A stretch of 64,000 bases of DNA from Macrostomum lignano. Its lineage: Eukaryota. The stretch covers positions 174,427-238,426 of the forward strand of contig NIVC01000852.1 of assembly GCA_002269645.1 (NCBI GenBank). The letters are read 5' to 3'. Below the pieces are notes generated by a model. It was given only the letters and a program-made list of their open reading frames with translations, had not been told where the DNA came from and did no database searches. The translations under genes and the position numbers were made by a program. This document shows, in pieces, positions 1-64,000 of this stretch (its first letter is position 1; the number at the start of each line of letters is the position of its first letter).

Positions 1-504
1 ACTCACTCATATTTGGCAAGATCTGTATCCAGCCTGTGCATAAAATATTCAGACGACTTTAGTAATTTGATATTATCATATTTATGCTGACTTATTATTT
101 GTCTGTCTTGAACCCGTGTGATTTTCGTTTTATTCACTATTATTTATTTTGTCTGATACTCCATCATTCTATTGATATCTGTACTTTGTCCGACCAAACA
201 AGATAAAATCGTACAGTGTTGTATTGCTGGTTTTGCTACCCATGTATTAGCAGTAATAAAGTTGACCTATTTTTGTGCTTTTGCGTTTTCTTTCAAGCAC
301 GTTCTATTTTAGTTGTGTATTTCTTCTTTTGCACTGTGTTACGCCTTTTCCATTTTTTATAATAATAACAACACATTTTGCTGCGTTTATATTTATCTGT
401 TACACTTAACCCCGTGAAGACTCTGGCTTCTTTTAATGTCATGTACTATTGCTGTGTGTACTGTTTTTTGCCATGTGGTCCGGCTCTCTGATCTGTCTCG
501 ATCT

Positions 505-890
505 CATCTAACACTCTCCCTCTCTCATCTGTCACTCTCCCTCTCTCATCTGTCACTCTCCCTCTCTCATCTGTCACTCTCCCTCTCTCATCTGTCACTC
601 TCCCTCTCTCATCTGTCACTCTCCCTCTCTCATCTGTCACTCTCCCTCTCTCATCTGTCACTCTCCCTCTCTCATCTGTCACTCTCCCTCTCTCATCTGT
701 CACTCCCTCTCTCATCTGTCACTCTCCCTCTCTCATCTGTCACTCTCCCTCTCTCATCTGTCACTCTCCCTCTCTCATCTGTCACTCTCCCTCTCTCATC
801 TGTCACTCTCCCTCTCTCATCTGTCACTCTCCCTCTCTCATCTGTCACTCTCCCTTTCTCATCTGTCACTCTCCCTCTCTCATCTATCAC
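505..890. repeat. 21-bp minisatellite CTCTCTCATCTGTCACTCTCC
   Basis: Tandem copies read directly. Confidence 0.95.
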
Positions 891-1724
891 TCATCCTTTT
901 TCATTTATTACTCTCCTACCAGTATCTATCACGCTCCCTCTCTATCTATCACTCTCCCGTCTTCTATCACTCTCCCCTCTGATCCATCACTCTCTAATCT
1001 ATTCCCCCATCTAAGCCGGTCTCATCTTCCCCTGTCCAAGGTAGCAGTCATATCTAGCCAAAGAGCCCCAACAGATCTCTACAGAAGTTCTGCACTCAAA
1101 TCGCATCATTCATATCGCGGCGAATCAAATCTAATTGGCATTTCGAGCAGAGATCTCTCACTGTGATGGGCTAACACTGCAGTGCCTGCCTATTAATTTG
1201 CTGAGAGATTGAAGTTGTTACAAGCGTCAAATGTCATTCATGTTTGCTTTGGCGCGATCTGTCAATGAATAGTTTCTTTTTTAAAAGTCCTTTGCTATGA
1301 GATATTGATCGGTGTAGCTTTTTTAATATAATCCTAGTATTGATAGTTGTAACCCTGTGCTCCGCAATATTGTTATTAATATATTAATTATTGTTACTGT
1401 GTCCGCGCCCCTGCCCGCTCTCTTTCGCTGTGTTCGAGATTCTGTTCTGAATTATATTGAAATACTCTGAATAAATCTGTTATAATTGTAGCTTACCTGT
1501 GCGTGTTCTTCGGCAACACATGCTTCATCTGTTTATTTAAGACCGTATTTATGAAAATTCTAACAATATGCTGTATTTGTCGGTTGTTTATCTATCGATT
1601 CATTTGGGGCTTGTAGGCACGAGAATTGGTCTGGAGGGGGGGGGGGTGTCGTGCAACTCACAGCCATGGGCGTCGCCATGGATTTTATGGTGGGGGGGGG
1701 ACAAAGCCTCATTTTATTTTTTGC

Positions 1725-2397
1725 AGGACTCATTTTGGCGCCGCAGGCACTCATTTTGGCGCTGCAGGCACTCATTTTAGCGCCGCAGGCACTCATTTTG
1801 GCGCTGCAGGCACTCGTTTTGGCGCTGCAGGCACTCATTTTGGCACCGCAGGCACTCATTTTGGCGCTGCAGGCACTCATTTTGGCGCCGCAGGCACTCA
1901 TTTTAGCGCCGCAGGCACTCATTTTAGCGCCGCAGGCACTCGTTTTGGCGCTGCAGGCACTCATTTTGGCGCCGCAGGCACTCATTTTTGGCACCGCAGG
2001 CACTCATTTTAGCTCCGCAGGCACTCATTTTAGCGCCGCAGGCACTCATTTTAGCTCCGCAGGCACTCATTTTGGCGCCACAGGCACTCATTTTGGCACC
2101 ACAGGCACTCATTTTAGCGCCACAGGCACTCATTTTGGCGCTGCAGGCACTCATTTTGGCGCTGCAGGCACTCATTTTGGCACCGCAGGCACTCATTTTG
2201 GCACCGCAGGCACTCATTTTGGCACCACAGGCACTCATTTTAGCGCCACAGGCACTCATTTTGGCACCGCAGGCACTCATTTTGGCACCGCAGGCACTCA
2301 TTTTGGCACCGCAGGCACTCATTTTGGCACCGCAGGCACACATTTTGGCACCGCAGGCACTCATTTTGGCACCGCAGGCACTCATTTTGGCACCACA
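1725..2397. repeat. 21-bp minisatellite GGCACTCATTTTGGCGCCGCA
   Basis: About 32 tandem copies, preceded by a catgggcgtcgccatgg...ggggggg segment. Confidence 0.95.
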
Positions 2398-3073
2398 GTG
2401 AGCGTGTGCATGACTGCCTGCCTGCGTACAGAATTGGCGCGCTTGAATGTGCTCAGAGTCAGCGGAATGAGCACAGCCCTCGTACGAACATTTATTTCAA
2501 GTTTTTCTCACCGGAGTAAAATCCAGTGCCCAGCAATCTAATTGTTATCAACGCAGAGAATCTGCTTTCTTAAGAACTGTTCCTATTGAATTCGCCTAGC
2601 ATTGCGGATTTCGTATCTACATAGCCTGCAGCAGTTGTTAAGCTTCACAATGCCTGGATTCCTAGGTCCTGTAATGACACAGTGAACCCTTGCTTTATTG
2701 TTCGAGAAGAAGTCTAGTGAATCTCTCCATTCCCTCACTCCCTCCCTTTTTTCCTATTAATTCCCTCTGAGGATTATGCTCCCATCAATCTTCTGACAAG
2801 TTCTGAAATAACTGACAAAGTTTTAAAGCACGGCTTTGAATTGCAGGAGTCCGAAGAGTTTTTTTTCAGCTTGTCTGGCCGGTACAGATCTTGCTCTGTG
2901 ACTTGACATTTTTATGGAGCTTTCGTAGCTTTGGGGAAAAGTTTTTTAGGGATAAATTAAATATAATCGTTGCCTTTGAATTTGATAGCGTTGTCGCTGT
3001 AGACTGAACTCGCTGCTGTAGTGTCTACTGATTGGCCTTCTCTGCTGGTGAATCAATTTGCTGTCCTTGCTCA

Positions 3074-3619
3074 TTACTTGTCTTCTTCTGATCTGCCCGA
3101 ACCTCCAAGCTTCTTCATGATCAGCGGGTCGAAGCGCTTCATGATCAGCGGGTCGAACCTCTTTCTCATGATCAGCGGGTCGAAGCGCTTCATGATCAGC
3201 GGGTCGAACTTCTTTCTCATGATCAGCGGGTCGAACTTCTTTCTCATTATCAGCGGGTCGAACCTCTTTCTCATGATCAGCGGGTCGAACCTCTTTCTCA
3301 TGATCAGCGGGTCGAAGCGCTTCATGATCAGCGGGTCGAACCTCTTTCTCATGATCAGCGGGTCGAAGCGCTTCATGATCAGCGGGTCGAACTTCTTTCT
3401 CATGATCAGCGGGTCGAACCTCTTTCTCATGATTAGCGGGTCGAACCTCTTTCTCATGATCAGCGGGTCGAAGCGCTTCATGATCAGTGGGTCGAACTTC
3501 TTTCTCATGATCAGCGGGTCGAACCTCTTTCTCATGATCAGCGGGTCGAACCTCTTTCTCATGATCAGCGGGTCGAAGCGGCGCTCGACTTCAGCTTGAG
3601 AGTCGGCATCCTCGATTTG
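3074..3619 (-). CDS. Prohormone coding exon 2 (peptide array)
   Basis: 24/27-nt units that differ by a whole codon, with synonymous variants (ATA/ATC, CTA/CTG, CCA/CCG). AATAAA-type signals lie downstream on the minus strand (tttatt near 2694 and 2492). Confidence 0.88.
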   Translation of the reverse strand, partial: QIEDADSQAEVERRFDPLIMRKRFDPLIMRKRFDPLIMRKKFDPLIMKRFDPLIMRKRFDPLIMRKRFDPLIMRKKFDPLIMKRFDPLIMRKRFDPLIMKRFDPLIMRKRFDPLIMRKRFDPLIMRKKFDPLIMRKKFDPLIMKRFDPLIMRKRFDPLIMKRFDPLIMKKLGGSGRSEEDK

Positions 3620-6425
3620 CTGCGGAATGAGAGAGGCGAATCAAATTTCTCTCCGAGCGCCAAGAAAAATTGAGTTAGTAAAGTAAAGTTGCTATAGAAG
3701 GACTGCCAAACTGGAATCAAGATTATGTTCTTAGCCAAGCCACCCGCTCAAGACAGATCAGGATAGTGCTGAGTGCGCGATTCGCTTTCTATAACACTCT
3801 TGGAGTTAATCAATTTTGTTTCGGAACGGCAGAAGCAATAACTCTTATTCGGGATTCTGGATTTTACCAACACACACTGCACTGACTGAGCGGCTGACTT
3901 GATGGAAGCAGCTCCCGATGACACACCGTGCGAAAAATTTTTAGAGTCTTAATTTTCTTATTTTTTAGTCTGCCTTCTTCATGCTATTAGTTCATATTAG
4001 CTGGGTAAGCTGATTGATCAGACTGAATTTTAACTGGTTAGCACTGCTGATATTCAGTTCTGTTAGCTAAGTTCAACTGTTTAGAAGCTGGCTATCAACA
4101 CTTTGCAGCACCGCTGGGATCTGCTTAATGACTTTCATGCCACTGATTTGATTAATTTGCTTTTTGACACCTTCGCCCCTCCGGCCCCCTCTGACTCCCT
4201 CTCTGACCTCCCCTCTCTAGCGGATTCCTATCTGACCTCCCCTCTCTGGCCTCCCCTCTCTAGCGGATTCCTGTCTGACCTCCCCTCTCTGACCTCCCCT
4301 CTCTGACCTCCCCTCTCTGACCTCCCCTCTCTGACCTCCCCTCTCTAGCTGTCCCGTTCTCCAACTCCGTTTCAAAATTATCCACCCACCTCTCTTTGAC
4401 CCCTGTAAATGTGCTGAACTTCAAGTTCAACATCGATACTCTCCATGTCTTTCCGAGCTCTGTGAACTGAGCTGTACAGAACGGTCACAAATGTCTATTA
4501 TCCACAATTGCCGGTGAAAAGCATTCTATTTTTGCTCATATTGTGTTGCTCTGATTGCCCGGCTTTTGCTAGATACGGGAGTTTCTTCCGAATTCTCTGC
4601 AGAAACGATTTTGTTTGTTCAGAATAGCGTCGTCTGGCAGGCAAAAAGTCGATCAGCCTAGATAAACCCGCGCCAAGGACGTCGATAAAGACCTGGACTA
4701 GAGTAAAACTTGTCCATAAATTGGATTGTTTTTTGGGGTTAAAGTCGAGAGAAGTCTGGCTTCTAGTCCAAGTGTTATGTAAAGAAGTCCTTGATACAAG
4801 CTGCATTGTTAATCTCCTGTCTGCCGTGTGTTTCCAGGGCAAACAACTGCTGAGTTTAAAGCCCCAATTACGAGTAATGACACCCCGTTTTCTTCTTCTC
4901 TACAGGTGGATTAGAGTTATACTAATCCTCCTCCTACTGCAAACCTGCGGAAGCGATTGCCGTCTATGGCAGTCAATTGGGCCATCTCACCCCTTCTCTC
5001 TCCCCTGTGTCATCTCACCCCTTCTCTCTCCCCTGTGTCATCTCACCCCTTCTCTCTCCCCTGTGCCATCTCACCCTTCCCTCTCCCCTGCGCCATCTCA
5101 CCCTTAACTCTCCCCTGTGCCATCTCACCCCTTCCCTCTCCCCTGTGCCATCTCACCCCTTCCCTCTCCCCTGTGCCATCTCACCCTTCACTTTCCCCTG
5201 TGCCATCTCACCCCTCCTCTCTCCCCTGTGCCATCTCACCCCTTCCCTCTCCCCAGTGCCATCTCACCCCTTCCCTCTCCCCTGTGCCATCTCACCCTTT
5301 ACTCTCCCCTGTGCCATCTCACCCTTTACTCTCCCCTGTGCCATCTCACCCCTTCCCTCTCCCCTGTGCCATCTCACCCTTCACTCTCCCCTGTGCCATC
5401 TCACCCCTTCTCTTTCCCCTATGCCATCTCACCCCTTTCACTCTCGCCCTCCCTCTCACTCCTGCCCTCCCTCTCGCTCTCGCCCTCCCTCTCACTCCCG
5501 CCCTCCCTCTCACTCTCGCCCTCCCTCTCACTCCCGCCCTCCCTCTCACTCTCACCCTCCCTCTCGCCCTCCCTCTCACTCCCGCCCTCCCTCTCACTCT
5601 CGCCCTCCCTCTCACTCCCGCCCTCCCTCTCACTCTCACCCTCCCTCTCGCCCTCCCTCTCACTCCCGCCCTCCCTCTCGCTCTCACCCTCCCTCTCACT
5701 CTCGCCCTCCCTCTCACTCTCGCCCTCCCTCTCACTCTCGCCCTCCCTCTCGCTCTCACCCTCCCTCTCACTCTCGCCCTCCCTCTCGCTCTCACCCTCC
5801 CTCTCGCTCTCGCCCTCCCTCTCGCTCTCGACCTCCTTCTCGCTCTCGCCCTCTCTCTCGCTCTCGCCCTCCCTCTCGCTCTCGACCTCCTTCTCGCTCT
5901 CGCCCTCCCTCTCACTCCCGCCCTCCCTCTCACTCTCGCCCTCCCTCTCACTCCCGCCCTCCCTCTCACTCTCACCCTCCCTCTCGCCCTCCCTCTCACT
6001 CCCGCCCTCCCTCTCACTCTCGCCCTCCCTCTCACTCCCGCCCTCCCTCTCACTCTCACCCTCCCTCTCGCCCTCCCTCTCACTCCCGCCCTCCCTCTCG
6101 CTCTCACCCTCCCTCTCACTCTCGCCCTCCCTCTCACTCTCGCCCTCCCTCTCACTCTCGCCCTCCCTCTCGCTCTCACCCTCCCTCTCACTCTCGCCCT
6201 CCCTCTCGCTCTCACCCTCCCTCTCGCTCTCGCCCTCCCTCTCGCTCTCGACCTCCTTCTCGCTCTCGCCCTCTCTCTCGCTCTCGCCCTCCCTCTCGCT
6301 CTCGACCTCCTTCTCGCTCTCGCCCTCCCTCTCGCTCTCGCCATTCTCACCTTGAGGCTGGCAGGTGCCACCAGACAGAGGGCGAGCACAGCCCACCAGA
6401 TGGGCAGCTTGGTGCAGTGCTTCAT
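3074..6425 (-). CDS. Neuropeptide prohormone, 2 coding exons (6425-6351, 3619-3074), 206 aa, 18 x FDPLIM
   Basis: Exon 6425-6351 encodes MKHCTKLPIWWAVLALCLVAPASLK and ends at AAG|GTGAGA (phase 0). Exon 3619-3074 follows the acceptor ctctctcattccgcag| and reads QIEDADSQAEVERR-FDPLIM-(RKR/RKK/KR-FDPLIM)x17-KKLGGSGRSEEDK, ending TAA TGA. The splice is in frame and the layout is typical of a prohormone. Confidence 0.88.
4193..4345. repeat. Short CTCTCTGACCTCCC repeat
   Basis: Tandem 14-15 bp units in the prohormone intron. Confidence 0.85.
4983..5437. repeat. About 28-bp minisatellite TGTGCCATCTCACCCCTTCCCTCTCCCC
   Basis: Tandem copies in the prohormone intron. Confidence 0.9.
5440..6340. repeat. 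18-bp pyrimidine-rich minisatellite with a 420-bp higher-order duplication
   Basis: CTCTCGCCCTCCCTCTCA units; the lines at 5521 and 5941 are identical. Confidence 0.95.
6351..6425 (-). CDS. Prohormone coding exon 1 (signal peptide)
   Basis: Basic n-region (MKHCTK), hydrophobic core (LPIWWAVLALCLV), small residues APAS, donor GTGAGA. An upstream acceptor cccatcttgcag| at 6494 implies a 5' UTR exon or trans-splice site. Confidence 0.82.
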
Positions 6426-6827
6426 GTCTCCTCAAAGCGGCAAGCAGGTTCTCCACAATGGGCTGCTCAGCTATGCAGTGGCGCGGCGCGTGTCTGCAAG
6501 ATGGGAACAAAAGCGAGCGAGTAGTTGCGTCCTAGTTTTTTTTCCTCGCCAATTAGGGTCCTAAAATTTTCCTCCCCATAAGTGTATTTAACTTCCCAAT
6601 TCCCCCTTCCCAATTAGTTCTATTCAAACTGTCGCTCCAGTAGTGCTTGAGTTGCACCCGAGTCTCGTAAGCCCGCTCTCATTGTCTGACACGCTTCTAC
6701 TCAATTTGATGAGGCAGCTCATGAATTATTCAGCAATTCCTCGCTAAATGCTGCAGCACTTTCTTTGTCTCATCATTGCAGTTTCTTTTCATGGTGCATT
6801 GTTCTGCCCAGAGCTGTCAACTGCGCC

Positions 6828-7790
6828 ACAGTCTCTTCCCATCTTCATCTCAGTCTCTTCCCATCTTCATCTCAGTCTCTTCCCATCTTCATCTCAGTCT
6901 CTTCCCATCTTCATCTCAGTCTCTTCCCATCTTCATCTCAGTCTCTTCCCATCTTCATCTCAGTCTCTTCCCATCTTCATCTCAGTCTCTTCCCATCTTC
7001 ATCTCCCTCTCTTCCCATCTTCATCTCCCTCTCTTCCCATCTTCATCTCCCTCTCTTCCTATCTTCATCTCAGTCTCTTCCCATCTTCATCTCAGTCTCT
7101 TCCCATCTTCATCTCCCTCTCTTCCCATCTTCATCTCCCTCTCTTCCCATCTTCATCTCCCTCTCTTCCCATCTTCATCTCCCTCTCTTCCCATCTTCAT
7201 CTCCCTCTCTTCCTATCTTCATCTCCCTCTCTTCCCATCTTCATCTCCCTCTCTTCCCATCTTCATCTCCCTCTCTTCCCATCTTCATCTCCCTCTCTTC
7301 CCATCTTCATCTCCCTCTCTTCCTATCTTCATCTCCCTCTCTTCCCATCTTCATCTCCCTCTCTTCCCATCTTCATCTCCCTCTCTTCCTATCTTCATCT
7401 CAGTCTCTTCCCATCTTCATCTCAGTCTCTTCCCATCTTCATCTCCCTCTCTTCCCATCTTCATCTCAGTCTCTTCCCATCTTCATCTCCCTCTCTTCCC
7501 ATTTTCATCTCAGTCTCTTCCCATCTTCATCTCAGTCTCTTCCCATCTTCATCTCCCTCTCTTCCCATCTTCATCTCAGTCTCTTCCCATCTTCATCTCC
7601 CTCTCTTCCCATCTTCATCTCAGTCTCTTCCCATCTTCATCTCCCTCTCTTCCCATCTTCATCTCAGTCTCTTCCCATCTTCATCTCAGTCTCTTCCCAT
7701 CTTCATCTCAGTCTCTTCCCATCTTCATTTCAGTCTCTTCCCAATCTTCATCTCAGTCTCTCCCCATCTTGATCTCCCTCTCTTCCCATA
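6828..7790. repeat. 22-bp minisatellite CAGTCTCTTCCCATCTTCATCT
   Basis: Tandem copies with cag/ccc variants. Confidence 0.95.
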
Positions 7791-8199
7791 GCTCTCTTCT
7801 CTATCAGCTGGGTTATGGCTTCAAAACGTATTTTCTGAGGCCTGTCTTCTACTTTCGCAAAGTCTGCCTCAGCAGCAGAAAATCTCTCTCTCTCTCTCTT
7901 TCTTGAAAAAAGACACGCTGCAACGCGCACCGGCTGTGGAGCCGGCCTGTAATCACAGCGTCCCGTGTGGCCACTCAGCTGCTGACTTGCCAGCCTTTCA
8001 TTTTGTCCCACGGCATAGGAAAAGAGATGAGATTTTAGATCGCGTCGCAAATCTACGATCTGGGCACTACTCGAACTGGAACTTGAATAAGGAATTAGTC
8101 AGTGAGTCAGCTGGCAAGTCCTCGAAAAAGTTAAAGACAATTTTGCTTAGAATATGGACTTCTAAACTGTAATTTGGAGTGAATTGTCCCTTAGGCCTG

Positions 8200-9146
8200 G
8201 AATCTGGACAGGAAGTGGAGTTCTAATGCACAATCTGGACAGGAAGTGGAGTTCTAATGCAGAATCTGGACAGGAAGTGGAGTTCTAATGCACAATCTGG
8301 ACAGGAAGTGGAGTTCTAATGCACAATCTGGACAGGAAGTGGAGCTCTAATGCACAATCTGGACAGGAAGTGGAGTTCTAATGCACAATCTGGACAGGAA
8401 GTGGAGTTCTAATGCACAATCTGGACAGGAAGTGGAGCTCTAATGCACAATCTGGACAGGAAGTGGAGTTCTAATGCACAATCTGGACAGGAAGTGGAGT
8501 TCTAATGCACAATCTGGACAGGAAGTGGAGTTCTAATGCACAATCTGGACAGGAAGTGGAGTTCTAATGTACAATCTGGACAGGAAGTGGAGTTCTAATG
8601 CACAATCTGGACAGGAAGTGGAGTTCTAATGCACAATCTGGACAGGAAGTGGAGTTCTAATGCACAATCTGGACAGGAAGTGGAGTTCTAATGCACAATC
8701 TGGACAGGAAGTGGAGCTCTAATGCACAATCTGGACAGGAAGTGGAGTTCTAATGCACAATCTGGACAGGAAGTGGAGTTCTAATGCACAATCTGGACAG
8801 GAAGTGGAGCTCTAATGCACAATCTGGACAGGAAGTGGAGTTCTAATGCACAATCTGGACAGGAAGTGGAGTTCTAATGCACAATCTGGACAGGAAGTGG
8901 AGTTCTAATGCACAATCTGGACAGGAAGTGGAGTTCTAATGTACAATCTGGACAGGAAGTGGAGTTCTAATGCACAATCTGGACAGGAAGTGGAGTTCTA
9001 ATGCACAATCTGGACAGGAAGTGGAGTTCTAATGCACAATCTGGACAGGAAGTGGAGTTCTAATGCACAATCTGGACAGGAAGTGGAGTTCTAATGCACA
9101 ATCTGGACAGGAAGTGGAGTTCTAATGCAGAATCTGGACAGGAAGC
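8200..9146. repeat. 31-bp minisatellite AATCTGGACAGGAAGTGGAGTTCTAATGCAC
   Basis: About 30 near-identical copies. Confidence 0.97.
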
Positions 9147-9699
9147 AACAGTCCAAGTCTATCTCAGACCAATAATATAATTTGGAGATAATAAAATTCC
9201 CACAATAGCATAAATCTTCCCAAATGATCTAACGGATTTCGGCATTTTACGAGCCATTTCTTTAGCAATTACTGCAATTTGGCAGTCAACGCCAGCCTTA
9301 CCAGTTTGCTGCAATTTTGTTTACTGTGCTAATTTTTATTTTAATTATCATTTACTGCCTCGTAATTCGTAAGTTCCCTGGCTCATTGCTGCGACAATGC
9401 TGGCAGCTCTGCAGGCACCTTCCCTGGCTGATTAAAGCACATCAACTGTTTGACCCCCCGGGGGGGCCTGGCTGTCAAGTGTAACTGGCAGCTTGAGTGG
9501 AGTAGATGGCATGCTTATCTATGGAGCTGATGCAGCTGCAATACTGTTCATGATGAAGCTTAATTACAGCTGCTCAGAGTTAATGATGCTGCTTTCAGTT
9601 TAGCAGAATGCTGCCGGAACTGAAGGGACTAGAAGAATTCCTGCTAAAGCTAGTTGAATAGACAAATAAATATACTTCTGCAGGCTAGATTAGACATTA

Positions 9700-10165
9700 G
9701 GATAATAGACTCGGGGGAATAGACTCGGGAGAACAGATTTAGGGAGAATAGACTCGGGGAGAATATATTTAGGGAGAATATATTTAGGGAGAATAGATTT
9801 AGGGAGAATAGATTTAGGGAGAATAGACTCGGGAGAACAGATTTAGGGAGAATAGACTCGGGGAGAATAGACTCGGGGAGAATAGACTCGGGGAGAATAG
9901 ACTCGGGGAGAATAGACTCGGGGAGAATAGACTCGGGGAGAATAGACTCGGGGAGAATAGACTCGGGGAGAATAGACTCGGGGAGAATAGACTCGGGGAG
10001 AATAGACTCGGGGAGAATAGACTCGGGGAGAATAGACTCGGGGAGAATATACTAGGGGAGAATAGATCTAGGGAGAACAGATTTGGGGATAATAGAATTG
10101 GGAATAATAGAATTGGGGATAATAGAATTGGGGAGAATAGGCTCGGGAATAGACTTAGGAGAATA
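9700..10165. repeat. 15-bp minisatellite GACTCGGGGAGAATA
   Basis: Tandem copies. Confidence 0.93.
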
Positions 10166-10779
10166 GATTAAGGGAGAATCGACTAAAACCGACTCACGAG
10201 CTGTTTTTTTCAGCTGTGCCGTAGTCTCAGTCCGAAGCGCGGTAGACCAGGCGGACAGACAGGGAGATGTGGAGCCGCAATGGCAGCCGCCAGAATGCAG
10301 ATCTCGGATAATAAGAGTTGAGAGCCTCCGCTGCACCCGGAACTGCCGCTCTGCAGCCAATGGCAGTCCCTGGCCAATAAAGACGAGGATTTGCAACCCC
10401 GCGAAACCGGCCGCCCTAATCAGCTGGATATTCAGCAGAAAATGATGCTGAACCATGGCCTGCAGTTGCAGGTCCTCGATGACCTCCAGGGCCCAATCTG
10501 CTCCTCTCAGCGCTGCCAGAAGAAGAAATCCCAATGGGAGAGCATTGCTGCCTCCTCCTCCCCCAGCGAGCATTTTTTATCCCAGTGACTAATCGTTCTT
10601 TGAGTCCTTCGAGTCCTTAGCGGTCAACCAGGCTCTTGTGCCAGTGCCAAGAATAGACCCATCGGTCCAAGCAGACATTACAGCTGCCCATCTCGTAGAA
10701 TTAGGAGCAGAAAATTCAATTGCCAGAAGTATTTCTGCTTTTAAAAGACACTTGTATCTACTTGCTTATACCAGATTCT

Positions 10780-11415
10780 TATCCAATAATTTATCCCAGA
10801 TTCTTATCCATCATTATCCCAGGTAATCATTTATTCCCCTCGTATCCCCTCGTATCCCCTCATCATCATTTATCCCAGTTTATTATCCCTTCATCATTTA
10901 TCCCAAATTATTGTCCCCTCATTATCATTTATCCCAGATTCTAATCCCCTTATCATTTATCCCATATTCTTATCCCCTCATCATCATTTATCCCAGATTC
11001 TTATCCCCTCATCATCATTTATCCCAGATTCTTATCCCCTCATCATCATTTATCCCAGATTCTTATCCCCTCATCATCATTTATCCCAGATTATTATCCC
11101 CTCATCATCATTTATCCCAGATTCTTATCCCATCATCATCATTTATCCCAGATTTCTTATCCCCTCATCATCATTTATCCCAGATTCTTATCCCCTCATC
11201 ATCATTTATCCCAGATTCTTATCCCATCATCATCATTTATCCCAGATTTCTTATCCCCTCATCATTTATCCCAGATTCTTATCCCACCATCATCATTTAT
11301 CCCAGATTTCTTATCCCCTCATCATTTATCCCAGATTCTTATCCATCATAATTTATCCCAGATTCTTATCCATCATAATTTATTTCAGATTCTTATCCCC
11401 TCATATTTTATCCCT
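10780..11415. repeat. About 31-bp minisatellite TCATCATCATTTATCCCAGATTCTTATCCCC
   Basis: Tandem copies. Confidence 0.9.
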
Positions 11416-12024
11416 TTCTTTTCACTGTCCCCCAGTCACTCTTTATTATCGCTTTCATCATCCCAGTTTGTCATCCCCTCTTTAACTGTTTTTGAAAAAC
11501 CCCATCGCTACGGCTGCTAACTGTCAATCAAATTTCCCCTTACAGCATAATCAGGTTGCTAAGCGAGTCTGAGAATCAAAATGAAACTAAATTTTACCGG
11601 ATATCCTGCTGTATAGTGATTGCATCAAGACCTTTTAAACAGGTAACTAAAAAACCCTCATTAAACAATTTCCCCAGTCCTAATTAGCGCGCCGTACCCG
11701 CGAGTCACACCTGCGGCTGAGACAATGACGCTGGTTGTCTGCTGCTTCAGAGCTCCCGGCGTGGCGTTTTAATAATGGACACGGACCAAGGTAAAGTTTG
11801 ATTGACAGGCCTGCAGCGTCCTTGTAGATGAAGTTGTACATTAATTGCTTAGTTAGTTTACCGGCAGCTGTCAGGCAACAAGTGGCCATGAATTACCAAC
11901 GGCATCCCTTTAGCACAGTTGACGAGAATGCTTTTAGGGGGGGGGGGTAACAGCTTGTGTAGTGAGCGGCCTTGGGCTTCTCAGGGGCTTCAGACTGGCA
12001 ATGTTTTAAGATGGCTTTGGACTG

Positions 12025-12320
12025 TGGGAGGAGAGGAGAGGGAGAGAGGAAGGATAGGAGAGAGGAGAGGAGACAGATGAGGCAGAGAGAGGGGAGAGGG
12101 ACAGCGAGGAGGAGAGAGGAGTAGAGATAATGGAGAAAGGAGGTAGAGAGAGGAGATAAGGTAGAGAGGAGAGGGAGAGAGGAGGCAGAGAGAGGGGAGG
12201 ACAGATGAGAGGAGAGGAGAAAGGGACATACTCGTAGAAAGGGAGAGAGGAGGAGAGAGAGGAGAGAGGAGAGAGGGACATAGAAAGGGAGAGAGGAGGG
12301 AGAGAGAGATAAGGAAGGAG
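12025..12320. repeat. GA-rich low-complexity tract
   Basis: Almost pure purine on the plus strand. Confidence 0.85.
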
Positions 12321-13114
12321 CCACTCAATCAGTTCTGATGGCCAACGAGCTTAGATGATTAATTTGCTTTTCCATTAAAATAGAAAAGGATGCGGAGAGA
12401 GGACATGTGGTAGAAGGCAGAGGAGAGAAGGGAGATGGAGAGAGAGGGGGGAAGGAGGGAGGGGGGAGCCCAGAGGACTCAGAATGGCTATCCATAGCCC
12501 AGCTGCTAAATAATTGACATCAAGGTTGGAAAGCAGGTGCCGGAGAGCTCGCAAATGAACTGTCAGTGTTGAACGCAAAGATGACAGGCAGCTCAGTAAC
12601 AAAGCAATTAGAGCAATTATGTGGCATTTTCAGTCTGGGTGCATAATTTTTAAACAGGAGTGTATTTCAAGGATTTTACAGTCCGCAGTGTAATAGCAGT
12701 ATAACATTTTCTAGGCACAAACAAACATCAAACAACATTTAATAACTATAATAGAAATCATGTTATAATGCAGTAAATATTGGATTCTGTTCGTTCTTAA
12801 AAACATGCTGTTACTACTCCAAGCAGCTGGTGCATAAAAACCATTGATAATTCTCCAGCACAGAGTCCAAAGGTCATATTGACTCATCTAATCTACTACT
12901 ACATGTATGGCTTGAGCGATAGCTACGGGCTGGATATGAAGATTACAAAGCTTAAATAAAATAAAGGAATTTAAGTCTAATTAACAAGTACCCTGATTTT
13001 CTACGGATTGAACACAAGGCGTGCTTTTTAATATAAAAATATCATCAGTTTATGTTAGGGCACTTCTAAACTGCAATTCCTATATTGTAAATTTTTTTAA
13101 AATAGGTCCCTACA

Positions 13115-13555
13115 ATGGGATATTTTCATACTACAGATCCCTTATTGGGATATATTCAAACTACAGACCCCCATTAGGTTATTTTTAAACTACAGATCCC
13201 TCATTGGGATATTTTTAAATCACAGATTTCTATTGGGATATTTTAAACTAAAAATTCACATGTTGGAATACTTTTAAACTACAGATCCCCCATTGGGATA
13301 TTTTAAAATACAGATCCCCCATTGGGATATTTTAAAATACAGATCCCCTATTGGATATTTTTAAACCACAGATCCCCCATTAGGATATTTTAATCTACAG
13401 ATCCCCCATTGGAATATTTTAATCTACAGATCCCCATTGGGATATTTAAAAATACAGATCCCCCATTGGGATATTTTAATCTACAGATCCCCATTGGGAT
13501 ATTTAAAAATACAGATCCCCCATTGGGATATTTTAAAATACAGATCCCACACTGG
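13115..13555. repeat. About 29-bp minisatellite CCCCATTGGGATATTTTAAAATACAGAT just downstream of the HERC2 stop
   Basis: Tandem copies starting about 80 nt past the stop codon. Confidence 0.9.
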
Positions 13556-13635
13556 GATAATAACAGCCGCAGATCCCAATCCAAGCCCCTATAAAATCCA
13601 TAGCCACAAAGCAGTTCCGAAGCATAGTCCGGACA

Positions 13636-14020
13636 TCAAGAAAAGAAGTCAAAGTCGGAACTGGAGCTGGAGCTGCCGTGCGCTCGTCGGTGGTGAGCGG
13701 CAGCCTCGGACAGCATCAATGCCGACAGCAGGGACGAGTCGGAGGCGGCTGTGACGGCTGCTGCTGCGGCTGCGGCGGCCTCCTGTGCCGCGGTCTCGTT
13801 CCCATTAGAGGCGTCGCTGTTTCGGCGGCTGCTTCTATTGCTGCTCCTGAAGCTGCTGCTGCTGCTGCTGCTGCTGCTGTTAGAAGAGGCGGAAGAAGAC
13901 GAAGAGTCCACCAGTTGGCCCTGAGCCAAGGCGACCCTGGCGTAGTCGTCAATGTCGATGCTTTTGCAGAAGTGAATGGCGTAGCTCAGCTTCTCTTTGA
14001 GACGGGCCTTGGAGGTGTAC
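13636..14020 (-). CDS. HERC2: HERC2 coding exon 30 (HECT end, Ser/Ala-rich tail, stop)
   Basis: [31 protein letters not shown]...DFDFFS, TGA. Confidence 0.95.
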
Positions 14021-17000
14021 CTGCAGTGAGACGGATAGTCTAGGCTGTAACTGTTTGGTCTCACCCTTTAACTGTGCCACTCTTAATTATTTCACGCTGA
14101 TTTTCACTCTCATGATGTCACTCTCATGATGTCAGTCTAATTATGTCACTCTCATTATGTCACTCATTATGTCACTCTCATTATGTCACTCTCATTATGT
14201 CACTCTCGTTATGCCACTCTCATTATGTCATTCTCATTATGTCACTCTCATTATGTCACTCTCATTATGTCACTCTCGTTACGCCACTCTCATTATGTCA
14301 TTCTCATTATGTCACTCTCATTATGTCACTCTCATTATGTCACTCTCATTATGTCACTCTCGTTATGCCACTCTCATTATGTCATTCTCATTATGCCACT
14401 CTTATTATGTCACTCTCATTATGTCACTCTCGTTATGCCACTCTCATTATGTCACTATCATTATGTCACTCTCATTATGTCACTCTCGTTATGCCACTCT
14501 CGTTATGTCACTATCATTATGTCACTCTCATTATGTCACTCTCGTTATGCCACTCTCGTTATGTCACTCTCATTATGTCACTCTCATTATGTTACTCATG
14601 ATGTTACTCTCATAATGTCACTCTTCATGCTGTCACTCTTCATGATGTCACTGTCATTAATGTCACTCTCATGCTGTCACTCTTCATGCTGTCACTCTTC
14701 ATGATGTCATTGTCATTGATGTCACTCTTCATGATGTCATTGTCATTGATGTCACTCTTCATGATGTCATTGTCATTGATGTCACTCTTCATGATGTCAT
14801 TGTCATTGATGTCACTCTTCATGATGTCATTGTCATTGATGTCACTCTTCATGATGTCATTGTCATTGATGTCACTCTTCATGATAGCACTCTCATTGAA
14901 CGCGAGGCAGGGCGAGTGAATGAGTGAGTCAGCGGGTTGAATTATTCTACGAGCCACATACATCCATAGTGTACAGAACACTGCCTTGCTACTGCCCTGG
15001 CTCTCACGCTTAGCCTAGTGTCATGTTTTCATTCTCATAGCTTCAAGTCTCACCTGGGCATCTTGAGCAGAAAGAAGCAGGTATAAGCCTCCGGCAGGAA
15101 GTTATCAGGCGGGGTGTACTTGTCCAATATCTGTATGACAAAGTCCCTGCCCCGCATGTCAGCCGGAGACCTGGGCAGGCGGGCGCGGCCCCACACGAAT
15201 CTGAGGAACAGGGATCGTTCCGCGTTGGAAAACTCTTCCATGACCTCCCAGAACCAGCGCATTAGCGGGCTGGACTGTTCGACGCCTTTGTAAGTGGCGA
15301 TAGACTTTAATAGAGCCACGGGAATCTCCGGGTTGCCGCACACGACGCTCTCCAACTGCTGGCTGGTGAACAGGGACAGGTAGGGCAGCGGCACTACAAG
15401 GCTCAGACCGGCTCGAATCTGAGCAGCCGCTGAGTCGAACTCGCGCAGCCGGTGCTGCACAGCCAGGCGAAGATATTCGGCCCTGTTGTCTGGTGTTATC
15501 GTAGCCGACGATGAGGCTGAAGACGATGAAGGAAGCTGGGGAGCCGGCAGTGGCAGCGGTTCTCCGCCTGTGATGCTCGTTACGGCGAATGGCAGCTCGG
15601 CGGTTGCTAAGGACGCGTCGTCCATAGTGCGAATGGCCATCAGGGAGGCCACAGTGTCCTTGTCCAAATCGGTGAGGTCGTCTAAGGTCAGCGGCTCGCC
15701 CGCGAACAGTTTCCACATGGCGTCGTGCAGGCTGAGGTTCAACGGGCTGCCTGTGCGAATTGCGATGCCCAGGAGACTGCCGACAAACCGGAGCCACTTG
15801 GGATCGGCGGCCGAATGAGGGTTTAGCACCTGGGCAGAGGGTAACCATAGCAACAATTTTTCGTGCTATTCGATTGAATAGAATTTAGCAGGTACTACGA
15901 AATCTCCTGAAGACGAACATTCCGCTTTAATAATAAGTTGTCATAACCTTTTAATGATTTTTCACCATCGTCACAGTAACTCGTACACATCCTTCCTATT
16001 TACTAATCTGCTAAGTTGTCATAGCAACCGTAGGAAAAATCGCCTTTACAGTAAAGTAGATTTGTTAAGTAATTTTTACGAATTCTCACGTAATTTCCGC
16101 GGAACTTCCACGGATTTTCCACGGAACTTCCACGGGTTTTCCATGTAATTTCCGCGAATTTTTCCTACATCTGGTATAAACACTCACCATGCAATCCTTG
16201 GCGGGCGCGGGGCACAGCAGCGGCACGGCGCCGGTGCTGAGCTCCTCGCAGATTTCGGCCACGCACTCCGAATAGCCGCCGCCGCAGTCGTCGACGGATT
16301 CGCCGACCAGTTTCACTTTCCAAACTCGTTGGGGCAGCAGCCAGTGCTCGGTCTGGGCGGACTCCATCTTGGCGGCCACCTGGGCCAGAACCGATCGGCT
16401 TGGGTCGCGCTTGGTCCGACGGGCGCTGGCACCGAGTCTTTGTTTAAAAAGCCAGATATTTGACGATATTAAGTCTTAGTTACAGATAGCATAAACTGTA
16501 AACACTATACTTAGGATAAAGTTAGCATAAAGCCACAAACCTGTTGACTTCAATAACGGGCCCGTGCTGCTTGTCCCTGACCATAGTGGCCTGGATGACC
16601 TTGCGGAATAGGGACTCCTTCACGGAGGCTAGGAGCAAGTAGCGCAGCTGGTGCATTCCAGGTGCCTGCAATAGTAAATAGCAAATTTACTCCAAAGCTT
16701 CAAAATAATAATAATAATAATTGATTACACCCGTCCTATTGGGAAGATGTGCAACCGACAGCTCAGCCGCCGCTATTGCGCGGCGCATCTGAAGGCTGCG
16801 TACGGCTTCACGGACTGGGGGGGGGGGGGTCGCCATACACACCCTCAATTACCCCAGCTAATGCTGGCACCCATTTTACAGCTGGGTGAACTGAAGCAAT
16901 GCAGAGTTAAGTGTCTTGCTCAAGGACACAAATTGGCGTGAGTCCGACACTCTAACCACTAGGCTGCAACTCCCTATAACCCCCCTTTCGTGAACGAAAG

Positions 17001-20000
17001 TACAAACGCAACAAAGTACCTGTGCACTAAAGTACACACGCCTGAAAGTACATGCTCATTAAAGTACACGCGCGTACACAGAAGAACACGTGCACTAACT
17101 AAAATCCGATAGAAATAATTAATAGAATAAAACTCAATAGACCTCTAACCTGAAAGTTAATAAGCGGCGCAGTGTAGCAGAGCAGCTCAGAGAAGAGATT
17201 CAACAGTACTAGCCGATCGCGCAGAAGAGACGGCGGCAGGCCTTGCAAAGCCGTGTACTCAACCGGCACAGACTCAGGCAGACGGCCGCCAGCTGATGAG
17301 CCGCCGTCGGCGCTAGACTTATGCGTGCTCCAGGCCAGAGTGTGCGCAGATCCGCAGGCCACCTGGTTAATCATTTTACCTTGCAGAGCGGCCACTAGGC
17401 GAGGCCGGCCAATAGACGTAGTGGTGGAATCGCCTAGTTGACCTTCGTCATTGTCGCCCCAGGTGTAAACCTCGCTCTCGGCTGTGCAGGCAACGCAGTG
17501 CAAGGAGCCGCAACAGACGGCTATGATTCGCTTGCCTTCTAGGCTAGCCACAGCCTTTGGCCGGCGAACATGCTCGGGTGGGTCCTGGGACACGTGGCCT
17601 AATCTGTGATAATCGCCTTTGCCCCAGGTGTAGACTAGGCCCGAGGATGATAGAGCCACGGAGAACTGGGAGCCGCACTCGACCTTGATGATGTCCTTGC
17701 CAGTCAGGGAGTCGATCTTCATCGGGACTCGGCAGCCTGGGATTTATTTGTTGGATAAGGTCGCTTTCACAAGCTATAACCATGATAATCACGCGCCTCT
17801 CGGTCCGGGATGAGCAACAGTTTTTTGCAAATTAGATAAATTACCTAAAACTTGGAGCTATTACTTTTACAATAGAGAAAAAATACAATTAGTTAATGGG
17901 TCCTCCTATGACTCCTGTCCTGAGAATGCTCGTATTAGTGGCTTAGCCAAAAGTGGAGGTCATGGGGTCGACTTTTTATAACTGCCAACAAAAAGGATGA
18001 TAGACTGATAGTACATGTAGCTATTTCGGCTATTTATTCAACTCAAGCTACATACTGAACAATTCTACGATTAACTATAGTATGGCTATGATGGATTGAC
18101 ACTAAATTTTGAGTGTTTTAGCAGCATTTAGCTAAGTTTTTTCTTCTTAAATTTCACCCTTCCTGCGGATTCGTGTTAACTGTTAGGCGACAGGGCCGCC
18201 AGATGTCTGTAGACTGTTTGTTGTTACGTTGTCACTGCAGCGTGTTAACTGGCTGGTTATAATAAGGCGATTTTCAATTTACAAACTTACTATGTATGCA
18301 TTATCATCAGAAATTAAGTACACAGCCTTTGATTTCTCGTTTTATATCGTAAAAATAATATTATTGATTGTTTTTTTCATTTTATTATATACCTAAACCT
18401 ATGGGTCAGTAATTTCTCAGCTCTCTCCCAGTCTAGTGTACATTTACCGGCTGTTGGGTGTATGTACATTTGTTTTGCTTATCATTCCCCACGGCCGCGA
18501 CTTTTCTCACCCTCTAACGCTCGCTGATTGGCTCTTAAAGCGTAGCTTAAACTAGCCCCCCGCTGTGCCTGCTGATAAGCTCAGAGAGAGGCTTCTATAA
18601 TGCACGATATAATACGAATTTTCTCTCCCCTTTCGTCCGACCCCCCACTCTTTTAATTGACAAAACCACGCCTTCAACTTCATGGTCATTATTATTATTA
18701 ACTTAAAGAAAGTACATTGTACTTTTATATCACAGTTATAAGGCCATATTAAGTATAAAAGTAATTTGACTGGATTGATAAAATCGATATAAAAAACTAT
18801 TACGCTCGTAGAGCAAGCGCTGTATAAAAGAAGTTTGTGTGTACAAATATGGTCAGGCAGGCGGCAGAGCAAGCCTTTTACGAATATTACTTCAGTCTCT
18901 AAGCTGATGCAGATGAATCAACTATATAAAACTGCTAAGGCTAGGGCAACATTCCCTAAACTAAACACAGTTGTACTGGATCTAATGAATATTAGTACTC
19001 CTATTTAGTATATGTGGATATATTACAGACTGAGCAGACCAGTGGCAGAGAGGCAGAAGGAAGATTCTCGAGTAGCATCGACGTTCGTAATTATAATAAG
19101 TTGAGATCGCTTTGCACAGCTGTGCAAGCCAAACCGGCTCAGGGTCCACCTCCTAACATGCTCCACTCTAAGTAGCTAGCAAGCATCCTACTGGCTAAAC
19201 AGTGGCTGCAGGTTTAATCTACTACTAAACCATGCCTGCGACGTCTTATCTCAATATATATAAGTTTATTTCTGTAGAGCAGAATAGAAATGCGCAAGAA
19301 GCGGCAGGCAGCAGAGGCAACACGACTGAGGACTGAGGAGCCTGCAAAAGTGCTGTCTCTCGTTGTTTGTTGAGGGGGGGTGGTGGTTAGGCACCATTTC
19401 ATTTGAGGGTCGTATGACAATAAAGAATTCTAGAATGAAATATGCTACAAAGACATGTACAGACAATAAACTAGGAACTATTAATAGTACCAATTTCTAT
19501 ATTCCATAAAACTCGAAAAAGTCTTTGATCATCCCAGCTACATGTATTTGGTCATTAATCCTCCCAGCTAGGTCATAGACTATTTGGTCATTAATCCTCC
19601 CAGCTAGGTCATAGACTATTTGGTCATTAATACTCCCAGCTAGGTCATAGACTATTGGTCATTAATCCTCCCAGCTAAGTCATAGACTATTTGGTCATTA
19701 ATCCTCCCAGCTAGGTCATAGACCAATTGGTCATTAATCCTCTCAGCTAGGTCATGGACTATTTGGTCATTGATCATCCCAGCCAAGTCATGTACTATTT
19801 GGTCATTAATCATCCCAGCTACATGTATTTGGTCATTGATCATCCCAGCTAGGTCATGGACTATTTGGTCATTGATCATCTCAGCCAAGTCATAGACTAT
19901 TAGGTCATAAGCTTCAGTCAAATCTCACCTTCGGAGCCGCCGCGGCCCAATTTGCCGTAGTCGCCGTCGCCCCAGGACCAGACGCAGCCGTCGCAGGTGA

Positions 20001-23000
20001 TGCACAAAGTCTGGGCGTCGCCGCTGCCGCAGGCAACGTCGACAACGCGATAATCTTTGAGCGCTTCGACTCGCTTCGGCCGACGCTGATCCTCCGAGTC
20101 ATTGTGACCGAGGCGACCGTAGCGGCCCTGGCGGGTGTGTGAATGGGTGAGTGAGTGAGTGACACGGCTGCTACCGTCAGTCATTTAGGCTTAGTAATAT
20201 GTTGGATCATTGGTCATAGAAAGCGGGTCATAGTGCATCAATCAGTCCTAGGTTGGGTTCCGGGGAGTTCAGTTCCGGAATATCAGTTCTGGAGATTTCA
20301 GTTACGGGGATTTCAGTTCCGAGGATTCCAGTTCCGGGGATTTCAGTTCTGGGGATATCAGTTCCAAGGATTCCGGTTCCGGGGAGTTCAGTTCCGGAAT
20401 ATCAGTTCTGGAGATTTCAGTTCTGGGGATATCAGTTCCAAGGATTCCGGTTCCGGGGAGTTCAGTTCCGGAATATCAGTTCTGGAGATTTCAGTTACGG
20501 GGATTTCAGTTCCGAGGATTCCAGTTCCAGGGATTTCAGTTCTGGGGATATCAGTTCCAAGGATTCCAGTTACGATGATTCCAGTTCCGGGGGTTTCAGT
20601 TTCGGGGATTCCAGTTCCTGGGATTTCAGTTCCTGGGGATTTCAGTTCCTGGGGATTTCAGTTCCTGGGATTTCAGTTCCTGGGATTTCAGTTCCTGGGA
20701 TTTCAGTTCCTGGGATTTCAGTTCCTGGGATTCCAGCTCCAAAGACTTCAGTTCCTGGGATTCCAGCTCCAAAGATTTCAGTTCCGGGGATTCCAGCTCC
20801 AAGGATTTCAGTTCCGGGGATTTCAGTTCCGGGGATTCCAGTTCCGGGGATTTCAGTTCCGGGGATTTCAGTTCCGGGGATTTCAGTTCCGGGGATTTCG
20901 GTTCCGGGGATATTAGTTCTGGGGATATTAGTTCTGGGGATATTAGTTCTGGGGATTCTCTTTTAAAGGAGGATCTGGCCTAATAAAGCAAAATGATCTC
21001 TCACCTTGCCCCAGGTGTACAGATGACCCTCGGCGCTAACGGCAGCCGAATGCGAGGCCCCGGCAGCCACAAAGGTCACCTCAGTGCCTAGCAGGGCTTC
21101 TATTAGCTTTGGCCGATCAGCACTCTGACAGTTGCCGTGGCCCAGCTTGCCGTCCTCACCTTCGCCCCAGCTGTAGACTTCGCCATTCCTAGTCAGAGCC
21201 AGACAGTGCCTACCGCCGCTGCTAACGGCCACTCTAATCACAAACTCGTGCACCAGAGAGTCCAGCAGTGTTGGCGACGGCATCGAGTCGTTGCCGCCGA
21301 TGCCCAGCCGACCGCCGGAGCCGTAGCCGCAGGCGTACACCTTGCCATCGGCGGTGACAGCGAATAGGCTCTGCTCGCCGCCAATGATTTGCACCGGTCG
21401 CAGGGCTGTCAAATTCTCGCACAGAGCCGGCGCTTTCACTTTGCTGCCATCAACCCCGCCAAGCTGGCCCCGATGATTGTGGCCCCAGCCCCAGATCTGC
21501 CCGGTGCCCGATGGCCAGGTCAGGGTCCACTGGTTTGGCGCCTTGTTGTACCAGTGCACCTGTGGGGTAGTGTGTCAGATTAACTATGTTGTTTGACAGT
21601 TCTGATCCTCAGGCCGCTGAGCTAGTCTCACGTAGTGATTCCTCTCCTCACATCTCCCCAACTGCTATCACATCTCCCCAACTGCTATCACATCCCCCCA
21701 ACTGCTATCACATCCCCCAACTGCCATCACATCCCCCCAACTGCCATCACATCCCCCCAACTGCCATCACATCTCCCCAACTGCTATCACATCTGCCCAA
21801 CTGCTATCACATCTGCCCAACTGCTATCACATCTCCCCAACTGCCATCACATCCCCCAACTGCCATCACATCCCCCCAACTGCCATCACTTCCCCCAACT
21901 GCCATCAAATCTCCCCAACTGCTATCACATCTCCCCAACTGCCATCAAATCTCCCCAACTGCTATCACATCTCCCCAACTGCCATCACATCTCCCCAACT
22001 GCTATCACATCTCCCCAACTGCTATCACATCTCCCCAACTGCTATCACATCTCCCCAACTGCTATCACATCTCCCCAACTGCTATCACATCTCCCCAACT
22101 GCTATCACATCTCCCCAACTGCTATCACATCTCCCTAACTGCTATCACATCTCCCCAACTGCTATCACATCTCCCTAACTGCTATCACATCTCCCCAACT
22201 GCTATCACATCTCGCCAACTGCTATCACATCTCCCCAACTGCTATCACATCTCCCCAACTGCTACGAGATATCATATCTCCCTCTTCTTCTCCATCGCTC
22301 CTATCTCTTGCTAATCAAGCAGCCCCAACATTTTCTACTTAATTTTCTTTTCTATCCTCCTCCCCCGGTCTCACTTGAACTCTTTTTTAGCCATATTAAT
22401 TTCTTTCAGCCTAGAAAAGGCAGCACAATGGCGACACACTTAAACCCAATTAATTAAACGCAGTCTGAAATCTATTCAGTTACCAAGCTGATCTACACTG
22501 CTGCGCACAAAAGGATAGCATAGCTACACTATAGCTATTCATAAAGCCACAGCTTCACTACGTTCTAACGCATTTCCCCCTTCTCTCGCAGGAACACGCA
22601 TAAGCGCATAGAACCGTAACAAGGAGTATTAGCCCAACAAGGCCACTCGTTTTGATTAAAAAATCTAACAGCTATTATATTTATGACATGTATATATTAT
22701 TATATATTTTCACTCTTACTCAACGCTATCTATAAAAAGATTGCTACTTTATACCTTTTTAATGTAATCGACACAGGACTAGCTAAAAATACACTGTAAG
22801 CCGGCTACTGTTAATGCGACGGGAATGATAAAATGCACTTCTCCCAGTTATTGAACAGGTAAATAGCAGCTGAAAGATCGGGGAGGGGGTGGCAGCTGAA
22901 GGATGGGGGAGGGTGGCAGCTGAAGGATGGGGGAGGGTGGCAGCTGAAGGATCGGGGAGGGGTGGCAGCTGAAGGATAGGGGAGGGTGGCAGCTGAAGGA

Positions 23001-26000
23001 TGGGGAGGGTGGCAGCTGAAGGATAGGGGAGGGTGGCAGCTGAAGGATGGGAGGGTGGCAGCTGAAGGATGGGGGAGGGTGGCAGCTGAAGGATGGGGGA
23101 GGGTGGCAGCTGAAGGATAGGGGAGGGTGGCAGCTGAAGGATGGGGAGGGTGGCAGCTGAAGGATAGGGGAGGGTGGCAGCTGAAGGATGGGGAGGGTGG
23201 CAGCTGAAGGATGGGGGAGGGTGGCAGCTGAAGGATGGGGGAGGGTGGCAGCTGAAGGATGGGGGAGGGTGGCAGCTGAAGGATGGGGGAGGGTGTCAGC
23301 TGAAGGATAGGGGAGGGTGGCAGCTGAAGGATCGAAGAGGGTGGCAGCTGAAGGATCGGGGAGGGGTGGCAGCTGAAGGATCGGGGAGGGGGTGGCAGCT
23401 GAAGGATCGGGGAGGGGTGGTAGCTGAAGGATCGGGGAGGGGGTGGCAGCTGAAGGATCGGGGAGGGGGTGGCAGCTGAAGGATCGGGGAGGGGGTGGCA
23501 GCTGAAGGATCGGGGAGGGGTGGTAGCTGAAGGATCGGGGAGGGGTGGTAGCTGAAGGATCGGGGAGGGGTGGCAGCTGAAGGATCGGGGAGGGGTGGCA
23601 GCTGAAGGATCGGGGAGGGGGTGGCAGCTGAAGGATCGGGGAGGGAGGGGGAGGCAGCTAAAGGATCGGGGAGGGGGGGAGGGAGGGGGAGGCAGCTGAA
23701 GGATCGGGGAGGGGGTGGCAGCTGAAGGATCGGGGAGGGGAGGCAGCTGAAGGATCGGGGAGAGGATGGCGAGGATAAGGGATTAGGGACACGAGATAAG
23801 GGATTAGGGGCTAGATAACGGATTAAAAATGGCAGAGAACAGCCACTCTCCTCCCAAACTAACCAGCTGCTTGTCCTGCTCGAAGCCGAAGGTCTTGCAG
23901 TCGATAAATCGCTCGTCTGGTCGCCTGGCGTCGCCAATCTTCTTGCGCAATTCGTCAACAAACTCCTGCGGCAGAGACTGTTGGTGGCCTAGCAGACACT
24001 GGATAGTTCGCTGGACAAGGCAGTAGCGCCGAAACCAGGCCCACTTGGAGGCGCAGGGCGACTTATCGAGGTCGCTGTCGCAGGCTAATCCGCACAGGAC
24101 TATCAAAAACGGGCTGTGCATCAGCTGCTTGCCGGAGCGGACAGCCGTCTCTTCGAAATCGTACTGGCGAGACAGCATGTCCGGCAGGGTGCGCAGCAGC
24201 GACTGGACTGGCGATTCGCGACCCTGTCGGAGGCAGATTAGAGTTGGATTCCCGTTACTGACTGGGCAGATGGACCAGGATTCCCCATCACATCAGCAGA
24301 GGGATTCTCCATCACATTAGCAGAGGGATTCTCCATCACATCAGCAGAGGGATTCTCCATCATATCAGCAGAAGGGATTCCCCATCATACCAGTGGAAGG
24401 GATTCCCTATCATATCAGCAGAAGGGATTCCCCATCATATCAGCAGAAGGGATTCCCCATCATATCAGCAGAAGGGATTCCCCATCATATCAGCAGAAGG
24501 GATTCCCCATCATATCAGATGGATTCCCCATCACATCAGCAGAAGGGATTCCCCATCATATCAGATGGAGTCCCCATCACATCAGCAGAGGGACTCCCCA
24601 TCACATTAGCAGAGGGACTCACCATCACATCAGCAGAGGGATTCTCCATCATACCAGTGAAAGGGATTCCCCATTATATCAGTAGAAGGGATTCGCCATC
24701 ATAGAAGTATCAGTAGAGGGATTCGCCATCATATCAGCAGAAGGGAATCCCCATCATAACAGTAGAGGGATTCCCTATCTCATCAGCAAAGGGATTGCCC
24801 ATCATACCAGCAGAAGGGATTCCCCATCATATTAGTAGAAGGGATTCCCCATCATATCAGTAGAAGGGATTCCCCATCATACCAGCAGAGTGATTCCCAT
24901 CACATTAGCTGAGGGATTCCCCATTAAACCAGCAGTGGGGATTCCCCATCATACCAGCAGTGGGGATTCCCCATCATACCAGCAGTGGGGATTCCCCATC
25001 ATATCAGCATAGGGATTCCCCATCAAACGAGCAGAAGAGATTCCCAATCATACTAGAAGAAGGGATTCCCCTATGACCTAAAATATCCTCAACTACTATT
25101 CCTCTTCAAAAAACGGATCGATTGCGTAGGCCCACCTCAGCTGCTCCGGTCCGCTGCAGTCCCCGCACCAGCGCCCTGAGCATGTGCAGCGCCCACATTC
25201 GCTGATCAGCAGTTAGCGAATTCAACTGTGCGGTGGCGCCAAGAGCGGCGGCCAATCGACTAGCGGCAGTCGGCGACAGGGTGATGGCGGCCGCGGCAGC
25301 TGCCGGAATCGGTGGTACCAGGCGGCGTAGCAGACGCTGAGCCATGCGGATGCAGGGCCGCTCCAGAACGCTGGCATCGCTGAGCACCAACACGGGCGTG
25401 GACGTCGGCATCACGGGGTGCACAGTGAACCGCCAGCCCCAGCCGTTCACAGACAGGTCCGAAGTGAACTTCCAGGCCAATTCGCAGCCAGGAACTTTGA
25501 TCTCCTGCGACCAATCCGACCATTCCCGGCCGGACCGGACGGCTACAATGCGGCCGGCCCCATCTAGTATAGCCAATGGATCGTGCCGCTTCTCAGTTGA
25601 GCACTGCCGATCGAATTCGACGGTGAGCATCTCGGCGCCGGGGATGCAGACTATGCCGGAGAGGCTGCAGTCGTCCAGATATGGATGCGGGCTCTCCTGC
25701 ACTACAGGGGCCGGCCGACGGCCCTGGCCGGTGAGCTCGGAGTCGACGGCGGCCGCCTCCAGCTCGGCGATGCAGGCGTCAATCAGCAGACTGGCGACGC
25801 GTTGATTGGCGTCGGCCAGGCGTTCGAGCTTCTCGGCCAGACGGCGCGACGAGGCCGCGTTAACGGCCGGAGCTGGCGAGGTTGCCACCCGATCGCAGAT
25901 GGCCAGCTTGAGTAGGCTGAGCAGCTGGGCGATGCCGCCGCTAGTGAGCAGGCGGTGTTGCTCGGCTTCATCTTCGGGCTCAACTGCAGGCGGCGGGCTC

Positions 26001-29000
26001 TCCTCCACCGGGGTGGCCTCTAGCGAGGATTCGACTTGGGCGTGAGTTGGCGAGCCGCTGGGCAAGTCCAGTCGAATGTCGTCGATGCTGGTCAGGGCGC
26101 CGCCGTCCAGATTCTCCAGAGTCTCCGAGCGCGGAGGCGCCGGCAGCGGCGGTGGTGGCGGCGAGGGTGATATCGGAGGAGTCGTCGGTTGCTTCAGCGG
26201 CGCAGGTTCAGCAGCCAGAGCGACCTCGGCGCTGAGGCAGTCGACGGCGGCTGAGCGGGCCAGACGGAGCAGGCGAGCCCGCAGCAGGCAGGTCAGCGCC
26301 GCCCGCTTGTCGGCCAGCCGCTTGGCGCTGAGGGTCACGCGGCTAAGCGACGGTCGAGACGGTGTTGTCGTCGTCGTTGCTGTCGAGGACGACGAAGCTG
26401 CGACCGGCTTGTCGGCGGCGGCTGCGGCCGACAGCGGCTGGGGAGCTACTGAGTGATCCCAGGCGTCGCGCTCCCAGGCGTCCATGGCGAAGGTCCTGCC
26501 GAGAGGGTTGCGCTCCGCCGCGAACGGGACCGGCTCGTGCGCCGGTGCGGCAGCGGCGGCTGCAGCGGCGGCAGCGGCGGCGGCCTGGCCAAAGTCGGCC
26601 AGAGTCCAAGCGACGCTGTGCGAGCTGCCGCAGGCGACCCGGGTGACCCGGTAGCCTTCCAGGCCTTGGACAAGGCAGGGCCGGCGGTTCACCGTGGTGG
26701 AGCCGTTGCCCTGCTGGCCGTGGTCGTTGTCGCCCCAGGCGTAGACCTGGCCCTGGGACGGTAATTTATGAAGATTAAGCTGGCATTGCACATTCGGAAT
26801 AATAATAATGATATAATTGATTACACCGGTCCCAACCGACAGCTCAGCCGCAGCTGTTTGCGCGGCGCATCTGAAGGCTGCGTACGGCTGTTCAGTCCAA
26901 GGACTGGGGGGTCGCCACACACACACACGTCCTCAATTACCCCAGCTAATGCTGGCACCCATTTTACAACTGGGTGAACTCAAGTAATGATGCAGAGTTA
27001 AGTGTCTTGCTCAAGGACCCAAATTGTTCCAGTGGGGATCGAGAAGCGAACCCCCGACCTTCAAGTCGCGAGTCCGACGCTCTAAGCACTAGGCTACATG
27101 TACATTAAATAGCCTTATCGCTCCTTACCTGATCCGTGACGGCCAGACAGTGCAGAGCCCCAACGGCCACGTGAACAACTCGCTTATCGCGCAGCGCCTC
27201 AACCATGGTAGGCTTGCGCACGTGCTCGTCAGTGCCGTGGCCCAGCCGGTAATAGTCGCCCTTGCCCCAGGTCCACACTTCGCCACGGTTAGTCAGCGCC
27301 AAAGTGAACTGAGCCCCGCATTCGAGTTGTTCAACGCCACGACCGCACAACACGTCGATTCGAGCCGGCAAATTGCAGCCTTCGGAGCCGCCGCGGCCAA
27401 GTTTGCCAAAGTCACCGTCGCCCCACGACCAGACGTTGCCGTCTTCGGTTAAGGCGACGGTCTGGGCGTCCCGGCTGCCGCAGGACACCTGCGAGTGGGG
27501 GGGGGTTATAAGAAAATTCGGTAAATTGAAAAGTTCGCGCATTCAGGAACTTGCTTAGCATACTACTTACATAACTTACAAAAGTAGGCTAAAGATTTAT
27601 TTAGACTAGGAAAGGTGTGAGAGTAGACAAGGCGGTGGGACTAGACAAGGCGGTGAGACTAGACAAGGTGTGAGAGAAGACAAGGCGGTGGGACTAGACA
27701 ATGTGTGAGACTAGACAAGTTGGTGAGACTAAACAAGTTGGTGAGACTAGGCAAGGTGTGAGAGTAGACAAGGTGTGAGAGTAGACAAGGTGGTGAGAAT
27801 AGACAAGGTGGTGAGAATAGACAAGGTGTGAGACTAGACAAGGTATAAGAGTAGACAATGCGGTGAGAGTAGACAATGTGGTGAGAATAGACAAGGCGGT
27901 GAGAATAGACAAGGCGATGAGAATAGACAAGGCGGTGAGAATAGGCAAGGTGTGAGAGTAGACAAGGTGTGAGAATAGACAATGCGGTGAGAATAGACAA
28001 GGCGGTGAGAATAGACAAGGCGATGAGAATAGACAAGGCGGTGAGAATAGACAAGGCAGTGAGAATAGACAAGGTGTGAGACTAGGTAAAGGTTAGATAA
28101 ATGTTAGGCTTAGAAAAAGTGAGACTAGAAAATGTTAGACTAAGACAGAATGTGAGATTAGACAAGGTAAGAGCAGACTACAACCCAATCTGTCTTTCAC
28201 AAGCGCACCTGAACAACACGCATCGATTTAAGCGCTTCGACCCGCTTCGGCCGCATTTGAGTATCGCTATCGCCGTGACCAAGTCGGCCGTATTCGCCCA
28301 GGCCCCAGGTGAACAATTCGCCGTTGAAGCCGACAGCGGCCGAATGCGAGCTGCCACAGGCCACGTCGACAATGCGGTAGGGCTTGAGAGTCTCAATTAG
28401 GCGGGGACGATCCTACATAGACGACATTGTGGACACAAATTAGAGTTAATTTAATAGATTTTAAACATCATCAACTTTGCTATTTTTACTTGATTTTAAG
28501 TGTTTTCGATACATATCGGCTTTGAAATAATTGATTTAAGTTACTTTGACACATATCGGTCATGAACTCTACTTTATTATTTATTACTTCGATACATATC
28601 GGCTCAATTTTTTTCCTTAACTTTAAATGCTTTCGATACATATCGGCCAAAAATTTTTTCTTGATTTTAAATGTTTTCGATACATATCGGTTCAGCGTTT
28701 TTTCTCGATTTTTAAGTATATCGGTTCCGAAAATGTGGCTTTCTTAAATTAATTAAAACAGTTTAACTTACAATAAATAAAAGTATGTGGACACAAAAAA
28801 TAACCTACAATTTCTCACCTGCGGCTCGCTAACTCCGTGACCTAATTTACCATCGTCGCATTCACCCCAGCTTAAAACTTGACCGTCAACCGTCAGTGCC
28901 AGACAGTGCCGACCGCTGGAGTGGACGGCAACCTTCTTTATCTGGAAATTTATAAGTTTTAGAGACAATTTAGTGCACGAGATTTAACGATACTATGTGC

Positions 29001-32000
29001 ATACTTGTTTCGTTGGCTATCAGCATGTTTTGATTTTCTGCTTATTTTAAACGACTTTCGATACATATCGGGCATTCTAATAGGGTATAAATTTTAAGAT
29101 TTTTTTGATACATATCGGCCATCCTTATAGAATGCGATTATGAAGATTTTTTCGATACATATCGGGTATTCCCAAAAGCAGCGACTAAAATGATTTTCGA
29201 TACATATCGTCTTTTACGAGTAATAAATTTCAATTGACGCGGTTCATTACCTTGTAGCCAGCCAGTCCGGGGATGATGGTGGGCACGCTAACATTATCGG
29301 CGCAGCTGCCCAAGCCAAGCCGATCGTTGGACGCCTCGCCGCACGCGTAGACGTCGCCGTCCACCGTGACGCAGAATAGGCTCTTGGATCCGCCGGCAAT
29401 TTGAGTGCATCTTAAGGCGCTTAGATGCTCGTTAAATTGCGGCACCTTCACTTTGGAGCCTTTGGCCACGCCTAGTTGGTCTTTGTCGTTTAGGCCCCAA
29501 ACAAAGACGTGAGTGCGAACGCTGGGCGCGTCAGGCTTGCCAGCGGAGGCGGTGGCCGCCGAGGCGGCCGTGGCAGTTGCGGAGGTCGTCGTGTACGCGG
29601 CAACTTGATCGTCCACAAGGTAGGGATAGATGGTGGTTAGGTCCTGCTGACGGTGGCCGAGGATTCTCAGCCCGTGTACCTGTGGTCGTCGGGTTCGGCA
29701 AACAATAAAATTTCCGTTTTGAAATTTGTATATATCACGTGACTTTCCAGAGCGATCATGTGCCTTTCTAGAGTCATCACGTGACTTTCCAGAGCGACCA
29801 CGTGCCTTCTAGAGTTATCACGTGACTTTCTAGAGTTACCACGTGACTTTCTAGAGTTATCACGTGACTTTTCAGAGTGACCACGTGCCTTCTAGAGTTA
29901 TCACGTGACTTTCCAGAGCGACCACCTGCCTTTCTAGAGTTATCACGTGACTTTCCAGAGCGACCACGTGCCTTCTAGAGTTATCACGTGACTTTCTAGA
30001 GTTACCACGTGACTTTCTAGAGTTATCACGTGACTTTTCAGAGTGACCACGTGCCTTCTAGAGTTATCACGTGACTTTCCAGAGCGACCACCTGCCTTTC
30101 TAGAGTTATCACGTGACTTTCTAGAGTTACCACGTGCCTTTCTAGAGTTATCACTTGACTATTCAGAGTGGTCATGTGACTTTCTAGAATCATCACGTGA
30201 CTATCCAGGGTGATCACATGACTATCCAGAGTGATCACGTGACTACTCAGAGTGATCACATGATTATCCAGAGTGATATCACGAGCATCAGAAGAGCTTA
30301 TCGAGTGAAGCAAATTTTTTAGCAGTATTAAAAATAAATAATATTCAAAGGACGAAACCCACCTTGGCATTGAACACGGTATCATCTCGACTGTCCATAA
30401 GCACAATTTCAACCATTCGATGGGCTCGATCGCAGTTCTGCAACAGCGTCAGCCATTCGGTCATTGAACTGCCGCGGCCAGAGGCGGCGTTGGCAGCGGT
30501 GGGATTGAATCTGGCCACCTCCTTGAAGCCTTTGGTGAGGTCGCCAAGCGATACGATGACCAGCTTGGGCAAGTAGAGCGAATCGGCCAGGTCCAACTAC
30601 AAAGGATGCAAGCTAGTGAATCAAGTTATGCACATTGCGCTGATTCTCGAGCACGCACTCATGCAAAGTGTACACAGCGACGAAAAAGGCACCTAGGCCC
30701 CAAAGTCGTTGCAGATAACACAGGTATCAATAAAATAGGAAAGAAGTGACTCTAGACGACTCTACTAAAACGACGAGATGTCACGGTACAAAGAGTCAAA
30801 AAGTCCTTGAAGAGTCGCCTAAGAGTCAATTTGAGGCGTTTTATTGTCTGCGACTTTAAAAAAACTCTGGGGCGATGCAAGTGACTCTGGGGTGACGCAA
30901 GTGACTCTGGGGTGACGCAGGTGACTCTGGGGTGACGCAAGTGACTCTGGGGTGACGCAAGTGACTCTGAGGCGATGCAAGTGACTCTGGGGCGACGCAG
31001 GTGACTCTGGGGTGACGCAAGTGACTCTGAGGCGATGCAAGTGACTCTGGGGCGACGCAGGTGACTCTGGGGCGACGCAAGTGACTCTGGGGTGACGCAA
31101 GTGACTCTGGGGCGACGCAGGTGACTCTGGGGTGACGCAAGTGACTCTGAGGCGATGCAGGTGACTCTGGGGCGACGCAAGTGACTCTGGGGTGACGCAA
31201 GTGACTCTGGGGCGATGCAAGTGACTCTGGGGTGACGCAAGTGACTCTGGGGCGACGCAAGTGACTCTGGGGTGACGCAAGTGACTCTGGGGTGACGCAA
31301 GTGACTCTGGGGTGACGCAAGTGACTCTGGGGTGACGCAAGTGACTCTGGGGTGACGCAGGTGACTCTGGGGTGACGCGGGTGACTCTGGGGTGATGCAA
31401 GTGACTCTGGGGTGACGCAAGTGACTCTGGGGTGACGCGGGTGACTCTGGGGCGATGCAAGTGACTCTGGGGTGACGCGGGTGACTCTGGGGCCGCAGAG
31501 TCGTATCTGAGGCGTGCCAGAGTCGCTGTAGAACCACCGAGTCACGTCTAAAACGCATCTGCGTCACTTAATGAATTAAAATCATATTTCGCTTTTAATA
31601 ACAACTCTATTTAGTCTACTTGAGTTAGTAGAGAGAGTAAAACGCTAACACAGCGACCCTTGGACGACTCTTGCGACTCTGACAATTCTACAACTCAACT
31701 GATGCGCTCGCGACCCATCAGTTCAATCAGTTCAATTCAAGTGCAAATTTTCACCTTGATAGACAGCCGATCGATGACGATTTCCTCGTTCATCTCTAGT
31801 CGAATCCAATGCCTGGCGCCTGAGGTCTTGGCGGCACTGCGCCAGCAGCCTCCGCCGCCAGCAGCCCTGGAGTCGCCGAGCATTCGACGCACGAGGTCGC
31901 CACGGCTTGACACCGTCACCTGCTTGACGCAGTAGCCCCAGTGGGAGCGGCGTTTGCGGTTGCTGCGCAGTCGACGCCGACGGCCAGCGACAGGGTCGGC

Positions 32001-35000
32001 GCCTGCGGCTGCGGCTGTTGCGGCAGCAGCGCCTCCAACATCGGAGGCGGCTGTAGCGTCGCGTTGAGTCGCACACGAGCCGGCGCGCACCTGGCACGGA
32101 TGGGCGAGTTTTAAAATGTAAACAAAAACTATTTGAACTAACAAAGACCATACCGAATCAACCAGACACCGGAAGTGATTCAAGACTCAAACTGACAAAG
32201 ACCATACCGAATCAACCAGACACCGGAAGTGAATCAAGACTCAAACTGACAAAGACCATACCGAATCAACCAGACACCGGAAGTGATTCAAGACTCAAAC
32301 TGACAAAGACCATACCGAATCAACCAGACACCGGAAGTGATTCAAGACTCAAACTGACAAAGACCATACCGAATCAACCAGACACCGGAAGTGAATCAAG
32401 ACTCAAACTGACAAAGACCATACCGAATCAACCAGACACCGGAAGCTAACCAAGACTCAAACTGACAAAGACCATACCGAATCAACCAGACACCGGAAGT
32501 GAATCAAGATTCAAACTGACAAAGGCCATTCCGAATCAACCACACACCGGAAGTGATTCAAGACTCAAACTGACAAAGACCATACCGAATCAACCAGACA
32601 CCGGAAGTGAATCAAGACTCAAACTGACAAAGACCATACCGAATCAACCAGAAACCGGAAGTGAATCAAGACTCAAACTGACAAAGACCATACCGAATCA
32701 ACCAGACACCGGAAGTGATTCAAGACTCAAACTGACAAAGACCATACCGAATCAACCAGACACCGGAAGTGATTCAAGACTCAAACTGACAAAGACCATA
32801 CCGAATCAACCAGACACCGGAAGTGATTCAAGACTCACCGGTGAAGCATCAGGCGAGGCTATGACATGAAATTCGTGACCAGGCTGGTGGCCAGATTGGC
32901 CGCCCAGGTAGCAGGCCTCGCACAGGTTGAAATCCGGGCAAACTCGGCAGGCGTAGCGACAGCCGCGAATCGGCGCCGTCCAACAGTCGACGCAGGAGTA
33001 GCCGGCGTGACAGGCGGCCGGGACGACGGTCAGCTCCGACTGTAGGCAGCGCCAGCCGTGGTGCTCGGGAAAATCAACAATGGCTTCGGGCTGGCTTGCG
33101 GGCTGGCCGCACAGGGTGACCAGGACGCCAACGCTGGCTGGGGTGACGCTTCCCCAGCGGTAGCGGGGATTCGCAATCTCGGGTCGGACCTGCGGATTTT
33201 TTGGGGGAATTTTATTGAAAACTTTTTTCTGATGAATCGAAGTGAGAAAAGGCGGCCCCATTAAAGCATCGGAGTGAGGGAGGGGGCGGCCCAATTAAAG
33301 CATTGGAGTGAGGGAGGGGCGGCCCCATTAAAGCATTGGAGTGAGGGAGGGGCGGCCCCATTAAAGCATCGGAGTGAGGGAGGGGCGGCCCCATTAAAGC
33401 ATCGGAGTGAGGGAGGGGCGGCCCCATTAAAGCATCGGAGTGAGGGAGGGGCGGCCCCATTAAAGCATCGGAGTGAGGAAGGGGCGGCCCCATTAAAGCA
33501 TTGGAGTGAGGGAGGGGCGGCTTCATTAAAGCATCGGAGATGTGAGGAAGGGGCGGCCCCCTAAAAAACGGAGTGAGGGAGGGGCGGCTTCATTAAAGCA
33601 TCGGAGTGAGGGAGGGGCGGCCCCCTTAAAGCATCGGAGTGAGGGAGGGGCGGCCCCTTAAAGCATCGGAGATGTGAGGGAGGGGCGGCCCCCTTAAATA
33701 AACGGAGTGAGGGAGGGGCGGCCCCCTTAAAGAAACGGAGTGAGGGAGGGGCGGCCCCCTTAAAGAAACGGAGTGAGGGAGGGGCGGCCCCTTAAAGCAT
33801 CGGAGTGAGGGAGGGGCGGCCCCCTTAAAGCATCGGAGATGTGAGGGAGGGGCGGCCCCATTAAAGCATCGGAGTGAGGGAGGGGGCGGCCCAATTAAAG
33901 CATTGGAGTGAGGGAGGGGCGGCCCCATTAAAGCATTGGAGTGAGGGAGGGGCGGCCCCATTAAAGCATCGGAGTGAGGGAGGGGCGGCCCCATTAAAGC
34001 ATCGGAGTGAGGGAGGGGCGGCCCCATTAAAGCATCGGAGTGAGGGAGGGGCGGCCCCCTTAAAGCATCGGAGATGTGAGGGAGGGGCGGCTTCATTAAA
34101 GCATCGGAGTGAGGGAGGGGCGGCCCCCTTAAAGCATCGGAGTGAGGGAGGGGCGGCCCCATTAAAGCATCGGAGTGAGGGAGGGGCGGCCCCATTAAAG
34201 CATCGGAGATGTGAGGAAGGGGCGGCCCCCTTAAAGCATCGGAGCTGTGAGGGAGGGGCGGCCCCCTTAAAGAAACGGAGTGAGGGAGGGGCGGCCCCTT
34301 AAAGCATCGGAGATGTGATGGAGGGGCGGCCCCCTTAAAGAAACGGAGCTGTGAGGGAGGGGCGGCCCCCTTAAATAAACGGAGTGAGGGAGGGGCGGCC
34401 CCCTTAAAGAAACGGAGTGAGGGAGGGGCGGCCCCCTTAAAGAAACGGAGTGAGGGAGGGGCGGCCCCTTAAAGCATCGGAGTGAGGGAGGGGCGGCCCC
34501 CTTAAAGCATCGGAGATGTGAGGGAGGGGCGGCCCCATTAAAGCATCGGAGTGAGGGAGGGGGCGGCCCAATTAAAGCATTGGAGTGAGGGAGGGGCGGC
34601 CCCATTAAAGCATTGGAGTGAGGGAGGGGCGGCCCCATTAAAGCATCGGAGTGAGGGAGGGGCGGCCCCATTAAAGCATCGGAGTGAGGGAGGGGCGGCC
34701 CCATTAAAGCATCGGAGTGAGGGAGGGGCGGCCCCTTAAAGCATCGGAGATGTGAGGGAGGGGCGGCTTCATTAAAGCATCGGAGTGAGGGAGGGGCGGC
34801 CCCCTTAAAGCATCGGAGTGAGGGAGGGGCGGCCCCATTAAAGCATCGGAGTGAGGGAGGGGCGGCCCCATTAAAGCATCGGAGATGTGAGGAAGGGGCG
34901 GCCCCCTTAAAGCATCGGAGCTGTGAGGGAGGGGCGGCCCCCTTAAAGAAACGGAGTGAGGGAGGGGCGGCCCCTTAAAGCATCGGAGATGTGATGGAGG

Positions 35001-38000
35001 GGCGGCCCCCTTAAAGAAACGGAGCTGTGAGGGAGGGGCGGCCCCCTTAAAGCATCGGAGCTGTGAGGGAGGGGCGGCCCCCTTAAAGCATCGGAGCTGT
35101 GAGGGAGGGACGGTCCCCTTAAGAAACGGACGCAGACCTGCACCCGATCGCCAACTTTCAAGGCGGCAGAGCGGGTCAGAGATCGGCGCTGCCGACCAGC
35201 GGTTGAATCGTCGCCACCATGGCCGTGTTCGCCCCGACCGAACCGTTCTCCATCGGCGTCTTCTCCGCTTCGAGCCGCAGCTCTACTCCTTGATGGCAGC
35301 AGCTCCAGCTGGGCGAATCGAGCCCAGTAAACTACAGGCGGCTGCGGCGGATCCTCGCTGCCGCCGCCGCCGCCACCGCCGCGGTGCCAGGCGACGCGCA
35401 CATTCAAATCGTGCAGATCGTCGCAATCGATCGACACCACCTGGCCGACGTCGCCGGCCCGAACAACGCCTTGGTAGTCGCGCAGGCAGCGGACACGCGA
35501 TCCGACTCGAACCAACGACTTAACGTAGCTGGCGTATTCATCTATTGTAGGAAAATCGCCGATTGTCTTGTAGCTGCCGGAGCCGCTAGCTCCGCTTGAG
35601 TCGGCGCTGATCCAGTTCTCGTCATCCTCATCGTCGTCTTCCTCACCGTCAAGATCATCATCGTCGTTGTCATCATCATCAGTTGAGCAGATCGAAGGCG
35701 CCCGCTGCTCAGTAGGCGTAGCGTCGCCTCCATCGCTGCCGACGCCGTCGCCGGTCCCCGATTCGGGGTTTTCTATCAGCCATTCAACTACGGCGTCGCA
35801 GCTCGGCAGCTGCTGGTCTCCGCCGCGGGTCAGCCGGCTGCCAAACGATCGGCCGAGCGCCGCGATGGCGCGTTGAATTGCCCGCTGAGGGAATCCCATC
35901 TCTAGCACTGGGGCCAGCTGCAACGGCAGGACAAACGACGGCGAGCCGCCGCCAGTCGGCTTCCCGTCACTGCCAGATTGTCGTCCCCGACGCTGCTCGC
36001 GACGGCGTCGACTGTCTTCGCCACGCCGAGGATGCTGCCGACGCTGTCGACGATGCTGGCGTTGTCGATCTTCGCCGCCTGTCGACGAGCCGAAGGCCGG
36101 CGCGGATGCCACGTTCAGCAGGCGGCGATCGACGGACGTCTCTGCGGACACCGCCGTCGACGAGGCCGACGCTGTCAGGCCGGTGGATTTTGGTATCCTC
36201 GCCTGCGGCGGCAGCGCCATCTGGTTGCCACCGTCGTCCTGCCGACGGCAGTTCAGCGAGGCCAATAGATAATGCTCGTGGTTCACAATGGCGGAGTCGA
36301 TCTCGACGGCGGAGTAGCCGGGCCGCAGGCGGCTGGGCTGGACGGCCACGGAGAGGAGCTGGCGATACTTTGATAAGGAGTCGCCAAGCCAGCCGAGCCA
36401 GCCAGCCTGCAGACGCTCGCCCAGGGTCAGCAGCGCCCGAGCAGTAAAAGATTCAACTAGCAGCGACGTGGAAGCCGCAGTTTCATCGAGTTCTTTGGAT
36501 TCTTCTTTTTCTATCGGTCCATTTCTAGCCGACTTCAGTACCAAGCGTTCAACAATGCGGCGCAATGCATCGGCACCGTCAGGATTGTCAACGAAGAGAG
36601 CTCCGAGAGTCTCAGCGTCCAATTGAACACCGCGGGTGGCGCCGGCCGGCAAGGCGTCGAGTTTCAGCCGGATCGCAGCAGCAGCCGCCGCCGACGTCGA
36701 GGTCGCTTTCGACAAAGTCAACTGGCCGCCATTGGAGATTTGCTGAACCACGGCCAGGCCAACGTCGGAGGCTTCCGCGTCGCCGTCGATATCGGCCTCA
36801 TCGTCGGCTGCGTCGGCGTCGGCTGAAGCGCCGAGGCAGACTAGGCTGCCAACGTAGACCCTGGGCTCCAGGTCGCAGACTAGACAGGCCAGGCTCAGGC
36901 CGCGAGGAAAGGCCTTCGACGCTTTGCCAGAGTCCAGAGCGTCGGCCAGATCGACTAGGCGTCGACGGGCCTCGCCAAGGAGGAGCGGCCGCCAGACGCC
37001 CGAATTGGCAAACAGTCGCAGCACGCAGAGGGCTTCCTGGCAGTAGGCGGAATACATTGGCGCAGTCAGTGGCACGTCGGGCCGATTGCAAAGTACGTCG
37101 TTTTTGCAGGCGCCCGGGTCGGCTTGAAATCCGGCTAGCAAAGCGTCGCAACGTTGCCATAGCAACTGCACTAAGGCCGGTTCGGGTCGGATCCGATCGG
37201 CAGACGCGGCCGTGAGAATGTGCAGCAGTCTGAGCAGGCCCAGCTGATATTCGAAAGTGCGCGAACTGAGCTGCGGCTTACCCTGCTTGTCGAAGAGCCG
37301 GACCTAGCAACAGAAAAAGGCGCGAACAGTTAGTTTAAATCATCTATTCCATGATAATAATGAAAAAACTGGGCGGCAGTTCCAATTACTCGAAAAATCC
37401 CACGGACTATCTCACACCGCGTACCTCAGAATTACATCCTGAATATCACATCTAAGACAACATTAACACAAATACCACATAATCTCACCCAGATACCACA
37501 TAATCTCACCCAGATGCCACAGAATCTCACCCCAGATACCATATATTGTCACCCCAGATACCACAGAATCTCACCCCAGATACCATAGAATCTCACCCCA
37601 GATACCACGTAATCTCACCCAGATGCTACAGAATCTCACCCCAGATGCCATAGAATCTCACCCCAGAAACCATAGAATCTCACCCCAGATACCATAGAAT
37701 CTCACACCAGATACCATATAATGTCACCCCAGATACCACAGAATCTCACCCCAGATGCCATAGAATCTCACACCAGATACCATATAATGTCACCCCAGAT
37801 ACCACAGAATCTCACCCCAGATACCATAGAATCTCACCCCAGATACCACGTAATCTCACCCAGATGCTACAGAATCTCACCCCAGATACCATAGAATCTC
37901 ACCCCAGAAACCATAGAATCTCACCCCAGATACCATAGAATCTCACACCAGATACCATATAATGTCACCCCAGATACCACAGAATCTCACCCCAGATACC

Positions 38001-40575
38001 ATAGAATCTCACCCCAGATACCACTTAACTCAGATATGAAAGAAAATCAGCCAAATTTAAAGAAACTACAAAAATGCACTCCTGGAGTTAAAGGTCGAAA
38101 GAGATCTCAGAGTATTAAAGGTACTCTAATTTTCAATACTTTGACCTTCCAACGCACCAGCAGGCCGACCCATTTATCGGTCACCAGCCTACGAACAAAG
38201 GCTTTGCAACAGCATAGTCGGAGGATCAGCTTCAAGCTGAACCAGCCGCCGTTGCCGCCGGCATCGCCGCCTTCGAGACACGAGGCCAGAGCGTCGTAGA
38301 CGAACGCAGCCAGACGGTCCCAGCAGCGCTGGTCCAAGCAGTCGGGCTGGCTGGCCACCCGGTGCAGCAGGCCGACACGCCACGCCGAGCAGATCCGCCG
38401 CAGGCCGCAGTCCGGATGTCTGGCCTCACTCTCAACGGCACGACGCCGACGCTCCTGTTGAAGTCGACGACGCGCGTCGGTCGATAATTTCGATTTTGAT
38501 CGGCGACGACGTCGATAGTTTTGGTGTCGACGATGTCGCCTATCGGCGACGTTGCTGGCGTCGTCGTCCAGTTTCTGTTGCCGCTGGTCGGCGCCGTCGA
38601 CAACAGCGACGACGTTCGAGACCTCGCCGTCGACCTCGTAGTCAATATCATTGTCGCTGAAATCGACACTGTCGTCAAATTGGCTAATGTCGTCGTCAAA
38701 ATCTTCGTCATCGTCATCGTCCTCCTCGGAGATCAAGGGGGGCTCGGCCAGCTTCAAATCGTATTTGCCTTCCCGGCCCATCCTGTAGGAGTTGGTGCCG
38801 CCGCTGTCCCAGTTCACCCGGATCCAGCCGTCGTCGCCTAGTTCGCCGACAATTGTGCCAACGCTGTTGCCATCGTCCTGCGGCCGGGTTTATCGGGGGA
38901 TTTATGGGTGTTCGCTTAGTCTAAGGGGTTTTCCGTCATGGTTATAGGATAGCATAGGGAAGCTGGATTCCCACTGAGTCATTCGGTCATAGGGAAGCTG
39001 GACTCCCACTGAGTCATTCGGTCATAGGGAAGCTGGATTCCCACTGAGTCATTCGGTCATAGGGAAGCTGGACTCCCACTGAGTCATTCGGTCATAGGGA
39101 AGCTGGATTCCCACTGAGTCATTCGGTCATAGGGAAGCTGGATTCCCACTGAGTCATTCGGTCATAGGAAGGCTGGATTCCCACTGAGTCATTCGGTCAT
39201 AGGAAGGCTGGATTCCCACTGAGTCATTCGGTCATAGGAAGGCTGGATTCCCACTGAGTCATTCGGTCATAGGAAGGCTGGATTCCCACTGAGTCATTCG
39301 GTCATAGGGAAGCTGGATTCCCACTGAGTCATTCGGTCATAGGGAAGCTGGATTCAAATTGAGTCATTCGGCCATAGGGAAGCTGGATTCAAATTGAGTC
39401 ATTCGGTCATAGGGAAGTTGCATTCAAATTGAGTCATTCGGTCATAGGGAAGCTGGACTCCCACTGAGTCATTCAGCCATAGGGAAGCTGGATTCAAATT
39501 GAGTCATTCGGTCATAGGGAAGTTGGATTCAAATTGAGTCATTCGGTCATAGGGAAGCTGGATTCAAATTGAGTCATTCGGTCATAGGGAAGCTGGACTC
39601 CCACTGAGTCATTCGGCCATAGGGAAGCTGGATTCAAATTGAGTCATTTGGTCATAGGGAAGTTGAATTCAAATTGAGTCATTCGGTCATAGAGAAGCTG
39701 GACTCCCACTGAGTCATTCAGCCATAGGGAAGCTGGATTCAAATCGAGTCATTCGGCCATAGGGAAGCTGGATTCAAATTGAGTCATTCGGTCATAGGGA
39801 AGCTGGATTCAAATTGAGTCATTCGGTCATAGGGAAGCTGGATTCAAATCGAGTCATTCGGCCATAGGGAAGCTGGATTCAAATTGAGTCATTCGGTCAT
39901 AGGGAAGCTGGATTCAAATCGAGTCATTCGGCCATAGGGAAGCTGGATTCAAATCGAGTCATTCGGTCATAGGGAAGCTGGATTCAAATTGAGTCATTCG
40001 GTCATAGGGAAGCTGGATTCAAATCGAGTCATTCGGTCATAGGGAAGCTGGATTCAAATTGAGTCATTCGGTCATAGGGAAGTTGGATTCCCAAATGAGG
40101 GCCGCTGGATTGTTAGTGTTCATTTGATTGATACGCAAAGGTTCCGTTGGATTCTTGACCCTTCAATGAACCGTACGCCCTTCCAGCCTTCCTAACTGTG
40201 CTTAAGTGAACTAAAGCAAGACGCCAAGCTCACCTGATGGCCCCACTTCCAGTCCTGGCCGCGCACAACCCGGGTGCCAATTTTCATTAGGGCAACCAGT
40301 TCGGGGCCGTTCAGTGGCGAGTAGGGCACATGGCGGCGACTGCGGCTCGATTCCACAACGGGGCCCATGGCCGGGGCTGATGTGGGCAGCGATCGAACTG
40401 GATCGTCTCTGCGGTGGCAAGCGCGAGCAATGGGATATGGCGAGTGGCTTGTGCTCGGTAGACAGATAGACACTAAGACAGACACTAAGACAGACAGACA
40501 GACAGACAAACAGACGGACAGGCAGACAGGCAGGCAGACAGACAGACAGACAGACAGGCAGGCAGGCAGGCAGGC

Positions 40576-40626
<51 letters not shown>

Positions 40627-40683
40627 TAGACAGACGAACAGATAGACAGACAGACAGACAGAAAGACAGAAAGACAGACAGAC

Positions 40684-40746
<63 letters not shown>

Positions 40747-40775
40747 TAGACAGACAGACAGACAGAAAGACAGAA

Positions 40776-40836
<61 letters not shown>

Positions 40837-40867
40837 CTAAGACAGACAGACAGACAGACAGACACTA

Positions 40868-40902
<35 letters not shown>

Positions 40903-43900
40903 TACTCACGCGTCAACCAGCCTAGCAACAGTCTGCAGCAGAGCCAAGAAGCCGGAGTCCACCAGCTGATTGAGGGCATCAGTCTGCATGAGTGCATTAA
41001 GCAGCAGGGCCACCCAGCCGGCGCTGGGCAGCTGGCCAAAGTGCACGGTCCTGTTGGCGCCGGTGCCATTGATCAGCGCCAGTTCCCAATCGGCGTCAAA
41101 CAGTTGGCGCCGAAGTTCGTTTCCTAGTGCCGCGACAAAGCAGCGAAACTCGTCCGAAAGCTGAAGGCTGACGGTGCGGCCGGCCAGGCTGGGGGTCAGG
41201 CGGCCGAGGCTCAGGTCCGGGCCGCCGTGAGAGGCCAGCCAGCAATGCAGCAGGAAGCAGCGTACCTGGAATATTAGTCAACAGCTCGACATGCATTTTT
41301 TGGGCGATTGAGACCCGGTTATTAAACGGGGGACAAAGAGCCGGTTCTTAAACCAGGGGACTAAGACCCGGTTCTTAAACGGGGGACTAAGACCCGGTTC
41401 TTAAGCGGGGGACTGAGACCCGATTCTTAAACGGGGGACAAAGACCCGATTCTTAAACGGGGGACTAAGACCCGATTCTTAAACGGGGGACAAAGACCCG
41501 ATTCTTAAACGGGGGACTAAGACCCGACTCTGAAACGGGGGACTAAGACCCGATTCTTAAACGGGGGACAAAGACCCGATTCTTAAACGGGGGACTAAGA
41601 CCCGATTCTTAAACGGGGGACTAAGACCCGATTCTTAAACGGGGGACTAAGACCCGATTCTTAAACGGGAGACTAAGACCCGATTCTTAAACGGGAGACT
41701 AAGACCCGATTCTTAAACGGGGGACTAAGACCCGATTCTTAAACGGGGGACTAAGACCCGATTCTTAAACGGGGGACTAAGACCCGATTCTTAAACGGGA
41801 GACTAAGACCCGATTCTTAAACGGGGGACTAAGACCCGATTCTTAAACGGGGACTAAGACCCGGTTCTTAAACGGGGGACTAAGACCCGATTCTTAAACG
41901 GGGGACTAAGACCCGATTCTTAAACGGGGGACTAAGACCCGATTCTTAAACGGGGGACTAAGACCCGATTCTTAAACGGGGGACTAAGACCCGATTCTTA
42001 AACGGGAGACTAAGACCCGATTCTTAAACGGGGGACTAAGACCCGATTCTTAAGCGAGGGACTAAGACCCGATTCTTAAACGGGGGACTAAGACCCGATT
42101 CTTAAACGGGGGACTAAGACCCGATTCTTAAACGGGAGACTAAGACCCGATTCTTAAACGGGGGACTAAGACCCGATTCTTAAACGGGGGACTAAGACCC
42201 GATTCTTAAACGGGGGACTAAGACCCGATTCTTAAACGGGGGACTAAGACCCGATTCTTAAACGGGGGACTAAGACCCGATTCTTAAACGGGAGACTAAG
42301 ACCCGATTCTTAAACGGGGGACTAAGACCCGATTCTTAAACGGGAGACTAAGACCCGATTCTTAAACGGGGGACTAAGACCCGATTCTTAAACGGGGGAC
42401 TAAGACCCGATTCTTAAGCGGGGGACTAAGACCCGATTCTTAAACGGGGGACTAAGACCCGATTCTTAAACGGGGGACTAAGACCCGATTCTTAAACGGG
42501 GGACTAAGACCCGATTCTTAAACAGGGGACTAAGACCCGATTCTTAAACGGGGACTAAGACCCGATTCTTAAACGGGGGACTAAGACCCGATTCTTAAAC
42601 GGGAGACTAAGACCCGATTCTTAAACGGGGGACTAAGACCCGATTCTTAAACGGGGGACTAAGACCCGATTCTTAAACGGGGACTAAGACCCGATTCTTA
42701 AACGGGGGACTAAGACCCGATTCTTAAACGGGAGACTAAGACCCGATTCTTAAACGGGAGACTAAGACCCGATTCTTAAACGGGGGACTAAGACCCGATT
42801 CTTAAACGGGGGACTAAGACCCGATTCTTAAACGGGGGACTAAGACCCGATTCTTAAACGGGAGACTAAGACCCGATTCTTAAACGGGGGACTAAGACCC
42901 GATTCTTAAACGGGGGACTAAGACCCGGTTCTTAAACGGGGGACTAAGACCCGATTCTTAAACGGGGGACTAAGACCCGATTCTTAAACGGGGGACTAAG
43001 ACCCGATTCTTAAACGGGGGACTAAGACCCGATTCTTAAACGGGGGACTAAGACCCGATTCTTAAACGGGAGACTAAGACCCGATTCTTAAACGGGGGAC
43101 TAAGACCCGATTCTTAAGCGAGGGACTAAGACCCGATTCTTAAACGGGGGACTAAGACCCGATTCTTAAACGGGGACTAAGACCCGATTCTTAAACGGGA
43201 GACTAAGACCCGATTCTTAAACGGGGGACTAAGACCCGATTCTTAAACGGGGGACTAAGACCCGATTCTTAAACGGGGGACTAAGACCCGATTCTTAAAC
43301 GGGGACTAAGACCCGATTCTTAAACGGGGGACTAAGACCCGATTCTTAAACGGGAGACTAAGACCCGATTCTTAAACGGGGGACTAAGACCCGATTCTTA
43401 AACGGGAGACTAAGACCCGATTCTTAAACGGGGGACTAAGACCCGATTCTTAAACGGGGGACTAAGACCCGATTCTTAAGCGGGGGACTAAGACCCGATT
43501 CTTAAACGGGGGACTAAGACCCGATTCTTAAACGGGGGACTAAGACCCGATTCTTAAACGGGGGACTAAGACCCGATTCTTAAACAGGGGACTAAGACCC
43601 GATTCTTAAACGGGGGACTAAGACCCGATTCTTAAACGGGGACTAAGACCCGATTCTTAAACGGGAGACTAAGACCCGATTCTTAAACGGGGGACTAAGA
43701 CCCGATTCTTAAACGGGGGACTAAGACCCGATTCTTAAACGGGGGACTAAGACCCGATTCTTAAACAGGGGACTAAGACCCGATTCTTAAACGGGGACTA
43801 AGACCCGATTCTTAAACGGGGGACTAAGACCCGATTCTTAAACGGGAGACTAAGACCCGATTCTTAAACGGGGGACTAAGACCCGATTCTTAAACGGGGG

Positions 43901-46900
43901 ACTAAGACCCGATTCTTAAACGGGGGACTAAGACCCGATTCTTAAACGGGGACTAAGACCCGATTCTTAAACGGGAGACTAAGACCCGATTCTTAAACGG
44001 GGACTAAGACCCGATTCTTAAGCGGGGACTAAGACCCGATTCTTAAGCGGGAGACTAAGACCCGATTTACTGTTAAACCCCACCGCGAACACGCACCGAA
44101 GTCAGCAGCGGAGTCAAGCCGGGGCCAGCCGCATCAGCCTGAGCTGTCTCATCTGAATCGGCAGCTGAGCAGGGCACCAGAGCGAGTCGGAGTCGGCGCA
44201 GCACACCAACGCGGACTAGGCAGACGTTGGCTGCCTGGGTTAGTCTAGTTCGAGCGTCGGCCGTGTCGAACGGCTCCTGGCCTAGGATGAAGGCCTGCAA
44301 GGTGGGTGCAGAAAAAAAATTACAATAAAGCATAAAGATACTGGCACTCCGCGTCACACCCCAGTGTCAGATACTGGCACTCCCGGACCGTCAGATTCCA
44401 ATGTCAGATACTGGCACTCCCTGACCGTTAGATTCCAATGTCAGATACTGGCACTCCCTGACCGTTAGATTCCAATGTCAGATACTGGCACTCCCTGACC
44501 GTCAGATTCCAATGTCAGATACGGGCACTCCCTGACCGTCAGACCTCAATGTCAGATACTGGCACTCCCTGACCGTCAGACCCCAGTGTCAGATACTGGC
44601 ACTCCCTGACCGTCAGATTCCAATGTCAGATACGGGCACTCCCTGACCGTCAGACCTCAATGTCAGATACTGGCACTCCCTGACCGTCAGACCCCAATGT
44701 CAGATACTGGCACTCCCTGACCGTCGGACCCCAATGTCAGATACTGGCACTCCCTGACCGTCAGACCCCAATGTCAGATACTGGCACTCCCTGACCGTCA
44801 GACCCCAATGTCAGATACTGCACTCCCTGACCGTCAGACCCCAATGTCAGATACTGCACTCCCTGACCGTCAGACCCCAATGTCAGATACTGGCACTCCC
44901 TGACCGTCAGACCCCAATGTCAGATACTGGCACTCCCTGACCGTCAACCCCAATGTCAGATACTGGCACTCCCTGACCGTCAGACCCCAATGTCAGATAC
45001 TGGCACTCCCTGACCGTCACACCCCAGTGTCAGATACTGGCACTCCCGGACCGTCAGATTCCAATGTCAGATACTGGCACTCCCTGACCGTTAGATTCCA
45101 ATGTCAGATACTGGCACTCCCTGACCGTTAGATTCCAATGTCAGATACTGGCACTCCCTGACCGTCAGATTCCAATGTCAGATACGGGCACTCCCTGACC
45201 GTCAGACCTCAATGTCAGATACTGGCACTCCCTGACCGTCAGACCCCAATGTCAGATACTGGCACTCCCTGACCGTCAGACCTCAATGTCAGATACTGGC
45301 ACTCCCTGACCGTCAGACCCCAATGTCAGATACTGGCACTCCCTGACCGTCAGACCCCAATGTCAGATACTGGCACTCCCTGACCGTCAGACCCCAATGT
45401 CAGATACTGGCACTCCCTGACCGTCAGACCCCGATGTCAGATACTGGCACTCCCTGACCGTCAGACCCCAATGTCAGATACTGGCACTGACGCAGTCGAT
45501 GCCATCAACAAACAAGGGCACCAACCTGAAGCTTGTCCATTAGTTGGCGATCAACGCCAACGCCTTGCAGACGCCGGCGAAGTCGCGCCATTGATGCGGA
45601 ATCGCGCAACGCCGAGTAGACCGTCGACCAGCGCGCCGACGCGGCCTCCGACTTTGTAGCAGCGGACGAAGTGGCGGACGACGCGGTTTTCGTGCGAGCA
45701 GTCAACAAAGCCGAATCTTTCAGAACGCCGTCGGCCGCCCGTCGCCAACGATTCGACGCAGACGTCGATGTTGTCGAATCCCGGGATAGAAAGTCGACGG
45801 CGCAGTCGAAATTCTCCAATAGGAAAAGGCAGCGGCGGCGCACAGAGGAGGCGGCCTCCTTGCCGGCCTGCTGGTGCTGGGCCCGGCGCAGCAGCTCCTG
45901 TTTCAGTCGGGTCTGCAGGCGGCACAGGTGCTGGAACGGCACGGAAACGTCTGGCGCAGGCGGCGGCAGCTCGGTGTCGTCAGTTTTTGAGGCCTGGTGC
46001 CAGTCTGTGGCGAGTTGCCTGAAAATTGAAAAAAAATATGGAGAAAAACAGGAGAACAAAAATGATGTCGGTAAGTTTCTTTTGAAGTCCTTCGAGCTGA
46101 AAGCACATTAAAAATTGCTTCTTTTCCCAGTGTGAAAGTAAAATTTCCCAGGAATTCACCCATTTTCTAGGAATCTGCTTGTTTTCTAGTAATTTACCTA
46201 TTTTTAAGGAATCTAAACACTTTCTTGGAATATTGCCATTTTCCAGGAATATTGCGCCATTTCCTAGGAATCTAGAAGTTTTTAAGAATCCAAAGATATT
46301 CTACTCGTAGGGATATAAAGATTTTCTAGGAATCTTTCCATTTTCTAGGAGTCTACTTATCTTCTAGCTAGGAATCTACTCATTTTCCAGGGATCTAGCC
46401 ACTTTCCTGGAATCTAACCCATTTTCTATGAATCCACACATTGTCTAGGAATCCAACCATTTTCTAGGAATTTACCTATTTTCTAGGAATTCAACCATTT
46501 TAGAAATCTTTTTCATTTTTAAGGAATGTACCCATTTTCTTGGAATCAATCGATTTTCTTGGAATCTACCTATTTTCTTGGAATCTACTCATTTTTAGGA
46601 ATCAATCGATTTTCTTGGAATCTACCTATTTTCTTGGAATCTACTCATTTTTTGGAATCAATCGATTTTCTTGGAATCTGCCTATTTTCTTGGAATCTAC
46701 TCATTTTTTGGAATAAATCGATTTTCTTGGAATATGCCTATTTTCTTGGAATCTACTCATTTTTAGGAATCAATCGATTTTCTTGGAATCTGCCTATTTT
46801 CTTGGAATCTACTCATTTTTGGAATCAATCGATTTTCTTGGAATCTGCCTATTTTCTTGGAATCTACTCATTTTTTAGGAATCAATCGATTTTCTTAAAA

Positions 46901-49900
46901 TCTACCCAATTTCTCTGCACTCGGGTTTGACTGCTTGGGTTGTTTTAATCCATGATGGATTCATGGGTCTAAGAGCAACTCAGCGGTTATCGCATCTGAC
47001 TCTCGCGCCAAAATCCATGGGTTTGATACCGTTACCAGCCACATTAATTTGGGGCTGTTGTGTACGAACTTTGGTTTTCGTGCTTGTCGTGCGATTTACA
47101 ACGAAGGCCAACCCCCAATGCACAGTGAAGTGTACATGCCTAACGATAAATAAAGTTAGGGCCGCTGTACACTCCTGTGTGAGTGTGTGCCTGTGCGTAT
47201 GACTGTGTACGTATCCGCGCGTTTGTGTGTCTGCTCAGGGGATTCGGCGAAATGGGCAGCAATGCCTCTCGCCGGTTGTGTGACAATGTCGCTTAAAGTG
47301 CGCCAGGGTGCACACAGCCTCCCTGACTCTAACACTAATATTAAAGTGTTTCTAATCTCTCTTATCTAGTGTCTGTAATCCCGGCCTTGTCTATTATCGA
47401 GTGTCCAGTGTCTCAGCTAGTGCCACCCTCCCCGATCCTTCAGCTGCCACCCCCTCCCTCCCCGATCCTTCAGCTGCCACCCCCTCCCTCCCCGATCCTT
47501 CAGCTGCCACCCCTCCCCGATCCTGCAGCTGCCACCTCCTCCCTCCCCGATCCTTCAGCTGCCACCCCTCCCTCCCCGATCCTTCAGCTGCCACCCCTCC
47601 CTCCCCGATCCTTCAGCTGCCACCCCTCCCTCCCCGATCCTTCAGCTGCCACCCCTCCCTCCCCGATCCTTCAGCTGCCACCCCTCCCTCCCTAATCCTT
47701 CAGCTGCCACCCTCCCCGATCCTTCAGCTGCCACCCCTCCCCGATCCCTCAGCTGCCACCCTCCCCGATCCTTCAGCTGCCACCCCTCCCCGATCCTTCA
47801 GCTGCCACCCCTCCCTCCCCAATCCTTCAGCTGCCACCCTCCCCGATCCTTCAGCTGCCACCCCTCCCCGATCCCTCAGCTGCCACCCTCCCGATCCTTC
47901 AGCTGCCACCCCTCCCCGATCCTTCAGCTGCCACCCCTCCCTCCCCGATCCTTCAGCTGCCACCCTTCCCCGATTCTTCAGCTGCCACCCTCTCCGATCC
48001 TTCAGCTGCCACCCTCTCCGATCCTTCAGCTGCCACCCCTCCCTCCCCGATCCTTCAGCTGCCACCCCTCCCCGATCCTTCAGCTGCCACCCCTCCCTCC
48101 CCGATCCTTCAGCTGCCACCCTCCCCGATCCCTCAGCTGCCACCCCCCGATCCCTCAGCTGCCACCCCTCCCCGATCCTTTAGCTGCCAACCTCCCCGAT
48201 CCCTCAGCTGCCAACCCCCGATCCCTCAGCTGCCACCCCTTCCCCGATCCTTCAGTTGCCACCCTCCCCGATACCTCAGCTGCCACCCTCTCCCCGATCC
48301 TTCAGCTGCCACCCTCTCCCCGATACCTCAATTGCCACCCTCTCCCCGATCAGCTCATACAACAAAACAAAGAACTCACTCAGCATAGAATCCCAAGTCC
48401 AACAGCTGCAGCATGGCAGCCATAGCCAGCCGGCAAGCCGCCAGCACCGGATGGTCAGGCGGCAGATCGACAGGCACGTGACAGCCGGCGGCCCGACTGC
48501 AGGAGTCCACCAGGCGGCTGAAACTGGTCAGCAAAGCGGAGCGATGCCGATTGGCTATCAGCAATTTCAACAATCGATTATCGCCATGGCAACCGGCAAT
48601 GCTTTTATCCAAATCTACAACAACAGAGCCGGCCGAGTCGTCTGTCATCAGGGTTGATGAAGCCGATTCCGCAGCTTCCTCTTTTTCCGTGTCCACCAGG
48701 CGGCGAGGCTCGGTTCGAGCGCAGCGTAGGACGCATTCTGGCAGACTGTCGAATATGCCGCCAGTGCCTCCAGCCGCCGCTGTCTGGCAGTTTCCAGTCT
48801 CGCGAAACAGCGCGGCCAAACTAACTGAGAACAGCATAGCAACGCAGCGTTCGACGTGCAATAGCGGCGATTCGACTTCGCCTAGGGCGGGATCGGAGTT
48901 CAAATACTCGCCAATGTAGCAGGCACGCAGGGCCTCCAGAGAGTCGGCTGGGCCGCCCGGCGATGCGGCGGCTAACAGGTGAAAAGCCTCAGTAGCGTCG
49001 CGACCTTTGTGACGCAATAGGCCGCGATAGGCCGACTGGGCCAGGTCGGGTATGAGCAGCAGGTCGTAGACTCGGCCGTTGATGATCACCTGTGGGAATT
49101 GTGGCGGGTGATTGTGATAGACGATTGTTTAGTTCATATTCGAAAATGTACTTTTATTGCTTCATTTTGTAGACAATTTTTACCAGATCCAAAGAAACGG
49201 CAGAAACTGCTGGAAAATCTGACCAATAGTAAATCACTAAAGTCTATCTAAAAGTACAATAGAAATACAAGAAAGCTAGTTAAGCAAAGAGTAAATCAAA
49301 AACTTCACGAAAAGGCCATCTAAAAGTACACCATCAATGTCAAAGAAAGGCACATTAAAAACTGACCTAAATTGACTCAGAAATTACAGTACCAAAAAGT
49401 TACTCCTAAATAGAGTAGAAACTAAAAAGCATACCTAAAAGTACACCAGAAACTACACAGGAAAGCTGACCCAAAAATACGACAAAAAGTATACATATAA
49501 AGTTAACCTAGAAGTACAACGAAAACTACACAGGAAAGCTGTGCGGCCTAAAAGTACAAATAAAAGTACACACACAATCAACCTAAATGTACATCGAAAA
49601 GAAACAGAAAAGTTGACCTAAAAGTATAACAAAAAGTACATAGGAAGGCTGACCTAAAAGTACAAACAAAAGTGCAGCAATAAAAGATCGCTCACCCAGC
49701 AGCCTCCAAGCAGGTTATGATTATGCACATCCACCGGCCTGATCACCGGCTGCGGCGCCACGCATTCCTCCAGATAGCGCCCGTAGGCTGTCGCGCCGGC
49801 GGCGGCGCCGCTATCGCCAAAGCTGGGCAAAGCGGCATCTTCGGCGTCCTCGCGCAGCAGATTGGCGCAGCGCCGGTTCAGCGAGTCCAAGCAGGCCAGC

Positions 49901-51840
49901 AGCGGCTCAACCAGCAGGCCGATTTCGTACAGGCCGGCGAACTGCTGCCCGCGATTCTCCGCAACCAGGCTGGCCAGGCTTAGCAGCAGGTCGGACAGCA
50001 GAACGCCGCAACTGCTCCGTTCCAGTAGGCCGACAGCGTAGCGCAGTCGTAGCAGGCCAAATGCGCGAGCATCGCGATTAGCCGCAATTAATAAATTGCA
50101 CTGCTGCTGCACTAACACAGTTGTATAAGCCGATAATTGTTGCACTCGAATCGAATCCGCTGGCGAACGGGACACCTTGCGGATTAGGCAGCGCTGAAGC
50201 TCGGATAGCAGGTCTAGCAGGCGGCTCCATCTGTTTTTTTTGTAGAGAGCATTGTTTGAATGACGACAGCTACTATAAGTAGACTCAATAGCATCTTTTG
50301 ATCAATTTTACGCAGTATTTCTGTTTAAATTATTAAAATATGCGAATATTCGATACTTACTATGGGTCTACGGTGCCAGCTACAGAATAACAAAAGGAGC
50401 GCCAACTACAGAGAGGGGGCGCCAGCTACAGAGGAGGCGCCAGATACAGGGAGAAGGCGCTAGCTACAGAGGACGAGGAGGCGCCAGATACAGAGAGGGG
50501 GCGCCAACTACAGGGAGAAGGCGCCAGCTACAGAGGGGGGGCCAGATACAGAGAGGGGGCGCCAGCTACAGAGGAGGCGCCAGATACAGAGAGGGGGCGC
50601 CAGCTACAGAGGAGGCGCCAGATACAGAGAGGGGCGCCAACTACAGGGAGGGGGCGCCAGCTACAGAGGAGGCACCAGATACAGAGAGGGGGCGCCAACT
50701 ACAGGGAGGGGGCGCCAGCTACAGAGGAGGCACCAGATACAGAGAGGGGGCGCCAACTACAGAGGGGGAACCAGGGGGGACAGAGAAGAACATATTTAGG
50801 TGTAAAAAAATCTCCCGCAGACAAAACTGCGGCAGAAAACTATTGTGCTTCAATTCACCATTAGTAGTGTGAATAGGGTTTTACGCTATCTTTTAAGACT
50901 TTGAAAGAATCCAATAGAGTATGCCGCATCGCCTACCTCGGCTGCATTGCCGGATCGGCCAGCATTTCGGCCTCCTCTTTGCACACTACTAACAGTAGGC
51001 AACGCAGAAATCTGTCCGCATCAACTCGACTAGACGGCGCTTCAAGCGAAGCCAATAGCCGACGATCGCAGATTAGCGAATCAACTAAGAGATTAACAAG
51101 GAATTTGTAGCGGGTGTTCGGCTGCTCCATGATGTCGTGCAGGGCCGCCGCTCGTTCAGTCGATGTCGGCAGAAGGAGACGCCAGGCCTTCTCCAGGCAG
51201 GCCTGAGCGCTGCGTTGAATGCCGCCGTAGCCAGCCAGGCCGCCTGTGGCCAGGTGCACTATAGCCGATTTCAGCTGGGTGGCCGTGTCTGCCGACAGTC
51301 TGGAAAGGGGAAGCGACAGAAAAAAATGTTAGAAATGAGAAATCAGCTGATTCTGGTCTTCACTCCGTACCCACCTCACACTGCACCCACCTCACTCCGC
51401 ACCCACCTCACTCCGCAAACACCTCACTCCGCACCCACCTCACTCCGCACCCACCTCACTCCGCACCCATCTCTCTCCACATCCATCCTATTCAACAACA
51501 GTATTAAATATACTACACTATTGATATATACTTACCTAAACTTATTAGCAACACAGAGCGACAATTGCAAAGTTAGCAAATCCAGACAGGCGATGGCCGA
51601 GCACTCTCTATCCTGATTGATTGGCGCCGAGTCCGCTGTTAGCTGAGCCAACAGGCTGTACAGCTGGCGCAGGCATCGGTCAGTCAGTTCAACGCAATAC
51701 GGCGCAGCCAGACTACGGGGCCGGCAATATCGCCAACAGATAAGAGTCGCGCCGGGGCTCAGCAAAGCTAGTCCGGCGAATTCGCCGATTGCCAGACGCC
51801 AGTCGGGCATTGCAGCTGGTTTCTGCTTCTGCTGCTGCTT

Positions 51841-51874
<34 letters not shown>

Positions 51875-54800
51875 GATTGCTGAGACTGGCCGCCGCTGCC
51901 AGCCTCAATCGACGTTTGAGCCTGAGTCTTGTCGCCAATGACTGCCCAGTTCTCCAAGTAGCTGCAATAGAGAGAAATGGATAAACCTAAATAAAATAAT
52001 GGAAGAGGAGTACTAGCACCAGCATTCACGTGCGTAAATCTTACAGGCGAGAGTAAAGAAAACAAAAAAATAAGTGAACCTTGATTTGTGATATGCCGCT
52101 GAAAGAGGGCGGATGAACAATGGCGAGAAAGAATACGACAGACGGAAGACGAAAGAAGGCGGATAAAGAAGGCGAAAGAGGCCAGAGAGAAGGCGAAAGA
52201 GACCAGAGAGAAGGCGAAAGAGACCAGAGAGAAGCCGAAAGATACCAGAGAGAAGTGAGGTACGAAGTGAGGTACGAGAGAAGCCGAAAGATACCCGAGA
52301 GAAGGCGAAAGAGACCAGAGAGAAGCTGAAAGATACCAGAGAGAAGTGAGGTACGAAGTGAGGTACGAGAGAAGCCGAAAGATACCCGAGAGAAGGCGAA
52401 AGAGACCAGAGAGAAGCCGAAAGATACCAGAGAGAAGCCGAAAGATACCAGAGAGAAGTGAGGTACGAAGTGAGGTACGAGAGAAGGCGAAAGATACCAG
52501 AGAGAAGCCGAAAGATACCAGAGAGAAGGCGAAAGAGGCCAGAGAGAAGGCGAAAGATACCAGAGAGAAGGCGAAAGATACCAGAGAGAAGCCGAAAGAT
52601 ACCAGAGAGAAGCCGAAAGATACCAGAGAGAAGTGAGGTACGAAGTGAGGTACGAGAGAAGCCGAAAGATACCCGAGAGAAGGCGAAAGAGACCAGAGAG
52701 AAGCCGAAAGATACCAGAGAGAAGCCGAAAGATACCAGAGAGAAGTGAGGTACGAAGTGAGGTACGAGAGAAGGCGAAAGATACCAGAGAGAAGCCGAAA
52801 GATACCAGAGAGAAGGCGAAAGAGGCCAGAGAGAAGGCGAAAGATACCAGAGAGAAGGCGAAAGATACCAGAGAGAAGCCGAAAGATACCAGAGAGAAGC
52901 CGAAAGATACCAGAGAGAAGCCGAAAGATACCAGAACCAGAGAGAAGGCGAAAGAGGCCAGAGAGAAGGCGAAAGAGGCCAGAGAGAAGGCGAAAGAGGC
53001 CAGAGAGAAGGCGAAAGAGGCCAGAGAGAAGGCGAAAGAGGCCAGAGAGAAGGCGAAAGAGACCAGAGAGAAGGCGAAAGAGGCCAGAGAGAAGCCGAAA
53101 GAGGCCAGAGAGAAGGCGAAAGAGGCCAGAGAGAAGGCGAAAGAGACCAGAGAGAAGGCGAAAGAGCCCAGAGAGAAGGCGAAAGAGGCCAGAGAGAAGG
53201 CGAAAGAGACCAGAGAGAAGGCGAAAGAGGCCAGAGAGAAGGCGAAAGAGGCCAGAGAGAAGGCGAAAGAGGCCAGAGAGAAGGCGAAAGAGGCCAGAGA
53301 GAAGGCGAAAGAGGCCAGAGAGAAGGCGAAAGAGGCCAGAGAGAAGGCGAAAGAGACCAGAGAGAAGGCGAAAGAGGCCAGAGAGAAGGCGAAAGAGGCC
53401 AGAGAGAAGGCGAAAGAGGCCAGAGAGAAAGAGGTCGCATCCAGCATTCAGTCAAATAACAAAAAAATCGAACCTATTCCAAGTAATGGAGCCATTTGCA
53501 TTCAAGTCCATCCCGCTGTTATCAATGGCGCCGCTATCGTCGCTGCAGAAGGCGTACAGCGGTCCGTCGCAGCCTAAATACAGACCGGACACTTGGGCAG
53601 TTGTGTACACACGAACAAAGACCTGCTGGTGCTGCTGTTGCGGTCCTCCATTAGAGCAGCAAGTTGCTCCGGCTCGACAATTCTCATTATAGGAATACAC
53701 TCTACGACTGCGAGTCAATGCAAAATAGCTGGCATCGCTGACCACTAGGCGGGTGATCTGCTCACCCTCCGGCGCGGCTAGGGTCAGGGCCAACAGGCTG
53801 GACCCGCCGCTTCCGCTGCTGGTTTTCAATCGTAGCCGATGCCGACACGATTCGGCGTGGTTGAAATGCCACACGCTGACGCTAGCGGCGCTGTACCGGA
53901 CTGTGCGATCCGAGTCGCCGCAGGCCAGCTGGTCGCCTGGCCGGATCTCGCGGGGTAGCAGCGTCATATCTGGTGTCAGCTGGAATTTTGGTGAGTTACT
54001 CTCGGTGTGACCTGCTGGCTTAGCTACCGCTCTCAGTGTGACCTGCTGGCTTAGCTACCGCTCTCAGTGTGACCTGCTGGCTTTGCTACCGCTCTCAGTG
54101 TGACCTGATGGCTTTGCTACCGCTCTCAGTGTGACCTGATGGCTTTGCTACCGCTCTCAGTGTGACCTGCTGGCTTTGCTACCGCTCTCAGTGTGACCTG
54201 ATGGCTTTGCTACCGCTCTCAGTGTGACCTGATGGCTTTGCTACCGCTCTCAGTGTGACCTGATGGCTTAGCTACCGCTCTCAGTGTGACCCGAAGCTCT
54301 GGCAGCTCACCCTTGACTCCGGCGTCAGCGGCAGCGTCACTTTGCAGGGCTCGGCGGTGGCGCTCTTCAACACGAAGGCGGCGTGCCTGGAGCCGCACAC
54401 CAGCCCGGAGACGGCGGCACCAACGCCGAGTCCACCAGCAGCCACCGGCGGCCAGCCATCAATTCTGACGGCCTCGGCGTTGCGCCCGGAGCTGGCATCC
54501 AGGACCAGAAGCCGGCGGCCGCCCCGGCAAGCCAGCACCAGCCGGTGGCCTCTCTCGTACGCCGCAATGTCGACTACATCTGGCTCGGCGATGCGCTTAG
54601 CCGGCGAGTCCAAGCTGGTGTACACTAGCACGCCTACTCCCGGCTGCAGCAGTGCCACAAAATCTGACCCGGCAACCACTTTGGAGATGCGCGGCGTTGG
54701 CGCTTGCAATCGGCGAATAAGTCGACCAGTAGCCGCGTACTGCATAAGGGTTAGCCGGTCCTCGCCTTCGCCTCCGCTATCCGCCGAGTCCACGAAATTC

Positions 54801-57781
54801 TCCGGTATAATATCGAGGCCAGAAGCTGAGCCGGGCCCGGCCGATTCGTCCACGATAGCGTCCGGCTGGACGCGGCGCAACGACGATGTCGACGAATTCG
54901 ATGAAGACAAGCCGAGACGCCTGACGGCCAGACAGTCCAGAAAGCACATGATGTGACAGGCCACCTGGCGAAGGTCCACATTTGAGGTGCCGGGCAGGCG
55001 CCAGTGCTGAATTGGCTGCCAGGCTGGCGAGCGGGCAGCGCGTCCCGTTGAGATTCCTGCAGCCGGCGGAGCAGGCCGAGCAGCGGAGCCCGGGTCAGTC
55101 TGGCCGGCTTGCCCGCTCGCCGCAAATCGGCCAGGGTCTGCACCAGGTCCAGCAGGGCGGACAGGCGGCCCTCCTGGAAGCGGAAATCGCCCGGGTGGAG
55201 GGGAGTTTGATTGGAGGGTTCGCGTGAATTATACATGCCCAACACCCGGCCGACCCGGTCGATTGGGGTAAGTCGCAAAAACGCCGACCCGAAAAATACA
55301 GACGTAGTACTAATTAGCTGACGAGATATTTAGCCTTAATAATACAGTCATAGTTACTCCTGCCGTTTACCCAAAATTACGTTAGTTTTTTCTGTTTTTT
55401 ATAGGTAAGGCGCATTTTTGGTCAAAAAGTAAGTTGCACGTCCGGGTAAAATTTTGAAGTTGGGCATGTATGGCGGGAACGAAGTCCACTTCAGACAGGT
55501 TCTTCAGAAAGGTTACTGGCTGTCTTTCACGATCTCTTCTTCATTTAATCTTCCCAGACACTGACAACTGCTCGATTCCTCCTCCCTTCCTCACAATATG
55601 GCCAACGAACTCCAACTTCTCTCTACAACAACCAGCTCTTAGCGGAACACCTTCATTCGCTGTGTGACTGGTCCAGCTCACTCTCAGGATGCGCCTCGAA
55701 AAAGCAAAACTCTATTGCCTCGATTCTTCTCTCCATGAGAATGAGCATACACTAATTTTAATCCACTAATAAAGAAAGACAATGAACCTTCAAGTATAAG
55801 CGATGAAAACGGTACACAGGCCAATAAGCGTCCCTGGGTCACTTGCGTCGCCCCATAGTCGTTCCAGATAACACAGGTAAAATAGGAAACAAGTGACTAT
55901 AGACGATTCTAAAACGATGAGATGAAACGATGAGATTTTACAGCTCAAGTAATGCGTTCGTGACTCATAATAATAAAAAAATATAATTTATTACAGCTGT
56001 CCCAATGGGCAGATGTGCAACCGCATTGGGCGGAGCATCCGAAGGCTGCGTACGGCTGTTCAGTCCAAGGACTGGGGGTCACCACACACCCTCAATTGCC
56101 CCAGCTAAAGCTGGCACCCATTTTACAGCTGGGTGAACTGAAGCAATGCAGAGTTGTTTGCAATGACTCTTTAGCGATTCTTGTCACGGTAACGCTTTCA
56201 ACGGGATTAAAGGTCATCCAGAGTTACACAAAGGTTATTCAGTGCACACAAAAATAGGTCATTGCGATGAGCATAAACAGGTCAATCAGTGCAAACAAAA
56301 CTCAATTCATTCGGTGCACAAAACAAAATGATTATTAGACTATAAAAAGGTCATCTCTCACCTGAAAGTGCAGATGCACCAATAGCGCCAGGCAGACTCG
56401 GCGCACCCCGATCGGCGCCTCCCCGGCGCAGGCGGTGTCGCGCAGGAAAGCGGCGCCGCGTTCGAAAATACAAATCCAGGGCGACTGCGATTGGTCGGCA
56501 GGCGAGGCGCCAATTGAGGCGAGGCCTCTGCCCAGGGGCAGCTGTTCAACTTGGCGCAGCATGTCGTCTAGCAGCTCCTGGCACATCGCCAAATCGGCGC
56601 CAGAATCTTCGTGGCCAGCAGCCGGGCCGGAGGAGCGCCAGGCGCGGCGAAGGAAAGCGAATGCGAACGAGGCGCCGCAGTTGGCGAACACTTCGCCTAG
56701 AGAGCGCGCCGGCGGCTGCGCGGGCGGCAGGGCCGGAGCGGACGACACGGACGAAGGCAGCTCCGCCGGTAGCAGGTCGACGAATGCCGACGAATTGTCG
56801 CCGATGCCGTTGCAGGCTTCTTCGTCAACGCCTCTTCCGTCGATGGCGCCGGTCGTGGCGGAGTCTTCAGCTACGGGATGGCCGTCGCAGCAGGCGAGGA
56901 TCTCGGCGTGTCGAGACAGCAGCTGGCGCAGCAGGCGGTCGCAGTAGGTGCTCGAGGCGCCGATGCTGGTGCGGAATTGATGCAGCAATTTCTGCGAACT
57001 TATTACACTATAACTGACTGATGGGAGATTCTCTGACTGATGGGAGATTCTCTGACTGATGGGAGATTCTCTAACTGACTGATGGGAGATTCTCTAACTG
57101 ACTGATGGGAGATTCTCTGACTGATGGGAGATTCTCTAACTGACTGATGGGAGATTCTCTAACTGACTGATGTGAGATTCTCTGGTTGACTAATGGGAGA
57201 TTCTCTAACTGACTGATGGGAGATTCTCTGGCTGACTGATGGGAGATTCTCTGGCTGACTGATGGGAGATTCTCTGGCTGACTGACTGGAGATTCTTTCA
57301 ATTGGTTCAAAAAATTCATCGAATCTTGAAGACAGCTTATTTATCCTACCTTTTAAAAGATAGTTTTATGATCTAAGAAGACCGACTTCTAGACAATTTT
57401 ACATCCTAATCTGTTTGATTTGCGCCATAAATTCGCTCACCGATGCCCGATTCGTCCAACCACCTGGCGAAGCTCGTCCGCCCGGCGCCTGCAAAACTGA
57501 GCATTTCGTTCTGGCCGACCAATCGACCACAGCGCGGCTGGATGAGGCAGGGCCAGTCCAGCATCCTGGCATTGAGCCAATGCAGCTATACCAGCGCTAC
57601 CCTGTTTAGCATCAGCTTCATCGACTAGCAACTCTCTAGTCAAAAGCTGTTCAATATGAGCTCCCCCGATACCAAAGCTGTCATCAGCATTGCCAGAGCT
57701 GTTTTGACGCAGCCGAAGATAGGCCTGACTATCTGGCGAGGCTAGCCACTGATTCCAAGCAGCATCATCAGCTGACAGCAT
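13636..57781 (-). CDS. HERC2: HERC2 giant HECT/RCC1-like E3 ubiquitin ligase, 30 coding exons, about 5,130 aa; one apparent frameshift in exon 3
   Basis: Domains are collinear with human HERC2: [11 protein letters not shown], cyt-b5-like, MIB-HERC2 ([16 protein letters not shown]), UBA, CPH, ZZ, DOC, RLD2, RLD3, HECT ([15 protein letters not shown]...[10 protein letters not shown]). Exon phases are consistent at the junctions checked, apart from an ambiguous exon 1/2 junction and the internal shift in exon 3. Summed exon length is 15,395 nt. Confidence 0.97.
14112..14895. repeat. 14-bp ATGTCACTCTCATT repeat grading into a 30-bp unit
   Basis: HERC2 intron 29. Confidence 0.93.
15054..15829 (-). 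CDS. HERC2: HERC2 coding exon 29 (HECT, catalytic Cys)
   Basis: [11 protein letters not shown]...[23 protein letters not shown]...[13 protein letters not shown]. Confidence 0.97.
16188..16437 (-). CDS. HERC2: HERC2 coding exon 28 (HECT start)
   Basis: [25 protein letters not shown]. Confidence 0.95.
16541..16665 (-). CDS. HERC2: HERC2 coding exon 27
   Basis: [26 protein letters not shown]; too short for the ORF track, read manually. Confidence 0.93.
16703..16965 (-). mobile_element. tRNA-derived SINE, copy 1 (B box deleted)
   Basis: The minus strand begins GCCTAGTGGTTAGAG (A box), has a TGTGTCCTTGAGCAAGACACTTAAC block and an (ATT)n tail, and is similar to copies 2 and 3. Confidence 0.75.
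17150..17736 (-). CDS. HERC2: HERC2 coding exon 26 (RLD3 end)
   Basis: PMKIDSLTG...[10 protein letters not shown]...[11 protein letters not shown]...[12 protein letters not shown]. Confidence 0.96.
19530..19910. repeat. About 36-bp minisatellite TTTGGTCATTAATCCTCCCAGCTAGGTCATAGACTA
   Basis: HERC2 intron 25. Confidence 0.9.
19929..20127 (-). CDS. HERC2: HERC2 coding exon 25 (RLD3)
   Basis: GRYGRLGH...[11 protein letters not shown]...[15 protein letters not shown]. Confidence 0.96.
20260..20958. repeat. 15-bp minisatellite TTTCAGTTCCGGGGA
   Basis: HERC2 intron 24. Confidence 0.93.
21005..21559 (-). CDS. HERC2: HERC2 coding exon 24 (RLD3)
   Basis: [13 protein letters not shown]...[14 protein letters not shown]. 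Confidence 0.96.
21645..22265. repeat. 20-bp minisatellite CATCTCCCCAACTGCTATCA
   Basis: HERC2 intron 23. Confidence 0.95.
22872..23760 (+). repeat. About 24-bp G-rich minisatellite GGGGAGGGTGGCAGCTGAAGGATC
   Basis: HERC2 intron 23; reverse complement of the 47420-48350 array. Confidence 0.95.
23864..24223 (-). CDS. HERC2: HERC2 coding exon 23
   Basis: RQYDFEE...GKQLMHSPF...KWAWFRRYC. Confidence 0.95.
24280..25072. repeat. About 26-bp degenerate minisatellite GGGATTCCCCATCATATCAGCAGAA
   Basis: HERC2 intron 22. Confidence 0.9.
25136..26752 (-). CDS. HERC2: HERC2 coding exon 22 (RLD2 end and linker)
   Basis: [15 protein letters not shown]...[16 protein letters not shown]...[11 protein letters not shown]. 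Confidence 0.96.
26798..27094 (-). mobile_element. tRNA-derived SINE, copy 2 (near full length)
   Basis: TAGCCTAGTGCTTAGAGCGTCGGACTCGCGAC...GGTTCG...GATCCCC head, GTCCTTGAGCAAGACACTTAAC block, (ATT)n tail. Confidence 0.8.
27129..27488 (-). CDS. HERC2: HERC2 coding exon 21 (RLD2)
   Basis: [11 protein letters not shown]...[17 protein letters not shown]...[12 protein letters not shown]. Confidence 0.96.
27612..28085. repeat. 16-18-bp minisatellite GAGAATAGACAAGGCGGT
   Basis: HERC2 intron 20. Confidence 0.9.
28209..28412 (-). CDS. HERC2: HERC2 coding exon 20 (RLD2)
   Basis: [10 protein letters not shown]...[10 protein letters not shown]...[13 protein letters not shown], read manually. Confidence 0.95.
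28500..29210. repeat. Degenerate array with a conserved TTCGATACATATCGG core, on both sides of exon 19
   Basis: About 10 cores at roughly 40-48 bp spacing with variable AT-rich spacers. Confidence 0.8.
28819..28941 (-). CDS. HERC2: HERC2 coding exon 19 (RLD2)
   Basis: [36 protein letters not shown]. Confidence 0.95.
29251..29679 (-). CDS. HERC2: HERC2 coding exon 18 (RLD2 start)
   Basis: VHGLRILG...[23 protein letters not shown]. Confidence 0.95.
29733..30280. repeat. About 21-bp minisatellite TATCACGTGACTTTCTAGAGT
   Basis: HERC2 intron 17; about 19 CACGTG counted. Confidence 0.93.
30363..30596 (-). CDS. HERC2: HERC2 coding exon 17 (DOC domain)
   Basis: [18 protein letters not shown]...[14 protein letters not shown]. 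Confidence 0.88.
30865..31495. repeat. 20-bp minisatellite GTGACTCTGGGGTGACGCAA
   Basis: HERC2 intron 16. Confidence 0.96.
31755..32090 (-). CDS. HERC2: HERC2 coding exon 16 (DOC domain start)
   Basis: [12 protein letters not shown]...CWRS...HWIRLEM. Confidence 0.9.
32140..32836. repeat. 54-bp minisatellite (contains ACCGGAAGTG)
   Basis: About 13 copies; starts at the exon 15 donor site. Confidence 0.96.
32839..33189 (-). CDS. HERC2: HERC2 coding exon 15 (ZZ zinc finger)
   Basis: PRYRWGSVT...[33 protein letters not shown]...HQPGH. Confidence 0.95.
33245..35125. repeat. 33-bp minisatellite GGGAGGGGCGGCCCCATTAAAGCATCGGAGTGA with about 600-680 bp higher-order blocks
   Basis: Fills HERC2 intron 14; the lines at 33241 and 33841 are nearly identical. 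Confidence 0.96.
35138..37303 (-). CDS. HERC2: HERC2 coding exon 14 (UBA and CPH domains)
   Basis: [14 protein letters not shown]...VVEWLIEN; [19 protein letters not shown]...[11 protein letters not shown]. Confidence 0.93.
37475..38030. repeat. 22-bp minisatellite AGAATCTCACCCCAGATACCAT
   Basis: HERC2 intron 13. Confidence 0.92.
38158..38877 (-). CDS. HERC2: HERC2 coding exon 13 (MIB-HERC2 second half plus acidic insert)
   Basis: [36 protein letters not shown]. Confidence 0.93.
38955..40090. repeat. 35-bp minisatellite GGGAAGCTGGATTCCCACTGAGTCATTCGGTCATA
   Basis: HERC2 intron 12; about 31 copies with a ccact to aaatt variant gradient. Confidence 0.96.
40234..40453 (-). CDS. HERC2: HERC2 coding exon 12 (MIB-HERC2 domain, first half)
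   Basis: [25 protein letters not shown]; the acceptor position is uncertain. Confidence 0.9.
40460..40903. repeat. (GACA)n microsatellite forming almost all of intron 11
   Basis: Read directly. Confidence 0.97.
40910..41265 (-). CDS. HERC2: HERC2 coding exon 11
   Basis: VRCFLLHCW...FGQLPSAGW...[18 protein letters not shown]. This frame is absent from the ORF track and was read manually. Confidence 0.85.
41310..44066. repeat. 26-bp minisatellite GGGGGACTAAGACCCGATTCTTAAAC (about 2.75 kb)
   Basis: HERC2 intron 10; the largest array, about 105 copies. Confidence 0.97.
44097..44294 (-). CDS. HERC2: HERC2 coding exon 10
   Basis: [18 protein letters not shown]...VRVGVL; ccttgcag| acceptor, TCG|GTGCGT donor. 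Confidence 0.8.
44330..45490. repeat. 37-bp minisatellite TGTCAGATACTGGCACTCCCTGACCGTCAGACCCCAA
   Basis: Fills HERC2 intron 9. Confidence 0.96.
45526..46018 (-). CDS. HERC2: HERC2 coding exon 9
   Basis: [17 protein letters not shown]...RCLFLLENF; phases match. Confidence 0.85.
46140..46910. repeat. About 20-bp degenerate TTTTCTTGGAATCTACCTAT repeat
   Basis: HERC2 intron 8. Confidence 0.85.
47420..48350 (-). repeat. About 24-bp minisatellite, inverted relative to 22872-23760
   Basis: CCCTCCCCGATCCTTCAGCTGCCA units in HERC2 intron 8. Confidence 0.95.
48380..49089 (-). CDS. HERC2: HERC2 coding exon 8 (cytochrome b5-like domain)
   Basis: [10 protein letters not shown]...GRDATEAF...CYIGEY...LPPDHPV. 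Confidence 0.92.
49230..49670. repeat. Degenerate A-rich repeat (acctaaaagtaca)
   Basis: Recurring motif in HERC2 intron 7. Confidence 0.6.
49696..50230 (-). CDS. HERC2: HERC2 coding exon 7
   Basis: [15 protein letters not shown]...[11 protein letters not shown]...[11 protein letters not shown]; donor TGG|GTGAGC. Confidence 0.9.
50395..50765. repeat. About 20-bp GGGGCGCCAGCTACAGAGGA repeat
   Basis: HERC2 intron 6. Confidence 0.88.
50937..51299 (-). CDS. HERC2: HERC2 coding exon 6
   Basis: [23 protein letters not shown]...[11 protein letters not shown]. Confidence 0.92.
51365..51470. repeat. 16-bp CACCTCACTCCGCACC repeat
   Basis: HERC2 intron 5. Confidence 0.8.
51536..51961 (-). CDS. HERC2: HERC2 coding exon 5 (polyQ insert)
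   Basis: YLENW...APYCVELT...[17 protein letters not shown]; phases match both neighbours. Confidence 0.88.
52165..53430. repeat. 21-bp minisatellite AGAGAGAAGGCGAAAGAGGCC
   Basis: HERC2 intron 4. Confidence 0.95.
53474..53979 (-). CDS. HERC2: HERC2 coding exon 4 (degenerate RLD1)
   Basis: Acceptor aaattccag|, [10 protein letters not shown]...[13 protein letters not shown], donor AG|GTTCGA (phase 2). Confidence 0.78.
54003..54292. repeat. 31-bp minisatellite CTCTCAGTGTGACCTGATGGCTTTGCTACCG
   Basis: Fills HERC2 intron 3. Confidence 0.95.
54311..55173 (-). CDS. HERC2: HERC2 coding exon 3 (frameshift between about 55010 and 55056; start of degenerate RLD1)
   Basis: EGRLSALL...[11 protein letters not shown] is in one frame and [21 protein letters not shown] in another. 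The exon is 863 nt between two phase-0 splice sites. Confidence 0.8.
55968..56155 (-). mobile_element. SINE copy 3 (5'-truncated)
   Basis: Shares gaaggctgcgtacggctgttcagtccaaggactggggg...gctggcacccattttacagctgggtgaactgaagcaatgcagagtt with the other copies. Confidence 0.75.
56362..56991 (-). CDS. HERC2: HERC2 coding exon 2
   Basis: [13 protein letters not shown]...[11 protein letters not shown] matches the HERC2 N-terminal motif; donor CAG|GTGAGA. Confidence 0.9.
57015..57297. repeat. 19/23-bp minisatellite GACTGATGGGAGATTCTCT(AACT)
   Basis: HERC2 intron 1. Confidence 0.92.
57464..57781 (-). CDS. HERC2: HERC2 coding exon 1 (tentative N-terminus)
   Basis: ATG at 57781, [12 protein letters not shown]...DELRQ. 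Donor CAG|GTGGTT (57464) gives an in-frame join to exon 2; an alternative donor CG|GTGAGC lies at 57441. Sequence similarity is weak. Confidence 0.55.
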
Positions 57782-59929
57782 GCTTGTCTAGACAACTGTC
57801 TGTGACAGTTTTTATTTGTCTTAATTAGTCCAAACTCAGAAAATTTCAGGGTTAATTTTAACTATTTGAAGTTATTGATATTTAATATAAATTAGAATAG
57901 ACAATAGTTAGCAGGTCCTTAACTAGGGGTTGGACAAGATCTTTATCTTGATCTCAATTGTCAAGATCTTGGCACTTTTCTCAATCTTGATCTCAGTTTT
58001 GAGATCTCAAAAAAGTCAAGATTTGTGACTATATGACTAACAAGTCACAAACAAGCTCAATATTATGTAATAATTGTTTTTCCTTCTATTATTATCATTT
58101 TACACATTTAACAAATAATAATATTATCACAAATAGATAGAATAGTGTAAATAGGCCTAATAGATGCTAATTAGGCTTAATCTCAAATCTCAATCATCTC
58201 AAAAGCATGGATCTTCAAGAGTCTTAAAAATCTTGAAAATGTGATATTTTTACCCCTTATCCCTATGAAACATTATATTATAAATGGTTGAATAATTTGC
58301 AACATTTTACAAAAAAAACAATTAAATATGGTTGAGGGATTTAACCTACAAAGTGAAATTCTACAAATAGACAGACAGATAGACACAGACTTTAGATTTA
58401 ATATAGAAGTATAGAAGTATACAAAGATCTTAAAGAAATCTTTGATAGGAAATACTGTTGCAACTAGTAGTACACTTAGTATTTTATTAGACACTATTGG
58501 CAATTAATAATAACTTACTTTTAATCATAGCTTTATTTGATATAGATGAATTACATATAAAGATCAAACTATAACTATTATCAAACTTTAAATATTATAT
58601 AAAAACAATTTAAGGTCATAATTTTAAATAGGATCTAAATTATTAAGATTAGACAAGATAAAGTTCTAGTTTTTCATTAGGATACTACTAATAAGCTATG
58701 GGACCTTGGGATAATGCAATTGGGATAAAGGTTTTATCTAGTCTTTAACTATATATTATTATAAGATTCCTTAAAATGTTTACCATTGGGAACCTTAGGA
58801 TCCCAATTTTTGTGAGAACTCTAGGATTTAATAAAGAAGGATCAAGATATCTAATCTCTAAATATAAATATCATTGGAATATCATTAGAGTTAAAGCTAT
58901 TATAATAATTATGATATAGATGTTGCTTAGTGGGAATCATTAGCTATATAAATATAAAGAACATGACTAAAATGTATTCTTTAAAAACATTTTAAAACCT
59001 TTTTTCTGTAGATAGTATAGAATTTAGAAAAAATATAAAGGATAGAATCAGGAATAGCTAAGTTAAAAAACTACAGTTTCATTTTGAATTTTGTGATTTA
59101 GTTCTGATTTCTAATTCAAAATTTACTAGTGCTAATAGTAACTAAACTAAAAGTAACTAAAGTTACTACTACTAGGAGCTAATAATAGCAATGCTAGTAG
59201 CAATACCAATAGTATTCATTATGGACGCATATTAGCAAAAAAGTTGATTGGCTGTTTGGCACTGCTGCATTTTACTCAAATAACTTAAACACAACTTCTC
59301 AATACCGTTACACAATGGAATGCAGTAAAGTAAAGATTGCCAGGAAAACTATTCTGAATCTGAATACTATAGCCTAATCCAATATACTAAAAATGAAAAT
59401 CTTGCTTGCTTGTAATCGTCTGAATACTATAGCCTAAGGAAAACTATTCTGAATCTGAATACTAAGGAAAACTACTCAGAATACAAATGTTTAATTAACC
59501 AGCACACAGCATCAGGCAGCTGAAGTTCCATTGAAGTGCTGGGGTCATTTGGTGTTGCTGGGGTACATCCAAGAATTCACGAATTACAATTTTACTATTA
59601 AATAAGCAGTAGTAACAAAATAGATTCCTGGAATCTTGAATTCAACTGAGAATTTAAATTAATGTTCTCCGTTTTAAACTCTATAGTTTGCAGAGAATTA
59701 GGCAAATAAGTAAGTTAAAAGTAACTTTTACTAAATTAAGCATTCTTTGAATGACTATCTCATTAACTAAATAACACATTTTAATGCTTATTTGTTTAAT
59801 TGTTTGCATCTAAGACAGCATATTTTAACTTTAAAGTTTTACGAGAAATTTCTGGAACAGATATCGCAATCGCAAATATATATCATTATCAATTGAGTGG
59901 ACCGCTTCTACATAAAATATTCCAAGGGA
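57782..59929. promoter_or_regulatory. AT-rich head-to-head intergenic region between HERC2 and EFCAB2 (candidate bidirectional promoter)
   Basis: The two start codons diverge about 2.15 kb apart; transcription start sites cannot be determined from sequence. Confidence 0.4.
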
Positions 59930-60707
59930 ATGGCCACTGAAGAAGCACTTCCTCCGGAAAACCCAGGTATTTTTAATGCAACGACAAAGCTCATAAGATC
60001 TACTTAAGAACATGCAGTTATCGATGCTAGACTATAGATTGTAGTCACTACAATGTATTGTAAAACTTGACACAATATTTGTATAAAAATGGTCAGGATG
60101 AACTTGAAAGTAAATCCTAGTGAGCCTAACTATTTCCTATTTTAATTTTCAGAGGATACCGCCGTGCAGGAATTGAAAAAGAGAATCGCTGACGCTTTTG
60201 AGATATTCGACCACGAAGCAAATCAAACCGTCGACGTCAGAGAAGTCGGAACGATTATTCGTTCTCTTGGCTGCTGTCCTACAGAAGGTGAACTCCATGA
60301 CATTCTCAAAGAAATGGAAGAAGAAGAGCCACTGCCGTACGTCACTTTCGATGCATTCCTTGGTGTTGCGATGAAGATTTTGCAAGAGAAACGCTACAAG
60401 CCTGCACTAGAAGATCAGCTACTAAAGGCATTTCAAGTGTTAGACATTGAGAACAACGGCTATCTGACAAAAGAAGAAATCGAGAAGTACATGGTGGAGG
60501 AAGGTACGACTACCATAACTTCAATTTCGTTAAAGCTGATTCAGCTCCAAATGGCCTTTTTACATATATCGCTTACAAAAACTTTCAGGCGAGCCATTTT
60601 CCACCGAGGAGCTGGAGGAGATGCTCTCGGCAGCCATTGATCCAGAAAAGGGCACCGTAATCTACAAAGAGTACGTGCCGCTCCTTGTTGTTGACGACGC
60701 TGTCTAA
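59930..60707 (+). CDS. EFCAB2: EF-hand protein EFCAB2 / dynein regulatory complex subunit DRC8, 3 exons (59930-59966, 60153-60503, 60589-60707), 168 aa
   Basis: MATEEALPPENP|EDTAVQELKKRIADAFEIFDHEANQTVDVREVGTIIRSLGCCPTEGELHD...KYMVEE|GEPFSTEELEEMLSAAIDP...; both introns are phase 1 GT-AG. Confidence 0.93.
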
Positions 60708-61164
60708 AGCTCTATCTGAAACGTCACAACGAATTCGCGTTTTATATGAGATTGGAATTTTATTATATTGACTATTTTATCTCCTGATCAGCGTCAATGA
60801 TGTACAATTCTCTGCTGCTAAATCATAAAATATTAATTGTTCCTTTTAAGTTTCATCAAGTATAAAAGAATTAACGACAAGTGAGTATCAGTGAACTAAA
60901 TAAAAAATACAACGTCGCCTCTCTTGCTCCTGCGTAAAACAAGAAGTAGATAGCTCAATAATATCCAAATCGAAGGATCATGGCTAGCTTTATTCGCTAT
61001 TGACATACTTTATTATAGTTACTACTAGTAGTATCGTGTAGAAGCATTCAGTAAGAATTTTCTTGCAAGAATTCTTCACCGAGATTCTCCGTCCAGAATT
61101 TTTCCCTGGTTTCGATTATAAACGCAGACCTTCCGACTGCTCCAAGGGAAAATCATAGAGATGC

Positions 61165-61318
61165 ATCTGAGCTTCATCAGTAGACACCCACAGCAGACTC
61201 TCAGCTTCAGCAGTAGACACCCACAGCAGACTCTCAGCTTCATCAGGAGATAGACACCCACAGCAGACTCTCAGCTTCATCAGTAGACACCCACAGCAGA
61301 CTCTCAGCTTCATCAGCT
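61165..61318. repeat. 33-bp repeat AGCTTCATCAGTAGACACCCACAGCAGACTCTC
   Basis: 4-5 copies. Confidence 0.88.
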
Positions 61319-61724
61319 AGACAGGATCGGCTCTGGAAGCCCTGGCCAACCTGCTGGAAGAGTCCGGCCTGATGGAGAAGAAGGGTTTCGAACAGCTGGC
61401 CAAATAGAGAATCCACATCAGGAACATTAAAAAAGTCGCCCACGCCGTGCACTTTATCCACACAACGAAAATTACACTACTACACTACTACTCAAATCTG
61501 AACTAAGTACTATATGGTGATAAATATTCGAGCGATATTTTATGGATTGTACTTTTTTAAAACACATTCAGCCAAAAATTTGATGTTATAGATGTTCAAG
61601 AGATCGAGTATCAGAGTTTGGGTGACTGGCTTGAGGAAATCAACAACATTCTCATTTAGATTTATTTTTGTGATGACACTCGGTTTTTATGGAAATGCCA
61701 ATCTCAAGTGTTCTCAAATCGCAG

Positions 61725-62912
61725 TGTAAACCCTCCATCCTCTGCAGAGTAGTAGATCTCCGCTAAACCCCATCCTCTGAAGAGTAGTAGATCTCCGCTA
61801 AACCCTCCATCCTCTGCAGAATAGTAGATCTCCGCTAAACCCTCCATCCTCTGCAGAATAGTAGAACTCCCTAAACTCTCTCTGCAGAGTAGATCTCCGC
61901 TAAACACTCCATCCTCTGCAGAATAGTAGATCTCCGCTAAACCTCCATCCTCTGCAGAGTAGATCTCCGCTAAACCCTCCATCCTCTGCAGAGTAGATCT
62001 CCGCTAAACACTCCATCCTCTGCAGAGTAGATCTCCGCTAAAACCACCATCCTCTGCAGAGTAGTAGATCTCCGCTAAACCCTCCATCCTCTGAAGAGTA
62101 GTAGATCTCCGCTAAACCCTCCATCCTCTGCAGAATAGTAGATCTCCGCTAAACCCTCCATCCTCTGCAGAATAGTAGATCTCCGCTAAGCCCTCATCCT
62201 CTGCAGAGTAGATCTCCGCTAAACCCTCCATCCTCTGCAGAATAGTAGATCTCCGCTAAGCCCTCCATCCTCTGAAGAGTAGATCTCCGCTAAACACTCC
62301 ATCCTCTGCAGAGTAGATCTCCGCTAAAACCACCATCCTCTGCAGAGTAGTAGATCTCCTAAACCCTCCATCCTCTGAAGAGTAGTAGATCTCCGCTAAA
62401 CCTCCATCCTCTGCAGAATAGTAGATCTCGCTAAACCTCCATCCTCTGCAGAATAGTAGATCTCCGCTAAGCCTCCATCCTCTGCAGAGTAGATCTCCGC
62501 TAAACCCTCCATCCTCTGCAGAATAGTAGATCTCCGCTAAGCCCTCCATCCTCTGAAGAGTAGATCTCCGCTAAGCCCTCCATCCTCTGAAGAGTAGATC
62601 TCCGCTAAGCCCTCCATCCTCTGAAGAGTAGATCTCCGCTAAACCCTCCATCCTCTGAAGAGTAGATCTCCGCTAAACCCTCCATCCTCTCAGAGTAGAT
62701 CTCCGCTAAACCCTCCATCCTGTGCAGAGTAGATCTCCGCTAAACCCTCCATCCTCTGCAGAGTAGATCTCCGCTAAACCCTCCATCCTCTGCAGAGTAG
62801 ATCTCCGCTAAACCCTCCATCCTCTGCAGAGTAGATCTCCGCTAAACCCTCCATCCTCTGCAGAGTAGATCTCCGCTAAACCCTCCATCCTCTGCAGAGT
62901 AGATCTCCGCTT
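61725..62912. repeat. About 34-bp minisatellite GAGTAGATCTCCGCTAAACCCTCCATCCTCTGCA
   Basis: Tandem copies. Confidence 0.95.
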
Positions 62913-64000
62913 AAATTCTCTGCAAAGCACAGCTATGCACTGGCCATCCCACCAGTCAGAGAAGAGAGCAGTTTTTCAAGCAGTACGCATAAAAGTCTGC
63001 TGAAATCAATCAGCCAGTCGGGTCAGTTCAGTCTGCCAACAGTATTGCCGAACCGCATGCCTCTGCGCTGCGGTGGTGCCGTCTCGCCTCCTTGCAGCAG
63101 CGGGGCGGCCCCCTTGCGGCACGAGTGCAGTAGCAGTCAGGCCACCGCGGCAGCCAGCACCGCACAGAGCAGCTGATCACCAGGTAGTGCCACCATTGAA
63201 GACGCACCGCGGCGCCTCCGACGCCTTCACCGCCAGTAGTCTGACTGTCGCTCGTAGCAACAATCGGCAGGCTGCACAATTCAAATAAGGACGCAGCGAT
63301 GCGGTAGGCCGAGCGCTCATTGAAATTATGGAATTCGATGAAATTTACTGAAGACTAAATCATTTTGCATTTTTGATTGCCATGTTATTTTTATCCATGC
63401 TGTAAATTTCTGAAATCTTATTCTCAGAATCATCCAATTGCAAGCAGAGTAATATTTCTAGTCCGTACAGACAATAGAATTTGCTATTCAATTTTTCTGT
63501 CAAAGATATCCACCCGAAGCAAAACGTTTGAAGTAAAATAACACACTATAATTTATTATTATAAATCAAGTCTACAAAATGAAAATAGTTATTGATATTA
63601 ACAAAAGACGAAAAATATTAATCGAACTATGAAGCATGCAAATGAAAATATGAATTTAATATGTATCAAGACTACCAGAGCCTACCACAAACAATTCCGC
63701 AGTGGAAATGCGCCAATATAATAAAGTGTATTCTAAGATTATTAACACAGAATAGTAAAAACGTAATGGCCATGCACTACTTGGATAAGGAAATTACAAC
63801 TAATAAAATAAAAATCAAATATAAACAGCACAGGATTGGCTATTCAGTGGTGTAATAGGGGGGGGATACGGGATATACCCCCCATTTGATGAACAATGAC
63901 AAGTTTATTAAAAGTGACCTTGAAAATTACCAAGGCCGTTTTTCTACTAGCTACGGCTCAGATAAGTCACATGGCAATTGTTCTATCCAATGACAACGTC

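What the first reader, a model, noticed from the sequence alone, without database searches (positions are those of the whole stretch)
3074..6425. Hidden neuropeptide prohormone encoding 18 copies of FDPLIM
Seen in sequence: what looks like one more minisatellite (about 3100-3580) is a coding exon. On the minus strand, after a good acceptor at 3620, it reads QIEDADSQAEVE-RR-[FDPLIM-(RKR|RKK|KR)]...[23 protein letters not shown], with 18 identical hexapeptides. A signal-peptide exon (MKHCTKLPIWWAVLALCLVAPASLK, 6425-6351) lies 2.7 kb upstream and splices in phase 0. The ORF track hides this because it fuses the signal exon to intronic repeat and starts the peptide exon internally. Established knowledge: signal peptide, acidic spacer and repeated short peptides between di/tribasic prohormone-convertase (PC1/3, PC2) sites define neuropeptide precursors. 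No Gly follows Met, so FDPLIM would be non-amidated. Inference: a possibly undescribed peptide signalling system with an unknown GPCR. From memory, short FDP-containing peptides occur in planarian prohormone catalogues; I cannot verify that here, so it may be a divergent family member rather than wholly new.
Basis: partly seen in the sequence, partly recalled or inferred. Interest (0 to 1): 0.92.

Follow-up and report, generated by a model that had tools for sequence, protein, structure and literature searches.

The report
Macrostomum FDP-type neuropeptide precursor gene
What looks like one more minisatellite is most likely a real two-exon gene for a secreted prohormone carrying 18 copies of the peptide FDPLIM, but it is a Macrostomum member of the already known flatworm NPP-26 / SPP-15/16 "FDPI" neuropeptide family, not a new signalling system.

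Summary
On the minus strand, 6425-6351 encodes MKHCTKLPIWWAVLALCLVAPASLK and ends at AAG|GTGAGA. After ttccgcag| at 3620, 3619-3074 encodes QIEDADSQAEVE-RR-[FDPLIM + RKR/RKK/KR]x18-KK-LGGSGRSEEDK-stop. Both exons are phase 0 and the product is 206 aa.

It is the only dibasic-punctuated peptide array in a window that is 43.5% tandem repeat. The organism is Macrostomum lignano or a very close relative.

The gene belongs to a known flatworm family:
- Schmidtea SPP-15 (FDPIQFamide x8, FDPIMFamide) and SPP-16 (QFDPIMY), both confirmed by mass spectrometry.
- Schistosoma NPP-26 (NFDPILF-OH, SYFDPILF-OH), which is neuronal, has RNAi phenotypes, and has candidate receptors SmGPCR20 and SmGPCR9.

Three relatives share the same design, a signal-peptide exon, a phase-0 intron and a peptide exon: S. 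mansoni npp-26, the Paragonimus orthologue and a M. lignano paralogue (FDPLMM x16).

The exact product is in no database searched. The nearest entry, UniProt A0A1I8HH48, is a partial model from another copy. It uses a different donor and frame and has no Met or signal peptide.

Verdict: a real gene and a new member of a known kind. Splicing, expression and processing are inferred, not shown.

The parts
6351..6425 (-). Coding part of the signal-peptide exon: MKHCTKLPIWWAVLALCLVAPASLK (25 aa, phase 0). The donor is AAG|GTGAGA at 6351/6350.
   Evidence: ATG is at 6425 with an in-frame TGA 9 nt upstream. The n-region is MKHCTK. The h-region IWWAVLALCLVA has a mean Kyte-Doolittle value of 2.53. A-P-A|S is a likely signal-peptidase site (my reading; no SignalP available). 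The length and phase match the signal-peptide exon of the paralogue (27 aa), P. westermani (26 aa) and S. mansoni npp-26 (31 aa).
6426..6470 (-). Putative 5'UTR part of the same exon (tentative). The acceptor is cactgcatag|CT at 6471/6470.
   Evidence: Mapping of UniProt model P0001 onto the window and sequence reading. No upstream ATG lies in these 45 nt. An alternative acceptor, cttgcag|A near 6494/6493, cannot be excluded.
10198..10302 (-). Putative upstream non-coding exon (tentative; its 5' end is unknown). The donor is ctc|gtgagt at 10198/10197.
   Evidence: P0001 residues 1-34 map here at 94% and 68% identity in two different frames, which fits untranslated sequence. The donor was read. 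The P0001 junction 'KKTA-AEQ' is reproduced if the last exon base is G instead of C in the other copy.
3620..6350 (-). Predicted phase-0 intron of 2,731 nt (GT...AG). It holds three minisatellites, with periods 18 (5433-6342), 28 (4981-5450) and 14/43 (4185-4349).
   Evidence: The period-18 array carries further in-frame GTGAGA donor-like sites (6216, 6180, 6108 and others), so the exact donor is inferred, not shown.
3578..3619 (-). Start of the peptide exon: acidic spacer QIEDADSQAEVE followed by the first cleavage site RR.
   Evidence: The same QIEDADSQAEVERR occurs in UniProt A0A1I8HH48.
3116..3577 (-). Array of 18 copies of FDPLIM (TTCGACCCGCTGATCATG). The separators are RKR (AGAAAGAGG), RKK (AGAAAGAAG) or KR (AAGCGC), and units are 27 or 24 nt.
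   Evidence: The three substitutions in the peptide codons are all synonymous. A profile built from non-Macrostomum family members scores the product 88.8 bits, against -2.4 +/- 26.6 for permuted-peptide controls.
3074..3115 (-). KK cleavage site, C-terminal tail LGGSGRSEEDK and the stop codon TAA.
2694..3073 (-). Probable 3'UTR (tentative). Poly(A)-signal-like hexamers are CATAAA starting at 2916 and AATAAA starting at 2699.
   Evidence: This is a motif scan only, with no transcript evidence.

Best explanation
This is a protein-coding gene of Macrostomum lignano (or a very close relative) for a multi-copy neuropeptide prohormone. It belongs to the flatworm 'FDP[I/L]xΦ' family, known as npp-26 in schistosomes and spp-15/spp-16 in planarians.

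Proposed mechanism:
1. The mRNA joins the signal-peptide exon (6425-6351) to the peptide exon (3619-3074) across a 2.7-kb, minisatellite-filled, phase-0 intron.
2. The 206-aa preproprotein enters the ER, and the signal peptide is removed, probably after A22.
3. In dense-core vesicles a PC2-type convertase cuts at the RR/RKR/RKK/KR/KK sites, and a carboxypeptidase trims the basic residues.
4. This releases 18 copies of the free-acid hexapeptide FDPLIM ([M+H]+ 735.375), an acidic N-terminal spacer and a C-terminal tail.
5. No Gly precedes the basic residues, so the peptide is not amidated, like schistosome NPP-26 peptides.
6. The peptide is then expected to act on rhodopsin-type GPCRs related to the candidate NPP-26 receptors SmGPCR20 and SmGPCR9.

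Shown here: the sequence anatomy, the family resemblance and the shared gene structure. Inferred: splicing, neuronal expression, processing and the receptor.
For: 1. Anatomy: signal peptide, acidic spacer, and 18 identical hexapeptides bounded only by K/R runs. Units are 27 or 24 nt, and the substitutions within the peptide codons are synonymous. It is the only such array in a window that is 43.5% tandem repeat.

2. Conservation across gene copies:
- UniProt A0A1I8HH48 (M. lignano) has the same spacer and FDPLIM units but a different linker order and one FDPLII unit.
- Paralogue PAA57848.1 / Mlig023240 encodes a signal peptide, an acidic spacer, KR and 16 genomic copies of FDPLMM. Only its array is still alignable to the window at DNA level, at 82-87%.
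- A third paralogue, A0A1I8FZM5, carries FDPLYGM.

3. Family:
- Smed SPP-15 has the design signal peptide, spacer, KR, FDPIQF-GKR x8, then FDPIMF. It was cloned from cDNA and its peptides were found by MS.
- SPP-16 carries QFDPIMY.
- Sm-NPP-26 peptides NFDPILF-OH, SYFDPILF-OH and others were found by LC-MS/MS as free acids.
- The Paragonimus orthologue uses RKR linkers, like the window gene.
- A profile from non-Macrostomum members scores the window product 88.8 bits, against -2.4 +/- 26.6 for 299 controls with the hexapeptide permuted. Only 4 controls score higher, and all 4 keep the FDP core.

4. Gene structure: the signal-peptide exon ends in phase 0 and one further exon holds the rest in Mlig023240 (27 aa), P. 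westermani (26 aa) and S. mansoni npp-26 (31 aa), just as proposed here (25 aa).

5. Machinery and biology in relatives:
- A PC2 homologue with a nervous-system expression pattern and an essential RNAi phenotype exists in M. lignano.
- npp-26 marks a neuron cluster in schistosome miracidia.
- spp-15 and spp-16 are treated as nervous-system-specific genes in planarians.
- SmNPP26 interacts with SmGPCR20 in a yeast two-hybrid assay.
- NFDPILF gave a Gαq BRET response with SmGPCR9.
Against: - No transcript, peptide or expression data for this locus could be consulted, so the splice junction is predicted.
- The only database model of the gene (A0A1I8HH48) uses a different donor (CTG|GTGGGC, exon end 6397) and a different frame in this exon. 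That gives a product with no Met and no hydrophobic N-terminus. If that junction were the real one, the ATG at 6425 would be out of frame with the peptides.
- Further in-frame GTGAGA donor-like sites lie inside the intronic minisatellite.
- The synonymous-substitution argument is weak on its own, because 2 of the 3 changes are also synonymous in the open antisense frame (my reading).
- Family assignment rests on a 4-residue core plus architecture and intron position, as is usual for short neuropeptides. Position 4 is Leu, not Ile, and the C-terminus is Met rather than the usual Phe/Tyr.
Confidence: 0.85

Rival explanations
1. The gene is real and makes a secreted multi-copy peptide, but it is not a neuropeptide. 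It would be expressed in a gland (prostate/seminal fluid, adhesive, rhabdite or pharyngeal glands) and released outside the body as a pheromone, seminal-fluid or defence peptide.
For: Nothing in the sequence fixes the tissue. Convertase-processed multi-copy precursors also occur in exocrine cells. Weak npp-26 signal was reported in the apical gland cell of schistosome miracidia, and in subtegumental and parenchymal cells of adults.
Against: All characterised relatives are predominantly neuronal. The peptide is a short, acidic and hydrophobic hexamer, unlike antimicrobial or adhesive products. NFDPILF gives a response on a GPCR.
Confidence: 0.08
2. The locus is transcribed but spliced as in UniProt A0A1I8HH48, with the donor at 6397. 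The FDPLIM frame would then have no start codon and no signal peptide. This copy would be a non-functional or decaying duplicate in a recently duplicated genome.
For: The only public model uses that donor. M. lignano carries several near-identical copies of many genes: A0A1I8HH48 differs from the window in linker order and is about 94% identical in the upstream exon.
Against: - The array is intact: 18 of 18 units are in frame, there is no stop, and every change inside the peptide codons is synonymous.
- The 6351 donor AAG|GTGAGA is a far better match to the consensus than CTG|GTGGGC.
- The 6351 donor gives an ATG-initiated signal peptide at the position and phase seen in three relatives.
- The A0A1I8HH48 N-terminus has no Met, is not hydrophobic (Kyte-Doolittle 0.67 against 2.53), and changes frame between the two copies. 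That looks like a predictor reading through a UTR.
Confidence: 0.05
3. The array is a non-coding minisatellite. The open frame, the dibasic pattern and the nearby 'signal peptide' are coincidences in a repeat-saturated region.
For: The window is 43.5% tandem repeat. Arrays whose period is a multiple of 3 give long ORFs in several frames, including the antisense frame of this very array (3021-3599 +).
Against: - It is the only array of 52 with dibasic punctuation.
- Indels occur only as whole codons of a basic residue.
- Unique in-frame flanks run from a good acceptor to a stop.
- The same peptide core is conserved in paralogues whose flanks have diverged beyond DNA alignment, and in planarian and trematode prohormones with MS-verified peptides.
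Confidence: 0.02

Closest known systems
Schmidtea mediterranea secreted peptide prohormone-15 (Smed-spp-15) and -16 (Smed-spp-16; UniProt E3CTL7), Collins et al. 2010, PMC2953531
   Same: - The design is a signal peptide, a short spacer and KR, followed by many tandem copies of a hexapeptide that starts directly with F-D-P after the cleavage site (SPP-15: FDPIQF x8 plus FDPIMF).
- SPP-16 (QFDPIMY) is mostly non-amidated, as predicted here.
- The peptides are MS-confirmed, and both genes are listed among nervous-system-specific genes in planarians.
   Different: - Position 4 is Ile in planarians and Leu here.
- The C-terminus is Phe/Tyr there and Met here.
- SPP-15 copies carry Gly and are amidated, whereas FDPLIM has no Gly.
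- Copy number is 9 (SPP-15) or 4 (SPP-16), against 18 here.
- Linkers are GKR/KR there, against RKR/RKK/KR here.
[quoted passage not shown]
   Same: - The peptides are non-amidated, with an FDP[I]xΦ core between dibasic sites.
- Paragonimus uses RKR linkers.
- The coding sequence has two exons, with a phase-0 intron directly after the signal peptide.
- One Met-terminated variant exists (TLFNPILM in the S. haematobium group).
   Different: - Trematode peptides have 1-2 extra N-terminal residues (N-, SY-, EH-, SH-). They are heterogeneous within a precursor and number only 5-7 copies.
- Function is known there and unknown here. It includes RNAi phenotypes in reproduction, growth and motility, and the candidate receptors SmGPCR20 and SmGPCR9.
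Macrostomum lignano paralogues: PAA57848.1 (BOX15_Mlig023240g1, FDPLMM) and UniProt A0A1I8FZM5 ('Secreted protein', FDPLYGM)
   Same: - Same species.
- Same design of signal peptide, acidic spacer, KR and array.
- Same two-exon, phase-0 structure (shown for Mlig023240).
- The repeat unit differs by one nucleotide (ATC to ATG).
   Different: - Different peptide (FDPLMM, FDPLYGM).
- Linkers are KK/KR only.
- The intron is about 330 nt, against 2.7 kb here.
- The signal peptide, spacer and tail are not alignable.
- Both paralogues are annotated only as hypothetical or secreted proteins.
Generic metazoan multi-copy neuropeptide prohormones (for example FMRFamide-type precursors)
   Same: A signal peptide, an acidic spacer, tandem identical short peptides, and di/tribasic convertase sites. 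The arrays evolve by unequal crossing-over; higher-order periods of 105 and 183 nt are seen here.
   Different: There is no amidation signal, and no sequence relation to those families.

Membership tests
Flatworm NPP-26 / SPP-15 / SPP-16 ('FDPI-type') prohormones | N-terminal signal peptide | tested here: met
   MKHCTK, then a 15-residue hydrophobic core and A-P-A|S. The maximum 12-aa Kyte-Doolittle mean is 2.53, comparable with the paralogue's 2.72. No SignalP run was possible, so the cleavage site is my reading. The result depends on the predicted splice.
Flatworm NPP-26 / SPP-15 / SPP-16 ('FDPI-type') prohormones | Several tandem copies of a 6-8 residue peptide with the core F-D-P-[I/L]-x-hydrophobic | tested here: met
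   There are 18 copies of FDPLIM. An HMM built from trematode, planarian and metatranscriptome members only scores the product 88.8 bits. The 299 permuted-hexapeptide controls average -2.4 +/- 26.6, and the 4 that score higher all keep the FDP core. A profile search starting from the family retrieves schistosomatid NPP-26, the Paragonimus orthologue and Smed SPP-16.
Flatworm NPP-26 / SPP-15 / SPP-16 ('FDPI-type') prohormones | Each copy is flanked by di/tribasic convertase sites | tested here: met
   The sites are RR, RKR x8, RKK x4, KR x5 and KK, with no non-basic linker residue. RKR linkers also occur in P. westermani.
Flatworm NPP-26 / SPP-15 / SPP-16 ('FDPI-type') prohormones | Gene structure: a signal-peptide exon ending in phase 0, with the rest of the precursor in one exon | tested here: met
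   Signal-peptide exon lengths are 31 aa in S. mansoni, 26 aa in P. westermani, 27 aa in Mlig023240 and 25 aa in the window model, all phase 0. For the window the junction is predicted, not observed.
Flatworm NPP-26 / SPP-15 / SPP-16 ('FDPI-type') prohormones | Ile at position 4 and an aromatic (F/Y) C-terminus, as in most described members | tested here: inconclusive
   The window peptide has Leu4 and Met6. All three M. lignano paralogues have Leu4. A Met-terminated member (TLFNPILM) exists in the S. haematobium group. These positions therefore vary within the family, and I do not treat them as defining.
Flatworm NPP-26 / SPP-15 / SPP-16 ('FDPI-type') prohormones | Expression in neurons | not testable with these tools
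   No M. lignano expression data were reachable. Relatives are neuronal.
Flatworm NPP-26 / SPP-15 / SPP-16 ('FDPI-type') prohormones | Mature peptides detectable by mass spectrometry | not testable with these tools
   The predicted FDPLIM [M+H]+ is 735.3746. Relatives have been verified by MS.
Flatworm NPP-26 / SPP-15 / SPP-16 ('FDPI-type') prohormones | Activates or binds the family's candidate receptors (SmGPCR20 / SmGPCR9 orthologues) | not tested
   The receptor sequences were not at hand, so no M. lignano orthologue search was done. The published evidence concerns S. mansoni only.
Neuropeptide prohormone (general class) | A processing enzyme (PC2) is present in the organism | tested here: met
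   From the literature only. M. lignano RNA815_2403.2 is a homologue of Smed-pc2, with an in situ pattern suggesting nervous-system-specific expression and a lethal RNAi phenotype (PMC4490696).

The most novel reading that the evidence does not exclude
The Leu4, Met-terminated, non-amidated peptides of Macrostomum (FDPLIM, FDPLMM, FDPLYGM) come from at least three expanded paralogous genes. They could form a functionally separate branch with its own receptor(s). Alternatively the 'FDP' family could be much older than Neoophora and reach outside flatworms. A Caenorhabditis angaria secreted precursor with 11 KR/KK-flanked FDPxx(x) peptides (CAI5456649.1) was the only other hit in the first search. 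If so, the family would be a wider protostome peptide system that has gone unrecognised.
Probability: 0.1. Interest if true: 0.5.

Novelty: new member of a known kind. Interest (0 to 1): 0.3.

Why it matters
- **Evolutionary reach.** Macrostomum lignano is a transgenic, regenerating flatworm model from an early-branching rhabditophoran lineage (my own knowledge). An intact, highly amplified FDP-type precursor there, plus two paralogues, places the NPP-26/SPP-15/16 family at or near the base of Rhabditophora.
- **A free-living test system.** In schistosomes this peptide family is being studied as a drug-target pathway, through SmGPCR20/SmGPCR9 and effects on reproduction and motility. Macrostomum offers a tractable free-living system in which to study it.
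- **Annotation lesson.** In a genome where nearly half the sequence is minisatellite, a tandem array can be a gene. Existing models of this family in M. lignano are wrong or collapsed: one has the wrong donor and frame, and another has 5 copies annotated against 16 in the genome.
- **Limit.** It does not open a new kind of signalling system.

Tried and rejected
- **Literature searches.** A full-text search for 'FDPLIM' gave 0 papers. 'KRFDP' gave only irrelevant hits. FDPLMM and related strings found only the two schistosome papers.
- **Papers not held.** McVeigh et al. 2009 and Koziol et al. 2016, the papers most likely to list M. lignano orthologues, are not held. I therefore cannot exclude that a Macrostomum npp-26 was already listed there.
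- **Database look-ups.** The look-up of encoding contigs on the UniProt model found nothing. Exact look-up of the 206-aa product and of the 162-aa internal ORF found neither in the collection.
- **Exhaustive HMMER search with exon 2.** It gave 217 hits, but most are unrelated repeat proteins matched through periodicity (for example the SGDPAIRR, SADPLIRW and ADPVVEKK arrays). Only about 7 are true relatives.
- **Synonymous-substitution test.** It is real, but it separates the two strands poorly, because the antisense frame shares third positions. I did not lean on it.
- **C. angaria FDP precursor.** It scores only 1.4 bits against the flatworm profile, so I do not count it as a family member.
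- **RNA genes.** Rfam and tRNA scans of the whole window found nothing.
- **Other ORFs.** The antisense ORF 3021-3599 (+) and the Arg-rich read-through ORF 5346-6425 (-) were considered and rejected as repeat artefacts. They lack an ATG or signal-peptide logic, their 'linkers' are non-conservative, and they have no relatives.


Full report
**1. The observation**

- Positions 6425-6351 encode MKHCTKLPIWWAVLALCLVAPASLK and end at a consensus donor, CTCAAG|GTGAGA.
- Positions 3619-3074 follow a pyrimidine-rich acceptor, ctctcattccgcag|. They encode QIEDADSQAEVE-RR, then 18 copies of FDPLIM, then KK-LGGSGRSEEDK and a stop. The separators are RKR (8), RKK (4) or KR (5).
- The exons are 75 and 546 nt, so the junction is phase 0. 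The product is 206 aa.
- The 18-nt peptide unit occurs 18 times, against 0 expected in shuffles.
One ORF runs the signal exon into the intronic minisatellite (5346-6425). Another starts at the first internal Met of the array (3074-3562).

**2. Coding sequence or just another minisatellite?**

The window is extraordinarily repeat-rich, with 52 tandem arrays covering 43.5% of it. An open frame across an array means little by itself, and the antisense frame of this array is also open. Several features set this array apart.
- Units are only 27 or 24 nt long. The length difference is exactly one basic codon.
- Every linker residue is K or R.
- The three substitutions inside the peptide codons (CCG>CCA, CTG>CTA, ATC>ATA) are all synonymous. 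The chance of this is 0.0085. Two of the three would also be silent in the antisense frame, so I give this little weight.
- The array is embedded in unique, in-frame sequence running from a good acceptor to a stop.
- In a six-frame screen of the whole window for identical short peptides between runs of at least 2 basic residues, FDPLIM x18 is the only case. The runner-up has 4 copies.

**3. Organism and other copies**

The first protein search returned two hits. One is UniProt A0A1I8HH48 from Macrostomum lignano. The other is a Caenorhabditis angaria secreted protein.

A0A1I8HH48 contains the identical QIEDADSQAEVERR spacer and FDPLIM units. Its linker order differs and it has one FDPLII unit. 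Its upstream parts map to the window at 6471-6397 (100% identity) and about 10302-10199 (94%). The window is therefore M. lignano or a very close relative, and A0A1I8HH48 is another copy or allele of this gene.

An exhaustive HMMER search was dominated by unrelated periodic proteins, but it also found two M. lignano paralogues.
- PAA57848.1 (BOX15_Mlig023240g1, 'hypothetical protein') has a signal peptide, an acidic spacer, KR and FDPLMM-KK repeats.
- A0A1I8FZM5 ('Secreted protein') carries FDPLYGM-KR repeats.

**4. The splice model**

It leaves the exon at CTG|GTGGGC (6397) in the +1 frame, which gives ...AEQPIVENLLAALRRHEALHQAAHL|QIEDADS. I consider that model wrong for four reasons.
- It has no Met anywhere upstream of the repeats.
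- Its N-terminus is not hydrophobic (12-aa Kyte-Doolittle maximum 0.67, against 2.53 for the ATG frame).
- Its upstream exon maps to the window in two different frames, as expected for a UTR read through by a gene predictor.
- Its donor is a poorer match to the consensus than AAG|GTGAGA.

The comparative evidence is stronger. In all three relatives below, the first exon ends in phase 0 and one further exon holds the rest of the precursor.
- The paralogue locus (L001, NIVC01002440.1) has a 27-aa signal-peptide exon with donor GAG|GTGCGT. A roughly 330-nt intron follows, and the second exon holds the spacer, 16 copies of FDPLMM and the tail.
- S. mansoni npp-26 has a 31-aa signal-peptide exon ending ...IVNA, with donor GCT|GTAAGT and a 6.2-kb intron.
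- The Paragonimus westermani orthologue has a 26-aa first exon ending GAA|gtgagt.

Two caveats remain. The junction is still a prediction, and the intronic 18-nt minisatellite offers further in-frame GTGAGA sites.

The A0A1I8HH48 mapping also suggests an upstream non-coding exon ending at 10198 (ctc|gtgagt), spliced to 6470 (catag|CT). This is tentative.

**5. What family it is**

- Collins et al. 2010 (PMC2953531) describe Smed-spp-15. Its layout is a signal peptide, a spacer and KR, then eight copies of FDPIQF-GKR, then FDPIMF-GR. It was cloned from cDNA, and FDPIQFamide and FDPIMFamide were detected by MS. The same paper describes Smed-spp-16 (QFDPIMY, mostly non-amidated). The authors aligned spp-15 with Schistosoma npp-26 (SYFDPILF, NFDPILF, EHFDPIIY and others).
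- Sm-NPP-26 peptides were later seen by LC-MS/MS as free acids (PMC9495596).
- The gene marks a neuron cluster in the miracidium (PMC11349301).
- It interacts with SmGPCR20 in a yeast two-hybrid assay. Combined Smgpcr20/Smnpp26 RNAi reduces egg production, female growth and ovary development (PMC10783048).
- NFDPILF gave a Gαq BRET response with SmGPCR9 (PMC13367911).

A profile search from an alignment of the relatives retrieved schistosomatid NPP-26 orthologues, the Paragonimus orthologue (SHFDPIMF with RKR linkers, as here) and Smed SPP-16.

As a controlled membership test I built an HMM from the non-Macrostomum members only.
- It scores the window product 88.8 bits.
- The 299 controls with the same architecture but a permuted hexapeptide average -2.4 +/- 26.6 bits.
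- The only four controls that score higher keep the FDP core: FDPIML, FDPILM, LFDPIM and IFDPLM.
- The C. angaria protein scores 1.4 bits, so I do not count it as a member.

**6. Mechanism**

The proposed path runs from signal-peptide cleavage to receptor activation.
- The signal peptide is removed, most likely after A-P-A.
- The proprotein is sorted to the regulated secretory pathway.
- A PC2-type convertase cuts at the basic sites. A PC2 homologue with a nervous-system expression pattern and an essential RNAi phenotype is documented in M. lignano (PMC4490696).
- A carboxypeptidase trims the basic residues.
- This releases 18 copies of FDPLIM as a free acid, since no Gly is present for amidation. 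That matches schistosome NPP-26 and Smed SPP-16.
- The receptor is expected to be a rhodopsin-type GPCR related to SmGPCR20/SmGPCR9.

The sequence anatomy, the family resemblance and the gene structure are shown here. Everything downstream of transcription is inference by homology.

**7. Novelty**

The kind of system is known. The specific gene appears undescribed.
- The 206-aa product is not in the 15-billion-protein collection.
- No held paper prints FDPLIM or FDPLMM.
- The existing database models of this family in M. lignano are unnamed, partial, collapsed or mis-framed.
- I could not read Koziol et al. 2016 or McVeigh et al. 2009, which may list Macrostomum orthologues.

I therefore rate it a new member of a known kind, with modest interest. 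It extends the FDP family to Macrostomorpha. It shows a lineage-specific Leu4/Met-terminal variant with three paralogues and high copy number. It also flags a systematic annotation problem in a minisatellite-rich genome.

**8. Context**

The rest of the minus strand, from about 15050 to at least 38817, encodes a HERC2-like giant E3 ligase with HECT, RCC1, Cul7 and MIB_HERC2 domains. Its introns hold most of the other minisatellites. No Rfam family or tRNA is present in the window.

Noticed in passing
window 15050-38817 (minus strand): Exons of a HERC2-like giant E3 ubiquitin ligase. The domains are HECT at 15050-15856, RCC1 repeats at 17099-17722 and 25106-26926, Cul7 in 34943-37171, and MIB_HERC2 in 38107-38817. 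Its 3' end lies about 4.7 kb upstream of the putative first exon of the peptide gene.
   Followed up: partly
whole window: There are 52 tandem-repeat arrays covering 43.5% of the 64 kb, 30 of them at least 300 bp long, with periods from 4 to 54 nt. Most lie in introns of the HERC2-like gene and of the peptide gene. Many give long spurious ORFs in several frames.
   Followed up: partly
window 5433-6342 (minus strand; intron of the peptide gene): The 18-nt minisatellite that starts 9 nt after the predicted donor carries many GTGAGA donor-like sites, several of them in frame with the peptide exon (6216, 6180, 6108 and others). In principle these could give alternative, Arg-rich insertions after the signal peptide.
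   Followed up: no
UniProt A0A1I8HH48 (P0001), mapped to window 10302-10199, 6471-6397 and 3619 onward: The public model of another copy of this gene is partial. It uses a different donor and frame, has no Met, and is named 'PSCyt2 domain-containing protein'. That name has no support in the sequence seen here.
   Followed up: yes
L001 10001-10872 (NIVC01002440.1, M. lignano GCA_002269645.1): The genomic locus of paralogue Mlig023240 encodes 16 copies of FDPLMM, but the GenBank protein PAA57848.1 has only 5. The annotated model skips or collapses about 11 repeat units.
   Followed up: partly
P0002 (CAI5456649.1, Caenorhabditis angaria): A nematode secreted precursor carries 11 KR/KK-flanked peptides that start with FDP (FDPYA, FDPLS, FDPMFD, FDPFS and others). 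It matched the window protein but scores only 1.4 bits against the flatworm family profile. It could be convergence or a very distant relative.
   Followed up: partly
L002 46-606 (JGI sample 3300030603, contig Ga0210253_10362022, 904 bp): An intron-less environmental contig, probably a transcript, encodes a signal peptide, a spacer, 9 copies of YFDPIMY and one of YFDPILY. This is an unidentified organism with a family member closest to Smed SPP-16.
   Followed up: no
window 58001-60000: GC content drops sharply to 0.28, against about 0.5 for the rest of the window.
   Followed up: no
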